Shown here in pieces: positions 1 through 64,000 of a DNA stretch of 64,000 nucleotides; positions within the stretch are counted from its first letter, which is position 1; the number at the start of each line of letters is the position of its first letter. The stretch covers positions 9,852 to 73,851 of the forward strand of contig JBFMGF010000035.1 of NCBI GenBank assembly GCA_040752675.1, given 5' to 3'. Both the position numbers and the translations under genes were made by a program. This DNA comes from Acidobacteriota bacterium. GTDB taxonomy: Bacteria > Acidobacteriota > Polarisedimenticolia > JBFMGF01. Below the pieces are notes generated by a model. That model was not told the DNA's origin. It did no database searches and was given only the letters and a program-made list of their open reading frames with translations.

Positions 1-779
1 ACATCTTCAGTGGAGAAGAGAAGACAAGATCCCCCGGAATACTGAAACTGTCCCGTTTCCGGCACGTTCAAGATCTTTTGGATGAACTCCAGTCTCGTCC
101 CGGCCAGTTGAATGTGACCCTGAAGATATTTGCTCAGATCCCCGAATTCGAACCAGAATCCCTGGTGTTCAAAGGCTTTAATGGGAAGCCGCTTCTCCAT
201 GGCATCTCTGTAAGTATCTCTGATGATGTCCAGCCTTTCCCCTTCGGGTATCCGATCGAGGATCTCCGGCTCCAGGATGTGGATCCCGCAGAAGATGTGA
301 TCTCCCTTCCCTTCGGCAATCGCACGGACATTCCACTCTTCATCGATGAGGAGCCTGGAATACCCGTCGGTCGTCGATCTCATCACGACTAGCGTGGCAA
401 GGGCACCGTAGCTTTCATGATGCTCAATGGCTTTCTCCAGGTTGACATCGGAGATGAAATCACTGTTGAGAAGGATGAATCTCTTTCCATCGAAGAATTT
501 CTCGATCTTCCTGACTCCTCCTGCCGTTCCGAGAATCCTCTCTTCATGAGAATAACTGATACTGATGTTCAGATCAGATCCATCCTTCAGGATGGAACGG
601 ATGGAATCGGGTCTATGATGGAGATTCACGGCGACCTCATTGATACCGAATCGCTTCAAATACTCTGCCGCATGGACAATGAACGGTCTGTTGAAGAGGG
701 GCAGGGAAGATTTTGCCCTCATGAACGTCAGGGGACGCATCCTTTCCCCTAATCCCGCTGCCAGGATCATTCCCTTCAT
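1..779 (-). CDS. Sugar-phosphate nucleotidyltransferase (NTP_transferase family); partial, 3' end beyond the window edge
   Basis: Reverse-complement of 661..779 reads MKGMILAAGLGERMRPLTFMRAKSSLPLFNRPFIVHAAEY, the GxGxR / K-x-LP N-terminal signature of RmlA/GalU-type nucleotidyltransferases. The frame is open to the window edge, which is why it is absent from the ORF track. The + strand ORFs 78..392 and 417..752 are its antisense shadows. Confidence 0.6.
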   Translation of the reverse strand, partial: MKGMILAAGLGERMRPLTFMRAKSSLPLFNRPFIVHAAEYLKRFGINEVAVNLHHRPDSIRSILKDGSDLNISISYSHEERILGTAGGVRKIEKFFDGKRFILLNSDFISDVNLEKAIEHHESYGALATLVVMRSTTDGYSRLLIDEEWNVRAIAEGKGDHIFCGIHILEPEILDRIPEGERLDIIRDTYRDAMEKRLPIKAFEHQGFWFEFGDLSKYLQGHIQLAGTRLEFIQKILNVPETGQFQYSGGSCLLFSTED

Positions 780-1390
780 TTCCTGGTTCCTTCCGGAAAG
801 AGCAAGTCGGACGCGGGGAGTCCTCTCTCTCTCAGATACGCTAGATGAAATGTACGATAGCTGACGTTGATGTAGTCCGCTTTGGAGAATCCGAGAGAAC
901 GCGCTGCGGAGTCGATCTCTTCTTCGCTTCCTTCCAGCTCGATGAAGTCGCCGATGGGTGTCCTGTCGATCGAAACATGCAGGTTACCCCATAAGTATTC
1001 CGCCCTGTATTTCTGGTATCTGTAAACGGCCTTAAGATTCAGAGATTTCAGAATGGCTATTAGCGTTTGAGAATCGCTTACTCTTGTTTCGATCTCGGAA
1101 CGTATCTTGTAGGCTGATCCTTCATCTCGCTTCTCCTTCTTCTTCATGGTTAGCGTGCATTCCCCGGCATACTCCCTGATCCGCAAAACGATACCTTTCT
1201 CTTGCAAAGAAAGATCACGGTAATCGAAAAGGAGATTATCTTCAAAGAAAAGGTCTTTTTCCCGGATACCGCCCATTTTCTCGATTTCTTCCATGGCTCT
1301 TTCGGCATCGTCGATCTTCAACTTGATCTCTATCTCTTTCCGGAACATCTTCCATGCCTCTCTCAAAGTTCCTGAAGCTGTCGCGTTCAA
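776..1390 (-). CDS. CYTH-domain protein (CyaB/thiamine-triphosphatase-like triphosphate tunnel metalloenzyme)
   Basis: EIEIKLKI (ExExK) hallmark near the N-terminus and size typical of the CYTH fold. The stop overlaps the start of the downstream nucleotidyltransferase by 4 bp. The true start is probably the internal Met of MFRKEIEIKLKI. Confidence 0.55.
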   Translation of the reverse strand: MNATASGTLREAWKMFRKEIEIKLKIDDAERAMEEIEKMGGIREKDLFFEDNLLFDYRDLSLQEKGIVLRIREYAGECTLTMKKKEKRDEGSAYKIRSEIETRVSDSQTLIAILKSLNLKAVYRYQKYRAEYLWGNLHVSIDRTPIGDFIELEGSEEEIDSAARSLGFSKADYINVSYRTFHLAYLRERGLPASDLLFPEGTRK

Positions 1391-1491
1391 ACTATCCAGT
1401 ACTTATCTTAATACAAAGAGCAACTTCCTGAGAGAAAATCTTTTTAAACGAATCATTTTGTGCTATAAAATTGCCCTTTTTTGAAAAGATA

Positions 1492-1520
1492 TTGAAAAAA
1501 ATCGATAAGGCTGTATAAAT
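1492..1520 (+). promoter_or_regulatory. Putative sigma-70 promoter for the KAS II-lnt operon (TTGAAA-16 nt-TATAAAT)
   Basis: TTGAAA at 1492..1497 and TATAAAT at 1514..1520 with a 16-nt spacer. It lies about 30 nt upstream of a G-rich RBS and the ATG at 1552. Confidence 0.4.
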
Positions 1521-1551
1521 AAGAGCGGACAAGCTTTTAGCCAGGGGGGGT

Positions 1552-2847
1552 ATGTCAATTCGAGTCGTCATAACGGGGCTGGGGATCATCTCTTCGATAG
1601 GGATTGGAAAAGATGAATTCTGGATGAACTCGCTTGCCGGAAAGTCCGGCGGGAAAAAGCTTGATTACCCCTGGATGAACGGGAATGTCTTTTACACCCA
1701 TATCGGAGCACCGGTTACCAATTTCAACCCGATCGATTTCAGCATTCTGGACAAGGAAATCAGCATCATCGATAAAGTCTCCGCGTTTGCGCTTGCAGCA
1801 GCTTATATGGCTCTTCTGGATGCCGGATTGCGACCAATGCTTTACGACGCCAAGAAGAGTTTCAACAGGATCGAAGGGATTGATCCGGAAAGGCTGGCTG
1901 TTGTCGTAGGCTCCGGGATCGGAGGGTTAACCACGACAGAGATCAGTCATGGACAGTGGAAAATGAATGCCAGCAGGAAGGGGGTCAAAAGGTATTCTCT
2001 GCCGATGCTGATCCCGAATGCACCTGCAGCACAGGTCGCCATGAAGTACCAGGCAAAGGCAGAATGCAAAGCGATCTCCACTGCCTGCGCTGCAGGCACA
2101 ATGGCCATCGGCGATGCTTACAAATTGATTAAAGCTGGCGAGGCAGATTATGCTCTCGCTGGAGGAGCAGAGGCCGCATTAAGTGATAACGATGGCTACG
2201 GGTTGATGGGTTTTGACCTCCTGAGCACGATGTCCACAAGGAACGATGATCCGGAACACGCCAGCCGTCCCTTCGATAAGAACCGGGACGGGTTCGTTCT
2301 GAGTGAGGGAGCCTCCATCCTTGTACTCGAGAGGCTGGAGAACGCCCTCGCGAGAGGTACCGGTATCTATGCGGAGATCATAGGATACGAGACTAACTGC
2401 GATGCTTATAGCATGATGATGCTGGAGCCGAACGCATCTCAGATCATAAGGTTGATGAAGAATCTCATCGGCAGGAACGGAGTCTCCATCGACGACATTG
2501 ATTACATCAATGCTCACGGTACATCCACGGTCCTCAACGACAAGATCGAGACATTAGCCATCAAAGAGGTTTTTGGTAAAAAGGCTCACGACCTGATTGT
2601 CACTTCCACGAAATCTATGACGGGGCATGCCATAGCAGCCTCTGGAGCCATCGAGGCCGCATCCACGGCTTTGACTATCAAGCATGGGAAGATTCCTCCG
2701 ACCATCAACTACGAGACACCCGATCCGGAGTGTGACCTGAACTATCTGCCCAACAGGGCGGCCGATAAGGAAGTGAGAGTGGCACTCAGCAATTCCTATG
2801 GATTCGGCGGCCATAACGCAAGCCTTCTCATAAAGAAATTCGAATGA
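1552..2847 (+). CDS. Beta-ketoacyl-[acyl-carrier-protein] synthase II (FabF family) paralog
   Basis: Catalytic Cys in ISTACAAG, His in YINAHGTST and His in STKSMTGH; C-terminal NSYGFGGHNASLL. Collinear with FabF along its full length, and not embedded in a fab cluster. Confidence 0.85.
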   Translation: MSIRVVITGLGIISSIGIGKDEFWMNSLAGKSGGKKLDYPWMNGNVFYTHIGAPVTNFNPIDFSILDKEISIIDKVSAFALAAAYMALLDAGLRPMLYDAKKSFNRIEGIDPERLAVVVGSGIGGLTTTEISHGQWKMNASRKGVKRYSLPMLIPNAPAAQVAMKYQAKAECKAISTACAAGTMAIGDAYKLIKAGEADYALAGGAEAALSDNDGYGLMGFDLLSTMSTRNDDPEHASRPFDKNRDGFVLSEGASILVLERLENALARGTGIYAEIIGYETNCDAYSMMMLEPNASQIIRLMKNLIGRNGVSIDDIDYINAHGTSTVLNDKIETLAIKEVFGKKAHDLIVTSTKSMTGHAIAASGAIEAASTALTIKHGKIPPTINYETPDPECDLNYLPNRAADKEVRVALSNSYGFGGHNASLLIKKFE

Positions 2848-4484
2848 AATCTAGAAGGAAAGAAGCATCCTTCAGAAGAAATAGCTCCTTTTTCTTGCAG
2901 AAGAGGTATTATCTCCCGCTCCTATCCGCGATCCTTCTGGCGGCTTCACTGATACCATACCATCTGCTGGTAACGAATTTTCTCTTCCTCATCCCGTTAT
3001 TTTTCTTCATAAAGCGGCTGGATGACTGGAGGGATGCCATGAAAGGGGGACTCTGGTTTGGCGTTCCCCTTTACCTGATCAGCGCGTACTGGTTCTATGC
3101 CCTGATAAGGATATCTTATTTTACAATCTTGATCTACCTGGCTGTCGTCGTCTATTTTTCAATCTTCATGACATTATTCGTCCTGATTTCCTATCAGTTC
3201 CATAGAAGATGGGGCATTCGCTTTTTCCTGTTCGCCCCCTTCCTCTGGATCATCCTGGAACATGTGAGGACGTTCGGTCCCTTTAAATTAACTGTCGACC
3301 ATCTTTCCAATTCCATGGCCATCTATCCCTATCTTATCCAGTTCATCGATCTCACAGGTCCCTACGGACTCACATTCTGGCTGATCCTGAGCAACGCCCT
3401 GATCTTCGAAGCAGTCCATTCCTTCCAGGCAAGCAAGAGATTCTTCGTCTATTCGGTTATCGTCCTGCTTGTCATCCTGCTGCCATCGGTTTACAGCTTG
3501 CATTTATGGAAGTCTCTGAAGTTCGAGCATGATCTAAAAGTCTCCCTGATCCAGCCGAATATCCCGCTGGAAAAAAAACTGAATAGAGAGTTTGCATCGG
3601 AGAACATGGAGACCATACAATCCATCGTCTCCCAGGCCGTCAGGCAGAAGCCCGACATCCTCATCTGGCCAGAGACGTCGTTTCCTTTCACGGTGCAGCA
3701 CTGGATCAAGAGATCCCCTGCACCGTCCCTGCCCGAGATCTCGGCGTTAGCCCAGTACTCTTACACACCAATGCTCGTGGGAGCGGAATATGCCAGGATC
3801 AGGACAAAGGAAGATTATGACATCTACAATGCGGCACTGCTGATGGATTCAGGGGGAAGGATCCTGGACTTCTACGGGAAAGTGTATCTCGTCCCCTTCG
3901 TGGAGGGGATTCCGTTCAAAGAACTTCTCGGAGTGAAGAGGCTGGGGAGGAAGGGATTTCTGTCTCAACTTGGGGGCTTTACTCCGGGAGAGAAGCTAAC
4001 CGTCTTTGAATTCGAGAAGAGGAAGCCGCAATTCATGCAACCGGAGCAGCAGAAAGGGCAGTCTGAAGGAAAAGAGAAAGTGAAATTCGGAACCCTCATC
4101 TGCTACGAGGGGCTTTATCCGGAACTTGCAAGAAAGATGCGAAAGGGTGGGGCGAACTTCCTTGCATGCATAACTAACGATGCATGGTTCGGCGATACCC
4201 TCTTTCCCCGCTGGCATGCCAGGATACTACGTATGAGAGCAGTTGAGAACCGCATCTCAGTTGTGAGATGCGGTAATACCGGAATCTCCGGTTTTTGCGA
4301 CCCGGCCGGCAGGATGTATCAAACAACGGAGCTTTTCACGAAGGCGATTGTCTCCGGTCTCATTGCAACGACAAATCTGGACACCTTCTACTCGAGATAT
4401 GGAGATATCATTCTCTATCTTTCCTATCCCATCATCCTTCTCATAGCTTTTGCTGCAGTAATAAGGAAAAGACCTCATGCCTGA
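2844..4484 (+). CDS. lnt: Apolipoprotein N-acyltransferase (Lnt), copy 1
   Basis: Multi-TM N-terminus followed by a CN-hydrolase domain with WPETSFP (Glu), YGKVYLVPF (Lys) and LICYEGLYPE (Cys). The start overlaps the KAS II stop (ATGA). Confidence 0.8.
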   Translation: MKSRRKEASFRRNSSFFLQKRYYLPLLSAILLAASLIPYHLLVTNFLFLIPLFFFIKRLDDWRDAMKGGLWFGVPLYLISAYWFYALIRISYFTILIYLAVVVYFSIFMTLFVLISYQFHRRWGIRFFLFAPFLWIILEHVRTFGPFKLTVDHLSNSMAIYPYLIQFIDLTGPYGLTFWLILSNALIFEAVHSFQASKRFFVYSVIVLLVILLPSVYSLHLWKSLKFEHDLKVSLIQPNIPLEKKLNREFASENMETIQSIVSQAVRQKPDILIWPETSFPFTVQHWIKRSPAPSLPEISALAQYSYTPMLVGAEYARIRTKEDYDIYNAALLMDSGGRILDFYGKVYLVPFVEGIPFKELLGVKRLGRKGFLSQLGGFTPGEKLTVFEFEKRKPQFMQPEQQKGQSEGKEKVKFGTLICYEGLYPELARKMRKGGANFLACITNDAWFGDTLFPRWHARILRMRAVENRISVVRCGNTGISGFCDPAGRMYQTTELFTKAIVSGLIATTNLDTFYSRYGDIILYLSYPIILLIAFAAVIRKRPHA

Positions 4485-4535
4485 CATGTTTTGTATTGGT
4501 GATGATTGCGATGCAGGCAAGATCTCCATGACGCC

Positions 4536-6848
4536 TTATTTATCGAAGTGGCCGATGGGACCATTGCTTCCGTCCGTACCGCCTGCCACGATGAGAAAAT
4601 AGCTGAACGGCGTATCCTGCAGAACAACTTGCGTCTCGGTGGTTCTCGCTTCCGGGTTTCGAACAAACCAAACCCAGGAATCCGGCCTGTCGGCTCCATA
4701 GATCCTGTATTCACTGAAGCAACCGTCAGATACAGGGTCCCATGAAAGCTGAAGGTATTCTTCCGGAGTCTTTGTGGCCGTGAGGTTCGTAACTTCCGTC
4801 GTTGCCTTGCATCCCGATGGATTTCCCGTGACAACGGGCAACTCTATGTAGGAAGCATAGGTCTGAGAATGGTAGATCTTCGTATTGGCAGGTTGAGTGT
4901 AGGTATGCTTTCTGAAAGGTTCTCCAGTGTTGGGATTCGGATCGAAGCGGGGATCGTTTGAAGAGGAGATGTTCACTCGGATCCTGTGACCAGCATCGAA
5001 GACGAGGCTCGTTGACCAGAGGTCGACGACCAGCTCATAAACGTTGCCAGGCGTGAGAAGGTTTTCCCCCTCGAACGTCTGGTAGTGCCTGGCTCGAAGA
5101 ACCCCGTCCAGGACAAGCATGGAACTTCCATCATTATATACATCTGTCAGCCATACGTTGAGATCTGTATCAGGAACATCCGTCTCGATGAAGATATGAG
5201 CCTTGATGTTCCCGCTGACTTCCAGCGGTGCCGTGAGAGCGTCCGTCGTGTAGGAGAGCATGTCGGCCCGGCTCTCGATGACTCTCTGATCGTACGGTCC
5301 AGCCTCTTCATAGAGATTAGCGCCCCCTTCTGTCGGCACCGGATCGAGTGGATCATAGGTGAAGGAGTCGGAGCCTTCCGTCTTGGTTGGCGGCGTAATA
5401 GAGAGATTTGCATTCCGCCGCAGGTAATATTTCGTCGGAGTCGATGCAAGCGGCCATGAGGCGGTAGTGCGCCATATGTTTCCAGGAGCCGATGAATAGA
5501 GCCCAGCTTCGCCCATGAGATAGTTCCTGGCCGGCGGTTCATCCATGATCCCGGTGTCAATGTCCTTGAGCCAGAAGTCGAAGAACCCATGCTGCATCTC
5601 GTTGACCTGATGGTCGTAAGCGGTCATTGGATAGATTAGCTGACCGGCAAGATTGGTCCCCATGGTGCCATGCGTGTTTGGATGCATGATGAGCCTCTGG
5701 TTCCAGCGGCCTCCTCGTCCGGCTCCTTCCTGGAGCTTCACGAACCCATCGATCGAACCCTGATCGAAGATGTCGTACCAGCCTCCCTGGTGGAAGATCG
5801 GAACACGGACATTACCGGTGATCTCAAAGAGGTTTCGCTGCTTCCAGTAGTCGTCGTAATTTGGATGTTCTTTGTAGACATCCTTCATGTAAGAGGCTCC
5901 CTGAGCATCGAGCCAGTTGTCGACGAGTTCTTTTCTGTAGGAACCGCCCTGGAAAGTCATGTGCTGGTAAGGGTCGGGTGCCCCGACGGTGGCCCAGACG
6001 CAATCAAGACTTGGTGGCGCGGCGCCGGCGGCGCAGTAACCTGTAATGCCCCGGGCGGATCCGCCAAACATCCCTATCTTCCCATTCCAGCACCAGGGTT
6101 GAACTGCGATCCACTCGATTGTGTCATATCCATCCTGATTCTCACCCCAGCCATCGTCTTCAAAGGGCTTGTATTCACCCTCAGAAGCGTACCGCCCCCT
6201 CACGTCCTGAACGACGATGGCGTAGTCATCTGGAAGAAAGAGGCTTCGGGCATTGTTTCCACTTCCATCGCTATCCTTATTATATGGAGTTCTCACGAGG
6301 ACGACTGGCCAGGAGCCGTTCCTCACCGGTCTGCTGAGATCGGTTGCCAGATGCGTCACGCCGTCTCGCATCAGGACCATGAATGTCTGCTTATTGGAGT
6401 CGAGCTGGAAATCGATCCCGGATGGGTTCATTCTTGCATCTATTATCGTGATATCAGCCCTCTGGGCGTCGGAGTACGTAGGCGACCATCGCGACGTTTC
6501 GATGTTATCGTAGAGCTCGTTGTAATGGAGAAGGCTTCTTGAGAATACGATCACCCTGTCCAGCCCGGGAGTGCCATCGGGAACGCTTATTGAATAATAG
6601 CCGTTGCTGTCAGTATCGTCCATGTATTCAACAGGGATCCTGTCATCCGGTTTCCCTGTTCCAATGTAGTCAAGCCTGCTCAATCCGACGGACTGGCTTG
6701 AAATCGAGTTCCCGGACTGGTTCGTCAATCTGCCACTTACAGTTGCAGCAGAGATAATAGAGGGAAGGCATAGAATCGTTAAGATAGAGATTAAAATAAC
6801 AAAAGTGATCAAAAAACCAGAACTTTCTGATTGCTTATTGTCATTCAT
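4536..6848 (-). CDS. Secreted CocE/NonD-family (S15 X-Pro dipeptidyl-peptidase-like) hydrolase with N-terminal carboxypeptidase-regulatory-like and C-terminal FN3-like domains
   Basis: Signal anchor; GMFGGSARG nucleophile elbow that aligns with CocE GMFGVSYLG; LVRTPYNKD and HQGGWYD segments typical of CocE/NonD; C-terminal FN3-like repeat. Confidence 0.6.
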   Translation of the reverse strand: MNDNKQSESSGFLITFVILISILTILCLPSIISAATVSGRLTNQSGNSISSQSVGLSRLDYIGTGKPDDRIPVEYMDDTDSNGYYSISVPDGTPGLDRVIVFSRSLLHYNELYDNIETSRWSPTYSDAQRADITIIDARMNPSGIDFQLDSNKQTFMVLMRDGVTHLATDLSRPVRNGSWPVVLVRTPYNKDSDGSGNNARSLFLPDDYAIVVQDVRGRYASEGEYKPFEDDGWGENQDGYDTIEWIAVQPWCWNGKIGMFGGSARGITGYCAAGAAPPSLDCVWATVGAPDPYQHMTFQGGSYRKELVDNWLDAQGASYMKDVYKEHPNYDDYWKQRNLFEITGNVRVPIFHQGGWYDIFDQGSIDGFVKLQEGAGRGGRWNQRLIMHPNTHGTMGTNLAGQLIYPMTAYDHQVNEMQHGFFDFWLKDIDTGIMDEPPARNYLMGEAGLYSSAPGNIWRTTASWPLASTPTKYYLRRNANLSITPPTKTEGSDSFTYDPLDPVPTEGGANLYEEAGPYDQRVIESRADMLSYTTDALTAPLEVSGNIKAHIFIETDVPDTDLNVWLTDVYNDGSSMLVLDGVLRARHYQTFEGENLLTPGNVYELVVDLWSTSLVFDAGHRIRVNISSSNDPRFDPNPNTGEPFRKHTYTQPANTKIYHSQTYASYIELPVVTGNPSGCKATTEVTNLTATKTPEEYLQLSWDPVSDGCFSEYRIYGADRPDSWVWFVRNPEARTTETQVVLQDTPFSYFLIVAGGTDGSNGPIGHFDK

Positions 6849-7094
6849 GATTTAGCTCCAGCCAGAGGTCATCTGATGCCTTGTTTTCTTTGATTATACG
6901 TCCAAGTCGCCATAAATCAATCTTCAAGTTCGGAAGAGCTTGCTGATATCATGTGCCGCAGAGATGTAAAGGAAGAAATATGACGACAGATGGCAGACGA
7001 TGGGATACTCGGAACAATCCTGTCCTTACAGAAAAAGCTTTCCATGATCGTGACGTGTGTAATTCAATTCTGGAGATGAGAAAAGGAATCACGG

Positions 7095-9527
7095 TCACCT
7101 CTTGACTTTTCTTGCGAGCAGGCCGGCCTTCTCGATCTGCTTCTCAAGCTCGCTGAAATTCCCCGTCCTGAGGTAGACTCTTCCGAGATAAAGCGTTATG
7201 GTAGAGTTATCCGGAGCCAGGCTTTCCGCCTCTTTGAACCTTCTTTCCGCTTCCGAGTAATTTCTCTGATAGAACGCCGCAAGGCCGAGAAGAAGATGGT
7301 ATTCTGCGTTGGACTGATTTATGTCAAGCAACTTCACGGCGATCTCCTGACCTCTGGCAAAATTCCGGTTTAGCAATTCTGCCCGGGCAAGGAATTTCAA
7401 CACAAGTTCGTTCTCGCCAAAGCGGGATACATATTCCTGAAGGATCGCCAGAGCCTTTTTCGCATTTCCCTGGTTGATGAACATGTCGGACATCTTCATG
7501 TAGGCCACCATGTAATCGTTCTTTTGCTCTATGGCCCGCCTGTAGCTCTTCTCGGCTTCTCCGTAATCTGCCAGAGCTTCCTGGAAAAACCCATGGTAGA
7601 AATGAAGCTCGGGGTTATCCGCGCCTCTGGACTTAAGTTTGCGAAAGAACTCTTCGCCGACCTCATTGAGTTCGAACGTGCTGAACGTCTGGGCAATGAA
7701 AGGGTAAGCCTTGCTGGCATCGGGGTTCATCCTGGTCACTTTGACGAACTCCTTGAAGGCATTGTTGGGATCGCCGGCATTTAGATATTCCTGAGCCTTC
7801 TCGATATGTGAGACGAAATCGTTATCTCTCTGGATTCCTTTCTGGCAGCAGACAAGCGGTGGACAGCTAATCAGAAGAACGGCCGGGATGACGAACAGCA
7901 GGATAACAAGCCATCTTTTTGAAGAGCGCTCTGAGGGGACAGAGGATTTCTTAATGGAGAGAAGGAGGAAGACGATGAGTGTGGCTATACAGGCGTAAGC
8001 AAAAAGATCTCCAGAGGTCGAGTAGAAGGTTCTGCTACGCTTGATGTGGACGACATCCTTGAGAATTCCCTGGACTTTGCCATATTCACCGCTCTTTCCC
8101 AGGACTGATTGCACCTCGCCGTAGGGATTGATGAAAGCCGTGATACCGGTGTTGCCATCCCTCAGAATGGAGATCTTGTTTTCGACGGCTCTCATTATCG
8201 AGATGTGTAGAATCTGCCGTTGGAAGTATTCCCTGGTCAATCCCTCACTCGTAATGTTAATGATGAAATCGGCTCCATTTCTCTTTGCCTCTCTCGTGAT
8301 TCCGGGAAAGATTGTCTCGTGGCATATCACTGTGGAGAATCTGCACTCCCTCCCACGGTATAGCAGCTTCATCGTAGATATTTCATCGCCTGGCTCAATG
8401 AACGGCTCCACGCCTGTTGCTCTACGTGCTATTCTTCTCACAGAAACCTGGGCATGTCTAGAGATCTTTCCCAGTACTCCATCCAGAGGTATATATTCCC
8501 CCCATGTGAAGAGTAAAACTTTCGAATAGCTGCTGAGAACTTCTCCCTCTCTGGAAATCAAGAAGGCAGAGTTTGTCTTCTTCCACTTCGTCTTTTGGGC
8601 CTGACCGTATCCTCCTAAAAGGATCTGTACATTCTTTCTTGAGGACAGCCATCTCAAATCATTGTGAATCGTTGGGTCCTTGTAGACTTCTCCCTTGATT
8701 GAGTATTCCGGCCAGACGATGAGGTCCACCTCGTCTTCCATCACTCCCTTTTCAGTAGCGAGCATCTGGTTCAGATACACTTCCGTGCTGTTGTCGATGA
8801 AATGAATAATGTTGGGCTGCAGGAGGGCGATGCGCGGCCCTTCTTCCCAGTTTTTATCTCTTATTCTGAAGAACCCATAGATCAATGCGGCAGAGAAAAG
8901 AACAACGAGGGCAAGAGCCGATAAAATGGTCTTCTTCCATGGAAAAAGCCTATCGAGTGCCGCTGCTCCTGCAGGTTCCTGCTTAAGGATTCTCCTTTCT
9001 CTACTTTTCATTCCTTCTATAATGAGTTCGGCTAAAAAACCATTGATTGCAGCAACAAGGAAGGAGACAATATAAACTCCGCCGATGTCGGCGATCTGAA
9101 TGAACCGGATATCCGGAGCAAAGTTATAGCCGAGAAGGAAGAAGACGAACTTCCCTATAGAGAAATGAACCCGGAACCACTCGAAAAAAACCCAAACAAC
9201 AGGAATGGAAAGGCATAGAGGAATATTTAGTTTTCTCACTCTCTTGAGGATAATCGGGAAGACGATGAAATAGGGGATATAGAAGAGAGAGATGAACGGA
9301 GGGATGTACATTCTGTAAATGAAACCTGTCCTGTAAGCAATGTTCGAGAAGAGAAAGACCCCGATGAGGATGGCAAAAATGGATGCCTTCTCATACCGAT
9401 CGTACAAAATGATCCATGGGATGATAGCTATGAAGGAGATGAATCGAAGAGAGTCATTTAAGCTTGGAAGAGCAAAAAGCAATCCAGATGCCAGGGATAG
9501 CGCAACGATGATTGAGGATTTTCTCAT
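7095..9527 (-). CDS. Apolipoprotein N-acyltransferase paralog (Lnt copy 2) fused to a C-terminal TPR-repeat domain
   Basis: Multi-TM N-terminus plus CN-hydrolase domain with WPEYSIKG, YSKVLLFTWGE and VICHETIFP (E-K-C triad intact). The C-terminal ~270 aa consist of TPR repeats. Confidence 0.65.
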   Translation of the reverse strand: MRKSSIIVALSLASGLLFALPSLNDSLRFISFIAIIPWIILYDRYEKASIFAILIGVFLFSNIAYRTGFIYRMYIPPFISLFYIPYFIVFPIILKRVRKLNIPLCLSIPVVWVFFEWFRVHFSIGKFVFFLLGYNFAPDIRFIQIADIGGVYIVSFLVAAINGFLAELIIEGMKSRERRILKQEPAGAAALDRLFPWKKTILSALALVVLFSAALIYGFFRIRDKNWEEGPRIALLQPNIIHFIDNSTEVYLNQMLATEKGVMEDEVDLIVWPEYSIKGEVYKDPTIHNDLRWLSSRKNVQILLGGYGQAQKTKWKKTNSAFLISREGEVLSSYSKVLLFTWGEYIPLDGVLGKISRHAQVSVRRIARRATGVEPFIEPGDEISTMKLLYRGRECRFSTVICHETIFPGITREAKRNGADFIINITSEGLTREYFQRQILHISIMRAVENKISILRDGNTGITAFINPYGEVQSVLGKSGEYGKVQGILKDVVHIKRSRTFYSTSGDLFAYACIATLIVFLLLSIKKSSVPSERSSKRWLVILLFVIPAVLLISCPPLVCCQKGIQRDNDFVSHIEKAQEYLNAGDPNNAFKEFVKVTRMNPDASKAYPFIAQTFSTFELNEVGEEFFRKLKSRGADNPELHFYHGFFQEALADYGEAEKSYRRAIEQKNDYMVAYMKMSDMFINQGNAKKALAILQEYVSRFGENELVLKFLARAELLNRNFARGQEIAVKLLDINQSNAEYHLLLGLAAFYQRNYSEAERRFKEAESLAPDNSTITLYLGRVYLRTGNFSELEKQIEKAGLLARKVKR

Positions 9528-9616
9528 AGGTTCCTATTAAAATATTCAAAGTATATTATAAGGTCAAATTATTTTTCAATTCACCAAATTTTCTTGTTTA
9601 CGGGAGAGAAGAATAT

Positions 9617-10390
9617 GTGCTATATAGAAAAATCTTCTTTCAAGGTGGGGGTATCAGAATGAGAAGAAAGATTATTGAATTGAACTGGATGGAATTCAGA
9701 GAGATAGTCCCAAAAAAGATCGATTCTGTCATTCTTCCCGTAGGCACGATCGAAGCGCACGGAATCATCCCTCTCGGAACCGACGTCATTATCCCGGAGA
9801 AGCTTTCGGAGATCATAGCCGGCAGGATGAATATGCTCATCGCTCCGACGGTCAATTACGGCATCACCAGATCTCTCCTCCCTTATCCGGGCTCTATGAC
9901 CGTTTCGCCAGGATCGTTTGCGAACTACGTATTTGAAGTATGTACGGGACTTGTGGATGGAGGGTTCAGGAAGATCTTCATCATGAACGGTCACGGGGGA
10001 CAGAAAGATGAGTTGAGAACCCTTGTCAGGAAGCTCTGGGATGAGAGGAAAATCTTCTCTGCGGCGATTTCATGGTGGCTCCTATGTGAAGATATCGCGG
10101 AGGATATCTATGGCGAGGTAGGAGGTCATGCCGGGCTGGACGAAACGGCAGCGGTCCTGGCCATCGACGAAGGGCTCGTTCATAAGAAGAGGCTTAAGAA
10201 AATAAAGGGGATGCTTTTAAGGAATGGTGTCGTGGCGCAGCCTTTCCCGTCGAGCATAATCCTTTACAAGAAAGGGGAAGGGATGCCCCTCTTCGACAAA
10301 GAGAAGGCCAATCTTTTCTTCCGGAGAGCGGCCGATAGGGTCGTGGAAGTCATGAGAGAGATCATCTCCGGCTGGAGAAGAATAGAATAG
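9617..10390 (+). CDS. Creatininase-family amidohydrolase (creatinine amidohydrolase / MftE-like)
   Basis: PVGTIEAHG and NGHGGQ metal-binding motifs. The likely true start is a Met around 9659 (MRRKIIEL). Confidence 0.6.
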   Translation: MLYRKIFFQGGGIRMRRKIIELNWMEFREIVPKKIDSVILPVGTIEAHGIIPLGTDVIIPEKLSEIIAGRMNMLIAPTVNYGITRSLLPYPGSMTVSPGSFANYVFEVCTGLVDGGFRKIFIMNGHGGQKDELRTLVRKLWDERKIFSAAISWWLLCEDIAEDIYGEVGGHAGLDETAAVLAIDEGLVHKKRLKKIKGMLLRNGVVAQPFPSSIILYKKGEGMPLFDKEKANLFFRRAADRVVEVMREIISGWRRIE

Positions 10391-10394
10391 ATGC

Positions 10395-10482
10395 AAGGTT
10401 GCAGCTCACCGCTGGCTTTGTATAATTTCTATGTAAGGAAGGGGAAGGGAAGATCGGCCTAATCGGGAAAAGCTGCAACCTT
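10395..10482. repeat. Perfect 12-bp inverted repeat (AAGGTTGCAGCT / AGCTGCAACCTT) separated by 64 nt, in the convergent intergenic gap
   Basis: Arms at 10395..10406 and 10471..10482, read directly from the sequence. A second hairpin follows (GGAAGGTT 10533..10540 / AACCTTCC 10560..10567, then a T-run 10577..10582). Confidence 0.5.
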
Positions 10483-10580
10483 TAAAGCAAGGTAGCCGAT
10501 AAGGTGAAAACATCACTTGAGGAGATTTACTTGGAAGGTTTAACGGTAGGGCAGGACCGAACCTTCCCTCCCCCAATTTT

Positions 10581-11585
10581 TTAGACTCGTTTGTCTTTTC
10601 TTGCCTCCTTGGCTCCCCGTTCCGGGGCTTCCCTGAAAATTGACCCTCCATCGATTTCAGTTCTGTTCTTCCCTTTTTTCTTTGCCATGTAAAGCGCCGC
10701 ATCCGCAGAATGGATGAGCTCATCGGCATTTTTGATCATCGCATTGTCCGGGAAGGTAGCGATGCCGGCGCTTATCGTCATCGCCAGCGAGCTCTTCTCT
10801 TCTTTGAAGACGTGTACCGAGACGGCTTTCCGGATTCTCTCAGCTACCTGCTTCGCCATCTGGGCGTCGCTATTTGGAAGTATGACTGCGAACTCTTCTC
10901 CTCCATAGCGAGCCACGAAGTCTGTTTCACGGGCATTGGATTGGATAATCCGACCAACCTCCCGCAGTATCCTATCGCCCCTCTGATGGCCGTGAATGTC
11001 GTTGATTTCCTTGAAATCATCGAGATCGAGCATGATGATGGATAGGGACGTTCCGTATCTTTTCGTCCTCTTGAATTCCTCCTTGAGCTTGTTCAGGAAA
11101 TACCTGTGGTTGAAAAGGGAGGTCTTATCATCCGTGATTGCCATTTCCTTTAGCTTGAGATTCGTCTGATCGAGTTGAAGCTTCTTCTTCTCGAGTTCCA
11201 GGTAGAGTTCCCTCTTCCGAAGCATCGCCTTGATTCTGGCATCGACCTCTTCGAAATCGAAGGGCTTCGTCACATAGTCGTCCACTCCGATCCGGAATCC
11301 TTCGACTTTGTTCTTCATTTCATGCTTTGCCGTGAGCATGATGATCGGGATGGACCAGAACATGCTGTCTGCCTTCAACCTTCTGGCCACTTCCAGGCCG
11401 TCCAGCCCGGGCATAATGATGTCCAGGATGATCAGGTCCGGATGATGCTTCTCGACCATATCGAGCGCATGCTGGCCGTCGTAAGCTGAAATTATGTCGA
11501 GTCCCTCCCTCTCGAACCATCTGGCAAGGCAGTTCACGTTGTCCTTTTCGTCGTCAACTATTAGTATCTTGTTCTTCGGATTCAT
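10581..11585 (-). CDS. Response regulator with receiver plus GGDEF diguanylate cyclase domains (PleD/WspR-like)
   Basis: N-terminal receiver (ILIVDDE ... LIILDIIMPGLDG). GGEEF active site in RYGGEEFAVILPN with an RxxD I-site (RETD) five residues upstream. Starts 10 bp after the ftsZ stop. Confidence 0.85.
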   Translation of the reverse strand: MNPKNKILIVDDEKDNVNCLARWFEREGLDIISAYDGQHALDMVEKHHPDLIILDIIMPGLDGLEVARRLKADSMFWSIPIIMLTAKHEMKNKVEGFRIGVDDYVTKPFDFEEVDARIKAMLRKRELYLELEKKKLQLDQTNLKLKEMAITDDKTSLFNHRYFLNKLKEEFKRTKRYGTSLSIIMLDLDDFKEINDIHGHQRGDRILREVGRIIQSNARETDFVARYGGEEFAVILPNSDAQMAKQVAERIRKAVSVHVFKEEKSSLAMTISAGIATFPDNAMIKNADELIHSADAALYMAKKKGKNRTEIDGGSIFREAPERGAKEARKDKRV

Positions 11586-11595
11586 GTGGGACCTC

Positions 11596-12810
11596 TCAAT
11601 CTGTGTGTTTCCTTAAAAAAGTCGGGACTTCAAGGTCGTCCATCGTTCGGCCGATGTTAGGGGAGAAACCGCCACCTCCCTCGCTTCCGAAACGATAGAA
11701 GATATGATGTCCCTTCCTGTGATGGGAGGGGGCGCTGGGATGCGTTCCCTCTGTGATAGGGATCTCCAGAAGCTGCTGCTGGGACTGTTTCTGGACGGAG
11801 ATGGAATCCTTGAATCCGGTCGCAATGACAGTCAGCTTGATCTCATCCTTCATCTCCTTCTTGATGACCATCCCGAGTATGATGTTGGCATCGGGATCGA
11901 CCGATTCGTGGATGATCTTGGCGGCCTCTTCCACTTCGGATAGGGCCATGTCTTCGCCACCAGTGATGTTAAGGAGTACTCCTCTTGCTCCCTTGATCGA
12001 TGTGTCTTCGAGGAGGGGAGAAGAAATGGCTCTCTGTGCTGCCTCCACTGCCCTGTTTTCCCCGCTCGCCACTCCCGTTCCCATGAGAGCAATTCCCATC
12101 CCCTTCATGATCGTCTTTACGTCAGCAAAGTCGTGGTTTATGACGCCGGGGATGGTGATGAGGTCAGAGATTCCCTGCACTGCCTGTCTCAGGATATCGT
12201 CCGCCATCAGGAAGGCTACAGGGAGCGGGGTTGATTTATCGACGGTGTGCAGGAGTCTGTCATTCGGGATGGTGATGACCGTATCAACTTTGTTCTTGAG
12301 ATCAATAAGCCCTTTTTCGGCTTGCTCCTTTCTCTTCTTTCCCTCGAAGTAGAAAGGTTTGGTGACGACGGCCACTACGAGAGACCCCATGTCGCTGGCT
12401 ATCTTGGCAATAACGGGCGCTCCACCAGTCCCTGTCCCGCCACCAAGTCCTGCGGTCACGAAAACCATGTCGGTGCCTGTGATGCAGTCTGCGATCTTGT
12501 TGCTATCCTCTTCTGCAGCCTGACGACCCACTTCGGGATTGGAACCACTTCCTCTCCCTCTTGTGACATTCGTACCTATCTGAACTTTGACGGGGGCCTT
12601 GTTGTTGTTGAGAGCCTGGCAGTCCGTGTTCACTGCGATGAATTCAACGCCTCCGACGTTGGCATTGATCATCCTTTCGACTGCGTTGCAGCCTCCTCCC
12701 CCAACACCGATCACCTTGATGACGGCGCCGTGAAGACTCTCATCAAACACGAGATTCAACTTCTTTGGTTTTCGCTGATCGTTTCCAAATGTGATCATGT
12801 TCCGCCTCAT
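11596..12810 (-). CDS. ftsZ: Cell division GTPase FtsZ
   Basis: Tubulin signature GGGTGTG in [16 protein letters not shown] and N-terminal [10 protein letters not shown]. Confidence 0.95.
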
Positions 12811-12825
12811 AACAATTTGGTTGTT

Positions 12826-14106
12826 TTAAAACATGCCCCGAAACGCTTCCTGTAATTTCTTTATCGTTTTCGTAATGACCGATGGTTGTTCTGTCCTCCT
12901 CTTGGTTCCGAACTTCCATCCATAGAGGACAAGCCCGATAGCAGTGCTGTATGCCGGGCTGTTGACCACGTCGATAAGCCCCCCGATGTTCATCGGAACG
13001 CCACGCCGCACCGGCATGCCGAGGACCTGCTCCGCGACGTCCGTCATCCCCTGCATGATGCAGCCCCCGCCCGACAGAACAACCCCGGCGTTCAAGTAAT
13101 TTTCAAATCCGGTCCTCTTGATCTCATCATGGACGATCTGGAAGATCTCTTCTGCCCTGGGCTGGATGATCCCACAGAGAACCTGCTGGGAGACCATCGT
13201 AGGTTTGTTGTTCCCTATGGCCGGAACCTCCAGGGGCTGATCTTCTTCGAGCAGAGTGCTCAGCGCGCATCCATACTTCTTTTTAATCTTCTCGGCATCT
13301 GGAATAGAGGTGTGCAACCCAACGGCGATATCGTTCGTAAAATTGTCGCCTCCAAGTGGAAAAACGCTTGTGTGCCATGCGGCTCCTTTCTCATAGATGG
13401 AGAGATTGCTCGTTCCTCCTCCGATGTCGATGAGGGCGACGCCGAGCTCCTTCTCATCAGGGATCAGGATGGCTTCGCTCGCGGCAAATTGCTCAAGGAT
13501 GATATCAATTACCTCAATCCCGGCACCGTTGACGCTGGACATCAAGTTCTGGATAGAAGAGATGAGGGCGGTGACGATGTGGACGTTCACCTCCAGACGG
13601 GAGCCGTTCAGGCTGAGAGGATCTTCGATCCCACCCATGTCATCAACGATATATTCCTGGGGCAGAACATGGATGATCTCTCTCTCCTGGGGGATGGTAA
13701 CAGTCTCGGCATGCTCGATAACCCTCTTAATGTCGTCTTTGGTTACCATCTTGTCCTTCCCGGAGATGGCTACGACGCCGCGGCTATTGAAGCTCTTTAT
13801 GTGCGAGCCTGCGATCCCAACGTAGGCTTTCTCGACGGCAAATCCGGACATGAGTTCCGCCTCTTCAACGGCATTCTTGATCGCCTTGATGGTTTCATCG
13901 AGGTTGACGACTACCCCCTTTCGCATCCCGCGAGATGGGACTGTTCCCACGCCTATGACCTCGAGAAGGGAGTTTTCCTTGATCTCGGCAATGACACAGC
14001 AGATCTTCGTCGTTCCGATGTCGATTCCGATAATGTAGTTCTCGTTTTTAGGCATGGCACTCACCTTATGAATGAAATCGGTTTGACAACAACACGATTC
14101 TTCCAT
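12826..14106 (-). CDS. ftsA: Cell division protein FtsA
   Basis: Actin-like ATPase: IIGIDIGTTKICCVIAE, DIGGGTSNLSIY and VLSGGG motifs. The true start is probably MPKNENYIIGIDIGT, which makes the ftsQ overlap smaller. Confidence 0.9.
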   Translation of the reverse strand: MEESCCCQTDFIHKVSAMPKNENYIIGIDIGTTKICCVIAEIKENSLLEVIGVGTVPSRGMRKGVVVNLDETIKAIKNAVEEAELMSGFAVEKAYVGIAGSHIKSFNSRGVVAISGKDKMVTKDDIKRVIEHAETVTIPQEREIIHVLPQEYIVDDMGGIEDPLSLNGSRLEVNVHIVTALISSIQNLMSSVNGAGIEVIDIILEQFAASEAILIPDEKELGVALIDIGGGTSNLSIYEKGAAWHTSVFPLGGDNFTNDIAVGLHTSIPDAEKIKKKYGCALSTLLEEDQPLEVPAIGNNKPTMVSQQVLCGIIQPRAEEIFQIVHDEIKRTGFENYLNAGVVLSGGGCIMQGMTDVAEQVLGMPVRRGVPMNIGGLIDVVNSPAYSTAIGLVLYGWKFGTKRRTEQPSVITKTIKKLQEAFRGMF

Positions 14107-14891
14107 CTCAGATCAATGTATTCTACGTTATCGAACTGCCTGGCGATGTCGTCCTTGATGGAAAGGTAATGGTCTATGTTCTCATCGAAGGTTTCTTCGT
14201 CCAGATAGAGGATAGGGCTACCATCGGTAAATCGGACCTGGAAATAGTGTCCTTTGCAGACGTTGATCTCGGAGACCATGTCCATCATGGATGGTCTCGC
14301 ATCTCTGATCGTTTCAAGCATGGCGATGCCTCTCTTGATCCGCAGGACAGATTCTTCCAAGTTATCCGTCTCCGCTCCTATTAGTATGGGGAAATCGAAT
14401 TTGGAATATTCAGGCTTCAGGAAATCGATAGGAACGGCATTCCGGTCGATCAGATAGATCTCTTCCTTCCAGAGGAGAAGAGCGACCGGTTCTCTCTCTT
14501 TGATCTCGATCTCAATCTTCGATGGGAGGTTCTTCTTGATGGCGGCATCTTCCACCCAGGGATTTTCTTTGAGTCTCTTCTTTAGCTGTTCGAGATCGAT
14601 GGTGAAGATGTTCGTTCTCAGGATGCTGGCGATGGAGGATTTCAGTTCGTCGCATGAAGAATAGTTGCAACCCATGATCTTTATATTCATGACGTCGTAC
14701 TCGGGAGAGGAGATGAAATAGAGATACCCTTCCTTGAATCCAAAGGCCAGTCCTGCGATGACGATTGATAGAAACAGGAAGAAAAGGATCAGTTTCAGGA
14801 TCCCCTTCCTCGTTCTCCTCCTTCGGACGAGGAGGTTGCCCCTCATGTACCGTCGATCCTTGCCTAGCTCTTTTTCGTTCAGATAATCCAT
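14061..14891 (-). CDS. ftsQ: Cell division protein FtsQ/DivIB (POTRA domain)
   Basis: Single N-terminal TM followed by a POTRA-like periplasmic domain; sits between murB and ftsA in the dcw cluster. Confidence 0.7.
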   Translation of the reverse strand: MDYLNEKELGKDRRYMRGNLLVRRRRTRKGILKLILFFLFLSIVIAGLAFGFKEGYLYFISSPEYDVMNIKIMGCNYSSCDELKSSIASILRTNIFTIDLEQLKKRLKENPWVEDAAIKKNLPSKIEIEIKEREPVALLLWKEEIYLIDRNAVPIDFLKPEYSKFDFPILIGAETDNLEESVLRIKRGIAMLETIRDARPSMMDMVSEINVCKGHYFQVRFTDGSPILYLDEETFDENIDHYLSIKDDIARQFDNVEYIDLRWKNRVVVKPISFIR

Positions 14892-14912
14892 AGATTCAAA
14901 ATGACTAATGTC

Positions 14913-15857
14913 TCATCGTCGCCAGATGACTACTTCTTCTTCGAGAAGGATCCCGGCTTTCATCAGAACCACTTCCTTCACTTTGTCGATAAGCCAGAAA
15001 ATATCGTCAGCGTCTGCCTCGCCCATGTTCACGATGAAGTTGGCATGAACTGGCGAGATGATGGCGCCACCCCTTGTCAATCCTTTTAATCCAACTGATT
15101 CGATGATCCGCCCGGCATGGTCCCCCTCCGGATTCTTGAAGATGCATCCGGAACTTCTCACCCCCTGCGGCTGGCTCCGTCTCCTCCTTTCTCTAACCTC
15201 ATCCATCTTTGCAAGGATTTCTTCTCGCTCTCTCGGCATGAATTCGAAAAGGATCTCTGTTAGAATTGATCCGGATGAAAGAGGGGATTTTCTATAGCTG
15301 AAGTCGCCTTGGGATACTTTCCTGCGCAGAGCCCTGCCAGTTCTATCGATGTAAGAGATCTCTCTGATGAACTCAGAAATGGAATGACCGTATGAACCGG
15401 CATTCATCATGACGGCTCCTCCAAGAGAACCCGGAATGCCCTCGGCGAACTCCAGACCGCCGAGTCCTGATTCGGCAAGGCTCCTGATGAGTCTGGAGAT
15501 GGATAACCCGGATGAGGCTCGAACGAAATTCCCTTCTGTCCGAACCGTCCTCTCCAGGGTGTCCGTTGCGATGACGACATCCTCCAGATCCTCGTCTCCG
15601 GCAACGATGTTCGTACCCGCTCCCAGAATGTGGAAGGAGAGGTCATTTGCATGGAATTCACGGATAATCCTCTCCATGGAAATGATAGTTGACGGAAAGA
15701 CCATATAGGAAACCTTTCCGCCAACTCCCATGGACAAGATGTCTTTCAGGAGCCGATCTTTCCTGACCTCTGCTCCGTAATCGGCCGCGATCTGTTCCAC
15801 GATGCTTTTCCCTATCGCAATCATTCCTCCTTCAATCCTCCTTTTTATGCTGTGCAA
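14913..15857 (-). CDS. murB: UDP-N-acetylenolpyruvoylglucosamine reductase MurB
   Basis: FAD-binding GAGTNIV motif and a C-terminal MurB domain; dcw context. Confidence 0.85.
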   Translation of the reverse strand: MHSIKRRIEGGMIAIGKSIVEQIAADYGAEVRKDRLLKDILSMGVGGKVSYMVFPSTIISMERIIREFHANDLSFHILGAGTNIVAGDEDLEDVVIATDTLERTVRTEGNFVRASSGLSISRLIRSLAESGLGGLEFAEGIPGSLGGAVMMNAGSYGHSISEFIREISYIDRTGRALRRKVSQGDFSYRKSPLSSGSILTEILFEFMPREREEILAKMDEVRERRRRSQPQGVRSSGCIFKNPEGDHAGRIIESVGLKGLTRGGAIISPVHANFIVNMGEADADDIFWLIDKVKEVVLMKAGILLEEEVVIWRR

Positions 15858-17226
15858 GGAGTTTCAGGAAAGCATCCCCGACTCTCCAGACGTTGCCGGC
15901 ACCCAGAGTGATGACCATGTCTTTCTTCTGAACTACCTTCATCAGATATGGAGGGATCTCCTCGGGCTTTTTTATGTAGACCACATCTTTGAGATGACTA
16001 CTCTCTCTTCTGATCCTGTCTGCAAGCAGCTCTCCCGTGACTCCCTGGATCGGTTTTTCTCCAGCAGGATATATCTCAGTGACGATCAGGAAGTCTGTAT
16101 GTTTGAAGGAGTGAGCGAACTCATCCATTAGAGCGCTGACCCTGGTGTAGCGGTGCGGCTGGAAGACGGTAACCAGTCTCCTGTTCCATCCCTGTTTCGC
16201 CGTGGCCAGCGTGGAGATTATCTCTGTCGGATGATGGCCGTAATCATCGACGACCATGATGGAATCAATCTCACCTCTCAGGTGAAAGCGCCTCTCTGCG
16301 CCGCGGAACGCTCCGAGCACCTTCGCAATCTTCTTGAATTCGATGTCGAATTCGAGGCCGACGGCAAGAGCCGCGAGCGAGTTCAGAATGCTGTGTCTGC
16401 CCGGCACCCTGAGAGTCACCTTCCCCAGTTTCTTCCCTCTTAGATATGCGGTATAAGCAGACTGGAATTGATCGAATGTTAAGTTGCATGCATGGAGGTC
16501 TGCCTTCTCGTTGAATCCATAGGTGACAATCTTCCTGTCAAGCCTCGGCATGATCTTTTGAATGTTCCTGTCGTCAAGGCAGATGATGCCGACGCCATAG
16601 AAGGGGATCCTGTTCAGGAAACGAACGAAGGCGTTCATGATCTCATCGAGGTTCATGTAATAGTCCAGGTGCTCCTTGTCGATGTTGGTTACGATGGCAA
16701 TGATCGGACTGAGTTTCAGGAAAGAGCCATCACTCTCATCCGCCTCTGCAACCAGGAAGTCTCCTTTGCCAAGCTTCGCACTGCTTCTAAGTATGCCGAG
16801 CTTTCCACCGATGACGATGGTCGGATCGAAACCGCAACGGGAAAGGATGGTCGCCACCATGGAAGTGGTCGACGTCTTTCCATGCGATCCTGCGATGGCA
16901 ATGCCGTATTTCATCCTCATCAGCTCGGCGAGCATCTCTGCCCTCGGAATGACAGGGATCTTCCTCCTTATGGCTTCCCGGACCTCGATGTTGTCACTAT
17001 CGATGGCAGAAGAGACGACGACGACGTCCGGGTTCTTGATGTTTGTTTCCCTGTGCCCGATGGCGATCTTCCCTCCCAGTTTCCTCAGCCTCTTGATGAT
17101 AGGGGAAAAAGTGATGTCGGAACCAGTCACAGCGTAATTCAGGTTCAACAAAACTTCGGCGATTCCACTCATTCCGATTCCCCCGATACCAATAAAATGA
17201 ATGTTGTGAGCTTTCCGGAACTTCAT
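15832..17226 (-). CDS. murC: UDP-N-acetylmuramate--L-alanine ligase MurC
   Basis: IHFIGIGGIGMSGIA N-terminus and Mur ligase P-loop GSHGKTSTTSM. Confidence 0.9.
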   Translation of the reverse strand: MKFRKAHNIHFIGIGGIGMSGIAEVLLNLNYAVTGSDITFSPIIKRLRKLGGKIAIGHRETNIKNPDVVVVSSAIDSDNIEVREAIRRKIPVIPRAEMLAELMRMKYGIAIAGSHGKTSTTSMVATILSRCGFDPTIVIGGKLGILRSSAKLGKGDFLVAEADESDGSFLKLSPIIAIVTNIDKEHLDYYMNLDEIMNAFVRFLNRIPFYGVGIICLDDRNIQKIMPRLDRKIVTYGFNEKADLHACNLTFDQFQSAYTAYLRGKKLGKVTLRVPGRHSILNSLAALAVGLEFDIEFKKIAKVLGAFRGAERRFHLRGEIDSIMVVDDYGHHPTEIISTLATAKQGWNRRLVTVFQPHRYTRVSALMDEFAHSFKHTDFLIVTEIYPAGEKPIQGVTGELLADRIRRESSHLKDVVYIKKPEEIPPYLMKVVQKKDMVITLGAGNVWRVGDAFLKLLAQHKKED

Positions 17227-18335
17227 CTCCCAGCCATCAATCTCTCAGCCATGTCTGCAATCTTCTCAGCGGCACCACCTCTGTGCAGGGAGGCCGCATT
17301 CTTTTCCATCTCACCGATTCGTGATGGATCGTCTATGAACCCCTTTAATGTTTCGGCAACGTACGCTCCGGAGAATTCGGCATCCTCGCACACGAAAGCT
17401 GCTTTAGCCTTGAGGAGAGCTTCCGCATTTCTTCGCTGATGATCATGGGCGGCGAATGGAAAGGGAACAAGGATGGAAGCCTTACCCGCAGCCGTGATCT
17501 CCGTGATGGTCGAAGCTCCTGCCCTCGATATGACAATGTCGGCATGCTCGAATCTCTTTGGCATGTCAGTGATGAATTCCAGAACTTCCGCTTCCACACC
17601 CTGTCTGATGTAAGCTTGCCGGACAGTTTCCAGTTCGGCGCCTCCCGTTTGGTGGGTGATTCGCAATCTGTCTTTGAAACTCCTCAGGAGGGGTAGAGCT
17701 TCCACCATCCCCTTGTTCAGCGTTCTGGAGCCCTGACTCCCACCGGAGACGAGGACAGATAGCTTGTCGCTGCGCTCTTTCTTTCTCAATGACGTGAAAT
17801 CATTTCTCACGGGATTTCCTGTGTTCGTAACTTTTCCGTACAGATACTTTCTTGATTCTTCGAAGGAGACGGCCACTTCCTTTACGAGCATGGAAAGGAT
17901 CCTGTTGGTGAGTCCAGGGAAGAGGTTCTGCTCTTGGATCATCGTCGGGATTCGCAGGATCCAGGCGGAGATTATCACAGGGCCGGATACGTAACCGCCG
18001 GCTCCGATGACGATGGCCGGTCTGAGCCTCCTCAGATCTCCAAGGCATTCAAAGAATGAGTGGAGTGCCGTTAGGAATCCCAGGACTTTTTTCGAGAGTT
18101 TCTTTCCGGTTATGCCGCACACATCCAGTTCAATGAGTTCGAAACCTTCTGGAGGGATGAGCCTTCTCTCGAGTCCCCTGTTGCTGCCGATGAAGACAAT
18201 CCTTCTCGAACCATCCCTCTTCTTCAACTCCCGTGCCATGGAGATGGCGGGGAGGATATGTCCTCCAGTTCCCCCTGCCGCAATCACAATGATTTCCTTT
18301 CTCTCATTCACGAACGCCCCTGGTCTTTCCTTCAA
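17223..18335 (-). CDS. murG: UDP-GlcNAc:undecaprenyl-PP-MurNAc-pentapeptide GlcNAc transferase MurG
   Basis: IVIAAGGTGGHILPA N-terminal motif and GT28 family architecture. Confidence 0.9.
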   Translation of the reverse strand: MKERPGAFVNERKEIIVIAAGGTGGHILPAISMARELKKRDGSRRIVFIGSNRGLERRLIPPEGFELIELDVCGITGKKLSKKVLGFLTALHSFFECLGDLRRLRPAIVIGAGGYVSGPVIISAWILRIPTMIQEQNLFPGLTNRILSMLVKEVAVSFEESRKYLYGKVTNTGNPVRNDFTSLRKKERSDKLSVLVSGGSQGSRTLNKGMVEALPLLRSFKDRLRITHQTGGAELETVRQAYIRQGVEAEVLEFITDMPKRFEHADIVISRAGASTITEITAAGKASILVPFPFAAHDHQRRNAEALLKAKAAFVCEDAEFSGAYVAETLKGFIDDPSRIGEMEKNAASLHRGGAAEKIADMAERLMAGR

Positions 18336-19429
18336 CTCGAGTGCTGCGAGATGTTGAGAAGTATCCCCGCACCGATCAGATTGACGATGATGGACGATCC
18401 TCCGTAGCTGATGAATGGGAGAGTTATCCCCTTCGTCGGCACTAGCCCCGTCGCAACGGCTATGTTGAGAAACGCCTGCACAACGATCATCGATGTAATC
18501 CCCATTCCGAGGTAATAGCCAAAGAGGTCATGGATCCTGGCGGAGGATATCACTCCTCTCCAGAGCAAGACCAGAAAGGCTACCACCACCAAAACGGCTC
18601 CAATGAGGCCGAACTCCTCTCCAACGACCGAGTAGATGAAGTCAGTATGGGGATCTGGAAGGAAAAAGGCCTTCTGCTGTCCGGAGCCGAAATGTTTCCC
18701 CGTTATTCCGCCGCTTCCAATTGCGATGAGAGACTGATTCAACTGGTATCCTGAGCCGAGCGGGTCAGCATCCGGGGATAGATATGCAAAGATCCTGCTT
18801 ATCCTGTAAGGAGCTGTGGCTACCATCAGGGCCATGGCGGCGAGTCCGGCTGCCCCGATGATTGTTATCTGTTTGTATCTCATCCCGGCGAGAAAGAACA
18901 TGATGCCTGAAATTAAAAGCAGTATGAAGGCCGTTCCGAAGTCTGGCTCAATGGCGATTATGAGGGACATCCCTCCCACTACAAGAAGGCAGGGTCCGTA
19001 GATCTCCTTAAGATCGTTCTGGCGGTGTTGTTTCAGTTCAAGCCAGTAGGCCACGAAGAAGATGGCGGCCAGCTTGGCAAATTCCGAAGGCTGGATGGAG
19101 AAGAATCCGAGAGAGAACCACCGCCGCGTCCCGTGAATAGGAGGCATTGTCAGAACAAACAGAAGAAGGGCGGAAGTCACGATCAGGAAGATGTTGATGA
19201 ACCACTTCTTCTTGTATATTCTGTAATCGAGATTCATAATCAGATAGAGGAGTAACATTCCCGCGAGGACGAAGATGATCTGCCTGATGAGGAAATGATA
19301 GGAATTCCCCATCTGCTTCATGGCGACGTAATATGAGGCGCTTCCAACCATCAGTATCCCGAAGATGGAGAGAACAGTCGTCGTGATGAAGAGAACTTTG
19401 TCGGATGATAACTTCTTAGGCATCCCCAA
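18332..19429 (-). CDS. ftsW: Peptidoglycan glycosyltransferase FtsW (SEDS family)
   Basis: Ten predicted TM helices with SEDS motifs (GSGYQLNQSLIAIGSGG, PDPHTDFI); dcw position between murD and murG. Confidence 0.85.
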   Translation of the reverse strand: MGMPKKLSSDKVLFITTTVLSIFGILMVGSASYYVAMKQMGNSYHFLIRQIIFVLAGMLLLYLIMNLDYRIYKKKWFINIFLIVTSALLLFVLTMPPIHGTRRWFSLGFFSIQPSEFAKLAAIFFVAYWLELKQHRQNDLKEIYGPCLLVVGGMSLIIAIEPDFGTAFILLLISGIMFFLAGMRYKQITIIGAAGLAAMALMVATAPYRISRIFAYLSPDADPLGSGYQLNQSLIAIGSGGITGKHFGSGQQKAFFLPDPHTDFIYSVVGEEFGLIGAVLVVVAFLVLLWRGVISSARIHDLFGYYLGMGITSMIVVQAFLNIAVATGLVPTKGITLPFISYGGSSIIVNLIGAGILLNISQHSS

Positions 19430-20786
19430 GCTCCTCCATTAATTCGAGAACGTTGCGGCGGAAGTCATCCCCTCTCTCCTCGTAGTTCCGATATGCATCA
19501 AAGCTGGCACACCCAGGCGCCAGGAGGACGATCTCTCCCGCAGAGGCTGTCTTGAACCCCCTCTTGACTCCGTCGGCAAGCGAAGAGGCTTCATAGATGG
19601 GTGCGCTCCCCTCGATCTGGCCTTTTATCTTCTCCGTCGCTTCGCCGATCAGGATGACTTCTTTCACGTTGTCCTGGATTAGAGGAATAAGTCTGGTGAA
19701 GTCGCCCCCCTTATCCCTTCCTCCAAGGATCAGGACAATCTTTTTTCCCGGGAAGGATTGAATTGCCTTGATTGCAGAATCGACGTTCGTTGCCTTGGAA
19801 TCGTTGTAGAAGGAGATCCCTCTAATCTCCGCCACATGCTCCAGCCTGTGGGGGAGTCCCTTGAAACTCATCACGGCAGCCCTTATTATGGGGCACTTTA
19901 TTCCTACGACCCTTGCGGCCAGGGCAGCGGCCATCACATTTTCCACGTTGTGCATTCCGGGAAGAGGAATCTCGTCGAGCGCGATCAGATATTCTTCCTT
20001 TCCCTGAAGTTTGAGGTAGATATTTCCAGCCTTGATAAAAGCCCCTTTCTCGACAGGATGCATCGAAGAGAAATACAGTTTCTGTGCCTTGATATGTTCC
20101 TCAAGGGTTTTCGAATCGCTGTCCTCTCTGTTCAGAATTGCATAGTCTGATTCTATTTGATTCTTGAAGATGGTTCCCTTGGCAGCGATGTAATGAGCGT
20201 AGCTCTCGTATCGGTCAAGGTGGTCGGGGCTCAGGTTAAGTAAAAGAGCAATATGCGGCTTGAAGCTTTCGATTGCTTCGAGCTGATACGATGAGAGTTC
20301 CACGGAATAAAACTTATCCTGAGAATCAGCGGCGACCATCTCAATCAGGGGGAGGCCGATGTTCCCACAGGCTCTGCAGTCGATTCCGGCGCAGGATAGT
20401 ATCCATGCTGTAAGCGATGTCGTTGTGCTCTTGCCATTGGAGCCGGTGATGCCGATGATCGTTCCCTTCAGAAAGAGAGAAGCCAGTTCTATCTCGCCGA
20501 TGATAAGCTTGCCATCATCGCGCGCCGCTTTCAATGGATAGATGTTCAATGGGACACCCGGGCTTGCGACTATTATGTCGCTGGAAGTAAAGTCTTCAAG
20601 TATATGTTTACCGGCAACAACCCTGATCCCTTTCTCGTCAAGCTCTAGCGTGGAGATGCCGAGCTCCTCTTTTTGTTTGATGTCGGTGGCGACGGTCAGA
20701 GCCCCTCGCTCTGCGGCAAAGAGGGAGGCGGCCAGCCCGCTCTTTCCCATCCCAACAACCAACACCCTTTTGTTCTTCAATTCCAT
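19416..20786 (-). CDS. murD: UDP-N-acetylmuramoylalanine--D-glutamate ligase MurD
   Basis: Mur ligase P-loop GITGSNGKSTTTSL and N-terminal VLVVGMGKSG. Confidence 0.9.
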   Translation of the reverse strand: MELKNKRVLVVGMGKSGLAASLFAAERGALTVATDIKQKEELGISTLELDEKGIRVVAGKHILEDFTSSDIIVASPGVPLNIYPLKAARDDGKLIIGEIELASLFLKGTIIGITGSNGKSTTTSLTAWILSCAGIDCRACGNIGLPLIEMVAADSQDKFYSVELSSYQLEAIESFKPHIALLLNLSPDHLDRYESYAHYIAAKGTIFKNQIESDYAILNREDSDSKTLEEHIKAQKLYFSSMHPVEKGAFIKAGNIYLKLQGKEEYLIALDEIPLPGMHNVENVMAAALAARVVGIKCPIIRAAVMSFKGLPHRLEHVAEIRGISFYNDSKATNVDSAIKAIQSFPGKKIVLILGGRDKGGDFTRLIPLIQDNVKEVILIGEATEKIKGQIEGSAPIYEASSLADGVKRGFKTASAGEIVLLAPGCASFDAYRNYEERGDDFRRNVLELMEELGDA

Positions 20787-20800
20787 TTTCTATACTTTCC

Positions 20801-21886
20801 CTACCTCAGCTTAAGGGTTGCGAGGCTGAGCAGAGAAAAGATGATGGCAACGATCCAGAAACGTATGACGACCTTTGATTCCTTCCACCCGAGATGCTCG
20901 AAATGATGGTGGAGTGGAGCCATCTTGAATATTCTATTTCCGGTCAGCCGATAGGAGGAAACCTGAAGGATGACTGACATCGCCTCGATGACAAACAGTC
21001 CTCCGACCAGGACCAGCAGGATCTCCTGTTTGGTCAGGACAGCAAGGGTCCCCAGCGACCCTCCCAGTGCCATAGAACCGACATCTCCCATGAAGATCTC
21101 GGCTGGATGGCTGTTGTACCAGAGAAAGCCGATGCTAGCCCCGACGACAGCTCCACAAAAGACGGTCAATTCCCCGGTTCCCTTGATGTTGATGATGCCA
21201 AGATAATTGGCGATTAGAGCATGACCCACGGCGTAAGTGATAATGGCGAAGGTCGCCGTGGCGATCAGGACGGAACCGATGGCAAGGCCGTCCAGCCCAT
21301 CCGTAAGATTCACCGCATTGGCGGAGCCGATGATGACGACGATGGTGAAAAGTATGTAGAACAATCCCAGATCGGGAGTGAAAGTCTTGAAGAAGGGGAC
21401 GCTGAGCTTCGTTGTGTAGACTCCGTACTTCGAGAGATAGATGAGAAGAAGACCGAGTAAGAATCCAGCGGCGAACTGGATGGCGAGCTTTGAACTGATC
21501 GTCAGTCCAAGATTCTTTCCTCTCCTGATCTTCATGAAATCATCTATGAATCCGATGGTTCCGAAGACGATCATGGAGGTGACAATGACCCAGACGAAGA
21601 GATTCATTATGTCCGCCCAGAGCAGCGTGGGAATGATCACGGAGATGATGATGAGGATCCCACCCATAGTCGGCGTGCCAGCCTTCGGCTTGTGAAATTG
21701 GGGTCCTTCCTCTCTGATTCTCTGCTCGACCTGGAGTTTTTTCAGCGTCCTGATCATACTCGGTCCGAAGAGGAATGAGATGAGCATTGCCGAAAGAATG
21801 GCGAGTGCAGTTCGAAAGGTGATATACTTAAAAACGTTGAACGGCCCGATGACATCATGGAGGGAATAGAGGAAATGGTAAAGCAT
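20801..21886 (-). CDS. mraY: Phospho-N-acetylmuramoyl-pentapeptide transferase MraY
   Basis: Polytopic membrane protein with MraY motifs (PTMGGI, NLTDGLDGLA, GDVGS). Confidence 0.9.
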   Translation of the reverse strand: MLYHFLYSLHDVIGPFNVFKYITFRTALAILSAMLISFLFGPSMIRTLKKLQVEQRIREEGPQFHKPKAGTPTMGGILIIISVIIPTLLWADIMNLFVWVIVTSMIVFGTIGFIDDFMKIRRGKNLGLTISSKLAIQFAAGFLLGLLLIYLSKYGVYTTKLSVPFFKTFTPDLGLFYILFTIVVIIGSANAVNLTDGLDGLAIGSVLIATATFAIITYAVGHALIANYLGIINIKGTGELTVFCGAVVGASIGFLWYNSHPAEIFMGDVGSMALGGSLGTLAVLTKQEILLVLVGGLFVIEAMSVILQVSSYRLTGNRIFKMAPLHHHFEHLGWKESKVVIRFWIVAIIFSLLSLATLKLR

Positions 21887-23280
21887 TAGATTCCCTCCTC
21901 CAGTTCCTGCTTCAATTTTTCAATTACCACTTCCATCTTCATCCCTCTTGAGCCTTTAACCAGAATCAGGTCTCCTTCTAGGACGAGGCCCGCAACTGCA
22001 TCGGATGCCTGCTTCGAGTCCGGGAAATGCCTGCATGCTTTCAATCCACGGCTTGCGGCCGCTCCAAGGGTAAATGCTGAGAGTTCTCCTACGCCCACGA
22101 GAAGCTCCACTCCGGCTTCCGCGATTTTTTCTCCTATGGCTGCATGGAGCATGGGAGCATCTGATCCGAGCTCCAGCATGTCTCCGAAGACAACGACTTT
22201 CCTTCCGTCGACCCTTTCCCGCGCAATGCTCTCCAGAACCATTTCCATTGCAGCCGGATTGGAGTTGTAAGTATCATCGATGATGGTTATCTCTTTCTTC
22301 AATCTTGTGATGACTCCCCGTCTGTCGCATGGTTTGAATGCCGAAAGAGCCTCGGATGCCTTGCCGAGATCCGCTTCGAGTGAAGCGCAGACCGATAAGG
22401 CAGCCAGGGCATTGTAAACGTTATGCAGTCCGAAGAGGGAAAGATGCGTTTGGAATCTCTCTCCCCTACACTGCGCGTCAAAGGTGACTCCTTCCCTGAT
22501 GCTGCCATGAATGGACACGGCATGAATGTCGGATCCCGGCATGAGCCCGTACGAGAGCCTCTCTCCTGGGAACCTCATGGCGATGGCCCTGACCCTCTCG
22601 TCGTCTTTGTTATAGATAGCGACCGATCCATGTCTCATCCCTTCAAAGAGCTCTGCCTTGGCGCGGGCGATCTCCTCGATGGAATGGAAATGCTCTAGAT
22701 GAACTGCTTTGATGCTCGTCAGCACTCCGATTTCAGGGTCGGCGATGTCGGTGAGCTTCTTTAACTCTCCAGGATAACTCACCCCCATTTCAAGAACGGC
22801 CACTTCACACCGTTCGTCCATTTCGAGGAGCGAGAGGGGAAGTCCGTAGAGATTGTTCAAGTTTCCCCTCGACCTCATTGTTCGGAAGGAGGGAGAGAGG
22901 GCATGGAAGATCATCTCCTTCGTCGTCGTCTTTCCCATGCTTCCCGTAATCCCTACCACCTTGAACCCCTCTTTCACTCTGACATGGTGAGCAAGCTTCT
23001 GAAGCGCTTCCCTCGTGTCCGCAACCCTGATGATCCGGAGCCTTTTTTTGAACTCCTCATTCGGTGCCCTGGAGACGATGGCAGCGGTCGCGCCATGGTC
23101 TATGGCATCTTGGAGATAGTCATGACCATCCTGGTTTGGACCCCTGAGGCAGAAGAAAAGATCTCCATCTTCCACTTCTCTTGAATCGATCTTGAACCTG
23201 CCAATCCTGGCACTGGCGTCTCCTGAGATTAGGGTCCCCTCAACGGTGGCCGCTATTTCCCGGATCTCAAGTACTGACAT
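21886..23280 (-). CDS. murF: UDP-MurNAc-tripeptide--D-alanyl-D-alanine ligase MurF
   Basis: Mur ligase P-loop GITGSMGKTTTKEM; dcw order. Confidence 0.85.
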   Translation of the reverse strand: MSVLEIREIAATVEGTLISGDASARIGRFKIDSREVEDGDLFFCLRGPNQDGHDYLQDAIDHGATAAIVSRAPNEEFKKRLRIIRVADTREALQKLAHHVRVKEGFKVVGITGSMGKTTTKEMIFHALSPSFRTMRSRGNLNNLYGLPLSLLEMDERCEVAVLEMGVSYPGELKKLTDIADPEIGVLTSIKAVHLEHFHSIEEIARAKAELFEGMRHGSVAIYNKDDERVRAIAMRFPGERLSYGLMPGSDIHAVSIHGSIREGVTFDAQCRGERFQTHLSLFGLHNVYNALAALSVCASLEADLGKASEALSAFKPCDRRGVITRLKKEITIIDDTYNSNPAAMEMVLESIARERVDGRKVVVFGDMLELGSDAPMLHAAIGEKIAEAGVELLVGVGELSAFTLGAAASRGLKACRHFPDSKQASDAVAGLVLEGDLILVKGSRGMKMEVVIEKLKQELEEGI

Positions 23281-24817
23281 TCTGAACTCTAACTCCCATT
23301 TTCTTCCTGATCAATTGCGCAGCTACCTTCTTGTCTTCAAAAGGTATGAGAGTGTCTCCTATCTGCTGGTATTTCTCATGCCCCTTTCCCGCGATGACGA
23401 CGATGTCTCCCTTTTGCGCCATCATGATGGCCTCTTCGATTGCCTCGGCTCTATCGGTGATCGTTATGTACTTTGATGAGGAGCCACCAACCGTGGCGAT
23501 TCCCGTTTCGATCTCGGAGATGATGGCTTCCGGATCTTCACTCCTCGGATTATCTGAGGTGATGATGACGAAATCGCTCAGCCTTGCGGCGACTGCTCCC
23601 ATCTTCGGCCTCTTGAGCCTGTCCCGGTCTCCGCCGCATCCGAAAACAGTGATGAGCCTTGCTTCCATGATCTCCCTCAGTGAGATGAGGAGGTTCTCCA
23701 GAGCATCATCGGTGTGCGCGTAATCGATGAGGAGTGTGAAGTCTTGCCCTTCCTCGATCTTCTCGAACCTTCCCGGAATATGGCGGCATTTCACGATACC
23801 CTCTCTGATCGCCTCTGGTTCCAATCCGAGAAGGAGGGCAGCGGCAAAGGCTGCCGTCGCGTTGTAGATGTTGGGGATGCCGATGATAGGAGAAAAGAGC
23901 TGGTGTTCCTTTCCCTGAAAGCGAACGGCAAAACGGCTTCCCGTGAAGGACATTCCTTCAACTCTGATCCTGAAGTCCGAATCGTCGGAAAGGCCGTAAG
24001 TAGAGATTCTCCCTTTCGATATACTTATCATGCTCTTCCCCCATTCCGAATCGATGTTGACGATGGAGTCGGATCCATCTGGCAACTCTTGGAAGGCAAG
24101 CGACTTTGTCCTGAAGTAGTCCTCCAGTGTTCCATGAAAGTCTAGATGGTCCTGCGTGAGATTTGTGAAGATGAGCTGCCGAAATTTCATTCCATGGACT
24201 CTCTTAAGCGCGATCGCATGGGATGAGACCTCCATGACACAGTATCCGAACCCTTTTTCATGAAGCCTGCTCATGAAGGCGAAAATGTCAGATGATTCCG
24301 GCGTCGTTCGCTCGGACGGTGCTATCTCATCGCCCATCCTGCGAGTGACCGTTCCGAGAACGCCGCTGCTGTTCCCCGAAGCGAAGAGGATCGATTCTAG
24401 GAAGTAACATATCGTTGTCTTTCCGTTAGTTCCGGTCACGCCGATGACCCGAATCTTTTCGTCGGGTTTCTCATAGAAGTTCCTTGAGGTCACCGCAAGA
24501 GCCTCTCTTTCATCGCGGACGACGACAAGTGGAATGTTATCTGGAAGGAGATGGATGTCTCTCCAGGAAAGAACGGCTGCTGCCCCTGCCGCAATGGCTT
24601 CGTTCACGAAATAGGCACCATCGAGCTTGAATCCTTTGAGGGCGACGAAGAGAAATCCTGCTCCAATATTCCTGGAATCGTATGAGATTCCCCGGATCTC
24701 GATTGAGAGGTCCCCTCTCACGTTCTGGACACCGATCCCTTTAATGAGCTGCTGCAGCTTAATTGTATTTTCCCTCCTTCTTTTTCCCTTCTTCCGGTAA
24801 TGGAACATTTTCTGCAA
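23267..24817 (-). CDS. murE: UDP-MurNAc-L-Ala-D-Glu--2,6-diaminopimelate ligase MurE (DNPR motif, meso-DAP type)
   Basis: GVTGTNGKTT P-loop and DNPR in ITSDNPRSEDP. The annotated start overlaps ftsI by 59 bp, so the true start may be internal. Confidence 0.9.
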   Translation of the reverse strand: MQKMFHYRKKGKRRRENTIKLQQLIKGIGVQNVRGDLSIEIRGISYDSRNIGAGFLFVALKGFKLDGAYFVNEAIAAGAAAVLSWRDIHLLPDNIPLVVVRDEREALAVTSRNFYEKPDEKIRVIGVTGTNGKTTICYFLESILFASGNSSGVLGTVTRRMGDEIAPSERTTPESSDIFAFMSRLHEKGFGYCVMEVSSHAIALKRVHGMKFRQLIFTNLTQDHLDFHGTLEDYFRTKSLAFQELPDGSDSIVNIDSEWGKSMISISKGRISTYGLSDDSDFRIRVEGMSFTGSRFAVRFQGKEHQLFSPIIGIPNIYNATAAFAAALLLGLEPEAIREGIVKCRHIPGRFEKIEEGQDFTLLIDYAHTDDALENLLISLREIMEARLITVFGCGGDRDRLKRPKMGAVAARLSDFVIITSDNPRSEDPEAIISEIETGIATVGGSSSKYITITDRAEAIEEAIMMAQKGDIVVIAGKGHEKYQQIGDTLIPFEDKKVAAQLIRKKMGVRVQNVST

Positions 24818-26936
24818 GTTCGAGAAAACAGATATCCCCCCTCTTCAAGTGGGAGCCTGCTGATGGATACTGAGCAACAACGTAACCAATGCCCGAAGCC
24901 TTAACCCTGCTTCCTCTGGTTGAGAGGAATGAGACGGCGTCTCTCAAACTTCTTCCCGATAGATCCGGCATGACGCCATTCTCCATATCGATTGGGAGCG
25001 GCTCGTCCAGTTTAGAGAATCTAACGAAACGGTCAAAGCCTGCCAGCATCGACCCTGAGCGGTTCTTGACAAGCAGCAGGTTCGTCGGGACGAGTGATGT
25101 TTTTTCATCGTGAAGATCTTCAGGCATTTCCTTCTGGAATCTATGGGCAGGAAACGTCTCCTGGTTGGGAGGGATCTGAAGATAGGAAAGTGTCTCTCCC
25201 ATGATCCTGGAGAAGACCGGCGCTGCGACATCACCGCCATAGTAATATCTCCCACTGGGAAGGTCGAGCATCACGAGGCAGATGACCGCCGGGTTATGGG
25301 AAGGGGCAAAGCCGATGAAGGAAGCCACGAAACGGTCGTTTCTGAAGAGTCTGAGGTTGAAATCAAATACCTGCGCCGTTCCCGTCTTGCCGGCGACCGA
25401 GTAACCCGGCACGGCAGCCTTCTTACCGGTTCCGTTGAGTATGACTCCCTCGAGAACTCCTGTGACTATCCTCGCACCTCTTGCGGAAAGGACTCTCTTC
25501 TCCCTGAAGCGCTTGAATAAGTGGTATTCACCGGAAGGATCGATGTAGCCCTTTCCAACGTGGGGCTGGACCATGACGCCATCGTTGGCGATTGCGGAGA
25601 ATGAAGCAAGCATCTGAATCGGAGTGACTCCGATCTCCTGCCCGATTGAGATACTGGCCTGCGAGATCTTGGACCATGTGGAAGGGGAACGCACCAGAGA
25701 AGAGCCGCTTACCTCGCCCGGGAGATCAATGCCGGTCTTATCCCCGAAGCCGAAGTCCTTGATGTATCGGTAGAAGGTCTCTTTGGAAAGTCTCGATGCG
25801 ATCTTGATCATTCCCACATTGCTGGAATGCTCGATGATCTTCATGACGCTCAGATCACCGTAAGGGTGATGGTCCGAGATCGGTATGCCGGCGACTCTGA
25901 TGACACCATTTCCGCAGAAGATGATCTCGGCAGGATCGAATTTCCCCTCTTCGACAAGAGCGGAGAGTCCTATCCCCTTGAACGTTGACCCAGGTTCGTA
26001 GAGGTCCGTGATTGAGATATTCTTGCGGTTCTCCCGAGGATACCCGGTAACGTTGTTCAGGTTGAATGTCGGTCTGTTTGCAATTGCCAGAATCTCTCCG
26101 GTTGATGGATCCATAACGATGGCACATCCCTTGTAGGCATTGGTTTCCGCAAAGGCTCTCCCAAGTTCTTTCTCGGCGATGTACTGGAGAACCTCATCGA
26201 TGCTCAAAACCAGATGGCTTTCCCTTCTTCTCTCGCCTGAATTCAGCACGGGGAAACTGTTCCCAACAGCATCCCTGGTGACCTGAAGAAAGATCTGATC
26301 TCCCTTGAGAAAAGAATCGTACTGCGACTCCACACCATCCAGTCCTTTCTCGTCGATATCAGAGGTTCCTATCACGTGGGAGGCAAGGAAGCCTTTGGGA
26401 TAGTATCTCTTGAACTCCTTCTCGAAGAATATCCCGGCTTCCTGGAAATGCTTCTCCATGTGTCCCCTGCTGAGGCACTCTTCCTTCATCCTCCCTGAGC
26501 AGGGGACGACCCCTTCGATGTCCAGCCTCATGATCTCGTGCTTTTCCTTGGGTGTGATCTTGCGTTTCACGAAGAAATATTTTTTGTTTTTTTGCTTCTT
26601 CTCGTAGAAGCTTCTTAATGCCTCATGGAGGTTGAAATGGAGCACCTTTGAAAATTTTGCCAGTGTATCCTCGGGATTAGTTATCACCTGAGGGTTGATG
26701 ACGAGGCTGTCCGCCTCCACGCTGATTGTGAGTATCCGCCCGTTTCTATCGAAGATGGTTCCCCGCCTGGGTTCAAGGCTCCATATGGCCTCCTGCCTGG
26801 CCGTTGCTTCCTTCTCATAGTGGTCGTGTCTGATAATCTGAAGAAAAACGAGCCGGGTGATGATGACCCCGCTCCATGCAGAGAGCAGGACCAGAAACGT
26901 GATCAATCTTGTCCTGTGCTTTCTATCCTGCGTCAT
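24759..26936 (-). CDS. ftsI: Peptidoglycan D,D-transpeptidase FtsI (PBP3-like class B PBP) with a C-terminal PASTA domain
   Basis: SxxK (GSTFKG), SxN (HSSNVG) and KTG (AGKTGTAQ) motifs. The last ~70 aa (VMPDLSGRSLRDAVSFLS ... QYPSAGSHLKRGDICFLEL) match the PASTA fold pattern. Confidence 0.85.
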   Translation of the reverse strand: MTQDRKHRTRLITFLVLLSAWSGVIITRLVFLQIIRHDHYEKEATARQEAIWSLEPRRGTIFDRNGRILTISVEADSLVINPQVITNPEDTLAKFSKVLHFNLHEALRSFYEKKQKNKKYFFVKRKITPKEKHEIMRLDIEGVVPCSGRMKEECLSRGHMEKHFQEAGIFFEKEFKRYYPKGFLASHVIGTSDIDEKGLDGVESQYDSFLKGDQIFLQVTRDAVGNSFPVLNSGERRRESHLVLSIDEVLQYIAEKELGRAFAETNAYKGCAIVMDPSTGEILAIANRPTFNLNNVTGYPRENRKNISITDLYEPGSTFKGIGLSALVEEGKFDPAEIIFCGNGVIRVAGIPISDHHPYGDLSVMKIIEHSSNVGMIKIASRLSKETFYRYIKDFGFGDKTGIDLPGEVSGSSLVRSPSTWSKISQASISIGQEIGVTPIQMLASFSAIANDGVMVQPHVGKGYIDPSGEYHLFKRFREKRVLSARGARIVTGVLEGVILNGTGKKAAVPGYSVAGKTGTAQVFDFNLRLFRNDRFVASFIGFAPSHNPAVICLVMLDLPSGRYYYGGDVAAPVFSRIMGETLSYLQIPPNQETFPAHRFQKEMPEDLHDEKTSLVPTNLLLVKNRSGSMLAGFDRFVRFSKLDEPLPIDMENGVMPDLSGRSLRDAVSFLSTRGSRVKASGIGYVVAQYPSAGSHLKRGDICFLELAENVPLPEEGKKKEGKYN

Positions 26937-26944
26937 TCACTTCC

Positions 26945-27376
26945 TCAATTCCATCCAGCCTTCATAGCGGCCTGCTCCGCATCCTGAGACTTGCTCTCTG
27001 TGAGTAGATGCTTGCCCTGTTCATTGTCCGGATGCACCCGAACGACCACCAGACATCCTCCATCTCCCTGTTCCTTGAGGTATAAGTCCCTTCTTGCCTG
27101 ATCCTCGATCATGCGAGGGGATTCAAGGTACGATCTTTCCGCTTCGAGATAGATCGCGTTCTTTATGAGGATCTGTTTCCGGCTCTTCAGCTCTTCTATC
27201 TCATATTGGTAGCGGACGTACTCGATGCGATTCCTGAGATAAAGTAGGATCGGAATAGAGATGAGAACGAGAATGATGAAGAAGATGAAAAACTCATTCC
27301 TCTTCTTCCGGTCCTTCTCCCGAATGATCCTGCGGTTAAGTCGGCTCTTTCTAGATCTGATTGCCTTTGATGTCAT
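26945..27376 (-). CDS. ftsL: Cell division protein FtsL-like (small bitopic membrane protein)
   Basis: Single TM (FFIFFIILVLISIPILLYL) followed by a coiled-coil region; located between rsmH and ftsI. Confidence 0.5.
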   Translation of the reverse strand: MTSKAIRSRKSRLNRRIIREKDRKKRNEFFIFFIILVLISIPILLYLRNRIEYVRYQYEIEELKSRKQILIKNAIYLEAERSYLESPRMIEDQARRDLYLKEQGDGGCLVVVRVHPDNEQGKHLLTESKSQDAEQAAMKAGWN

Positions 27377-28299
27377 AGTCTCTCCACGACTCTCAACCGC
27401 GCGCTCCTCGCCCTAGGGTTCTCGAGCAGCTCTTTCCTGGAAGGAAGAATGGGCTTGCGCGTTATTAGCCTTACCAGTGTTTCCCTGCCGCATCCACAGA
27501 CGGGAAGGGCAGGAGGGCAGATGCAGGAAGACGAGAGATCCCTGAAACTCATCTTGACGATCCGATCTTCGAGAGAATGATAGGAGATGATGGCCATTCT
27601 CCCTCCCTTTTTCAGACGTTCGATCGCTCTCCTGATAAAGTCGCTCAAGCCTTCGAGTTCCCTGTTGACGGCAATCCTCAGAGCCTGAAAAGTTTTAGTT
27701 GCGGGATGGATCTTCGATCTCCTCTGTCCGCAGGCTTCGAGCACTATCCGGGAAAGCTCGGAAGTTCGCTCGATCCGTTTTTCCCTTCTCCTGGCGACGA
27801 TGAGCCTGGCGATCTTCCCTCCAAACTTCTCCTCGCCGTACTCTTCAAGTATCCTTTGAAGATTCTCCTCGGGAAGTTCATTAACGAGCTTTTCTGCAGT
27901 CTCTTCCTGATCTGTATCGAATCTCATATCGAGCGGTCCATCGATCTGGAAGCTGAACCCCCTCGAGGACTGTGTGACATGGTATGAAGACATCCCCAGA
28001 TCCACCAGAATTCCATCCACTGCATCAATCCCGAGTGAATCAAGTATCCCGGGAAGCTTCTTGTAGTTGTTCCTCACTTTTATAAAGTGCTTCCCGAAGC
28101 GAGACAGATTTTTTTCTGCAAGCGCCAGTGATTCAGCATCTATCTCTATTCCGATGACGGAACCTTCAGGAGCGGCAACAGTCAATATTTTTTCTGAATG
28201 GCCACCTAATCCAACTGTGCAATCTACGTAGATACCGCCATCTCTGGACTTCAGAAGCTCAACGACTTCTTCGAGTAGGACCGGTCTATGCAATTGCAT
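27373..28299 (-). CDS. rsmH: 16S rRNA (cytosine1402-N4)-methyltransferase RsmH (MraW)
   Basis: HRPVLLEEVVELL N-terminus and SAM-binding GIYVDCTVGLGGHS. Confidence 0.9.
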   Translation of the reverse strand: MQLHRPVLLEEVVELLKSRDGGIYVDCTVGLGGHSEKILTVAAPEGSVIGIEIDAESLALAEKNLSRFGKHFIKVRNNYKKLPGILDSLGIDAVDGILVDLGMSSYHVTQSSRGFSFQIDGPLDMRFDTDQEETAEKLVNELPEENLQRILEEYGEEKFGGKIARLIVARRREKRIERTSELSRIVLEACGQRRSKIHPATKTFQALRIAVNRELEGLSDFIRRAIERLKKGGRMAIISYHSLEDRIVKMSFRDLSSSCICPPALPVCGCGRETLVRLITRKPILPSRKELLENPRARSARLRVVERL

Positions 28300-28342
28300 C
28301 TCTTACAGGAATGCGTTAATAACCGTTTTCTCATCATCGGGA

Positions 28343-28786
28343 CTACATGATGCCGTGAGAGGCCAGTTCGTTGAGCTCTTCCCTGGTCAGCTTTGACTTC
28401 TCCAATTGCTCTCTCACATCCTTCATGTTGATGACCTCAAGAAAGAGGATCTTCCCGATCACGGCAACTTCACCGTTGATATTGGCATCCTTTCTCAAAA
28501 AGGCAGGGATCAGGATTCTCCCCTGCGAATCCATTTCGACCATCCTTCCGTAGATGTTTGTCAGGTTGTAGAATTTCTCGAACGACGGATTCAGAGAGGA
28601 CTTCCCCTTGAGCTTTTTTTCATTTTCTTCCCAGACAGGGAAGGGATAGATCCTGACGGCTCGGCCATCGATGCTCGTTACATAGAACATGGTTCCGAAC
28701 TCTCCTTCGATGATAGAGCGGTATTCCGATGGGATCTTCAACCTACCCTTCCCGTCTACTTTTGCCGGTGCGCTACCTCTGAGCAT
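28343..28786 (-). CDS. mraZ: Division/cell wall cluster transcriptional regulator MraZ
   Basis: Tandem MraZ half-domains (GSAPAKVDGKGRLKIP ... and SQGRILIPAFLR) in a ~147-aa protein at the head of the dcw cluster. Confidence 0.85.
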   Translation of the reverse strand: MLRGSAPAKVDGKGRLKIPSEYRSIIEGEFGTMFYVTSIDGRAVRIYPFPVWEENEKKLKGKSSLNPSFEKFYNLTNIYGRMVEMDSQGRILIPAFLRKDANINGEVAVIGKILFLEVINMKDVREQLEKSKLTREELNELASHGIM

Positions 28787-28875
28787 CTCTTAAAAGTTCT
28801 TTACTTGAAAACCAGAAAACTCTATAATTCGAAATACAAAAAAAGTAACATAAAAAAATAAGCTAGGGTAAGAAA

Positions 28876-28900
28876 TCCACTTTTATCCACTTTATTCCAC
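28876..28900 (-). promoter_or_regulatory. MraZ operator: three direct GTGGA repeats at 10-bp periodicity (read on the minus strand GTGGAataaaGTGGAtaaaaGTGGA)
   Basis: TCCAC on the + strand at 28876..28880, 28886..28890 and 28896..28900. This matches the conserved MraZ box organisation (GTGG[G/T/A] repeats with 5-nt spacers) upstream of mraZ. Confidence 0.6.
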
Positions 28901-28904
28901 AGCA

Positions 28905-28933
28905 ATATTACGGTTTCACCTTTTTGTTGTCAA
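28905..28933 (-). promoter_or_regulatory. Pmra-like sigma-70 promoter (TTGACA-17 nt-TAATAT on the minus strand)
   Basis: Minus-strand -35 TTGACA (+ coordinates 28928..28933) and -10 TAATAT (28905..28910) with an exact 17-nt spacer, immediately upstream of the MraZ boxes. Confidence 0.55.
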
Positions 28934-29178
28934 GCAAAAAATCTATTTTTTTCAATAAAATCTTTAGATTTTTGAGAACCGCGCTATCTGGGATGCAATT
29001 CTTTAAAGACCACTATATAAGGTAGTTTCGAAATAGGAAGTAAACCGATTTCCACCGGGAATAGACTGATCTCATTGGATGGAGTGCAAAAACCAAAGCC
29101 ACACCGGCTCAAAACAAGGTGGACCGATTGATTAAGGGTGAGATGAGATGACATCGAGCGAGTGGGAGAAAATGGAAA

Positions 29179-29910
29179 CTAACGGTCCCGGCCAGCGATT
29201 CCGCCTGTGGTGCTTCCTCCAGTCCCTGAATTGGGATTATTTTCTGGAAACGGATTGGGACCTTCTTCAATTCCCATGCATGAATCAGAAACAATATCAC
29301 TGAGATCAATGATGGTAATTCCATCCGGTGTGCGGAAGGCCACGGTAAACAGGTCTTGCTCGAATATCAACGCCGGGTTGCTGCTGTTATTGGAAGGATC
29401 CGAGACTAGGACAGGGTTTAACCATCGTCCGTTCAGGAATGCAGTGATGAAGATCCGGGAGGTCTCCGTTTTTTTAGTGAAGGCGAGAAACAGGATCCCT
29501 GAAGGCTCAAACGCAATGGAAGCTTCCAAATCATCTCCTTCCCCGGCGTGAACGATCGCGGGCGCAATCCAGTACTCACCGTTCCATCTGGAATAGACTA
29601 TATCGAAATCTCTCCCGTTGAAATGAGACCAGACGACCCACGGATATCTGTTTAATGGGTGTTCGGTAAACACTGGTTTCGCATCGCCGAGGATATCTCC
29701 TTCCATGTTAAGCATAAGGTAGGATGGGACTCCGCTTCTTACCGGTTCCCAGTACGAGGGCTGTCCTTTGTTCTCTTTGAACAGAAGAAGCGTGCTGATG
29801 TAGTTTCCCCGACCGTCGACGATCACTGATACTTCGGCCAGTGCAGATCCTGTTAAGATCAGGAGAGTGAGGAATACCCTCGCTGCGATGATCGTTATGG
29901 AGCGTTTCAT
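29179..29910 (-). CDS. Secreted hypothetical protein with a Gly/Ser/Thr-rich C-terminal tail
   Basis: N-terminal signal peptide (MKRSITIIAARVFLTLLILTGSALA) and tail NPNSGTGGSTTGGIAGRDR. No recognisable catalytic motif. The start overlaps the stop of the upstream HTH-TPR gene by 4 bp. Confidence 0.5.
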   Translation of the reverse strand: MKRSITIIAARVFLTLLILTGSALAEVSVIVDGRGNYISTLLLFKENKGQPSYWEPVRSGVPSYLMLNMEGDILGDAKPVFTEHPLNRYPWVVWSHFNGRDFDIVYSRWNGEYWIAPAIVHAGEGDDLEASIAFEPSGILFLAFTKKTETSRIFITAFLNGRWLNPVLVSDPSNNSSNPALIFEQDLFTVAFRTPDGITIIDLSDIVSDSCMGIEEGPNPFPENNPNSGTGGSTTGGIAGRDR

Positions 29911-31145
29911 GAAGATCTCCTCCTCTCTATGAAAGAGTCGAACTCATCGACTTCTGGAAATCTCCGCTCTAGAGATTTTCTCAGGCATCTTAATCTCCCA
30001 AAGGCTAACTTCTCGTCAATCTCGTTCTTCTCTTTGATGCCTATCTTCCAGAGATAAAAGGCATTCAGGAATTTTATGTCAATGTATCTTTCGTCGGAAT
30101 TTTCGGAGCATGCATCGGATCTCCGCGCGTAATGTTTCGCCCTTCTATGGTCTCCTCTGATAAGGCAGGCTTCCGCGAGTTTGTTCAGGCCAAAGGCCAT
30201 GCACCTCATAAAGCCTTTTCCCTCTGAAGCCCTGATTGCTTCCTTGATGGTATGGACACCCTCCTGAAATTTTCCAGAAGCTATCAACCGGCTGCCGATA
30301 TTGATGTTGAGATTGATGACTTCTTGATCGTTGCCGGATTTTTCGTGAATATTCCTTGCTTCCCTGTAGAACGCTATGGCTTTTTCGTTTTCCCCGTTTT
30401 GTGAGGCTATCGACCCGAGAAGGTGCAGGGCAAAGGCGGTACTTCTCGCATTGTTTTGCCGGACAGCCATCTCGTGGCAGGTCCTGGCCTCTATGGAGGC
30501 GATAAATGTTTCACCAAGTTCCATGTGGATGTTGGACAGCTCGATCAGTACGGAAAGAAGCGTGGAGTCCTTCAGATGATTCCCAGTCTTGAGGATCGCT
30601 CTGAGCTCATGTTCTGCCGCACCGAGTTTACCCATCTTTTCCAGGGCTATCGCCTTGGAGCATCGGGCCTTACTTTTTAGCTCGTCCAGCTTCCCATCGT
30701 TTCCATTTCCGAGGCTCTCCAGAGCCGATTCAAAAAGAGCATAAGCTTTTCCATGATATCCGGATTTGAAGGCTTCCTGACCCATTTCCATCAGAGCGTG
30801 AAAACCCTTAGAGGGGTCCTTGTACCTTTCGAATTTCTCGAGCTCGACCACATCCGAGAAGCTCTGGATGGAGACGTTGAAGATATCGGCGAGAATCTTC
30901 AGCTTGTCAAAAGAGGGAAAGCAGGTTCCCTTCTCATACCGGGACAACTGCGAATTGTCAAGGAGAGATCCCTCCTGTTTCGCCTTGTACTCGACAGTTC
31001 TCAGGGAATAGCCATATCCTCTTCTCAGTGTTTTTAAATATTCACCCAGCTTTCTGCTGCCGTTAAGACTCTTCATTGGTTCCCCCAAACCAAACTTTAG
31101 CGAGTGTTTCAAAACCCCCATTTTTTGTTTTGATAATACTCCCAT
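29907..31145 (-). CDS. Transcriptional regulator with an XRE-family HTH N-terminus and a C-terminal TPR-repeat domain
   Basis: LGEYLKTLRRGYGYSLRTVEYKAKQEGSLLDNSQLSRYEKG is a classic XRE HTH. It is followed by about 300 aa of TPR-like repeats. The true start is probably MKSLNGS. Confidence 0.65.
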   Translation of the reverse strand: MGVLSKQKMGVLKHSLKFGLGEPMKSLNGSRKLGEYLKTLRRGYGYSLRTVEYKAKQEGSLLDNSQLSRYEKGTCFPSFDKLKILADIFNVSIQSFSDVVELEKFERYKDPSKGFHALMEMGQEAFKSGYHGKAYALFESALESLGNGNDGKLDELKSKARCSKAIALEKMGKLGAAEHELRAILKTGNHLKDSTLLSVLIELSNIHMELGETFIASIEARTCHEMAVRQNNARSTAFALHLLGSIASQNGENEKAIAFYREARNIHEKSGNDQEVINLNINIGSRLIASGKFQEGVHTIKEAIRASEGKGFMRCMAFGLNKLAEACLIRGDHRRAKHYARRSDACSENSDERYIDIKFLNAFYLWKIGIKEKNEIDEKLAFGRLRCLRKSLERRFPEVDEFDSFIERRRSS

Positions 31146-31220
31146 GATGGATAGTGGTCAAGGAGGCGAACCCCCCTGAGGATCTTTTCATGCTGCATTC
31201 TTGCAGCAAAGAGGAAAGGT

Positions 31221-32696
31221 TTGTTTTTGAGTGTTCGATGCATTAAAATTAAAAAAGGGAATGAGGGCAATAATCCTGTGATAAAACAAGATGAAGCTCT
31301 GGAACGAGTGGATAGAAGTCCAGGCAGGGAACTGACCAAATCGGAGCCGACTTTCAAAAAAAGCCTGCTGATAGCCTCCATTGTGTTTGCTGCTTTAATA
31401 CTGACCAATCTTGGAATGGTCGGCTATGTCATGTTCCGGCATCTGAGCAAGAGTAAGATCTATTCTGCCTTCATGATCTCCCGGGATTGCGCCGAAGACA
31501 TTGCGGATAAAGTCATCAAGCTGAGCCTCCAGCCCGATGGACTGAACTTCAATCTTCTTAGAAAAAATCAAGAGAGGCTGGAATCGTACGTGAGAAAGCA
31601 TATTGCGATGTCAGGCTACCTCTTCTACGTCGAGGTGAGGGATAATTTCAGCAACAGAATCATTGCGTTTGTAAGATCACAGAGGGTGGTCAACGGCTCG
31701 GGATACCATGAGGATAAAATAGAGTTCATCAATCAGACTGATGGTGAGGTGCCACCTGGTCAGGAACCTATGGAGAATCCGATCGTGACTGTTCCGGTCA
31801 GGATTGGTGGTGGTCGGGAGGGAGAAGTGAGGGTTGGGGTCTCCCAGCAGCGCATTGAAGAGGAGATAAAAAGTCTGAGAAGGGAACTAATCCTCAAGCT
31901 CTCCATAACCATCGGGATTAGCATCATTCTCCTCTTCATCGCTTTTCTCTATGTGATCAAGCTGCTGAACAAGACAAGAAGGCTTGAGGCGGAGGCACAG
32001 ACCGCCGATCGCCTTGCCTATGTCGGCACGCTGGCTTCCGGACTGGCCCATGAGATCAGAAACCCCCTGAACGCAATGAATATGAATCTACAGATGCTTG
32101 AAGAGGAGATCGGCGAGAAGAGCTTCGATGGAAGCGAAGAGTTCAATGAGCTCCTCAAGGGGATCAAGGGAGAGATAAACAGACTGGAAAGATTGGTCAA
32201 CAACTTCCTTGCCTATGCGAGGCCTCAGAAACTGAATCTTTCAGAGGGGGACATCAATGAGGCCGTAAGTGAAGTGGTTAGATTCCTGAAACCGGAGATC
32301 GAGCAGAAGAAGATCGATGTGAACCTGAATCTCGATCCATATCTCCCCTCCGTGGAACTGGACGAGCACAGGATCAAGCAGGCATTGATGAATATCTTGA
32401 TCAATGCCAAGCAGATATTAAAGGAGGGCGGGATCATCACTGTTACTACGCGGATGGGCTCAGAAGGAAGGGTGATCGTTGAGATTGCAGACAATGGCCC
32501 TGGCATGTCACAGGAGATGAAGAATAAGGTCTTCGACATCTTCTTCTCGACTCGGGGCGGTGGAACCGGTCTCGGGCTTCCAATCGCGCAGAAGATAATA
32601 GAATCTCACGGAGGTAAGATCGACCTTTGGTCGGAGCGGGATCACGGGACCAGGTTCACCATATTCCTGCCGCGAGTCCACGAAAAGGGAAGGTGA
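31221..32696 (+). CDS. Membrane-anchored sensor histidine kinase (HisKA + HATPase_c)
   Basis: H-box LAHEIRNPLNAM; N, G1 and G2 boxes (NILINAKQ, DNGPGM, GGGTGLGL); two predicted TM segments. The annotated TTG start is uncertain and an in-frame GTG near 31269 is possible. Confidence 0.8.
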   Translation: MFLSVRCIKIKKGNEGNNPVIKQDEALERVDRSPGRELTKSEPTFKKSLLIASIVFAALILTNLGMVGYVMFRHLSKSKIYSAFMISRDCAEDIADKVIKLSLQPDGLNFNLLRKNQERLESYVRKHIAMSGYLFYVEVRDNFSNRIIAFVRSQRVVNGSGYHEDKIEFINQTDGEVPPGQEPMENPIVTVPVRIGGGREGEVRVGVSQQRIEEEIKSLRRELILKLSITIGISIILLFIAFLYVIKLLNKTRRLEAEAQTADRLAYVGTLASGLAHEIRNPLNAMNMNLQMLEEEIGEKSFDGSEEFNELLKGIKGEINRLERLVNNFLAYARPQKLNLSEGDINEAVSEVVRFLKPEIEQKKIDVNLNLDPYLPSVELDEHRIKQALMNILINAKQILKEGGIITVTTRMGSEGRVIVEIADNGPGMSQEMKNKVFDIFFSTRGGGTGLGLPIAQKIIESHGGKIDLWSERDHGTRFTIFLPRVHEKGR

Positions 32697-32756
32697 TGAC
32701 TCCGCGATTTTTGGTGTCGAAAAGGCTCCCATCTGCGAATAGGAGTTTTTGAATAG

Positions 32757-34802
<2,046 letters not shown>

Positions 34803-34808
34803 TGTGGG

Positions 34809-36182
34809 GTGAAATCTGTGAGAGAAGAGGCAAAAATAATTCTTGTCGAGGACGAGGATTCCAATAGGGAGACCATGGCACGCGCCCTGAGAAAGACGGG
34901 GTATCATGTGAAGGACTTTTCACGTTCTGCAGAAGCGCTCGATTATCTCAGGAAAGGGGAAAACGTCTTCCTTGTCATAACGGATCTCATCATGCCGGAT
35001 ATGGATGGGATGGACCTTCTCAGGGAGATCAAAAAGTACAATGCCAGCATCGCCGTTCTCATGATAACAGGGCATGCCAGGATAGAATCTGCCGTCGAGG
35101 CGATGAAGAAGGGAGCGGAAGATTATCTTCAGAAGCCGATTGATCTCTTCGAATTGAGAAAGAGAGTCGGTGCCATCGTAGAGAAGAAGCTTCTCGAGAG
35201 GAAGGTGGAAGAGCTCAAAGAAAGACTGGGGGAGTTTACCTTTGAGAATATTATCGGAAAATCGACTCCGATGAGGGATGTCTTCAGGCAGATCAAGATG
35301 GTTGCCCCCACGAGGAGCAGCGTTCTTATCATTGGAGAGAGTGGAACGGGGAAGGAACTCATCGCCAATGCCATTCACGAGAACTCTCCCAGGAGAGGTG
35401 AACGCTTTCTGGCCCTCAACTGCGCTGCCATTCCTTTAGAGATTCTTGAAAGCGAACTCTTCGGGCATGAGAAAGGTTCTTTCACAGGAGCCATCGGTAG
35501 GAAGATCGGAAAATTCGAGTTGACGGACAGAGGGACGCTCTTCCTCGACGAGGTGGATTCGCTTCCAATGGAGATCCAGGTCAAACTGCTGAGAGCCCTC
35601 GAAGAGAAGGAATTCATGAGGGTAGGCGGCGCTGAGACGATCAAAATCGACACAAGAATTATCGCGGCGACGAAAATCGATCTAGAAAGAATGGTTGCAG
35701 ATGGAACATTCCGGGAAGACCTCTACTATCGTCTCAAGGTAGTAACCATCAAGATCCCTCCTCTGAGAGAGAGGAAGGAAGACATCCCCCTTCTCGTCAA
35801 CCATTTCCTCAAGAAGTTTTCCGAAGAAAACACGAGATCGGAGATAGTGAAGGTCAGTTCAGACGTGATGCTGGCCCTGATGGAGCACGAGTGGGAGGGG
35901 AATGTCAGGGAACTTAAAAATCTCATTGAAAGTCTGGTCGTCATGACCGATAAGCATGAGATCGGCTTTGAAGACCTTCCGGAAGATTACAGAAGAAAGG
36001 GAATCAAGGAACTGGAGGAGATGAGAATGACCAAAACGATACGGGAGGTAGAAAAAGAAGCCATACTCAAGGCGGTTGAGAAGGCCGGTGGGAACAGGAC
36101 ACGCGCCGCAGAGATGCTGGGAATGGGACTCAGGACCCTGTATCGTAAATTGAGGGAATATGAAAAAGAAGGCAGAAGCTGA
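34809..36182 (+). CDS. Sigma-54-dependent response regulator (NtrC family: REC + AAA+ + Fis-type HTH)
   Basis: Receiver (ILVEDED ... VITDLIMPDMDG), Walker A GESGTGKE, GAFTGA motif (GSFTGA), and a C-terminal HTH. Confidence 0.9.
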   Translation: MKSVREEAKIILVEDEDSNRETMARALRKTGYHVKDFSRSAEALDYLRKGENVFLVITDLIMPDMDGMDLLREIKKYNASIAVLMITGHARIESAVEAMKKGAEDYLQKPIDLFELRKRVGAIVEKKLLERKVEELKERLGEFTFENIIGKSTPMRDVFRQIKMVAPTRSSVLIIGESGTGKELIANAIHENSPRRGERFLALNCAAIPLEILESELFGHEKGSFTGAIGRKIGKFELTDRGTLFLDEVDSLPMEIQVKLLRALEEKEFMRVGGAETIKIDTRIIAATKIDLERMVADGTFREDLYYRLKVVTIKIPPLRERKEDIPLLVNHFLKKFSEENTRSEIVKVSSDVMLALMEHEWEGNVRELKNLIESLVVMTDKHEIGFEDLPEDYRRKGIKELEEMRMTKTIREVEKEAILKAVEKAGGNRTRAAEMLGMGLRTLYRKLREYEKEGRS

Positions 36183-36312
36183 GATCTGTGTCAAAAAGGC
36201 ACTGTCCGGATTCTATCGGCTGGGGGCATTTTATAACTAATTGATGATAAAAAAGATATATAAAATACCGCTAACATAAAAATGGTATAAGTTTTGCGAT
36301 TTATATGCAGCT

Positions 36313-36681
36313 ATGGAAAACCAGAGAATTCTCGTAGTTGATGATGACCCTTCCGTCCTTGATACTTACAGGAAGCTTCTCAGAAGATGTGGGTATATAG
36401 CCATGACTGCGGAAAATGGGACAGAGGTCCTCAGGGACCTTGAGAAATTCAGATCGGCCGGGCTTGTCATCCTCGATTACAAGATGCCAGTCATGGATGG
36501 GCTTACGCTTCTAGTCGAGATGAGAAAGATGAAGTTCCTTCCCAAAGTCATACTGATTTCCGCCTATCTGACCGATGAGATCATACGGAGAGCGGAAGTT
36601 CTGGGCGTGGCAAAAATATTCCATAAGCCAGTGGATGTGGTGAAATTGAAACAATCCATCAAGGAAGCCCTCGAGGCTTGA
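36313..36681 (+). CDS. Stand-alone response-regulator receiver (CheY-like), no output domain
   Basis: ILVVDDD ... VILDYKMPVMDG ... KVILISAY ... KIFHKP covers the conserved D, D, T and K positions in 122 aa. Confidence 0.8.
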   Translation: MENQRILVVDDDPSVLDTYRKLLRRCGYIAMTAENGTEVLRDLEKFRSAGLVILDYKMPVMDGLTLLVEMRKMKFLPKVILISAYLTDEIIRRAEVLGVAKIFHKPVDVVKLKQSIKEALEA

Positions 36682-36715
36682 TTATTATCTTTACTCTAAC
36701 TTCGGAGGATCAGGA

Positions 36716-38254
36716 ATGAACAAGAGATTTCAATTTATATTGCTTCTGTTGATTGTGGGCGTATCCATAATTTTTGGAATGGTCATCAATGGCATGGTGA
36801 ACAGGATCCCGGTAGCTTCGGCTGAAAGTAAGCTCTATTCGACGGCTCCGGATATGGCCATTCAGGCTCCAAGCTTTGCGGATATCGCCGAAAAGGCCAA
36901 TCCTGCTGTCGTGAGCGTCATAAAGTACTCCAAGAAACGGGTGATCGATGAGCGTTACTTTCCCTTAGATGACTTCATTTGGAGATTCTTTGGGATGCCT
37001 GAAAGACAGGATAGAAGAGAAGAGCAACGCCAACATTACCGGCGAAGGTCTCCTAGGCAGGAAGAGTTCGAACATGAGGATGGAGGCGGCTCTGGATTCG
37101 TCATCAGTCCGGATGGCTACATCCTGACCAACAATCACGTCACCGAGCACGCTACAAGGATCGAGGTCACCATGGAGAACGATGAAAAGTATGAGGCCAA
37201 GCTGATCGGCAGCGACCCTGAGATCGATGTCGCATTGATTAAGATCGAGCCCAGGAGAGCTCTTCCTGTCCTTCCTCTCGGAGACTCGGATAAGATTAGA
37301 GTGGGGGAATGGGTGGCGGCTATCGGCAATCCATACATGCTCAAGCATACAGTAACGGTAGGGGTGGTAAGTGCCAAGGGAAGAAGGAACTTGATGATGA
37401 TGAGCGATAGCCCCCTGGCGACGTTTATTCAGACAGATGCTGCCATTAATTTAGGGAACTCTGGTGGGCCTCTCCTCAACGCAAGAGGCGAGGTTATCGG
37501 CATCAATACTGCCATATATCGTGGTAACCTTGCAGAGGGGATAGGTTTTGCCATTCCGATAAATCAGGTGAAAGCGATTCTCGATCAGCTCAAGGCAAAA
37601 GGGAAAGTTTCCCGCGGCTATCTTGGTGTGGTCGTCCGAAGTGTCGATGAGAAGATCCAGGATTACTACAAACTTGGATCGAGAAAAGGTGCCTTTGTAG
37701 ATGCAGTCCAGCCAGGGTTGCCTGGAGATAAGGCTGGCATCAGAAAAGGGGACATTATCCTGAGTGTCGATGGAAAAGAGATCAAGGAAAGTCAGGACCT
37801 AGTTTCTGAGATCTCTTCGAGATCGGCCGGTGACAGAGTGAAACTCGAGATCTTCCGGGATGGGAAGGGGATGACCCTTGAAGTAAAACTTGGCGAGAGA
37901 GAAACAATTTCCGCGGAGAAGGGAGAAGAATATCCTGAAAAAGAAGAAGAGAGTGATTCTTATGATCGCTTTGGCATCGCGGTGGATAATCTTACCTCTG
38001 AGAACAGGTACTATTTTGAAATTGATGAGAGGGTCCAGGGTGTCGTCATCGTTGACGTGAAGAAGTTCAGCGATGCCGCGGACGAAGGCATCCAGGAAGG
38101 GCAGGTCATCTCGGAAGTGAATGAGGTCCGTGTGAAGAATGTTTCTGACTTCAACAGGGAGATCAGGAAGGTTGGCAAAGATGATGTTGTAAAGTTTCAG
38201 ATCATCCTCCAGGATGGAACTTCCCACATGATCTTCCTGAGGCCCTCTAGGTAA
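36716..38254 (+). CDS. Periplasmic serine endoprotease HtrA/DegP/DegQ (trypsin-like domain + 2 PDZ)
   Basis: Catalytic triad context TNNHV (His), DVALIKI (Asp) and GNSGGPLLN (Ser); signal anchor; two C-terminal PDZ domains. Confidence 0.9.
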   Translation: MNKRFQFILLLLIVGVSIIFGMVINGMVNRIPVASAESKLYSTAPDMAIQAPSFADIAEKANPAVVSVIKYSKKRVIDERYFPLDDFIWRFFGMPERQDRREEQRQHYRRRSPRQEEFEHEDGGGSGFVISPDGYILTNNHVTEHATRIEVTMENDEKYEAKLIGSDPEIDVALIKIEPRRALPVLPLGDSDKIRVGEWVAAIGNPYMLKHTVTVGVVSAKGRRNLMMMSDSPLATFIQTDAAINLGNSGGPLLNARGEVIGINTAIYRGNLAEGIGFAIPINQVKAILDQLKAKGKVSRGYLGVVVRSVDEKIQDYYKLGSRKGAFVDAVQPGLPGDKAGIRKGDIILSVDGKEIKESQDLVSEISSRSAGDRVKLEIFRDGKGMTLEVKLGERETISAEKGEEYPEKEEESDSYDRFGIAVDNLTSENRYYFEIDERVQGVVIVDVKKFSDAADEGIQEGQVISEVNEVRVKNVSDFNREIRKVGKDDVVKFQIILQDGTSHMIFLRPSR

Positions 38255-38331
38255 GCAGCTCCTTATAAAATTACTTAGAATAACTGAGAACCGGGAGGTG
38301 TTCCCTGGGAAAGGCGAAAGGGAAAGTTCTT

Positions 38332-39675
38332 GTGGTGGACGATGAGGATGACATCCTGTCCTCGCTCAGGATGATTCTCGAGTATGAGGGGTATCAGTTC
38401 ATCGCTGCCAGGAATGGGATGGAAGGGCTGGAGAGGGTGAAGGAAAATCCGGATCTGATCCTCCTCGACATCAAAATGCCGAGGATGGATGGTATGGAGG
38501 TCCTGACTCAGCTCAGAAGATCACATCCACTCATCCCCGTTGTCATGATCTCCGGGCACGGAACTATTGCGGCTGCCGTTGAAGCGACGAAGATAGGAGC
38601 CTACGATTTCATGGAAAAACCGCTTGAGAGGGAAAGAGTCCTTCTCATCATCAAGCATGCCATCCAGCAGAAGAGATTGAAGGAAGAAAACATCACTTTA
38701 AAAAAACACGAAGAGAACAGGTTCCGGATGATAGGCGAAAGCGGTGCCATGAAGAGGCTCAAGGAAGACATCGCAAAGGTAGCGGGGACGAATGCAACTG
38801 TCCTTATAACCGGTGAGAGCGGCACAGGGAAGGAGCTTGTTGCAAGGACAATCCACAGGCAGAGCTCAAGGCAGGACAGGGATTTCATCAAGGTCAACTG
38901 TGCCGCCATTCCCGAGGAACTGATAGAGAGCGAGCTCTTCGGGCATGAGAAGGGAGCCTTTACGGGTGCTCACAGGGAGCAGATAGGAAAGTTCGTTCAG
39001 GCAGATGGCGGGACCATCTTTCTCGACGAGGTGGGGGACATGACTCTGAAAACGCAATCTAAGGTCCTGCGGGTCCTCCAGGACGGGGAGGTTGAGCCTG
39101 TCGGTTCGGCGCGGAGCTTCAACGTCGACGTACGGGTGATCGCGGCAACCAACAAAGACCTTCCGAGAGAGATCGAGAAGGGAACCTTCCGCGAGGATCT
39201 CTACTTCCGGCTGAACGTCGTCCCGATCCATTGTCCTCCTCTCAGGGAGCGAAGCGATGACATCCCTCCTCTCGTCAATTACTTCATGGAGAATTTCTGC
39301 AGTGAGAACAACTATAAGGTCAAGGAGATCACACAGGAAGCAATGAAGGCATTGATGGAACTTCCCTGGCGGGGCAATATCAGGGAACTGAAAAGCAGCA
39401 TCGAACGGCTCATCATCATGAAGACGCGAAATGTTATCGATGCGGATGACATTACCGAAGAGATCCTCATCAAAACAGCACCGGAGAGGCTATCCCTCGA
39501 GTCCGCAAAGACGCTTAAGGATTTTAAAGATGTTTCGGAGCGGGCATTCCTCGTGGCGAAACTCAGGGAAAACAACTGGAACATCGCCAGAACGGCCAAG
39601 GAGATTGGGATGCAGCGCTCCAACCTTTACAAGAAGATGGAGATCTATGGCATCTCTCGTGAAAAGGACAGGTAG
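38332..39675 (+). CDS. Sigma-54-dependent response regulator (NtrC family), second copy
   Basis: Receiver (LLDIKMPRMDG), Walker A GESGTGKE, GAFTGA, C-terminal HTH. The annotated GTG start leaves the receiver N-terminus short, so the start is uncertain. Confidence 0.9.
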   Translation: MVDDEDDILSSLRMILEYEGYQFIAARNGMEGLERVKENPDLILLDIKMPRMDGMEVLTQLRRSHPLIPVVMISGHGTIAAAVEATKIGAYDFMEKPLERERVLLIIKHAIQQKRLKEENITLKKHEENRFRMIGESGAMKRLKEDIAKVAGTNATVLITGESGTGKELVARTIHRQSSRQDRDFIKVNCAAIPEELIESELFGHEKGAFTGAHREQIGKFVQADGGTIFLDEVGDMTLKTQSKVLRVLQDGEVEPVGSARSFNVDVRVIAATNKDLPREIEKGTFREDLYFRLNVVPIHCPPLRERSDDIPPLVNYFMENFCSENNYKVKEITQEAMKALMELPWRGNIRELKSSIERLIIMKTRNVIDADDITEEILIKTAPERLSLESAKTLKDFKDVSERAFLVAKLRENNWNIARTAKEIGMQRSNLYKKMEIYGISREKDR

Positions 39676-39706
39676 CCCTCTCTGCCTGATACCACAATTC
39701 TGAAAA

Positions 39707-42136
39707 TCACTCACCCCAGGAAGCAGCGGCAAGGAGCTCTTTGGCATCATCGATCGTCACATTCTCAGGATTCTTGGAGTACTTGAATCTGAAGACAGCC
39801 TCTTCCGTTTGTTCCATCAGGACATCTTTTCTGCCCAGTTCATTTCCAGGAAAGTGGAAGAAGATCGGGATGAGCATCCTCTTGAGATGTTCCTTATCAG
39901 TTTGCTTGATCTTGACCTCGACGAGATACTTTCCATCTTCCGTCTGCCTGGATATGTAGGAATATTTTAATTCGGGAAAACCTGCTTCGCGGAACCACTG
40001 ATCGAAGAACCAGTCCCAGTTCGCCTTGGTTGTCTCTCTCAGGATCTGCTGATAATCCTTTGTGACGGTATTCTGGTCGCGGAACTGTTCGCAGAATCTC
40101 TTCAAGCTTTCGAAGAAGAGCCTGTTTCCTTCTTCCGGTCCGTACACCTTGCATAAGGCCATCCTGAGCATGTGAAGGACATAGGGTCCTTTGAAGTAGA
40201 GAGAGATCATGGCTCCATTCTGATCCCTGTAGCCCAACCAGATTGGACCGATATTTTTTCGCATATAGGACATTTCCTTCCAGTTGTTCAGTTTATATTC
40301 GAACTCTTTGGTTCCCTTCGAAGCTTCCAGATAGAGCCCCGCCATGTATTCGGTGAAGCTCTCGCTGAGCCACTGCTCGTGATAGTTCTTCCAGCTCACA
40401 ACATGGCCCCACCATTCGTGACCGATCTCGTGAGAGAGGAATCCGGCACGGAAACCCGGCTTGCCACCGATTCTCCAGGGAATGGCCTCCAACTCGTTGT
40501 CTCCCAGGAAAGCTTCCCCGGTTAGCTGAACGAGCCCCGGAGGGGCCTGACCGAAACCATAGCCGAAACCCATCTGGGCAATGTCCAGTTCATCGTATGG
40601 GAAGGAACCCAGATATTTTTCGTATTCCGTCACGATAATTCTCGATTCCTCCAGAATGCCCTGTGCCTGTTTCTGTTGCTTGAAGAGGGAATGGACGTAT
40701 ATGACAGGCCTCTTCGAATCGTCCTTGATCGTTATGTATTTGCCGAAGAGGACACTGGCGAGGGCGACCGGCTTATCCTCCTTCGTGTGGAGGCAATTAT
40801 AGGGCCCTTCCGTCCAGCGCTTCAAGGTTGTTCCCGAAGCGATAGCAATGAAAGGCTTTGGAACCCGGATAGTCATATCGAAGCTGTACCTTTTCAGATA
40901 GCCGTACTGGGGGAACCAGGGATAGGTGTTCAACAGCCTGAACGTGGATTCCCCTTCAGGAAGAAACTCCAGAGAAGGATCAAGCCTGTATCCAGGGGGA
41001 GGAGAAACTGGAGGATCGGGTCTCAAAAAATCCCCCTTGTAATCAAAATTCAGCACGGCCACATCATTTTTATTCAGCGTTCCGGGAAGTTGAATCAGGA
41101 CTGTGAAGTTCTTATAGATGAAGGGAAGATCTTTTCCTGTTTCATCTGTGATCTTATTGATCTGGATCTGTTTGTCGTGTCGGTCCGGATCGAAGTCCGC
41201 GCCAAGTGGGATCTGGATGACAGACAGCTTATCCACGAGGGGCGTGAAACGCATGGAGACCTTTGCGTTGAATATCAGGTTTCCCGGTTCAATTGTGAAG
41301 TCCATGTCGTAATGAGTCACATTATAGAGATTGATGTCTTCTCGATCGAGGTCTATCCCCTTTTCATAATCTTCTTTCTTGTTGAAAGCCGTGATTATAT
41401 TTTCAAAGGTAGTTGCACCGAAGCCCAGCTTTTTTCTCTTGATAAGCATTATCTCTTCAGCACCTTCTAAGACACCCGCGGGGGAGTAAACGAAGCCGAT
41501 GAGTCCCAGCTTCTCGACTTCTGTTTCCGCAAACAGGTAAGCGTTCCTTGGAACTTCGGAGTAATAGTCCTCTATGGCCGGGAACTCCAAGTTGAAGAGG
41601 AGGTCGTAGAGAGCCTGCTGGCGATTCTTGAACTTCTCCGCTGCCTTTTTCCCCTCATCACTGCTGGCATCTTTCATCAGCGGCTCGAAAATCTGCCGGG
41701 TATCATCGTTGAATCGGATGAAGAGTTCCTTGAAGGGTTCGTTGAAAGTCTCCTTGTCAGTGTAATTTTTGATCTCTTCCTTCTCTATCTTTCCAGGAGG
41801 TTCGAAGATCATCCTTCCCTGACCGATGAAGAAGGCTCCCCCCGCCCTGGGAATCTCAGGGATCGGTTTGGTCAGGCAGATGTATCCCGATTCGAATTTC
41901 CACTCAACTCTATCTTTCTTGAAGGAGAAATTCTCGAGTCTGGCCACTTTCAAAGTATCGATTTCCATCTTTTTCAGTTTTTCAATGAGGCTCAATATTC
42001 CCTCTTTCGTTGCTGCTTCTTGCGCTTCATCCGCCAGGATAGTATTAAAGGTGAGAGTTCCAGAACAGACTAGAATAACGAAAATCAGCAGTTTGAAAAG
42101 ATCGACTTCTCTTGATCTTAAGAATCCCATAGCCAT
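39707..42136 (-). CDS. Secreted M1-family zinc metallopeptidase (aminopeptidase N-like gluzincin)
   Basis: Signal peptide. HEIGHEWWGH (HExxH) followed by ESFTEY (the third zinc ligand Glu about 19 aa downstream), characteristic of M1. Confidence 0.75.
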   Translation of the reverse strand: MAMGFLRSREVDLFKLLIFVILVCSGTLTFNTILADEAQEAATKEGILSLIEKLKKMEIDTLKVARLENFSFKKDRVEWKFESGYICLTKPIPEIPRAGGAFFIGQGRMIFEPPGKIEKEEIKNYTDKETFNEPFKELFIRFNDDTRQIFEPLMKDASSDEGKKAAEKFKNRQQALYDLLFNLEFPAIEDYYSEVPRNAYLFAETEVEKLGLIGFVYSPAGVLEGAEEIMLIKRKKLGFGATTFENIITAFNKKEDYEKGIDLDREDINLYNVTHYDMDFTIEPGNLIFNAKVSMRFTPLVDKLSVIQIPLGADFDPDRHDKQIQINKITDETGKDLPFIYKNFTVLIQLPGTLNKNDVAVLNFDYKGDFLRPDPPVSPPPGYRLDPSLEFLPEGESTFRLLNTYPWFPQYGYLKRYSFDMTIRVPKPFIAIASGTTLKRWTEGPYNCLHTKEDKPVALASVLFGKYITIKDDSKRPVIYVHSLFKQQKQAQGILEESRIIVTEYEKYLGSFPYDELDIAQMGFGYGFGQAPPGLVQLTGEAFLGDNELEAIPWRIGGKPGFRAGFLSHEIGHEWWGHVVSWKNYHEQWLSESFTEYMAGLYLEASKGTKEFEYKLNNWKEMSYMRKNIGPIWLGYRDQNGAMISLYFKGPYVLHMLRMALCKVYGPEEGNRLFFESLKRFCEQFRDQNTVTKDYQQILRETTKANWDWFFDQWFREAGFPELKYSYISRQTEDGKYLVEVKIKQTDKEHLKRMLIPIFFHFPGNELGRKDVLMEQTEEAVFRFKYSKNPENVTIDDAKELLAAASWGE

Positions 42137-42460
42137 TCCTCCATTCCGGTGATCGCTTGATAAAAATTGTTTTAGAAAATCTCCACTATCTCTTTAGTTC
42201 TTATAGGGTAACATTCACATGCGAATTTATCAAACTCAATATTGCAGTTTTCAACCTCCATTTTATGACTTAATATACGCAGCCAACAGGCGATTGTTCT
42301 TCTTGCATGGAAAAAGCCGATCGCACGATCATCAGTAACCTGAGAAGTGATGCAATTTAATGAAGATCTCTCTGGGTGAAAGAGAAAAGGGGAATGTTAT
42401 AATTCCGATGAACAAGGTTCCTGTGAAAGTCATGGAAAAAGCATCCATCAGCAAGTCGAG

Positions 42461-43429
42461 TTGAGTTGGTTCTACAGATTTATGAAGCCAGGCAGAATCT
42501 TTTGCATCCTCATCCCGGCCTTCTTCCTGATTTTTCCTATCCCGGCTTATTCGAAACATGAAGAGAACTCTCCGGAATTGAGATCTTTCAATGCGTTGCA
42601 GAATCGGTACATGAACATTTACTTCGATACGGCGAAATCGGGAAGGATCTCATCAATCATTCTGGGTGCTTCGGCAGGGATCTTCCCCCGATTCGAGGAA
42701 GATTTTAGAATTAGGCTCGATGGGAAAGTTACGCTTCTCGTTCTATCGGAATCGGAAGAGTCCCGAAAGTCGGTTCCCATCGGATATGAACCGGATTGGG
42801 CAGCTGGGAAAGCCTATCCGTCGGAGAGGCTCATGGCAATAATCGTTGAGAGGCTTGGGTTCTACCCCGACATGGATGCCGTTTCCGTCTTTGCCCATGA
42901 ACTGAGCCATATCTATCTATACCATTCGATGAAAGAGAGCGGGATCTTTGTTCCCCGATGGTTCGACGAGGGAGTGGCGATGCTCCAGGCCAGGCGCTGG
43001 GGGATGCGAGATCATTACGAACTCGTTTCATCGCTTATCACTGGTACATACATACCTCTGGATGCACTCAGAGGAAGCTTCCCGGAAGACCGCTATGAAG
43101 CAAAAAAGGCCTATGTTGAATCCTTTTCATTTTTATCTTATCTTTCCGAGAACTATGGAGAATATTCCATCTCGCTCCTGATTGCCGAGATGCAGAAAGG
43201 AAACGACTTCGACTCTGCCTTTGCTGCCATCATCGGAGCAGATCTCAGAGGTGTCGAGAGGAGATGGATTAGCAGGACAACACTCTGGTACAGGTGGATC
43301 CCTATTGCCACCTCTTCCATCACCCTCTGGATCGGTATCACTCTCCTGTTCCTTCTTGGCTACCTGCGAAAGAAGAGGAGAAATCGAGAAACTCTCAAAA
43401 GCTGGGAAGAAGATTACTGGGAACAATAG
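42461..43429 (+). CDS. Peptidase-MA-like (HExxH ... FxEG) protein with signal peptide and C-terminal TM anchor
   Basis: FAHELSHIY (HExxH) followed by WFDEGVA; C-terminal hydrophobic helix (ITLWIGITLLFLLGYL) then KKRRNRE. The true start is probably the internal MKPGRIF. Confidence 0.5.
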   Translation: MSWFYRFMKPGRIFCILIPAFFLIFPIPAYSKHEENSPELRSFNALQNRYMNIYFDTAKSGRISSIILGASAGIFPRFEEDFRIRLDGKVTLLVLSESEESRKSVPIGYEPDWAAGKAYPSERLMAIIVERLGFYPDMDAVSVFAHELSHIYLYHSMKESGIFVPRWFDEGVAMLQARRWGMRDHYELVSSLITGTYIPLDALRGSFPEDRYEAKKAYVESFSFLSYLSENYGEYSISLLIAEMQKGNDFDSAFAAIIGADLRGVERRWISRTTLWYRWIPIATSSITLWIGITLLFLLGYLRKKRRNRETLKSWEEDYWEQ

Positions 43430-43506
43430 TAGGAGGTGCAAGAATTATGGTTGAAAGGGAATCCCTTGCGGTATAGAATTAGTGACATTTTAAAGGAGAG
43501 ATGTGA

Positions 43507-44349
43507 TTGCAAATGCCGGAGATGAGACTCCACGAAGAAGAGATTCAGAAACTCAAGGAAATCGCGCGGCAATGCCGGATTGATATCGTCAGGATGACGC
43601 ATAAAGCGGGGAGCGGACATCCGGGCGGCTCTCTGTCAGCGATCGACATTCTAACCGTCCTCTTCCTCAAGAAAATGAGACATGATCCGAAGAATCTATC
43701 TCTGCATGGCAGAGATCGGTTCATTATGTCCAAGGGGCATGCTTCGCCCGCCTACTATTCGATTCTTTCAAGAGCGGGATACATCCCGGAAGAGAGGCTC
43801 ATCAGCTTCAGAAAATTCGGATCGGAACTTCAAGGGCATCCCGAACGTTCCTATCTTCCCTTCATCGACATCTCCTCGGGTGGGTTGGGCCAGGGGCTCT
43901 CCGTTGCCAACGGACTGGCTCATGGGTTGAGGATCCAGGGGATCCCGGCGAGAGTCTACATCCTGATGGGGGATGGCGAGATTCAGGAGGGGCAGGTCTG
44001 GGAAGCGGCCATGGCGGCTGCCCATTACAGGCTCGATAATCTCTGCGCAATCCTTGACAGGAACATGCTCCAGATCGGCGGCAATACCGAAATGATCATG
44101 GCGCTTGAACCTCTGGCGGACAAGTGGAAGGCTTTTGGATGGAACGTCATCGTCATCGACGGACATGATATTGACTCCATCATGAACGCCCTGAATGAAG
44201 TGGAGAGCGTAAAGGGTCAACCGAGCATCATCATTGCGAAGACGGTCAAAGGGAAGGGGGTATCCTTTATGGAGAACAACGTAGAGTTTCACGGCAAGGC
44301 TCCAGACGATGAACAGCTCCGCAAGGCTTTGGAGGAACTCGGCGGATGA
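43507..44349 (+). CDS. Transketolase, N-terminal (TPP-binding) subunit of a split enzyme
   Basis: GHPGGSLS and GDGEIQEGQVWEA (TPP/metal-binding GDG), in a ~280-aa ORF. Confidence 0.9.
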   Translation: MQMPEMRLHEEEIQKLKEIARQCRIDIVRMTHKAGSGHPGGSLSAIDILTVLFLKKMRHDPKNLSLHGRDRFIMSKGHASPAYYSILSRAGYIPEERLISFRKFGSELQGHPERSYLPFIDISSGGLGQGLSVANGLAHGLRIQGIPARVYILMGDGEIQEGQVWEAAMAAAHYRLDNLCAILDRNMLQIGGNTEMIMALEPLADKWKAFGWNVIVIDGHDIDSIMNALNEVESVKGQPSIIIAKTVKGKGVSFMENNVEFHGKAPDDEQLRKALEELGG

Positions 44350-45311
44350 GTGGCAGTGCGAATACGATGAAGATGGCGGGGACGAGGGACGCCTTTGGTG
44401 AAGCTATTGTCGAACTGGGGAAGGAAAACAAAAAGATCGTCGTCATCGATGCCGATCTGGCAGAATCGACGAGGACGCACAGGTTTAAAGAGACTTTTCC
44501 AGATAGGTTCATACAGCTCGGGCTCCATGAACAGGACATGGTTTCGACGGCTGCCGGGCTGGCAGCTTCGGGGCTGATCCCCTTCGCAACTTCGTTCGTC
44601 GTTTTCCTTTCAGGCATTCCATGGATTCAGATCAGGCAATCGGTTTGTCTCTCGCATCATAACGTTAAACTGGTAGCAAGCCATGGAGGGATCACAGTCG
44701 GAGAGGATGGCGCCTCTCATCAGGGGTGCGAAGATTTTGCGCTCATGAGCGTGCTTCCCCACATGACCGTCATCTGTCCGGCCGATGCCGCGGAAACAAA
44801 GAAGGCGGTGAAGGCAATTGCAGAACATGACGGTCCCGTCTATATGCGCCTCTCAAGGGAGAAGTTTCCGGTCCTCTTCGACGAGAGCTACCACTTCAAG
44901 ATAGGAAAAGCAAGACGCCTTCAGGAGGGCGAGGATGTTTCACTCCTTGGCACGGGCCTCATGGTATATCACTCACTTCTCGCAGCGGAGCTGTTGAAGG
45001 TGAATGGGATCTCCGCCCGGGTCATCAACGTCTCCACCATAAAACCGCTCGATATAGAAGAGATCGTAAAAGCAGCGAGGGAGACTGGATGCATCGTGAC
45101 CGCAGAAGAACATTCCGTCATCGGCGGTCTTGGAAGCTTGGTGGCCTCCCGCGTGTCGAAGGAATGTCCTGTTCCCATCGAGATGATCGGCGTTCATGAT
45201 CAGTTTGGCTTTTCGGGTAAGCCGGAGGAGCTATTAGCACATTTTCATCTGATGCCGAAAGATATCGAAGAGGCTGCCCTGAAAGTAATAGAGAGAAAAA
45301 GGAGGAGATGA
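44346..45311 (+). CDS. Transketolase, C-terminal (pyrimidine-binding) subunit
   Basis: Pyr and C-terminal transketolase domains (FIQLGLHEQDMVSTAAGLA); the start overlaps the stop of the upstream subunit. Confidence 0.9.
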   Translation: MSGSANTMKMAGTRDAFGEAIVELGKENKKIVVIDADLAESTRTHRFKETFPDRFIQLGLHEQDMVSTAAGLAASGLIPFATSFVVFLSGIPWIQIRQSVCLSHHNVKLVASHGGITVGEDGASHQGCEDFALMSVLPHMTVICPADAAETKKAVKAIAEHDGPVYMRLSREKFPVLFDESYHFKIGKARRLQEGEDVSLLGTGLMVYHSLLAAELLKVNGISARVINVSTIKPLDIEEIVKAARETGCIVTAEEHSVIGGLGSLVASRVSKECPVPIEMIGVHDQFGFSGKPEELLAHFHLMPKDIEEAALKVIERKRRR

Positions 45312-46057
45312 CCTTGAAAAGATCGATCGTATGGAATCTTGCTCTCATTTTAATTCTTGGTGTTTCGTCCGCACTTGCAGGCGTTGACATCGAGATCACG
45401 GAGGATTTCACGGAAGATGGTTTCAGGAAGTTGAGCGAAGAAATAGGATTTGCCATCAGCTACTTCCCCCTTGCTCCTGCAGAGGGTCTCGGCGTTCCCG
45501 GCGTCGATATCTCTATTCAAGTCCGCGGGATCAATATCACAGAAGATTCAGATTACTGGAGCTCTGCCACTCAGGAGACGGACGTCTCCTCTTATCTTAT
45601 AGTGCCGGCTCTGCAGGTCCGCGTTGGTCTGCCGAAGCAGATAGATATTGGCGCATTTTACGCAATGGTTCCGGACAGCAATGTGAAGATTCAGGGGGCG
45701 GAAGTGAAATGGGCTTTCCTGAAAGGGGGAACCGTCACTCCGGCACTCGCCGCGAGAGCCGCATACACGAGGTTGAACGGGGTGGATCATCTTGAAATGA
45801 ACACCAAAGGGATCGATCTCTCCATAAGCAAGGGATTTACCTTCTTCACTCCCTATGCAGGTGCAGGTCTTCTCTCCGTTCGCTCGGAAGCGGCTGATCT
45901 TCCGTTCACGCCAGCGGTGCCTCTCGATGAATCGTTCATCATGGGAAGATACTTTGCCGGCGCCAGATTTACGTTTGGGATCGTGGCCATCGTGGCAGAG
46001 TATGACAGGGGCGGGGGCGTCGATTCGCTTACGGCTAAACTCTCCCTTCACTTCTGA
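45308..46057 (+). CDS. Small outer-membrane beta-barrel protein (hypothetical)
   Basis: Signal peptide, alternating amphipathic beta-strand pattern, C-terminal ...LSLHF ending in an aromatic residue. The start overlaps the transketolase stop. Confidence 0.45.
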   Translation: MTLKRSIVWNLALILILGVSSALAGVDIEITEDFTEDGFRKLSEEIGFAISYFPLAPAEGLGVPGVDISIQVRGINITEDSDYWSSATQETDVSSYLIVPALQVRVGLPKQIDIGAFYAMVPDSNVKIQGAEVKWAFLKGGTVTPALAARAAYTRLNGVDHLEMNTKGIDLSISKGFTFFTPYAGAGLLSVRSEAADLPFTPAVPLDESFIMGRYFAGARFTFGIVAIVAEYDRGGGVDSLTAKLSLHF

Positions 46058-46084
46058 AAATGGAATTCATGAGACGAGCTTTGA

Positions 46085-46756
46085 ATGATTAGCTTTCATC
46101 ATGTTTCCAAGAGATACGGACCACACATCGGCGCGCTCAACGATGTAACCTTCTCCGTGGAGAAAGGGGAGTTCGTCTTCATCACTGGTCCGAGCGGGGC
46201 AGGAAAGACGACGCTTCTGCGATTGATCTTCAGAGGGGAAACTCCCACGGAAGGGCAGATCCTGGTTGACGGGAAAAATGTGACCGCCATCCCTGACTCC
46301 AGGATCCCGTACATTCGAAGGACCATCGGGGTAGTCTTTCAGGACTTCAAGCTCATCGAAAGAAAGGACGTCCTGGATAATGTCTCCTATGTCTTGAGAA
46401 TACTGGGGATATCGAGCAAGGAGATGAGGAGGAAGGCTTATAACGCGCTGCGTATCGTCGGGCTCAATCATCGCCTTCATCAGTATCCCAAGATGCTATC
46501 GGGCGGGGAACAACAGAGAGTTGCCATAGCGCGGGCCATCGCCAATGAGCCCATGATCCTCCTTGCCGATGAACCGACCGGGAATCTCGATCCAGACCTT
46601 GCCCTGGAGATCATGCAGCTATTCAAAGATATCAATGCGCGGGGAACTACGATCATCGTGGCTACGCATGACAGAGACCTGGTCCGGCGGATGAACAAGC
46701 GTGCCATTCTGATCGAGAAGGGACGGATCCTCGAGGATAGAAAGGTTGCAATTTGA
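46085..46756 (+). CDS. ftsE: Cell division ATP-binding protein FtsE
   Basis: Walker A GPSGAGKTT, ABC signature LSGGEQQRVAIARA and Walker B ILLADEPTGNLD. Confidence 0.9.
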   Translation: MISFHHVSKRYGPHIGALNDVTFSVEKGEFVFITGPSGAGKTTLLRLIFRGETPTEGQILVDGKNVTAIPDSRIPYIRRTIGVVFQDFKLIERKDVLDNVSYVLRILGISSKEMRRKAYNALRIVGLNHRLHQYPKMLSGGEQQRVAIARAIANEPMILLADEPTGNLDPDLALEIMQLFKDINARGTTIIVATHDRDLVRRMNKRAILIEKGRILEDRKVAI

Positions 46757-47655
46757 AATATCTCGAGAACTTGAAGTACTTTATTTCTGAGTCCATTTAC
46801 AACCTATGGTATGCGAAAGGTGTAAATTCCATCTCGATCGCCACCATCGCCATCTCCCTTTATATAATAGGGATCTTTCTCCTACTCATGGCGAACGCCA
46901 CACTCTTCTTCAACGCTCTCTCGGAAAAAGCGCAGATCGACATCTATCTGAAGGACGATATCTCGGATTCCGAGAGGGAAGAGATCGCTCTCTTGCTGGA
47001 AGAGGATGGTATCGTAAAATCATTTCAGTTCATCCCAAAGCCTGAAGCCCTGCAGAGGTTCAAAAAGGATTTCCCTGACCTGAAGGATATTCCCGAGGAA
47101 CTTGAAGACAATCCCATACCGGCTTCTTTCGAGGTTGCCTTGTCAGAGACCGGGAACTCCGAGGACACAATATCCAGTTTTATCAGGAAGTTCTCCCGGT
47201 TAGATGGTATCGAGGACATACAGTGCGACAGGGAATGGATAAAGAAACTGGGTTCCTATCTGAATCTTATGAAGGGCGGAGGCATCCTCCTCGGAGGAAT
47301 CCTCTATTTCGCGGCTGCCTTTACCATATCAAGTGTCATCAGGCTCAACGTCTATTCCCGCAGGGATGAGATAGAGATCATGCGACTGGTGGGAGCGACC
47401 AATAGCTTCATCAGGGGACCCTTCCTTGCCGAGGGAGTTCTTCAGGGATTGATTGCCGCCTTCCTATCAGTAGCTGCTCTTTATGGAACATACTGGTTCT
47501 TCATCGCTTACTCCAGAGAGAGCTACAGCATCCTCCTGGGGTTCTTTACATCCACATTCATCACCCTTCCCCAGTTTCTGCTCGTCGTTGTGTCTGGAAT
47601 GGCCATCGGGCTGGCGGGAAGCTTTCTCTCCATTCGCCGCTTCCTCACCATCTGA
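46753..47655 (+). CDS. ftsX: Cell division permease FtsX
   Basis: Four-TM permease with a periplasmic loop after TM1; translationally coupled to ftsE (ATGA overlap). Confidence 0.85.
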   Translation: MKYLENLKYFISESIYNLWYAKGVNSISIATIAISLYIIGIFLLLMANATLFFNALSEKAQIDIYLKDDISDSEREEIALLLEEDGIVKSFQFIPKPEALQRFKKDFPDLKDIPEELEDNPIPASFEVALSETGNSEDTISSFIRKFSRLDGIEDIQCDREWIKKLGSYLNLMKGGGILLGGILYFAAAFTISSVIRLNVYSRRDEIEIMRLVGATNSFIRGPFLAEGVLQGLIAAFLSVAALYGTYWFFIAYSRESYSILLGFFTSTFITLPQFLLVVVSGMAIGLAGSFLSIRRFLTI

Positions 47656-47666
47656 TAACATGAAAG

Positions 47667-47712
47667 ATTCCTGAATTTTCATTCCTCAATTATTGTAGTT
47701 TTCAGGAATATT
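47667..47712. repeat. Hairpin element E1: 9-bp stem (ATTCCTGAA / TTCAGGAAT) with a 25-nt loop containing TTCATTCCTCAATTATTG, between convergent ftsX and the 961-aa gene
   Basis: Stem arms at 47667..47675 and 47701..47709, read directly. About 80% identical over ~44 nt to element E2 at 57383..57432. Confidence 0.6.
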
Positions 47713-47756
47713 GAGCTTATGCTGCGTCAGGATGCTATGAACAAGACCACGATCAG

Positions 47757-50642
47757 TTAGAATTCGTATGCGATGTAGAAATCGGTGCGGAAACCCGACT
47801 CCGACGATTTGATATCCGTCCTCTTGGAGAACATCCAGTTAAACTGCAGTGGGCCCAGGAAGAAGAAATTGAACCCCAGTCCGTAGGAAGCATGACCATC
47901 TACAAGCCTCTTCTCCTCGCTATCGTAAAAATCGAACTTTCTGTACATGAACGTTTCATGATCGTAGATCCAGCCGTCCTTGAACCAGGCGGTTCCGATG
48001 TCGGCGAAGACGACGCCACGGATGGATCGGATCGCTCCAAAGGGGAATTTCAGCTCATCGATGAGGGGAAATCTAAACTCAAAATTTGTGAAAGCGATTC
48101 TTGTTCCAAAGAACTCCCTGAAATCGTAACCCCGGATCTGGTTCAACCCCCCCACTCCATAAACGTTTGCTCCATCCCCATCGCTGACTATTCCGGCAAG
48201 GCGCCAGGCAAAAAGCGAGCGTGAGGTGATGTGGGCATAGCTCCTGAAATCGATGGAATATTCTTTAAAGGAACGCGCATCTCCCATCGCAGGCGCATAT
48301 GTTGCGGAGACCTCGAATCGCTTCCCGTGATAAGCGCCGAATTCCTTGAAGCGGGTCGTGTCTCCATTGAAGCTGAATCCGACTATGGGGAAAGTCTCCG
48401 AGAACTTGTTCAGATTGACTTCGTCAGTCATGGGATCCCGGGTGGGGTAGATCTGACTTCGGTAGATGACGCCGCCGAACCCTTCCACGCGGTAGTATCG
48501 GTTGAAGGGCCACTGGATGATTCCATGAGCGGCAGATACGCGGGACTCGACCCGGTACAACCCAGTGTAATCCGACAGGACAAAGAAATCATGGAAATCA
48601 AAGACACGGAAGGCATAGTCGAACCGATGCTTCAGATTAAGATAGAGAACATCAAGATTGGAGAAATCCCGGATCGAATAGAACCGTGCTCGGATCCTGT
48701 GGTCCCCGAGGAGATCAGTGAAGATGACATCGGCATTACTCAGGATGCTTCCATCGTTTGCAACGCCGACCGTTATCTCCGGAGCCTCAACATCCCACTT
48801 CAGTCGCCTGTATCGGCTCTTTTTCTCTTCATCGAGGCTGAGCGATAAAGGTGGCTTGAACATTTCTTCTTCAATGGTGGTGCTTGGCTTTTCTTCCTGC
48901 TGGATGATCTCCACGGGTTCCTTGATCTCCATCCTGTAGAGACGGAACGTCCCGCGGAAGAGAGCCGCGAACGTGAGCGCTTCCTTTCCCTCCTGGTCGG
49001 CGATCTGGACAGGCGTGAAGGCGCCGCCAAGAAGGTCGGTGTGCCTTTGCATCTCTCCCGTATCGAGGTTTAGAGAGTAAACGTTGAAGATGCCGTTCGC
49101 GGTTCGATCCGAAGAGAAAAAAACAAGTTTTCCGTTCCTGGAGAAGGATGGCTGGATGTCATTCCCCGGCCCGATTGTCAGTTGAGTCTTTCTCGTCGGG
49201 TCGTCCATGTCAAGGAGAAAGATTTTCTCGTTCTCTCCGACTCTCCGGTTGTAGAGGATCTTCCTGCCATCACTGGAGTAGGAGGGATTCGAATCATAGT
49301 ACTCATCATCGGTGATATTCTTGGTCTCTTTGGTATCGAGATCGATCTGGAAGATATCCCAGACCCCATTCCTGTTCCCGCTGAACAGAATCCGGTTCCC
49401 CTCCGGAGAGAAAGAGGGGGAAGCCCCCATATCGACTTCGAGCTTCAGGTTGTGAACCTTCTCTCCAGTCAGAGCATCGTAGACGAGCAGCGGACGGTAA
49501 TTCTCCTTCCTGACGAAAAAGGAAACGAGGTCTCCCTTCGGCGACCAGGAAAGGTCCTTCTTGCCCGAGAACGCCTCCGTGGTGATGTACTCATAATTGT
49601 TTGTGAATCCCCTGGTTAGATTCCTTACGAGGGAGCCGTCGTTGGCAGAGATGACGACGACATCGAGTTCCTCTTTCGGGTTGGCAAGGGCAGCGACAAG
49701 CTCACCGGAAGGAGAGATCGTTGGTGAGAAGGTAAAAACCTGGGGCTTCTTGAAACCGATTTCTTTTCCGTACTCTCCTGGTTCATTTTTTTCAAGAAGG
49801 ATGGGGAAATATTTCTGTCTCAGATACTTCTGGAATCTCCTGTTGAATTCGTCCATCTCCAACCCGAAGGACTCTTTTATTGCCTTCTGAATGTTGTTGG
49901 TGAGCAAGACCTTCTTGTATTCGTACAGGAAGGTCCTCACTCCCTCTTTCCCGAAGCTCTTCTCCATGAAGTCGAAGATGGCGTGTCCGAAGCGGTAAGT
50001 CAGGAATGATAAGACATTCAGTTTTTCGATCTCCGGGATGATGTTGTTGACGACGGCATCCCGGATGATCATCCGGTCCATGTTGTCTTCATCCTGCGCG
50101 AGGTAGCTTGCCAGGCCTTCGAAGAGCCAGAGGGGAGGCTGGGACCGGATGGCGCGCCCCAGGTTCCCCTCGTAAAAGATGCTGAATTCGAATATGTGGA
50201 CTATCTCATGCGTCAGGACCTTAAACATCCTGTCTCTGGGCGTATCGATCGGGATGACGACCCGGTTCTGGAACGGTTCGGCAAAGGCTCCTACTGCTTC
50301 CGGGATCTCCTGCATCATCACGTTGGTCTGCTCGAATTCGGCATGAGTCTTATAGTAGATAAGGGGAATCTTGAAATTGATCTCGTGGTCGAGGTTTTTG
50401 CTCAACTGCAAGTAGGCGCTCTCCGCGTAGCCTACCATCTCCTGAAGAAACTCCTCTTCTTCCGGGTAGTAGTAGACGTCGAAGTGAGGGGAAGAGTAGT
50501 AATGCCATTCGAACTTCTGATAGGTGATCTTGTTCTTGTAAAAGGAGAGGATCGGATCTGGAAAAACAAGAGAGATGAAAACAAAGACCGACATGAAAAG
50601 CAAGGATCTCCACCATGATTTCATGGGAACCTCCCGGTTCAT
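47757..50642 (-). CDS. Multidomain outer-membrane protein: signal peptide, peptidase-MA-like (HExxH) domain, PD40/TolB-like beta-propeller, and a C-terminal Omp85/D15-type beta-barrel
   Basis: LTHEIVHIFEF (HExxH) followed by LWLFEGLA. Repeated PD40 units (SPSFSPEGNRILFSGNRNGVWDIFQIDLDT, NPSYSSDGRKILYN, QPSFSRNGKLVFFSSDRT). C-terminal GGLNQIRGYDFREF ... FRTDFYIAYEF is typical of Omp85 barrels ending in Phe. Confidence 0.6.
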   Translation of the reverse strand: MNREVPMKSWWRSLLFMSVFVFISLVFPDPILSFYKNKITYQKFEWHYYSSPHFDVYYYPEEEEFLQEMVGYAESAYLQLSKNLDHEINFKIPLIYYKTHAEFEQTNVMMQEIPEAVGAFAEPFQNRVVIPIDTPRDRMFKVLTHEIVHIFEFSIFYEGNLGRAIRSQPPLWLFEGLASYLAQDEDNMDRMIIRDAVVNNIIPEIEKLNVLSFLTYRFGHAIFDFMEKSFGKEGVRTFLYEYKKVLLTNNIQKAIKESFGLEMDEFNRRFQKYLRQKYFPILLEKNEPGEYGKEIGFKKPQVFTFSPTISPSGELVAALANPKEELDVVVISANDGSLVRNLTRGFTNNYEYITTEAFSGKKDLSWSPKGDLVSFFVRKENYRPLLVYDALTGEKVHNLKLEVDMGASPSFSPEGNRILFSGNRNGVWDIFQIDLDTKETKNITDDEYYDSNPSYSSDGRKILYNRRVGENEKIFLLDMDDPTRKTQLTIGPGNDIQPSFSRNGKLVFFSSDRTANGIFNVYSLNLDTGEMQRHTDLLGGAFTPVQIADQEGKEALTFAALFRGTFRLYRMEIKEPVEIIQQEEKPSTTIEEEMFKPPLSLSLDEEKKSRYRRLKWDVEAPEITVGVANDGSILSNADVIFTDLLGDHRIRARFYSIRDFSNLDVLYLNLKHRFDYAFRVFDFHDFFVLSDYTGLYRVESRVSAAHGIIQWPFNRYYRVEGFGGVIYRSQIYPTRDPMTDEVNLNKFSETFPIVGFSFNGDTTRFKEFGAYHGKRFEVSATYAPAMGDARSFKEYSIDFRSYAHITSRSLFAWRLAGIVSDGDGANVYGVGGLNQIRGYDFREFFGTRIAFTNFEFRFPLIDELKFPFGAIRSIRGVVFADIGTAWFKDGWIYDHETFMYRKFDFYDSEEKRLVDGHASYGLGFNFFFLGPLQFNWMFSKRTDIKSSESGFRTDFYIAYEF

Positions 50643-51352
50643 TCGAAGAAGATAAATCGCTGCTCCTCCCTTGATTGAGGTGTGACGATTCCCGCGATCT
50701 CATCTTTGATACGGTCGTTGAAGTCATAGAAGACCTGAAGGGCATCGTTCGATGTCCCCTCGAAGATCGCGCTGTCGGAGAAATTGTCCTCATAGAGGAA
50801 GGCGCCGTTCAAACCTCTAAAGAAGAAGAGAGAGAATTCCATCTTGAACTCCTCTCTCTCCGCGTAAACGGTCCGCCGCACCTTCTGCCCCGTGACAGTG
50901 TTGATGTCGTCTCTGTTCACGAAGCCGGAGCGGTTGACCGAATGAAAGTCGATAGTTCCTGACAGGATGAGATTGGCATCGTACTCCTCTCCGAGGTGCT
51001 TCCAGAACTGGTAATTGTTCTTGATCTCCTCAACAGTCTGCTCGGGGAGGCTCGGCGGTGGTACATCCAGGATTGTGAAGTTCCCCTTCTTCCGGAGCTC
51101 GCTCTTCAGGAGCCGGACGATCTCACGGTTGACGTCGAAATCGATGTTTGTGCCGGTGATGAAACTGGCCACGAGTATCTTCTTGACTCCATCCGTGCTT
51201 ATCTTCGGAGGTACCGGAATCTTCACCTGGACTTTGATGGCTTCTCCAAGAGAAGGACTAATTGCCAGGGTCAGGATGAAAAGCATCAGGGGGAGAAGCA
51301 TCGTGAGACATTTTTTCATGAGATCCTTTTCCCGTCGTTTTAAAATCTGCAT
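50639..51352 (-). CDS. Secreted hypothetical protein (signal peptide, no lipobox Cys after it)
   Basis: MKKCLTMLLPLMLFILTLAISPSLGEA signal peptide. Translationally coupled to the downstream 961-aa gene (overlap 50639..50642). The true start is probably the internal MKKC near 51319. Confidence 0.4.
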   Translation of the reverse strand: MQILKRREKDLMKKCLTMLLPLMLFILTLAISPSLGEAIKVQVKIPVPPKISTDGVKKILVASFITGTNIDFDVNREIVRLLKSELRKKGNFTILDVPPPSLPEQTVEEIKNNYQFWKHLGEEYDANLILSGTIDFHSVNRSGFVNRDDINTVTGQKVRRTVYAEREEFKMEFSLFFFRGLNGAFLYEDNFSDSAIFEGTSNDALQVFYDFNDRIKDEIAGIVTPQSREEQRFIFFE

Positions 51353-51695
51353 AGAATTTCATGAAGAGGTTGTAATTTTGTTTCACAATCTTGTCATTTT
51401 TCCCCAGGCTCAGGGCTTTGCTGTATTCCTTTTCCGCTTCCTCGTATCTTCCAAGGGCTTCACATGCGACGGCTAGGTTGTTGTGCAGCCGGTAGTTCTC
51501 AGGCTCTAATGCGAGGGCCTTTTCCCAGCGATAGATGGCTTCCCTCCAGTTCCCTTTCCGGGCCATTTCGGCTCCGAATCTCATCTGACTTTTCACATCG
51601 GCGGTATTCATATTGCTTGAAGAGGTGAGGGACAAGGTTAGAAAGAATAAGAATATGAGGAGCGCTTTTCTCATAAATGGCCTGTGGAAGTTCAA
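51258..51695 (-). CDS. Small secreted TPR-repeat protein
   Basis: Signal peptide followed by two or three TPR motifs (WREAIYRWEKALALEPENYRLHNNLAVACEALGRYEEAEKEYSKAL). Confidence 0.5.
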   Translation of the reverse strand: MNFHRPFMRKALLIFLFFLTLSLTSSSNMNTADVKSQMRFGAEMARKGNWREAIYRWEKALALEPENYRLHNNLAVACEALGRYEEAEKEYSKALSLGKNDKIVKQNYNLFMKFYADFKTTGKGSHEKMSHDASPPDAFHPDPGN

Positions 51696-51990
51696 GTATA
51701 AATAAGAATAGCCAAATTTTCAAATGTCATGCGTTGATATTTATGAAACCTTGATGTAATATCATCGTTCGATATGAAGGAATGTTTCGGGAAAATCATC
51801 AAGGATTCGAAGAAGATGGAGGAATGCCGGTGGTGTGAATTTCTCGAAGAATGCAAGGCAATCAACTGGCAGATATCGACTTCCGAAGATGAACAGCCGA
51901 ATGCCGAAGATGCTTCCGATGGCATCCAGGATCATTCCTCCATAAGCGGGTAGCCGGCAGCGATTTTTTAACTGAATCCGGAATTTTTTC

Positions 51991-53118
51991 ATGGAAGGAG
52001 AGGTGGCTATGAGGAAAAAGATGATTGCCAAATGGTTGGTGCTTGCTCTTCTCTGCTTAGCTTTTCTGTCCTCGGCAACGGCACAGTACGGATACAGGGA
52101 AGACAAAGGTGGGTTTTCGTTCAGGGTCGAAGGATGGTGGGTTACTCCCACCGGAATGGGCTTCGATGTCGCCACGTTGAATGAGGACTGGGTCATTGAT
52201 GCCAATGCCCGCGGCGGCGGGGATGTCCTGGATGTCACATTTGAAAGCAAATTTTCCGAAAGGGCGACCATGGGCTGGGATTTCGGCGAGGACCTCGGCA
52301 GCCTGATGGTCTCCTACTGGAATTACGATGAAGGGTCCTCTCTCTCCAGGTCGGGCGATCCTCGCAGTTACATAATCGGCGAGCTTCTTGTGCATCCCTA
52401 TTACTCCGGTCAGGGCTTCTACGATCCAGATTTTTTCTATGACACGGGAAGAGCCGATGCCGTCGACAGCATGGCCAGCATCGAGACGACCCTCATCGAT
52501 CTTGATTTTTCCAGGAACTTCTCCTTCGATCAGAAATTTAGCGGAAGCTGGAGAATCGGTTTGAGAAGTTTCAAATATGAGCATTCTTTCGAGACGGATT
52601 ATCTGGGCGACCCGATGGTAGCCGATGCAAAGGTGCTTCTCGATGTCGTTTCGGAGACTATTTCATCCGATGGGGTAGGCCCCAGGGTCGGGATCTCCGG
52701 AGGCTACTCTTTCTCGAATTATTTTTCCATGTATGGCGGCCTTGATGTCTCTTTCATCCCGGGAAAGATTGATTCCACCTACATCTCCCACAATGATCTG
52801 GAGGCCTGGGATCCGGAAGCCGGCGATGAGTGGGGCCCCTTCCTTTTCAGATTGTCGAGAGAAGACAGGGATGAGAACTTCCTCATCTATGACTTCGATG
52901 CTGGTTTCAAGCTGGCAATCGCACAGAAGCTGAATCTCTTCATAGGCTACAGATTCACGAAGATGGAGAACGTCATCTACCGGATGAGATTCGCTCCTGA
53001 TAAGGATTGGTATTCGGGTGCTGGAGTCGATCTCTATGCTAACTGGGATGCTGCAACGAACAACCAGCCGGACCTGAACTTCGCAGGGCTATACTTCGGC
53101 ATCGGTTATAAATTCTAA
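51991..53118 (+). CDS. Outer-membrane beta-barrel protein (hypothetical), paralog A
   Basis: Signal peptide (true start probably MRKKMIAKWLVLALLCLAFLSSATA at 52009). Ends GIGYKF. Shares SGSW..GLR and F[IV]GY[KR] blocks with the convergent paralog. Confidence 0.5.
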   Translation: MEGEVAMRKKMIAKWLVLALLCLAFLSSATAQYGYREDKGGFSFRVEGWWVTPTGMGFDVATLNEDWVIDANARGGGDVLDVTFESKFSERATMGWDFGEDLGSLMVSYWNYDEGSSLSRSGDPRSYIIGELLVHPYYSGQGFYDPDFFYDTGRADAVDSMASIETTLIDLDFSRNFSFDQKFSGSWRIGLRSFKYEHSFETDYLGDPMVADAKVLLDVVSETISSDGVGPRVGISGGYSFSNYFSMYGGLDVSFIPGKIDSTYISHNDLEAWDPEAGDEWGPFLFRLSREDRDENFLIYDFDAGFKLAIAQKLNLFIGYRFTKMENVIYRMRFAPDKDWYSGAGVDLYANWDAATNNQPDLNFAGLYFGIGYKF

Positions 53119-53136
53119 GTTGACGCTCATCACGGG

Positions 53137-53190
53137 AAGCCGATGCTGCAGGTAAGCTATGATGAGCATCGGCTTTTGATCTCTTGTCTC
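53137..53190. terminator. Bidirectional Rho-independent terminator between convergent OMP paralogs
   Basis: 11-bp stem AAGCCGATGCT (53137..53147) / AGCATCGGCTT (53165..53175), then TTTTGATCTCTTGTCTC. Confidence 0.55.
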
Positions 53191-53203
53191 GATTCCCCTT
53201 GCC

Positions 53204-54301
53204 TCAGAACTGGTAAGACAATCCGATGTAAGGAACTCCATAGGAAATATCATCTAACACATAAGAGACGAAAAGACCATATGGAGCATTTTCTTTCGGA
53301 GTGGGAAGTACTATCAGATTCGGGTTGAGAAAAACATCGCGGAAGTGAGCCAGTTTATAACCCACAAAGAGATATAGCTCCTGGACGATTCTGACCTTTG
53401 CGTTGAGGTCGACCATGTCGAACCAGTAGGTCTTGTCACGCTTTTCCGAAAATGGAAAATCCTCGTAAGTCCGTATGATGTTGTAGGACTCATCGTAAGA
53501 ATCTCTAATCCGTGTGATGTAATGGGTTGGAAGATCGTTCTCGCCAACGGTCATGGATACATCAAGAGCCGCGGAGAGAACCAGTCTCTTACGAAAGAGG
53601 TGGTATAGAAGCTTAATTCCACCCTTGATCCCGACGGATGAACTTTCCTGGTTGAGCAGGAGAGGCGTCGGGCTGAAGATGGGAATGTAGGAGTCGGGGC
53701 TATCAGGGCTGATATATGGAAAATAATATCCTATGGGAACCGTTTGTTCATGCTTCATCCATCTCAATCCAGTATTCCACGATCCACTGATTTTCCTCGT
53801 TTTACCAAAATCTTTAGAAAAGGCGGCATCGACAACCCTCGTCTCCATTCCAAGATCATCATCTATCATCTTGATGAGATAATTGGCGACTCCATCGGAA
53901 TAATCATAATCCCAGTTTGGATCATACCATTCATCGGGGACCAGTTGATCGCTGATAATGAGTGAGTGATTGATGACGGTGTCGCTGTTATTCTCCTTAA
54001 AATCGTAGTACGAGGCAATGATCTTTCCTTTATCTCTCGGAAACTTCCATCCCAGCGTGACCATCTGCAGTGAAATCTCTTCGATTTCTGTATCGCTCGT
54101 GGATGCTCCCACCCCTTTAAAGGATATATTAGTATCGTAGGTATCAGTGACCTCATAAGGCCAAACACCGGCGTTCTCACCCTGACCGAAGCTAAATTCC
54201 AGATAGGCAGGGAATGGTTTCTTTTCTTGGGCAAAGGAGGCGGTGGAAAAGAAGAGAGCCAGCCACGAAAAAGCGACCAAACAAATTTTTATACTGTTCA
54301 A
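53204..54301 (-). CDS. Outer-membrane beta-barrel protein (hypothetical), paralog B
   Basis: Signal peptide (SWLALFFSTASFAQE), ends YIGLSYQF. Shared blocks with paralog A (SGSWNTGLRWMKHEQ vs SGSWRIGLRSFKYEH; FVGYKLAHFRDV vs FIGYRFTKMENV). Confidence 0.5.
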   Translation of the reverse strand: MNSIKICLVAFSWLALFFSTASFAQEKKPFPAYLEFSFGQGENAGVWPYEVTDTYDTNISFKGVGASTSDTEIEEISLQMVTLGWKFPRDKGKIIASYYDFKENNSDTVINHSLIISDQLVPDEWYDPNWDYDYSDGVANYLIKMIDDDLGMETRVVDAAFSKDFGKTRKISGSWNTGLRWMKHEQTVPIGYYFPYISPDSPDSYIPIFSPTPLLLNQESSSVGIKGGIKLLYHLFRKRLVLSAALDVSMTVGENDLPTHYITRIRDSYDESYNIIRTYEDFPFSEKRDKTYWFDMVDLNAKVRIVQELYLFVGYKLAHFRDVFLNPNLIVLPTPKENAPYGLFVSYVLDDISYGVPYIGLSYQF

Positions 54302-54418
54302 TATAATCTCCTTTAATGCCTATGGTTCTTATGCCCGTTAAAAAGATATATCTATATAAGTTAATCTGCGAAAATTGTCAAGGGAAAAAGCTCTTGAAGA
54401 AGCTCTCCAGCGCAATAG

Positions 54419-56323
54419 ATGCTGCAAGAATGCAGATGCGGCATCGTCAAAGTCCTCTTTCTTGATTTTTTAAAAAAGTTTATTATATGCACGAAACGAA
54501 GATTCGGAAAGGGGGCAAGTCCTCTGAAGACACTCGCAGAGATACCCTTGAAACTCCAAAGGGATTTCGGTCAGAAAATCGTTCTCATAAGCAAGAGGGG
54601 TGAAGCCTGGAAAGGGATATCCTCTCAGGAGTTCTGTCAGAAGGTGGAAGATCTTGCACTGAAGCTTCTTTCCCTTGGAGTTCAACAGAGAGACAGGATC
54701 GCAATTCTCGCGGAGAATTGCCCGGAATGGGTAATCACCGATCATGCCATTATGAGCTGTGGTGCGATCACGGTCCCGCTGCATGCGGTCCTACCGGCGG
54801 ACCAGGTGCACTTCATTCTGGAAAACAGCGAAGCAACGGGACTCTTCCTGGCCGGTTCCAGAGACGTGAAGAAGATGAAATCGATCCTTGAATCGCTCCC
54901 CCGGCTTCGATGGATCATACTTTTCGAAGATGCCGATCCTTCGGCAGGATATCAGTCTATCGAAAAAGCATATCAGGAAGGGAGCTCTCTTGGTAGCAGC
55001 CTGTATATTGAATTGGAGAAGAGGAGGTCTGCCATCGATCCGGACGAGATAGCCAGCATTATCTATACCTCAGGAACAACGGGCGTTCCAAAGGGAGTGA
55101 TGCTGAGCCACCGGAATTTCCTTTCCAACGTTGAGGATATCATTGGGCTGGTGAACTTTGGTTCCGAAGATGTGGGGCTTTCCCTTTTGCCGCTGAGCCA
55201 CGTTATGGAGAGGATGGCAAGCTATGTCTATCTTTCCAGAGGAGCTACTATCGCTTTTGCCACCTCCTACGAGACTCTCCAGAGTGACTTCAAGGAAGTA
55301 AGGCCTACCGTCGCCGTTGTCGTCCCCCGCATCTTAGAAGTTATGCAGGGGAAAATCCTCTCGAGGATTCACGCTTCCTTCTTCCTGAAGAGAGTCCTCT
55401 TTGGATGGGGCCTGAAGATCGGGACGTCGAGAGGGAGGTTCCTTCTTGAGAAAATGAGGCCACCGTTTTATCTTTCAATGCCGTACGCAATCTTCAGTGG
55501 GCTGGCATTCAGAAAATTGCACAGGTCTCTCGGGGGGAGGTTTCGATTCTTCATATCGGGAGGTGCCCCCCTTTCACCAGAGCTGGGTATGTTTTTCTTC
55601 GCTCTGGGAGTGCCTATCTATGAGGGATACGGGCTGACTGAAACCTCTCCGGTTATTTCCATCAATGCTCCAGAAGCACTGAGGTTTGGAACTGTCGGCC
55701 GAATCCTGAAAAGAATCAAAGTAAGGATATCAGAAGATGGGGAAATTCTGGTCAGGGGCCCCAATGTCATGAAGGGTTACTACGGGAATGAGAAGGCCAC
55801 AGACGAAGCATTTCAGGAAGGCTGGTTCAAAACAGGAGACACGGGATATATTGAGGATGGCTTCCTCACCATCGGGGAGAGGAAAAAAGACATCATCGTG
55901 ACATCCTCCGGAAAGAACATTGCCCCTCAGCGTATCGAGGGCTTTCTGAAAAATTCGCCTCTGATCAACAATGTGGTTGTCTTTGGCGATTCCAGGAGTT
56001 ATATTTCTGCCCTGATCGTTCCAGATTTCAAGAGGCTCGGAAACGAAGCGTCCCGGTTGGGAATCAGCTTGGAGAGATCGGGTCGGGTCATCAATGATGA
56101 AAAGCTCATCGACCTCTTTAGAAAAGAGATATTCAACGTGACCAGATCACTGGCGAGCTACGAGAAGATCAGAAAGTTTATCCTTCTGGGAGAAGAGTTT
56201 ACAATAGACAGGGGTGAGCTGACTCCTACTCTGAAGGTGAGGAGGAACGTCATTTACGATCGATACAAGGATATAATTGAATCCATGTATGAGAGAAGAT
56301 CAACGCTTGATGGAGAAGAATAG
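54419..56323 (+). CDS. Long-chain fatty acid--CoA ligase (AMP-binding, FadD-like)
   Basis: AMP-binding motif IYTSGTTGVPKGV, plus YGLTETS and GWFKTGD. The annotated start is probably too far upstream. Confidence 0.85.
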   Translation: MLQECRCGIVKVLFLDFLKKFIICTKRRFGKGASPLKTLAEIPLKLQRDFGQKIVLISKRGEAWKGISSQEFCQKVEDLALKLLSLGVQQRDRIAILAENCPEWVITDHAIMSCGAITVPLHAVLPADQVHFILENSEATGLFLAGSRDVKKMKSILESLPRLRWIILFEDADPSAGYQSIEKAYQEGSSLGSSLYIELEKRRSAIDPDEIASIIYTSGTTGVPKGVMLSHRNFLSNVEDIIGLVNFGSEDVGLSLLPLSHVMERMASYVYLSRGATIAFATSYETLQSDFKEVRPTVAVVVPRILEVMQGKILSRIHASFFLKRVLFGWGLKIGTSRGRFLLEKMRPPFYLSMPYAIFSGLAFRKLHRSLGGRFRFFISGGAPLSPELGMFFFALGVPIYEGYGLTETSPVISINAPEALRFGTVGRILKRIKVRISEDGEILVRGPNVMKGYYGNEKATDEAFQEGWFKTGDTGYIEDGFLTIGERKKDIIVTSSGKNIAPQRIEGFLKNSPLINNVVVFGDSRSYISALIVPDFKRLGNEASRLGISLERSGRVINDEKLIDLFRKEIFNVTRSLASYEKIRKFILLGEEFTIDRGELTPTLKVRRNVIYDRYKDIIESMYERRSTLDGEE

Positions 56324-57305
56324 CGAAATGAAAAGAAAAGAAAAACTTCTGCTTGGAATTTTGCTTGTTGCGGCCTTGATGGCTGCTTTCTTTCTGATTG
56401 GTGCTTCCGAGCCAACACAGGATAAAAGGAAAGCAAACACAGAGACTATCCAAACGGGATATGTGGAAAAGGCTGATGTTAGGCTCGTCACTCTCCGGGC
56501 CATTGTGAAGGATAAGAAGGGCAGGATCGTGACAAACCTCAAAAAGGAGGAGTTCAAGCTCTTTGAAGATTACATGCCGCAGAAGATCACCCATTTCATC
56601 GTGGATACCGATGAGCCGATCAGCGTCGCCTTCCTCCTCGATGTCAGCGGAAGCATGAGACTCCTGGACAGGATCGAAGAGGCCAAAGAAGCCATCAGGT
56701 ACTTTGTTAACACTTTGAGGAAGGACGATCGATTCGCTCTTTATATCTTTGCCGATGGTCAATCCGAGCTTGTCCTTGATTTCACCGAAGACAAGGAGAA
56801 ATTTCTGTCTGTCCTGCAACCGATCTATGCGTACGGACAGACGGCACTGCACGACGCCGTTGCGGTGACGCCCGAACTGGTCGACCACAATAGCAAGGGA
56901 AGAAAGGCCATCATCCTTATATCCGACGGTGAGGACAACTTCAGCCGGCTTACTATAGATCAGGCCATCGTGATGGCAAAGGCAGTGGACATTCCAATCT
57001 ATACTATAGCCTTTGCCGATCTTCCCGAAAAGGTCGTGGGCAAAAAGGAACCTGTTCCGGTGAAGGTGGATATCCTCTCCAGATTTTCTCAAGAGACAGG
57101 CGGGCTGCTCTTCCGGGTTGAGGACCCGGACGAACTCAAGGAAGCATGCGCGCAGATCGAGTACGAGCTCAGGCATCAGTATATCATCGCTTATTCTCCT
57201 AGGAGGGTCTTCTGGGAAGGAGAGTATCGAAAGCTGAAGCTTGAGGCGACCAGGGAGGGTCTCACCATCAGAACAAGAAAAGGCTATCTCGCCAAGGCTA
57301 AATAG
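56277..57305 (+). CDS. Membrane-anchored von Willebrand factor A (VWA) domain protein
   Basis: N-terminal TM (LLLGILLVAALMAAFFLIGAS) and MIDAS DxSxS in FLLDVSGSM. The likely start MKRKEK lies near 56325, directly after the ligase stop. Confidence 0.7.
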   Translation: MNPCMREDQRLMEKNSEMKRKEKLLLGILLVAALMAAFFLIGASEPTQDKRKANTETIQTGYVEKADVRLVTLRAIVKDKKGRIVTNLKKEEFKLFEDYMPQKITHFIVDTDEPISVAFLLDVSGSMRLLDRIEEAKEAIRYFVNTLRKDDRFALYIFADGQSELVLDFTEDKEKFLSVLQPIYAYGQTALHDAVAVTPELVDHNSKGRKAIILISDGEDNFSRLTIDQAIVMAKAVDIPIYTIAFADLPEKVVGKKEPVPVKVDILSRFSQETGGLLFRVEDPDELKEACAQIEYELRHQYIIAYSPRRVFWEGEYRKLKLEATREGLTIRTRKGYLAKAK

Positions 57306-57382
57306 AGAGGTCTTGGTTGCGTCACACGAAATAACTCCACGCCAATTGATTCGAAAACTGATGAGCCACACCATAGAATGAG

Positions 57383-57432
57383 GAGTTTTTCTCAATTTTC
57401 GTTCCTCAATTATTGAAACTCAGGAAATTTTT
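57383..57432. repeat. Hairpin element E2 (GAGTTT / AAACTC stem) carrying the same TTCGTTCCTCAATTATTG loop motif as E1
   Basis: Stem arms at 57383..57388 and 57416..57421. About 35 of 44 aligned positions are identical to E1 (47667..47712). Located about 80 nt 3' of the VWA gene. Confidence 0.55.
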
Positions 57433-57570
57433 CGTATAAAAATATTTGATTATTTAATGATTATGTATGATAATAATGCGAAATCTATTGCTTGTGGGAT
57501 TGTTCATCAAGAGAAGGTGGTTGAAAGTCTTGCAAAGTTTTTAACCATTAACATATAGGAGGAGCTGGAA

Positions 57571-58218
57571 ATGAAGCTAAAGATTACCAGAATTTACCTG
57601 ATTGCCGTTCTGGCAATGATCCTTGCTCTCCTGAATGGATGCGTCACCAAGAAACTCTTCACGACGACAATCAAAGATCAGGATGATAAGATTCAGACCG
57701 TCCAGAATGGTGTGGAGGCCAATGAGAGGAGAATCAAGGAACTGAGAGAAGAGACCAAAGGAGAGATCACGAGGCTTGACGGCAAAACAGATGGTGCCAT
57801 GGCGAAGGGGCAGGAAGCATTAACCAAAGCTGAACTGGCCGAGAAGCTGGCAAAAGGAAAACTGCTCTGGGAAGTAACGTTGAGCAACGACGCCGTGAAG
57901 TTTGGCTTCGACCAGGCCACACTTTCAGACCAGGCGAAGAACATCCTCGATGATCTTGCTGGAAAGGTTAAAGCGCAGAACAAAGCTCTATACCTGGAAA
58001 TCCAGGGTCATACGGACAGCATCGGCACTGAAGACTACAATATGAAGCTTGGAGAAAAGAGATCGGATGCCGTTAGAAAGTACCTGAACGAGGTGCATGG
58101 AATCCCGCTGCATGCCATTGGCATCGTGAGCTATGGGGAAAGCAAGCCCATCGCTGACAATAATACAAAAGAAGGCAGAAATCAGAACAGAAGGGTCGTC
58201 ATAAGGGTTCTGGAATAG
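57571..58218 (+). CDS. OmpA-family peptidoglycan-associated lipoprotein (Pal-like)
   Basis: Lipobox LLNGC; OmpA C-terminal-like domain (FGFDQATLSDQAKNILDDLA ... NRRVVIRV). Confidence 0.8.
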   Translation: MKLKITRIYLIAVLAMILALLNGCVTKKLFTTTIKDQDDKIQTVQNGVEANERRIKELREETKGEITRLDGKTDGAMAKGQEALTKAELAEKLAKGKLLWEVTLSNDAVKFGFDQATLSDQAKNILDDLAGKVKAQNKALYLEIQGHTDSIGTEDYNMKLGEKRSDAVRKYLNEVHGIPLHAIGIVSYGESKPIADNNTKEGRNQNRRVVIRVLE

Positions 58219-58236
58219 TCCTATTTTCACGTCCTA

Positions 58237-58276
58237 ATAAAAACCTCTTCTCGTCCAGGGAAGGGGTTTTTTGTTT
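58237..58276 (+). terminator. Rho-independent terminator after the Pal-like gene
   Basis: AAAAACCTCTTC (58239..58250) pairs with GAAGGGGTTTTT (58260..58271), with one G-U wobble, around a 9-nt loop. The T-tract runs from 58266 to 58272. Confidence 0.6.
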
Positions 58277-58284
58277 ATGGAGGC

Positions 58285-60123
58285 ATGATGAGACCGAACT
58301 TCAGAGATTTTCTGGAAGAGAATGTCATCGTCTTCGACGGGGCGATGGGAACGCAGCTCTATGCTAAGGGGATCTACATCAACAAATGTTTCGATGAGCT
58401 TAATGTGTCCGCTCCGGATCTGGTGAGGGAAGTCCACCGGGAATATATCAAGGTGGGGGTGGATGTCATCGAGACGAATACCTTTGGCGCTAACAGGGTC
58501 AAGCTTGGCAAGCATGGATTGGAGAAGTACGTAACGCGGATTAACTACGAAGGAGTGCAGATCGCCCGGAAGGAAGGGGGAGAAGAAATATTCGTAGCCG
58601 GCTCTATAGGACCTCTTGGGATCAGGATAGAACCATGGGGTCCCACCTCGTTTGACGAAGCCAGAGAGTTCTTCAGGGAGCAGGCAGAAGGACTTCTTCA
58701 GGGAGGGGTCGATCTATTCGTCATAGAGACGTTTTACGATCTCGAAGAGTTGCACCAGGCGATTCTAGCGGTGAAGGATCTCTGTGACCTACCCATCATC
58801 GCACAGATGACTCTGGAAGACGACGGGAACAGCCTCGAAGGAGTCCCTCCGGAAGAGTTCACTATGGTAATCGATGGCTGGGGAGTCGATGCCGTGGGTG
58901 TGAACTGCAGTGTCGGTCCCCAGGTCATGCTTCAGGCTATCGAGAAGATGTGCAAGGTAACCGCGACCAAGCTTTCTGCTCAACCCAATGCGGGAAAACC
59001 TAGGAACGTCGAGGGGAGAAACATCTACCTCTGCTCCCCGGAATACATGGCAGAGTATGCGAAGAGATTCATCCTCAACGGAGTGAAGGTTGTGGGTGGA
59101 TGCTGCGGGACGACACCTCAGCACATCGCCGCCATCAGGAGAGCAGTGAAAGCGGTACAGCCGACGAGGAGGAAGACAGTAGCCATACCTGCCGCGATAG
59201 AGAAGAAAATGGATGTCGAGGTGATAGCTAAAGAAAAGAAGTCAGAACTTGCAAGGAAGATAACAGAAAAAATATTTGTCAAAGCCGTTGAGATAGTCCC
59301 TCCACGTGGCTGTGATACCAGGAAGGCTGTTGAGGGCGCAGTTTACCTGAAGGAGTCCGGCGTTGATGCGATCAATATCCCGGACGGACCGCGGGCAAGC
59401 GCCAGGATGAGTCCCTTGTCTGTTGCCTATATCATCGAGGGAGAGGTTGGGATTGAAACGATCCTGCATTACTGCTGCCGGGACAGGAATCTCCTCGGAA
59501 TGCAGTCAGACCTGCTCGGGGCTTACTCTATGGGAATCAGGAATCTCCTCATCATCACCGGGGATCCTCCCAAGCTGGGAACCTATCCTGACGCGACTGC
59601 GGTTTTCGATGTGGACTCCATCGGCCTGACCAACATGGTCTACAGGCTCAACCATGGCCTGGACCTTGGTGGAAATCCAATTGGAAAGCCCACAGGCTTT
59701 CATATTGGTGTTGGCGTCAACCCGGGTGCCATTGATCTGAAAAAGGAGATAAGCCGCTTGGAATGGAAGGTGGGTGCGGGTGCGGAGTTTGCCATCACAC
59801 AGCCCGTCTTCGATGTTGAGATGCTTAAATCGTTCCTCCACATGATTTCCCATGTTCGCATCCCGATACTTGCCGGAATATGGCCTCTGACAAGTTTGAG
59901 GAATGCGGAGTTCATGAACAATGAGGTGCCCGGCACTCAGGTCCCTCACGAGATCATGGAGCGGATGAGGAAAGCAGGTTCTTCAGAGGCGGCAAGACGC
60001 GAGGGGATCGCAATCGCCCAGGAATGCCTCCTTGCCATTCGCAACATTGTAGAAGGAGTCCAGGTGAGCACTCCAGCCGAGCGCTACGAGACGGCAGTCG
60101 AAGTGCTTTCCGCACTAAAATAA
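58285..60123 (+). CDS. Bifunctional homocysteine S-methyltransferase (MetH N-terminal-like Hcy-binding domain) / 5,10-methylenetetrahydrofolate reductase (MetF-like) fusion
   Basis: N-terminal S-methyltransferase domain (VIVFDGAMGTQLY; zinc-binding GGCCGTTP) and a C-terminal MTHFR-like TIM-barrel region. Confidence 0.75.
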   Translation: MMRPNFRDFLEENVIVFDGAMGTQLYAKGIYINKCFDELNVSAPDLVREVHREYIKVGVDVIETNTFGANRVKLGKHGLEKYVTRINYEGVQIARKEGGEEIFVAGSIGPLGIRIEPWGPTSFDEAREFFREQAEGLLQGGVDLFVIETFYDLEELHQAILAVKDLCDLPIIAQMTLEDDGNSLEGVPPEEFTMVIDGWGVDAVGVNCSVGPQVMLQAIEKMCKVTATKLSAQPNAGKPRNVEGRNIYLCSPEYMAEYAKRFILNGVKVVGGCCGTTPQHIAAIRRAVKAVQPTRRKTVAIPAAIEKKMDVEVIAKEKKSELARKITEKIFVKAVEIVPPRGCDTRKAVEGAVYLKESGVDAINIPDGPRASARMSPLSVAYIIEGEVGIETILHYCCRDRNLLGMQSDLLGAYSMGIRNLLIITGDPPKLGTYPDATAVFDVDSIGLTNMVYRLNHGLDLGGNPIGKPTGFHIGVGVNPGAIDLKKEISRLEWKVGAGAEFAITQPVFDVEMLKSFLHMISHVRIPILAGIWPLTSLRNAEFMNNEVPGTQVPHEIMERMRKAGSSEAARREGIAIAQECLLAIRNIVEGVQVSTPAERYETAVEVLSALK

Positions 60124-60146
60124 AGTAGCCGAGGCAGGTTGCCTGT

Positions 60147-61262
60147 CTATTGGTCGGGATCTAGCCGCTTCTGGTCGGAGTCACTGAGCTCAAGGAGGGA
60201 CGAGATGGCGTAGTCGAGCTTGTCAAATTTCTTCTGAGCTTCGTCGAAGCTCTTCTGGGAATTGCTAATATGCTTTCCGAGGACTCTGAAATCTTCCAAC
60301 GATTTGTTCAGCTGAGTTCTCAATCCTGATATCTTTGTGAGGATCTCTTTGGCCTTTACCTCGATCTCCATCCCCCTTAATCCGAGGAGGATAACCTGTA
60401 GGTAAGCATAGAACGAGTTTGGCGAGACGGGAATGACTCTTCTCGAGATGGAATATTCGAACACTCCTTTCTCGCTCCCAGGCTCAGCGCTTCGGATGAT
60501 GGTCTCGTAATAAACGTTCTCGGCAGGGATGTACATCAGGGCGAAATCGTACGTCCCCTCATCGGGAAGGATGTATTTGGAAGAGATGTTTTCAATATGT
60601 TTCCTGATATCCTTGAGGAAATCTTTCCTGTATCGCTCCTGCTGGCTGGATTCCGTTTCGGAGGCCATCCTTCTGAAATTTTCCAGAGGAAATTTAGCAT
60701 CAATGGGTACAATCTTCTCTCCGGCCTTGATGACTGCATCCACCTTTTCTCCGCTCCTGAAGGTATGCTGGAGCTCGTAATAGGAGGAAGGCATGATCTG
60801 GGCAAGAAGGTCTTCGAGAAAGAGCTCTCCCATCCCTCCCCTCAACTTCGGGGCACTCAGAATCTCCTGAAGGCTGGCAATGTCCTTTCCAACATCGAAG
60901 ACCCTTTTGACCGCTTCGTCCACAGCTCCCAGCTGCTTGTGGACATCCATCATAGCCCTGGTGGTTTCCTCCAACTTGTGGTCCATAGTCTTTGTGGTCG
61001 CATCGAGTTTCTGGTCCATAGCCGTTCTAGTGCTGGAGATCTGTTCCATGAGTGCTTTGTTGATGTCGCGGAAGGATCGGGAGGCTTCAGCCAAGCTGTC
61101 GAAAAGCTGCCTTCTCAGACCATCCATCTGACCCTGCATGGAGAGAAGAAGCTCTGCCGTCCCGCCTTCCCTTCCCGTCTTTCGACCCTGCCAGATAAGC
61201 AGAAAGATGAGGAAAACGATGATTGTCGAAAGAAGGAAGATGATGACAAGAGTCATGTCCAT
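60147..61262 (-). CDS. rmuC: DNA recombination protein RmuC
   Basis: N-terminal TM, long coiled-coil, and a C-terminal RmuC nuclease-like domain (GEKIVPIDAKFPLE ... YIPAENVYYE). Confidence 0.8.
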   Translation of the reverse strand: MDMTLVIIFLLSTIIVFLIFLLIWQGRKTGREGGTAELLLSMQGQMDGLRRQLFDSLAEASRSFRDINKALMEQISSTRTAMDQKLDATTKTMDHKLEETTRAMMDVHKQLGAVDEAVKRVFDVGKDIASLQEILSAPKLRGGMGELFLEDLLAQIMPSSYYELQHTFRSGEKVDAVIKAGEKIVPIDAKFPLENFRRMASETESSQQERYRKDFLKDIRKHIENISSKYILPDEGTYDFALMYIPAENVYYETIIRSAEPGSEKGVFEYSISRRVIPVSPNSFYAYLQVILLGLRGMEIEVKAKEILTKISGLRTQLNKSLEDFRVLGKHISNSQKSFDEAQKKFDKLDYAISSLLELSDSDQKRLDPDQ

Positions 61263-61296
61263 CTGTAATTTTTAATGAATGATGCTTTCAATTATA

Positions 61297-61926
61297 TTAC
61301 TTGAGTTTCTCGCTAAAGAACGATTCGATCTTGAGGAAAATGGAGTCTTCCACATTCATGGCTTTATAGACCACGTCGTCCGCACCGAGCTTTTTAAGAT
61401 CATTCCAGGTCTTCCCGTACATCTCCATCTCATCTTTCGATGTATATATGATAACAGGACATTTTTTTGGAGCCTGCTTCAGGAGGTCTCTTCCATCTTC
61501 ATCTTTAAGAATGAGATCGAGAAGGACGATATCCACCTTCTCTTTGCCGAGGATTTCCAGAGCCTCGTTGACAGTGGTCGCGCAACAAACTCTGTATCTT
61601 TTTTCCAGGATCTCCCGAGTGAAGTTAATGAAAAACTCCTGATCTTCCACGAGGAGGATCGTCCTTTTATCCTCTTCTTTTTCTTTTGCAGAAGGTCGAA
61701 GAGGAGTTATTTTGAAAGAGAAACCGCATTTCGGGCACTGCACAGTCATGAGGGTCGAATCCGATTCCGATGTCCCTTTTTTCAGATCTTCCTGGATAAG
61801 GTGCTTCTTTATGGAGATGATGAACCCGCAGGTGCGACAGGTGATCCTGCCGCCCTTCTCGGGGATCCTCTCCGGATCGAGGTTGTATTTCTCGTCGCAT
61901 CTCGGGCATATAATGGTTGCTTTCAT
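61297..61926 (-). CDS. Response-regulator receiver with N-terminal MJ0042-type zinc-ribbon(s), no DNA-binding output domain
   Basis: CPRCDEKY ... CRTCGF and CPKCGF zinc ribbons. Receiver motifs ILLVEDQ, VLLDLIL, IIYTSK and VVYKAM. Confidence 0.7.
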   Translation of the reverse strand: MKATIICPRCDEKYNLDPERIPEKGGRITCRTCGFIISIKKHLIQEDLKKGTSESDSTLMTVQCPKCGFSFKITPLRPSAKEKEEDKRTILLVEDQEFFINFTREILEKRYRVCCATTVNEALEILGKEKVDIVLLDLILKDEDGRDLLKQAPKKCPVIIYTSKDEMEMYGKTWNDLKKLGADDVVYKAMNVEDSIFLKIESFFSEKLK

Positions 61927-62771
61927 GGATCACCCCCGACATTCTGTTCAAGATAATCATAAGGGTCAATGCAATCATTCTCCACTCTTATTTCAAAGTG
62001 GAGGTGAGGGCCGGTGGCATTTCCGCTCGTCCCTACCTGTGCGATGGTCTCCCCCCGTGAGACCTCATCCCCTTCCTTGACCAGATTGATGGAGTTGTGG
62101 GCGTAAACAGTGGAAGTTCCATCCTGGTGATTGATGATGATCATCCTGCCATATCGCTGCTCATGTCCGCTGAAGACGACTATACCATCCCTTGATGCAA
62201 CAACAGCCGTTCCATAAGGAGCCATGATGTCAATCCCGGAGTGGTAATGACCGTTGCGCCTGGCGCCGAAGCTTGAACCGATCTTCCCTGAAACAGGCCA
62301 GGTGAATTTCTCCCCGCTGTAGGAGATGGTCCCCATTTTTCCCGGGATGAGGATCTCAAGCTGTTTCTCCGCGCCAGGGATGAAGATGACCTGCCCTGCC
62401 TGGATCTTTGCAGGATCCTTGATGCCGTTGATCTCTGCCAGTTCTTGCACATTAATGCCGTATGTTTTTGCGATCCTGTAAAGGTTTTCGGCTTTTCTGA
62501 CTATGTGGAAGATACCCCGATTTTTATCGCCCTGCTTTTCTTCGGCTCGTTCCTGCCTTTCTGGTTCATCCGATCTCGTCGCTTCCTCGGGACTTGCGCT
62601 TTGCTGCTGTAAGGCTTTGCTCTTTCTCTTCATCTCGTGTGTAGCGCAGGAAGAAGAAAAAAGGAGAGAAGAGATCAAAAAGAGCGTTACACTGTGTTTT
62701 CCTGAGAGCATCTTCATGAGCATCATACTCAAGATTCCGATGAACCAGACCAGAAAGATCGGTGAAAACAT
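61923..62771 (-). CDS. LysM-domain M23-family (LytM-type) peptidoglycan endopeptidase
   Basis: LysM (IFHIVRKAENLYRIAKTYGINVQELAEINGI); M23 zinc motifs HYHSGIDI and STVYAHNS; N-terminal hydrophobic anchor. Confidence 0.85.
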   Translation of the reverse strand: MFSPIFLVWFIGILSMMLMKMLSGKHSVTLFLISSLLFSSSCATHEMKRKSKALQQQSASPEEATRSDEPERQERAEEKQGDKNRGIFHIVRKAENLYRIAKTYGINVQELAEINGIKDPAKIQAGQVIFIPGAEKQLEILIPGKMGTISYSGEKFTWPVSGKIGSSFGARRNGHYHSGIDIMAPYGTAVVASRDGIVVFSGHEQRYGRMIIINHQDGTSTVYAHNSINLVKEGDEVSRGETIAQVGTSGNATGPHLHFEIRVENDCIDPYDYLEQNVGGDP

Positions 62772-62821
62772 AAGTATAACATCAAATCAGTCTCAGATGC
62801 GGGCTTTTCCAGTATAATGAT

Positions 62822-63433
62822 ATGCAAATGTTAGGGAAAGAGATATGGAGTATCATACTGGCAGCGGGTAAATCCGAAAGGATGGGAAGCTGTAAACCCC
62901 TGCTCACCATTGCAGGGACGACGTTTATCGAACATCTCTTCACCGCTTTTAAAGATTCTGACATCGGAGAGAACCTGAGAATTATCATCGGATTCCAGGC
63001 GGAGAAGATCCTATCCAGCACGTCCATCCCGGAGAGATTTTTTATCTTGAACGAGAACTATGAAGGAGGCCAGTTGTCATCTCTAAAAGTGGGAATAGAA
63101 GCACTTAAATATTTGGAGCCAGATGGGATTCTTGTGCATCCCGTGGATCATCCTCTCCTTAAGGTAATAACCATCAATGCTCTGCTTCAGGCTTTCAATG
63201 AAAAAGAGAAACTGATCGTTGCGCCACGGTACAGGGGAGAGAGGGGAAGGCCTGTAATTTTTTCCTGGAAGCTCATTCCCGAAATTTTATTGCTTTCTTC
63301 TGATTCCAAGCCGAGAGATATCATTTCTAGGCATCAGGAAGAAATGTTCCTTCTTGACGTTGATGATGAGGGGATTCTTCTTGGAATCAACACACCCGAG
63401 GATTATCAAAAGGTGTTAAAAAATGCTCAATGA
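62822..63433 (+). CDS. MobA-like NTP-transferase domain protein (molybdenum cofactor guanylyl/cytidylyltransferase family)
   Basis: ILAAGKSERMGSCKPLL N-terminal nucleotide-binding signature; ~200 aa. Confidence 0.6.
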   Translation: MQMLGKEIWSIILAAGKSERMGSCKPLLTIAGTTFIEHLFTAFKDSDIGENLRIIIGFQAEKILSSTSIPERFFILNENYEGGQLSSLKVGIEALKYLEPDGILVHPVDHPLLKVITINALLQAFNEKEKLIVAPRYRGERGRPVIFSWKLIPEILLLSSDSKPRDIISRHQEEMFLLDVDDEGILLGINTPEDYQKVLKNAQ

Positions 63434-63598
63434 AGTCCTGGAATTTCTTCTCAAATATCTCTTCTCCTGCTTTAAATTTTTAAATGAATCTTGGTCATAC
63501 ATAACTTAATATTTGTGATAAATAAAATATTGCAAAATTGTATCTTTCTGAGATAAGATTCAAAAATGTAAATCTATAATTTTAGATTGGGGGGCTGA

Positions 63599-64000
63599 AT
63601 GAAAAGCAATCTTCCCCTGATCGAAGCTTTTGAGGTAACTTCCCGCTCTGAACTCATCCATTACATTGCAAGAGATCTTCCCCTTTTTGAAAAGGTGAAA
63701 ATTATACCTCAGGGCTTCGAGGTTTTTCAGGGCGTGAAACCTGATATTCTTGCTCTTGATGAAAGCGGGAGAATTGCGTCGATTAAAGCCTGCATGGAAG
63801 AAGAAGATCCGCATCTTATAGATCTCTGCAGGGAAGTTAGCTTATTGAATCAGAATTCCGAGTTGATACGAAGCGCCCTGTCGATTCCTTCCATGAACAC
63901 AGTTTTTCCTGCTAGAGGGATTCTTATAGCACAGACATTCTCTAAAAGGGTGATGGAGGCATGGAAAACGCTCGTTAAAGGGGGAATTTATTTTTATCTT
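63599..64000 (+). CDS. Hypothetical protein, partial (runs off the window); possible PD-(D/E)XK nuclease-like core
   Basis: ATG at 63599 preceded by GGGGG. PDILALDESGRIASIKA resembles the D-x-L-x-x-D-x-x-G-x-L-x-x-[IV]-E-x-K block of NucS/DUF91-type nucleases. Not in the ORF track because there is no stop in the window. Confidence 0.35.
   Translation, partial: MKSNLPLIEAFEVTSRSELIHYIARDLPLFEKVKIIPQGFEVFQGVKPDILALDESGRIASIKACMEEEDPHLIDLCREVSLLNQNSELIRSALSIPSMNTVFPARGILIAQTFSKRVMEAWKTLVKGGIYFYL

Follow-up and report, generated by a model that had tools for sequence, protein, structure and literature searches.

A predicted response-regulator diguanylate cyclase gene follows ftsZ as the conserved last gene of the dcw cluster in a Polarisedimenticolia-related clade of Acidobacteriota

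The cell-division (dcw) cluster of the Acidobacteriota genome studied here ends with a gene for a response-regulator diguanylate cyclase directly behind ftsZ, and this gene is the fixed last member of the cluster in a clade made up of the lineage of this metagenome-assembled genome (MAG) and its Candidatus Polarisedimenticolaceae-type relatives. Few gene arrangements in bacteria are as conserved as the dcw cluster, and where a lineage has added a gene to it, the addition usually reflects division biology particular to that lineage. The adjacency of the cyclase gene to ftsZ suggests, without proving it, a tie between c-di-GMP signalling and cell division in the lineage studied here. Our overall reading, to which we assign a probability of roughly 60%, is that the last dcw gene of the clade encodes an active cyclase of the WspR/DgcR type that is co-expressed with the division genes, gated by a kinase and used for division-coupled production of c-di-GMP.

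The whole stretch of DNA that was analysed (64,000 nucleotides, called the window below) holds a complete dcw cluster in the order mraZ-rsmH-ftsL-ftsI-murE-murF-mraY-murD-ftsW-murG-murC-murB-ftsQ-ftsA-ftsZ-REC-GGDEF, and all 15 junctions between its genes fall within -59 to +43 nt (Table 1). Its FtsZ scores 432 bits against TIGR00065 (cut-off 295), contains the Pfam domains Tubulin and FtsZ_C and is 100% identical to P0128, annotated as FtsZ of an Acidobacteriota MAG. An earlier note on this DNA had described a REC-GGDEF gene 10 nt after ftsZ, with no terminator in between, as the end of the dcw cluster. Both points were confirmed, since the gap lies at 11586-11595, no terminator is detectable by scan, the genes ahead of it run from mraZ to ftsZ and the next gene beyond the cyclase is a convergent creatininase gene (9617-10390). 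The gap is inside the range of the other 14 dcw junctions and carries a GAGG Shine-Dalgarno motif at 11592-11595 on the minus strand, 6 nt ahead of the cyclase ATG. Scanning of the minus strand in and around the junction, with the sigma-70 consensus as the promoter model, returned no terminator-like and no sigma-70-like site, and the RNA of the junction is not significantly structured (z = -0.25). The cyclase gene is co-directional with the cluster, has an operon-like spacing and keeps its position across relatives, and from the spacing it is probably co-transcribed with ftsZ. Downstream of the cyclase gene, the minus strand of 10400-10600 folds with -57.4 kcal/mol (z = -2.33), and the long-range stem found there is possibly a shared or bidirectional transcript end. 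An Rfam scan of the whole window gave no RNA family.

Table 1. Position of the dcw cluster, its last two genes and the domains of the cyclase in the window.
Feature	Coordinates	Strand	Basis
dcw cluster, complete, 16 co-directional genes	10581..28786	-	ORF maps, translations; Pfam for ftsQ, ftsA, ftsZ
ftsZ, 404 aa from first ATG (NCBI product 400 aa)	11596..12810	-	TIGR00065, Tubulin + FtsZ_C
ftsZ-to-cyclase spacer, exactly 10 nt, coding strand GAGGTCCCAC	11586..11595	-	sequence reading
REC-GGDEF response-regulator diguanylate cyclase gene, 334 aa	10581..11585	-	Pfam Response_reg + GGDEF
Receiver (REC) domain, residues 7-118	11232..11567	-	Pfam; residues conserved in 84 homologues
Continuous helix, residues 111-150 (REC alpha5 + coiled-coil stalk)	11136..11255	-	AlphaFold2 secondary structure
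GGDEF catalytic domain, residues 149-308	10662..11141	-	Pfam; alignment to PleD 2wb4; invariant columns
Long-range stem, between the cyclase gene and the convergent creatininase gene; T-run follows on the plus strand	10441..10574		RNA fold

The protein encoded by the last gene is 100% identical to NCBI MEW5806434.1 ('MAG: diguanylate cyclase [Acidobacteriota bacterium]') and to entry P0001 of the homologue database. Pfam finds a Response_reg domain (PF00072, 107 bits) followed by a GGDEF domain (PF00990, 161.3 bits, cut-off 23.8), and TIGR00254 is matched with 175.3 bits (cut-off 37.4). By translation, the acidic pocket D11/D12 of the receiver is encoded at 11550-11555, the phospho-acceptor D55 at 11421-11423, T85 at 11331-11333, Y104 at 11274-11276 and K107 at 11265-11267; the residue set of a phosphorylatable receiver is complete and is conserved across the orthologues. 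The AlphaFold2 model (mean pLDDT 90.7) contains one REC and a helix that runs unbroken to the GGDEF domain. Heptad 'a' positions of the stalk are taken by L131, L138 and L145; L138, N142 and L145 are invariant, L131 is nearly so, and the length of the linker between the two domains is nearly invariant within the family. The helix is terminated by a hinge, D152-D-K-T155 (11121-11132), which in 91% of the family reads D-x-K-T and not DxLT, the D and T being kept and K replacing L. A149 sits at a stalk 'e' position, -3 from D152. The last stalk heptad of DgcR and WspR obeys an axxdexx rule that places 'e' at -3 relative to the hinge (PMC8041772), and the heptad pattern of the cyclase fits this rule.

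In the catalytic domain the GGEEF A-site occupies residues 228-232 (10890-10904) and the I-site RETD (RxxD) residues 219-222 (10920-10931), five residues upstream. The second I-site arginine, R250 (10836-10838), is the equivalent of PleD R390, and R219, D222 and R250 are all three invariant in the family. The metal- and GTP-binding residues D187, N195, D204 and K302 align with D327, N335, D344 and K442 of PleD (2wb4). Across 84 homologues each of the GGEEF, metal/GTP and I-site residues is either invariant or conserved to at least 90%. The earlier claim that the GGEEF and RxxD sites are intact was therefore upheld by translation, by alignment to PleD and by invariance in homologues, and neither a promoter or terminator in the gap nor degeneracy of the GGDEF motif, which the note had named as findings against its proposal, came to light in the consensus scans and alignments. 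Residue conservation and the structural model point to an active, single-receiver response-regulator diguanylate cyclase of WspR/DgcR architecture with an I-site.

The best full-length Foldseek match of the model is WspR (Pseudomonas aeruginosa PA3702; 3bre). With WspR and with DgcR/Rrp1 (Leptospira biflexa, Borrelia; 6zxb, 6zxm) the cyclase shares the order REC, helical stalk, GGDEF as well as the canonical phospho-acceptor set, the GGEEF A-site, the RxxD I-site and a slippery axxdexx last heptad. It differs from them in sequence, with an identity of only about 32-34%, and in having D-x-K-T in place of DxLT at the hinge; against the DgcR equivalog it reaches 189 bits where the cut-off is 500, and unlike WspR it comes without a Wsp chemosensory cluster and without an adjacent kinase. 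Neither the scanned ORFs of the window nor the related loci yielded any che- or wsp-type gene. We know of no description of WspR, DgcR or Rrp1 in a dcw cluster. The label "PleD-like" given to the protein earlier turned out to be only loosely right and architecturally wrong. PleD (Caulobacter crescentus; 1w25, 2v0n, 2wb4) is likewise a response-regulator cyclase with GGEEF and an I-site made of RxxD and R390, it links c-di-GMP to the cell cycle, and it gives the highest summed sequence score for the cyclase in the PDB (218 bits). However, PleD has two receivers (REC and the adaptor REC') in about 455 aa, whereas the cyclase has one REC in 334 aa, scores 286.8 bits against a cut-off of 474 for NF007135 and has WspR as its best structure. 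To our knowledge pleD also lies outside the dcw cluster in Caulobacter.

The note had proposed to check if a GGDEF regulator also closes the dcw clusters of related genomes, and within the clade the answer is clearly positive. The cyclase gene stands directly downstream of ftsZ in 10 of 10 independent orthologue loci examined, at 43-68% identity (P0003, P0004, P0007, P0012, P0018, P0037, P0048, P0088, the metagenome locus L093 and L173). L173, from a Candidatus Polarisedimenticolaceae MAG, was chosen via FtsZ alone, and all organisms in the comparison are uncultured MAGs. Two of the FtsZ proteins (P0154 and P0158) are from Candidatus Polarisedimenticolaceae, while the other positives are named 'Acidobacteriota bacterium' or 'bacterium'. 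Further adjacent pairs are implied by GGDEF and FtsZ matches on contigs of the same size, including some of 2570-5793 bp. In a neighbour-joining tree the ftsZ-linked cyclases form one family apart from unlinked paralogues, and the nearest paralogue clade is not ftsZ-linked; among the matches listed in a metagenome scan with the orthologue alignment, L093, already counted above, was the one true orthologue locus and is linked to ftsZ, whereas L094 is a paralogue without this link.

Outside the clade the arrangement was not seen. A GTDB peptide-pattern scan with the window FtsZ recovered distant loci only and missed the true relatives, and it serves here as an outgroup: none of 68 informative loci (at least 1.2 kb downstream of ftsZ; FtsZ identity 46-58%), from Terriglobia, Desulfobacterota, Nitrospirota, Fibrobacterota and other lineages, has a GGDEF gene after ftsZ. 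Since the adjacency is present in all 10 related loci and absent from the outgroups, the cyclase gene is a clade-wide appendage of the dcw cluster in Polarisedimenticolia-related Acidobacteriota. Our literature searches turned up no GGDEF gene behind ftsZ or within a dcw cluster. What is new here is the conservation of the post-ftsZ cyclase, an operon of a cyclase with a division gene being already known from ftsB-dmxA of Myxococcus.

If our overall reading is correct, a single mRNA would carry ftsA, ftsZ and the cyclase gene, the cyclase would be translated from a GAGG site of its own, and the supply of the enzyme would therefore track division-gene expression. By homology with DgcR and WspR, an unlinked histidine kinase would phosphorylate D55, which would shift the register of the dimeric coiled coil so that two GTP-loaded GGDEF domains meet and make c-di-GMP. 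The conserved R219, D222 and R250 suggest that bound c-di-GMP would then cap the output. The last and weakest step is that this c-di-GMP may serve a process coupled to division or the cell cycle, by analogy with Myxococcus ftsB-dmxA and Caulobacter PleD. The earlier suggestion that the cognate kinase might be identified from the genomic neighbourhood did not succeed: neither the window nor any of the related loci has a histidine kinase, c-di-GMP effector or phosphodiesterase linked to the cyclase. The sole histidine kinase of the window (31221-32696) lies past the start of the dcw cluster, beside ligA and an NtrC-type regulator, and the window ORFs scanned contain no PilZ, EAL or HD-GYP domains. 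The proposal that a c-di-GMP output is hard-wired into the division operon, with phospho-relay control at division, was an overstatement, as co-transcription is probable at most and no locus has a linked kinase.

The closest precedent for the genomic logic of a cyclase gene beside a division gene is DmxA of Myxococcus xanthus. Its gene shares a conserved operon with ftsB, which codes for a divisome protein, and DmxA itself is brought in by the divisome and generates a burst of c-di-GMP at cytokinesis (PMC11255338). DmxA is a membrane protein (TMD, two GAF, GGDEF) with no receiver, whereas the window cyclase has a REC and a predicted phosphorylation input; DmxA belongs to another phylum, and its partner gene ftsB lies outside the dcw cluster, whereas the partner here is ftsZ itself.

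Conserved adjacency can last without functional coupling. The most serious alternative, which we nevertheless hold to be unlikely, is that the cyclase is a functionally independent neighbour. It would then be an ordinary regulator of lifestyle (biofilm, motility, EPS), expressed from a promoter of its own in the 3' end of ftsZ or beyond it, and would owe its place to inherited synteny that means nothing for regulation. GGDEF response regulators are common, and most of them control lifestyle switches. The gap between ftsZ and the cyclase reaches 340 nt at L084/L085, where it has an AT-rich TATAAT-like stretch, and 75 nt at L173, where it holds a strong intercistronic hairpin (-45 kcal/mol, z = -6.5), so tight transcriptional coupling is not universal even though the adjacency is, and expression of the two genes may be partly uncoupled in these members. 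Regional synteny is also generally retained, as creatininase, Lnt, KAS and CYTH flanks recur near the cyclase in several relatives. A nearby locus picked by its FtsZ (L174) has no cyclase after ftsZ, and the cyclase is thus not indispensable for division in related bacteria. Against this alternative, orthologues as divergent as 43-48% protein identity still have the adjacency, while the gene on the far side of the cyclase has been replaced six times or more (creatininase, CARF_Card1, CYTH, Lactamase_B_2, Big_5 or ABC-F, depending on the locus). Moreover, the gap is 4-75 nt in nine of the ten related loci and 4-46 nt in eight, compared with 10 nt in the window, and a consensus scan of the coding strand found no sigma-70-like promoter within ftsZ.

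A different possibility is that the cyclase acts directly on the divisome, besides or instead of making diffusible c-di-GMP, by binding FtsZ or FtsA in a phosphorylation-dependent manner as YfiN/DgcN might suggest. We regard this as improbable. The Escherichia coli protein YfiN/DgcN, a bifunctional cyclase and division inhibitor, is tied to the Z ring and halts division under envelope stress (PMC4992967), and it resembles the present case as a diguanylate cyclase functionally linked to the Z ring and division. It differs from the window cyclase in being a membrane-bound periplasmic-sensor cyclase without an I-site (PMC10127611). It also has no receiver domain. Expression near FtsZ stoichiometry would suit a binding partner, and a set of surface residues conserved specifically in the family and not shared by the paralogue clade (W23 in REC alpha1, F97, D115, E209 and A218) could mark a partner interface. 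W23 (11517-11519) occurs in 97% of the ftsZ-linked family as against 0% of the unlinked clade, but it lies on the usual kinase-docking face of receiver domains. The cyclase is moreover a soluble protein with no membrane anchor and no known FtsZ-binding motif, and the strong conservation of all its catalytic and I-site residues argues that the enzymatic output matters. The yfiN gene itself belongs to its own yfiRNB operon and is not known to be part of a division operon.

The remaining explanations, chance or a recent insertion in one genome by horizontal transfer or rearrangement, or a degenerate, non-catalytic GGDEF domain, are effectively refuted. GGDEF genes are numerous in many genomes, so that one adjacency alone could be chance and a genome rich in them could place one beside ftsZ, and an exact-sequence contig look-up of the window cyclase gave no match; but chance is excluded because the two genes are also adjacent in 10 other divergent loci, the divergence ranking of the cyclase runs parallel to that of FtsZ, the GC content of the gene is indistinguishable from that of its neighbours, and GGEEF, metal/GTP ligands and I-site are intact and invariant.

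From these considerations we return, as the more probable reading, to a kinase-gated cyclase that would be co-expressed with the division genes and make division-coupled c-di-GMP. A bolder form of this reading, which we offer tentatively and as more doubtful than the reading itself, is that the dcw cluster of a class-level clade gained a fixed, phosphorylation-gated cyclase co-expressed with ftsZ whose output is integral to the division programme, for example as a pulse at cytokinesis by which the state of the daughter cells is set, or as a Z-ring checkpoint. Division-coupled c-di-GMP signalling would then have evolved independently a third time, next to the cases of Caulobacter PleD and Myxococcus DmxA, and for the first time with the cyclase wired to ftsZ itself. 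Were the gene merely a conserved neighbour, it would encode an ordinary response-regulator diguanylate cyclase. If our reading is true, it would extend the deterministic use of c-di-GMP at division, which is so far based on Caulobacter and Myxococcus. Acidobacteriota of the Polarisedimenticolia type are abundant and uncultured in sediments and soils, and the conserved ftsZ-cyclase pair offers a testable way into a possible link between division and second messenger in these bacteria.

The dcw cluster of the window consists of 16 co-directional genes on the minus strand, in the order mraZ-rsmH-ftsL-ftsI-murE-murF-mraY-murD-ftsW-murG-murC-murB-ftsQ-ftsA-ftsZ-REC-GGDEF. The earlier note had placed a REC-GGDEF ORF (hereafter the cyclase) 10 nt after ftsZ at the end of this cluster, and this observation was borne out in every detail. 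The spacer holds a GAGG ribosome-binding site 6 nt upstream of the cyclase ATG and, as the junctions of the cluster range from -59 to +43 nt, it looks no different from a junction inside an operon. At ~0.50, the GC content of this gene matches that of its neighbours. As to the composition of the cluster, murB separates murC from ftsQ in the window and in relatives L081-L084 and is missing from this place in the Polarisedimenticolia-type loci L086, L088, L090 and L173; ddl is not in the dcw cluster of any of these. At locus L092 the called product unites the Mur ligase domains of MurC with the POTRA_1 and FtsQ_DivIB_C domains of FtsQ; it is either a true fusion or the result of a frameshift or an assembly error. 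Further division and cell-wall genes of the window, ftsE-ftsX and the gene of an EnvC/NlpD-like LysM-M23 peptidase, stand outside the cluster.

Features of the window and of related loci (L numbers); positions without an L number are window coordinates
Feature	Position	Strand	Remarks
CYTH gene	776-1390	-	
Beta-ketoacyl synthase (KAS) gene	1552-2847	+	
lnt (apolipoprotein N-acyltransferase)	2844-4484	+	546 aa
Second lnt	7095-9527	-	810 aa
Creatininase family gene	9617-10390	convergent to cyclase	next gene after cyclase
Stem	10441-10574		~19 bp closing ~100 nt; -57.4 kcal/mol, z = -2.3
REC-GGDEF ORF (cyclase)	10581-11585	-	334 aa; Pfam Response_reg residues 7-118, GGDEF residues 149-308
ftsZ-cyclase spacer	11586-11595	-	10 nt; coding strand GAGGTCCCAC
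ftsZ	11596-12810	-	404 aa; TIGR00065 432 bits vs cut-off 295; Pfam Tubulin and FtsZ_C
murB	14913-15857		
Histidine kinase	31221-32696	+	signalling stretch
ligA	within 31221-39675	+	signalling stretch
NtrC-type sigma-54 activator	34809-36182	+	signalling stretch
Stand-alone receiver	36313-36681	+	signalling stretch
HtrA-like PDZ protease	36716-38254	+	signalling stretch
Second NtrC-type activator	38332-39675	+	signalling stretch
ftsE-ftsX; LysM-M23 peptidase	46085-47655; 61923-62771	+; -	
CYTH, NTP_transferase and APH-type kinase	L084:7018-9811, L088:10595-12963, L173:9585-11257		relatives
ftsZ-cyclase gap with hairpin	L173:6258-6332		75 nt; ~30 pairs, -45.2 kcal/mol, z = -6.5
Small protein, weak CARF_Card1 match	L081:7321-7893, L083:7362-7916	convergent to cyclase	
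Tandem REC-GGDEF pair	L091:6001-8063		unlinked homologues
MurC-FtsQ product	L092:1222-3465		747 aa

The position after ftsZ is conserved clade-wide in Polarisedimenticolia-related Acidobacteriota. The homologue search returned an identical protein (P0001, MEW5806434.1) from a MAG labelled Acidobacteriota and, below it, a graded series of REC-GGDEF proteins of 320-345 aa. Genomic context was checked for P0004, P0003, P0007, P0012, P0018, P0037, P0048 and P0088 (45-68% identity to the cyclase), and in all eight the gene directly follows ftsZ at the end of the dcw cluster; among the matches listed, metagenome locus L093 (43% identity) has the same order. In the reverse direction two loci were chosen through FtsZ alone: L173, a Candidatus Polarisedimenticolaceae MAG (FtsZ 60% identical), carries ftsZ followed by a REC-GGDEF gene, and L174, of a neighbouring lineage (FtsZ identity 58%), has no cyclase after ftsZ but an SRPBCC gene. 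The idea that dcw clusters of related genomes end with a GGDEF regulator thus holds at the eight homologue loci, L093 and L173. Same-sized contigs, among them ones of just 2570, 4074, 4256 and 5793 bp with room for little beyond the two genes, occur in both the GGDEF and the FtsZ match lists and imply further adjacent pairs. The exactly measured gaps in related loci are 21, 13, 21, 7, 46, 4, 6 and 75 nt, and 340 nt in L084/L085. Beyond the cyclase the gene varies by locus (creatininase, CARF_Card1, CYTH, Lactamase_B_2, Big_5 or ABC-F), and as this flank changes it is the ftsZ adjacency itself that is kept. Outside the group, 80 ftsZ loci were collected (Terriglobia, Desulfobacterota, Nitrospirota, Fibrobacterota and others), and in the 68 informative ones, those with 1.2 kb or more of downstream sequence, ftsZ is never followed by a GGDEF gene.

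In a neighbour-joining tree all proteins encoded directly after ftsZ (linked) form one family of three subclades, and the nearest homologues encoded elsewhere (unlinked; P0099/L091 and, among the matches listed, L094) form a separate clade. W23 in REC helix alpha1 occurs in 97% of linked proteins versus 0% of the unlinked clade, and K154 in 91% versus 0%, giving a D-x-K-T hinge rather than DxLT; F97, D115, E209 and A218 also set the linked family apart, in which linker length is nearly invariant. The conserved adjacency together with this evidence excludes chance adjacency, a recent insertion and a degenerate domain. At L091 the unlinked homologues stand as a tandem pair with an opposite-strand HD_5 (HD-GYP-like) gene near.

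The surroundings showed further features of their own. The window has two Lnt paralogues. The 546-aa one overlaps the 3' end of the beta-ketoacyl synthase gene; the 810-aa one carries an extended array of TPR repeats as a C-terminal fusion, and a KAS-Lnt-creatininase-CYTH neighbourhood is common to L082, L086, L088 and L173. In the close relatives L081 and L083 the small gene with the weak CARF_Card1 match, missing from the window, stands between the cyclase and creatininase genes. Near the dcw end relatives carry a CYTH gene and then an NTP_transferase and APH-type kinase pair, which presumably resembles the MurU/AmgK cell-wall recycling enzymes; in L084 the trio lies directly 3' of the cyclase on the same strand, and only the CYTH gene is nearby in the window.

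The protein is apparently a catalytically competent, I-site-bearing and phosphorylatable diguanylate cyclase. Its translation-verified phospho-acceptor set is complete (D11, D12, D55, T85, Y104 and K107), the A-site GGEEF occupies residues 228-232 with the metal/GTP ligands D187, N195, D204 and K302 present, and the I-site consists of R219-E-T-D222 and R250. Across sets of 16 and of 84 homologues, all these receiver, catalytic and I-site residues show full or at least 90% conservation. The intact GGEEF and RxxD motifs of the earlier note were upheld, as the catalytic and I-site residues match PleD position by position and the GGDEF motif is not degenerate. Its "PleD-like" label did not stand: PleD has two receivers whereas the cyclase has one, and the score against the PleD equivalog is 286.8 bits versus a cut-off of 474, so that with both defining features absent membership of the PleD family is ruled out. 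Among PDB entries the top summed score (218 bits) does go to PleD, but only because the single REC matches both PleD receivers. Over its full length the AlphaFold2 model matches WspR (3bre) best, then PleD and DgcR. Against the Leptospira DgcR equivalog the cyclase scores 189 versus a cut-off of 500. As a protein, it joins WspR, DgcR and Rrp1 as a new representative of the single-receiver Rec-GGDEF class. The model (mean pLDDT 90.7) comprises REC (1-110), an unbroken helix (111-150), GGDEF (151-311) and a disordered basic tail. Stalk leucines L131, L138 and L145 are heptad-spaced, and in the last repeat the 'e' position (A149) stands at -3 from the hinge motif, giving the "slippery axxdexx" arrangement that underlies DgcR register-shift activation and was noted for WspR too (PMC8041772). 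By homology, phosphorylation of D55 would shift the coiled-coil register of the dimer and let the two GGDEF domains condense two GTP into c-di-GMP, which would feed back via the I-site.

The spacing of the cyclase gene after ftsZ is operon-like, and a scan of the coding strand in and around the junction found no terminator-like or sigma-70-like site, in agreement with the reported absence of a terminator; folding of the junction RNA gave no significant structure (z = -0.25). As the creatininase gene is convergent, the unit ends with the cyclase. The stem between these two genes, followed by a T-run on the plus strand, is a putative terminator, shared or bidirectional. Judged from sequence, the cyclase is probably co-transcribed with ftsZ in the window, and with less assurance in members with the 75-nt hairpin gap or the 340-nt gap. 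The near-perfect hairpin of L173 lacks a U-tail and is a candidate intercistronic stabiliser, attenuator or REP-like element.

No kinase adjoins the cyclase at any locus examined, so the suggested search for a cognate kinase by genomic neighbourhood yielded none, and we infer activation by an unlinked kinase. The sole histidine kinase of the window is located past mraZ, with ligA and an NtrC-type regulator as neighbours, in a stretch (31221-39675) rich in signalling genes, none obviously paired with the cyclase. PilZ, EAL and HD-GYP domains were absent among the window ORFs scanned. By analogy, the c-di-GMP may serve a process linked to division or the cell cycle, with a probability that we put at about 0.4-0.5. 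On the main rival reading, the cyclase is a conserved neighbour functionally unrelated to division and transcribed from its own promoter; on a minor one, the protein would act directly on the divisome in the manner of YfiN (PMC4992967).

The closest precedent for a cyclase arranged with a division gene is DmxA of Myxococcus xanthus, whose gene shares a conserved operon with ftsB, a divisome gene; the divisome recruits DmxA, which produces a burst of c-di-GMP at cytokinesis (PMC11255338). DmxA is, however, a TMD-GAF-GGDEF membrane protein encoded outside the dcw cluster, unlike the REC-GGDEF cyclase at the dcw end. Full-text literature searches, of incomplete coverage and thus giving absence of evidence only, turned up no description of a GGDEF gene following ftsZ or lying within a dcw cluster. 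The separate components are already well understood; what is new is their conserved pairing in Polarisedimenticolia-related Acidobacteriota, which provides a clear and testable hypothesis on the coupling of c-di-GMP to division in an uncultured group that is abundant in the environment.

Follow-up and report, generated by a model that had tools for sequence, protein, structure and literature searches.

An overlapping gene pair encoding a predicted LysM-M23 lipoprotein and a zinc-ribbon response regulator in Acidobacteriota

When the gene of a cell-wall hydrolase runs by a few nucleotides into the gene of a response-regulator receiver, does the receiver control the hydrolase, or do the two genes share only their expression? 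This question was raised by a 64,000-nt stretch of Acidobacteriota bacterium DNA (GCA_040752675.1 JBFMGF010000035.1:9852-73851), which is called the window below and in which the original prediction saw direct, protein-level control of an M23 peptidase by a two-component phosphorelay. Three ORFs stand in series on the minus strand, the M23 gene, the regulator gene (named ZnR-REC here) and rmuC, and their coordinates are collected with those of the other features in Table 1. The domain matches were highly significant, so the gene structure itself is real, and most of the parts list that had been predicted was recovered: a LysM plus M23 gene, its 4-bp overlap with a 209-aa protein, a complete receiver domain, rmuC immediately after, and ftsEX elsewhere in the window.

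Table 1 Features of the M23/ZnR-REC locus and of other genes in the window
Feature	Position	Strand	Evidence
NlpD-like lipoprotein LysM-M23 (LytM) gene, 282 aa	61923..62771	-	ORF (longest); Pfam
Signal peptide with lipobox to Cys42 (LLFSSSC/ATHE)	62646..62771	-	Sequence; homologues share lipobox Cys
LysM peptidoglycan-binding domain, residues 89-132	62376..62507	-	Pfam PF01476, E 3.6e-14
M23/LytM catalytic domain, residues 176-270	61962..62246	-	Pfam PF01551, E 3e-34, 117.5 bits vs cutoff 28.7
ATGA stop/start overlap, M23 gene/ZnR-REC gene	61923..61926	-	Sequence
ZnR-REC response regulator gene, 209 aa	61297..61926	-	ORF; Pfam; AF2 mean pLDDT 88.6
ZitP/GltJ-type four-Cys zinc ribbon, residues 5-36	61819..61914	-	Pfam Zn_ribbon_4 and Zn_ribbon_5; PDB sequence matches
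Orphan CPxCG beta-hairpin, residues 60-73	61708..61749	-	Alignments, CxxC census, AF2 strands
Receiver domain, Pfam residues 90-193, fold 89-207	61348..61659	-	Pfam PF00072 Response_reg, E 1.9e-15
Phospho-acceptor D137 codon	61516..61518	-	Within receiver
rmuC, 371 aa	60147..61262	-	Pfam RmuC PF02646, E 8.8e-54
MobA-like nucleotidyltransferase gene, divergent, upstream of M23 gene	62822..63433		Pfam
ftsE and ftsX	46085..47655		

At the junction, the M23 gene ends in ...GAT CCA TGA and the regulator opens, in the +1 register, with ATG AAA, and a purine-rich stretch (GGGGGTGA) lies immediately 5' of the ATGA overlap; read from the sequence, this is a translational-coupling arrangement. The rmuC start lies 34 bp past the regulator stop on the same strand, no terminator-like site was found when this spacer was scanned on the minus strand, and rmuC is probably co-transcribed with the pair. 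A promoter/terminator scan of 59900..63100 gave about as many sites as shuffled sequence (4 vs 2.5 ± 1.6 and 3 vs 3.3 ± 2.1), and was uninformative on an internal promoter for the regulator. No histidine kinase gene adjoins the pair, and the only such gene that the window yielded, at 31221..32696, lies 30 kb off, unlinked. The ftsEX genes are 14 kb from the pair, and the next gene after them is on the opposite strand. The window also carries two Lnt genes, which fits a diderm that makes mature lipoproteins.

For the M23 protein, the predicted N-terminal anchor has to be replaced by a lipoprotein signal peptide. The N-terminus of the longest ORF reads ...K20..K25-H26-SVTLFLISSLLFSSS-C42/ATHE (slash after the lipobox cysteine), and the true start is probably Met16, Met17, Met19 or Met21, any of which would make the signal peptide a normal one, namely MMLMKMLSGKHSV-TLFLISSLLFSSS-C. 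A lipobox-type cysteine was present in 16/16 M23 homologues inspected (LVGC/A, LSGC/A, FASC/A, LISC/S and so on), and the lipobox of homologues became clearer when an upstream start was taken, as in MVRAARAGWGGGALLVVCLVGC/ATL. Since the signal peptide ends at a lipobox cysteine, the enzyme is predicted to be exported. Its zinc-binding and catalytic set is intact (H177-S-G-I-D181, H225 and H256-L-H258, which means HxxxD, HxH and the two catalytic histidines), and a residue-by-residue alignment placed H177, D181, H225, H256 and H258 on the same residues of the M23 chain 9gy1, whereas in the DipM chain 7qrl three of the five are taken by N, N and Q (N...N, QxH). The LytM domains of NlpD and EnvC likewise lack the zinc and catalytic residues. 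Because all of these residues are kept, the product is most probably a true peptidoglycan endopeptidase whose architecture is that of NlpD and DipM, and it does not resemble a degenerate amidase activator.

Assignment to a named family was less successful, for the M23 protein reached none of the NCBIfam cutoffs for DipM, ActS, NlpD, MepM or EnvC. Its equivalog scores were far under the cutoffs (133.8 vs 740 for the DipM model NF041208, 116 vs 900 for NF050804, 118 vs 375 for ActS, and 100 bits vs 311 for the NlpD model NF008123). An NlpD equivalog was ruled out by this score and by the non-degenerate LytM domain, although the order of lipoprotein signal, LysM and LytM is that of NlpD; DipM was ruled out by its scores, by the single copy of LysM and by the intact active site. 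In one locus (L086), an M23 homologue adjoins pcm on its downstream side, as nlpD does in E. coli, and this placement supports the M23 product as a housekeeping cell-wall lipoprotein. As such, the M23 gene is a housekeeping gene of an ordinary, NlpD-like kind.

An NCBI protein annotated as 'MAG: response regulator [Acidobacteriota bacterium]' matches the regulator at 100% identity. The regulator had been described as carrying two CxxC...CxxC zinc ribbons, of which only the first could be upheld. C7, C10, C30 and C33 make one full ribbon, which matched PF13717 Zn_ribbon_4 (E 2e-14, 53.6 bits vs cutoff 30.3) and whose four cysteines are invariant in the 55-sequence family alignment. C64 and C67 stand alone: C64, P65 and C67 are invariant and F71 is nearly so in the family alignments (55 sequences), but a per-sequence CxxC census of about 80 family representatives showed two N-terminal CxxC motifs and then a single CxxC just ahead of the receiver, with a second partner for the C64/C67 knuckle absent in all of them. 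A second four-Cys, MJ0042-like ribbon was therefore rejected in favor of a lone CPxCG knuckle, and so was C156 as a third zinc ligand, which is Phe in one clade (clade B, below) where the knuckle persists.

An AF2 model accounted for all 209 residues: the ribbon (1-40, strands at 3-6, 13-16, 26-29 and 36-39), a helix (41-49), a linker, the knuckle hairpin (60-73, strands at 60-63 and 70-73) and the receiver (89-207). The pTM was 0.65 against a mean pLDDT of 88.6, and the linker pLDDT was below 60, so the model suggests a ribbon that is flexibly tethered to the receiver. The phospho-acceptor aspartate, on which the original prediction had been made to depend beforehand, is present as D137, and the receiver site (E94, D95, D137, T162 and K188) does not vary among the 15 nearest members of the family; D137 and K188 are conserved at 90% or more in the 55-sequence alignment. 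Foldseek against PDB matched the receiver part only, to the receivers of PmrA, BfmR and RR468 (TM about 0.84, rmsd about 2.0), and returned nothing for the ribbon. By its sequence and model, the domain is a CheY-like receiver with a phosphorylatable-type site and a (beta-alpha)5 fold, which would allow Asp137 to be phosphorylated; in two members (L079 and L080) the first acidic position, E94, is Lys, and in another (L010) K188 is replaced by Gln, so some of the family may escape phosphorylation. The family has its own conserved alpha4 patch (D165, E166, Y170, G171 and W174), Val185 occupies the aromatic switch position, and Ala or Gly, not Pro, comes after K188.

As predicted, no recognisable DNA-binding domain was found in the regulator, either by Pfam or in the AF2 model, but the label of an output-less receiver is doubtful. 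In sequence matches to PDB, the ribbon hit the GltJ/AgmX ribbon 7zok (E 1e-3) and the 49-residue chain 2nb9 (E 0.05), which we take from its sequence to be the ZitP ribbon. The ZitP ribbon, of family PF13719, binds PopZ (PMC5182065), and that of GltJ has an internal linker and MglB as its binding partners (PMC11135422). Ribbons of this type are thus known to bind proteins, so the regulator has a plausible protein-binding module, and we infer that the ribbon serves as its partner-binding output. Neither a signal peptide nor a hydrophobic or membrane segment was found in the regulator, so it is predicted to be cytoplasmic.

Conservation of the pair was examined next. A word-seeded search gave 15 full-length regulator matches, an exhaustive profile search recovered representatives of about 89 clusters (drawn at 50% identity) with E <= 1e-30, and a final profile search added few further members and brought in no new taxonomic names; all named sources were Acidobacteriota (MAGs), Polarisedimenticolia included. 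Loci were gathered from genome contigs, from metagenome contigs (with a narrower alignment as query) and by exact-protein look-ups, and M23, regulator and RmuC were mapped on each. M23 was directly upstream of the regulator in 15/22 distinct assessable loci, at regulator identities of about 32-66% (15 distinct proteins: window, L001, L002/3, L007, L009, L010, L030, L032, L035, L037, L038, L079, L080, L083 and L087). In clade B (5 distinct proteins: L004, L005, L028/29, L031 and L036), the regulator is divergent from greA on the minus strand and is followed by ccmE-ccmF-ccmH, with no M23 within 4-6 kb, and in clade C (2 distinct proteins: L006 and L008) it is followed by serS, with no M23. The neighbour-joining tree of the family has four deep clades, and the M23-linked state occurs in two of them. 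With the Asp in place and the pair recurring, neither check named beforehand refutes the original prediction, but the pair is missing from the other two clades.

The 4-bp overlap itself was seen in 11 of the 15 M23-linked loci (window, L001-3, L007, L009, L010, L030, L032, L037, L038 and L087); in L079, L080 and L083 the two genes are separated by a gap of 13-18 bp, and the L035 junction was left unscored, because the contig breaks off within its M23 gene. The overlap is kept in two deep clades whose genomes run from about 48% to about 70% GC, which argues for selected co-expression. We also searched in reverse, from loci of M23 homologues at 49-62% identity (L079-L086). The regulator stood beside the M23 homologue in L079, L080 and L083, but L081 and L082 (assemblies GCA_975901845.1 and GCA_975962555.1), which are close and syntenic, go from M23 to rmuC with the regulator absent from the locus, and tblastn of their M23-rmuC spacers found no regulator remnant; the M23 homologues of L084-L086 (49-51% identity) lie in three other contexts and are without it. 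The absence in L081 and L082 means that co-expression with M23 is not essential to either gene. RmuC is retained as a neighbour by part of the clade, downstream of the regulator in L009, L038, L039, L079, L080, L083 and L087. A wider block is conserved too (rmuC, a gene of 241-250 aa, OmpA, VWA and an MTHFR fusion), so the adjacency of M23 and regulator could merely reflect slow rearrangement. The pairing is therefore clade-limited, dispensable in close relatives and set inside a slowly rearranging block.

These data could be read as inherited synteny only, with the regulator being a general cytoplasmic signalling protein (of polarity, cell cycle or stress, for example) whose position after M23 is meaningless. 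Such a reading would account for the regulator clades that adjoin greA and ccmEFH or serS, for the loci that go from M23 to rmuC without the regulator, for the more distant M23 homologues that do without it elsewhere, and for a long-range gene order that is conserved with unrelated opposite-strand genes included. However, an overlap held across two deep clades and this range of GC exceeds what the persistence of a neighbourhood needs, and we consider synteny alone unlikely, but a serious contender. Far less can be said for the direct contact that was originally proposed, in which the phospho-receiver binds the M23 enzyme and gates peptidoglycan cleavage. Conserved adjacency and overlap and an intact phospho-acceptor speak for it, but the M23 product of each member is a lipoprotein bound for export, and the regulator has neither export signal nor membrane segment, which means that the mature proteins would be in different compartments and that only an unfolded M23 precursor could be met. 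With the products on opposite sides of the membrane, the link between them is probably shared expression and not control of wall cleavage; direct control by the regulator is topologically implausible from the sequences, and we give it hardly any credence.

The membrane could also be crossed indirectly, if the phosphorylated regulator bound the cytoplasmic face of a membrane complex (FtsEX, or a part of the divisome or elongasome) which in turn positions or activates M23. The pair is conserved with its translational coupling kept, the genome has ftsEX, ribbons of the ZitP and GltJ type dock on scaffold or machinery proteins, and PMC12802240 offers a precedent in single-domain regulators that activate envelope enzymes via direct binding. 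On the other side, the conserved unit encodes no membrane partner, ftsEX is distant and unlinked, the pairing is dispensable in relatives, and the M23 protein lacks a coiled coil of the EnvC kind, which together with its intact active site leaves no obvious need of an activator; such trans-envelope control is distinctly unlikely in our judgement. Alternatively, the ribbon could bind nucleic acid and autoregulate transcription or translation of the operon, as zinc ribbons are generally able to bind DNA or RNA (PMC11135422) and one regulator clade is divergent from greA. But the characterised ribbons of the ZitP/GltJ subtype bind proteins, the regulator has no recognisable DNA-binding domain, and its ribbon is mildly basic only, with a net charge by residue count near +4 for the window protein and near +2 for Polarisedimenticolia members, so we rate autoregulation as very improbable.

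The reading that we prefer, with a probability of roughly 0.5, is an operon that couples the synthesis of a catalytically competent, NlpD-like lipoprotein to that of a cytoplasmic response regulator of the adaptor type, with an unlinked kinase and a ribbon/alpha4 output. M23, ZnR-REC and rmuC would probably form a small operon whose first two products act in separate compartments. The M23 product would leave the cytoplasm by Sec/Lol export and work as a lipid-anchored LysM-LytM peptidase, and the regulator would remain a soluble, stand-alone protein in the cytoplasm, phosphorylated on Asp137 by an unlinked histidine kinase, and would hand its signal on by protein-protein binding through the ZitP/GltJ-type ribbon, the conserved alpha4 face or both, possibly to a target linked to division or envelope growth. 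The two proteins would never be in contact, and the overlapping genes would ensure joint transcription and coupled translation, so that both are made at a common time and dose.

A bolder version goes beyond the coupled-synthesis operon and would make the regulator an undescribed class of adaptor in Acidobacteriota: its phosphorylated form would dock via the ribbon on an inner-membrane division or elongation complex and thereby control how active the co-translated M23 lipoprotein is in the periplasm or where it is placed, as a phosphorelay route parallel to FtsEX-EnvC, and the orphan CPxCG knuckle would contribute one half of a zinc site shared between two molecules when the receiver dimerises. 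We offer this as a long shot, and any route from a phosphorelay to the hydrolase is improbable to about the same degree. Two logics of hydrolase control are known, the ATP-driven FtsEX-EnvC and the transcriptional WalKR, and if two-component signals did reach envelope remodelling through the regulator, this would represent a third, in a phylum with, to our knowledge, almost no cell biology.

Our literature search found no report of a ZnR-REC regulator or of a pair of M23 and receiver, and the family is new in two respects, in the fusion of a ZitP/GltJ-type ribbon to a receiver and in an invariant half-knuckle. It is compact and uncharacterised, and by joining a ribbon of the polar-scaffold type to a receiver it widens the known uses of the ZitP/GltJ ribbon.

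Compared with known systems, the M23 protein resembles E. coli NlpD, Caulobacter DipM and ActS in being exported with LysM followed by a C-terminal LytM/M23 domain, and it shares the lipoprotein signal with NlpD; unlike DipM, it keeps all zinc and catalytic residues and has a single LysM. The ribbon of the regulator resembles those of ZitP (Caulobacter) and GltJ/AgmX (Myxococcus) in its length of about 40 residues, its CxxC-19-CxxC spacing, and its N-terminal, cytoplasmic position ahead of a flexible linker. ZitP and GltJ carry their ribbon on a membrane protein (TM plus DUF3426, or GYF plus TM), whereas in the regulator a half-ribbon hairpin connects it to a soluble receiver. We know of no PopZ or MglB from Acidobacteriota. 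Like CheY, DivK, CpdR and Myxococcus EpsW, the receiver keeps its phosphorylation site and carries no DNA-binding output, and by analogy with stand-alone and adaptor regulators (PMC12802240) it would be expected to act by protein-protein contact. It differs from all four in the added N-terminal ribbon and knuckle. In control of the FtsEX-EnvC type, a coiled-coil LytM factor is docked on FtsX and its gene is usually linked to ftsEX. The M23 gene pair departs from this type, as had been predicted, for it has neither the coiled-coil domain nor the linkage, its regulator is a receiver and not an ABC ATPase, and the unit encodes no transmembrane transducer, and we rejected FtsEX-EnvC-type control of this hydrolase. 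What the two would have in common is the general idea of cytoplasmic information that steers a periplasmic LytM factor.

Besides its four-Cys zinc ribbon, the regulator (the 209-aa ribbon and receiver protein encoded beside the M23 gene) has an invariant CPxCG...F hairpin with two cysteines only, and in all family members this hairpin lies directly ahead of the receiver. Cys156, which lies inside the receiver, was considered as a further zinc ligand of this hairpin and was ruled out because the clade B members have Phe at that position. A His following the Gly of CPxCG is frequent in the family and is absent from the window protein. An intermolecular zinc site at the hairpin is possible.

Features considered in the analysis, with coordinates in the window or in the locus of the relative
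Feature	Location	Strand	Remark
CPxCG...F hairpin, regulator residues 60-73	window 61708..61749	-	invariant across family
N-terminal part of longest M23 ORF	window 62646..62771	-	
Regulators of closest low-GC relatives	L079 4310..4897; L080 1945..2532		47% identity to window regulator
M23-rmuC spacers without ZnR-REC gene	L081 4256..4385; L082 4265..4509		
Homocysteine S-methyltransferase domain + methylenetetrahydrofolate reductase (MTHFR) domain fusion	window 58285..60123	+	612 aa
Signalling and stress cluster	window 31221..39675	+	
Histidine kinase	window 31221..32696	+	
NAD-dependent DNA ligase	within 31221..39675 cluster	+	
NtrC-type sigma-54 activator	window 34809..36182	+	
HtrA/DegP-like protease	within 31221..39675 cluster	+	PDZ domains
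Second NtrC-type activator	window 38332..39675	+	
ftsE + ftsX	window 46085..47655	+	ftsE above NCBIfam cutoff; ftsX 249.5 vs 255 bits
TolB-like beta-propeller + Omp85-like matches	window 47757..50642	-	961 aa
Apolipoprotein N-acyltransferase (Lnt) paralogue 1	window 2844..4484	+	
Lnt paralogue 2	window 7095..9527	-	810 aa

The receiver active site was not uniform within the family. Both low-GC regulators carry Lys for the first acidic residue (LLVKDE vs LLVEDQ) and Ser at the Thr162 position, and the L010 regulator has Gln for Lys188, so judging by these substitutions some members may be atypical receivers or pseudo-receivers. Clade B receivers (L004, L005, L028/L029, L031 and L036) have a one-residue insertion after the phospho-acceptor, and the roughly 4-6 kb around their genes form a separate conserved context: greA is transcribed divergently from the regulator, ccmE-ccmF-ccmH lie downstream of it, and genes for a UbiA-like prenyltransferase and for a glycosyltransferase of the GT2 type adjoin it. 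In a further clade (L006, from 1308, and L008, from 6729), there is a 4-bp overlap between the regulator stop and the serS (seryl-tRNA synthetase) start.

Two relatives, L081 and L082, lack a ZnR-REC gene between M23 and rmuC, with no remnant detectable there, and the flanking synteny was unchanged (M16, M16 divergent from M23 ... rmuC, MTHFR fusion); the absence of the regulator from this spacer is a recent loss or relocation. The fusion gene is also kept as a neighbour in L081-L083. As for the window M23 gene, its real start is likely Met16, 17, 19 or 21, which is 15-20 codons downstream of the longest-ORF start, and with the later start the intergenic stretch separating M23 from the divergent MobA-like gene grows from 50 bp to about 100 bp.

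The histidine kinase of the signalling and stress cluster was the only kinase found within the 64-kb window, 30 kb from the M23/regulator pair. The second of the two Lnt paralogues bears a long TPR extension at its C-terminus. There was no EnvC-like gene after ftsEX in the window; the gene that follows encodes the protein with TolB-like and Omp85-like matches and is convergent with ftsEX.
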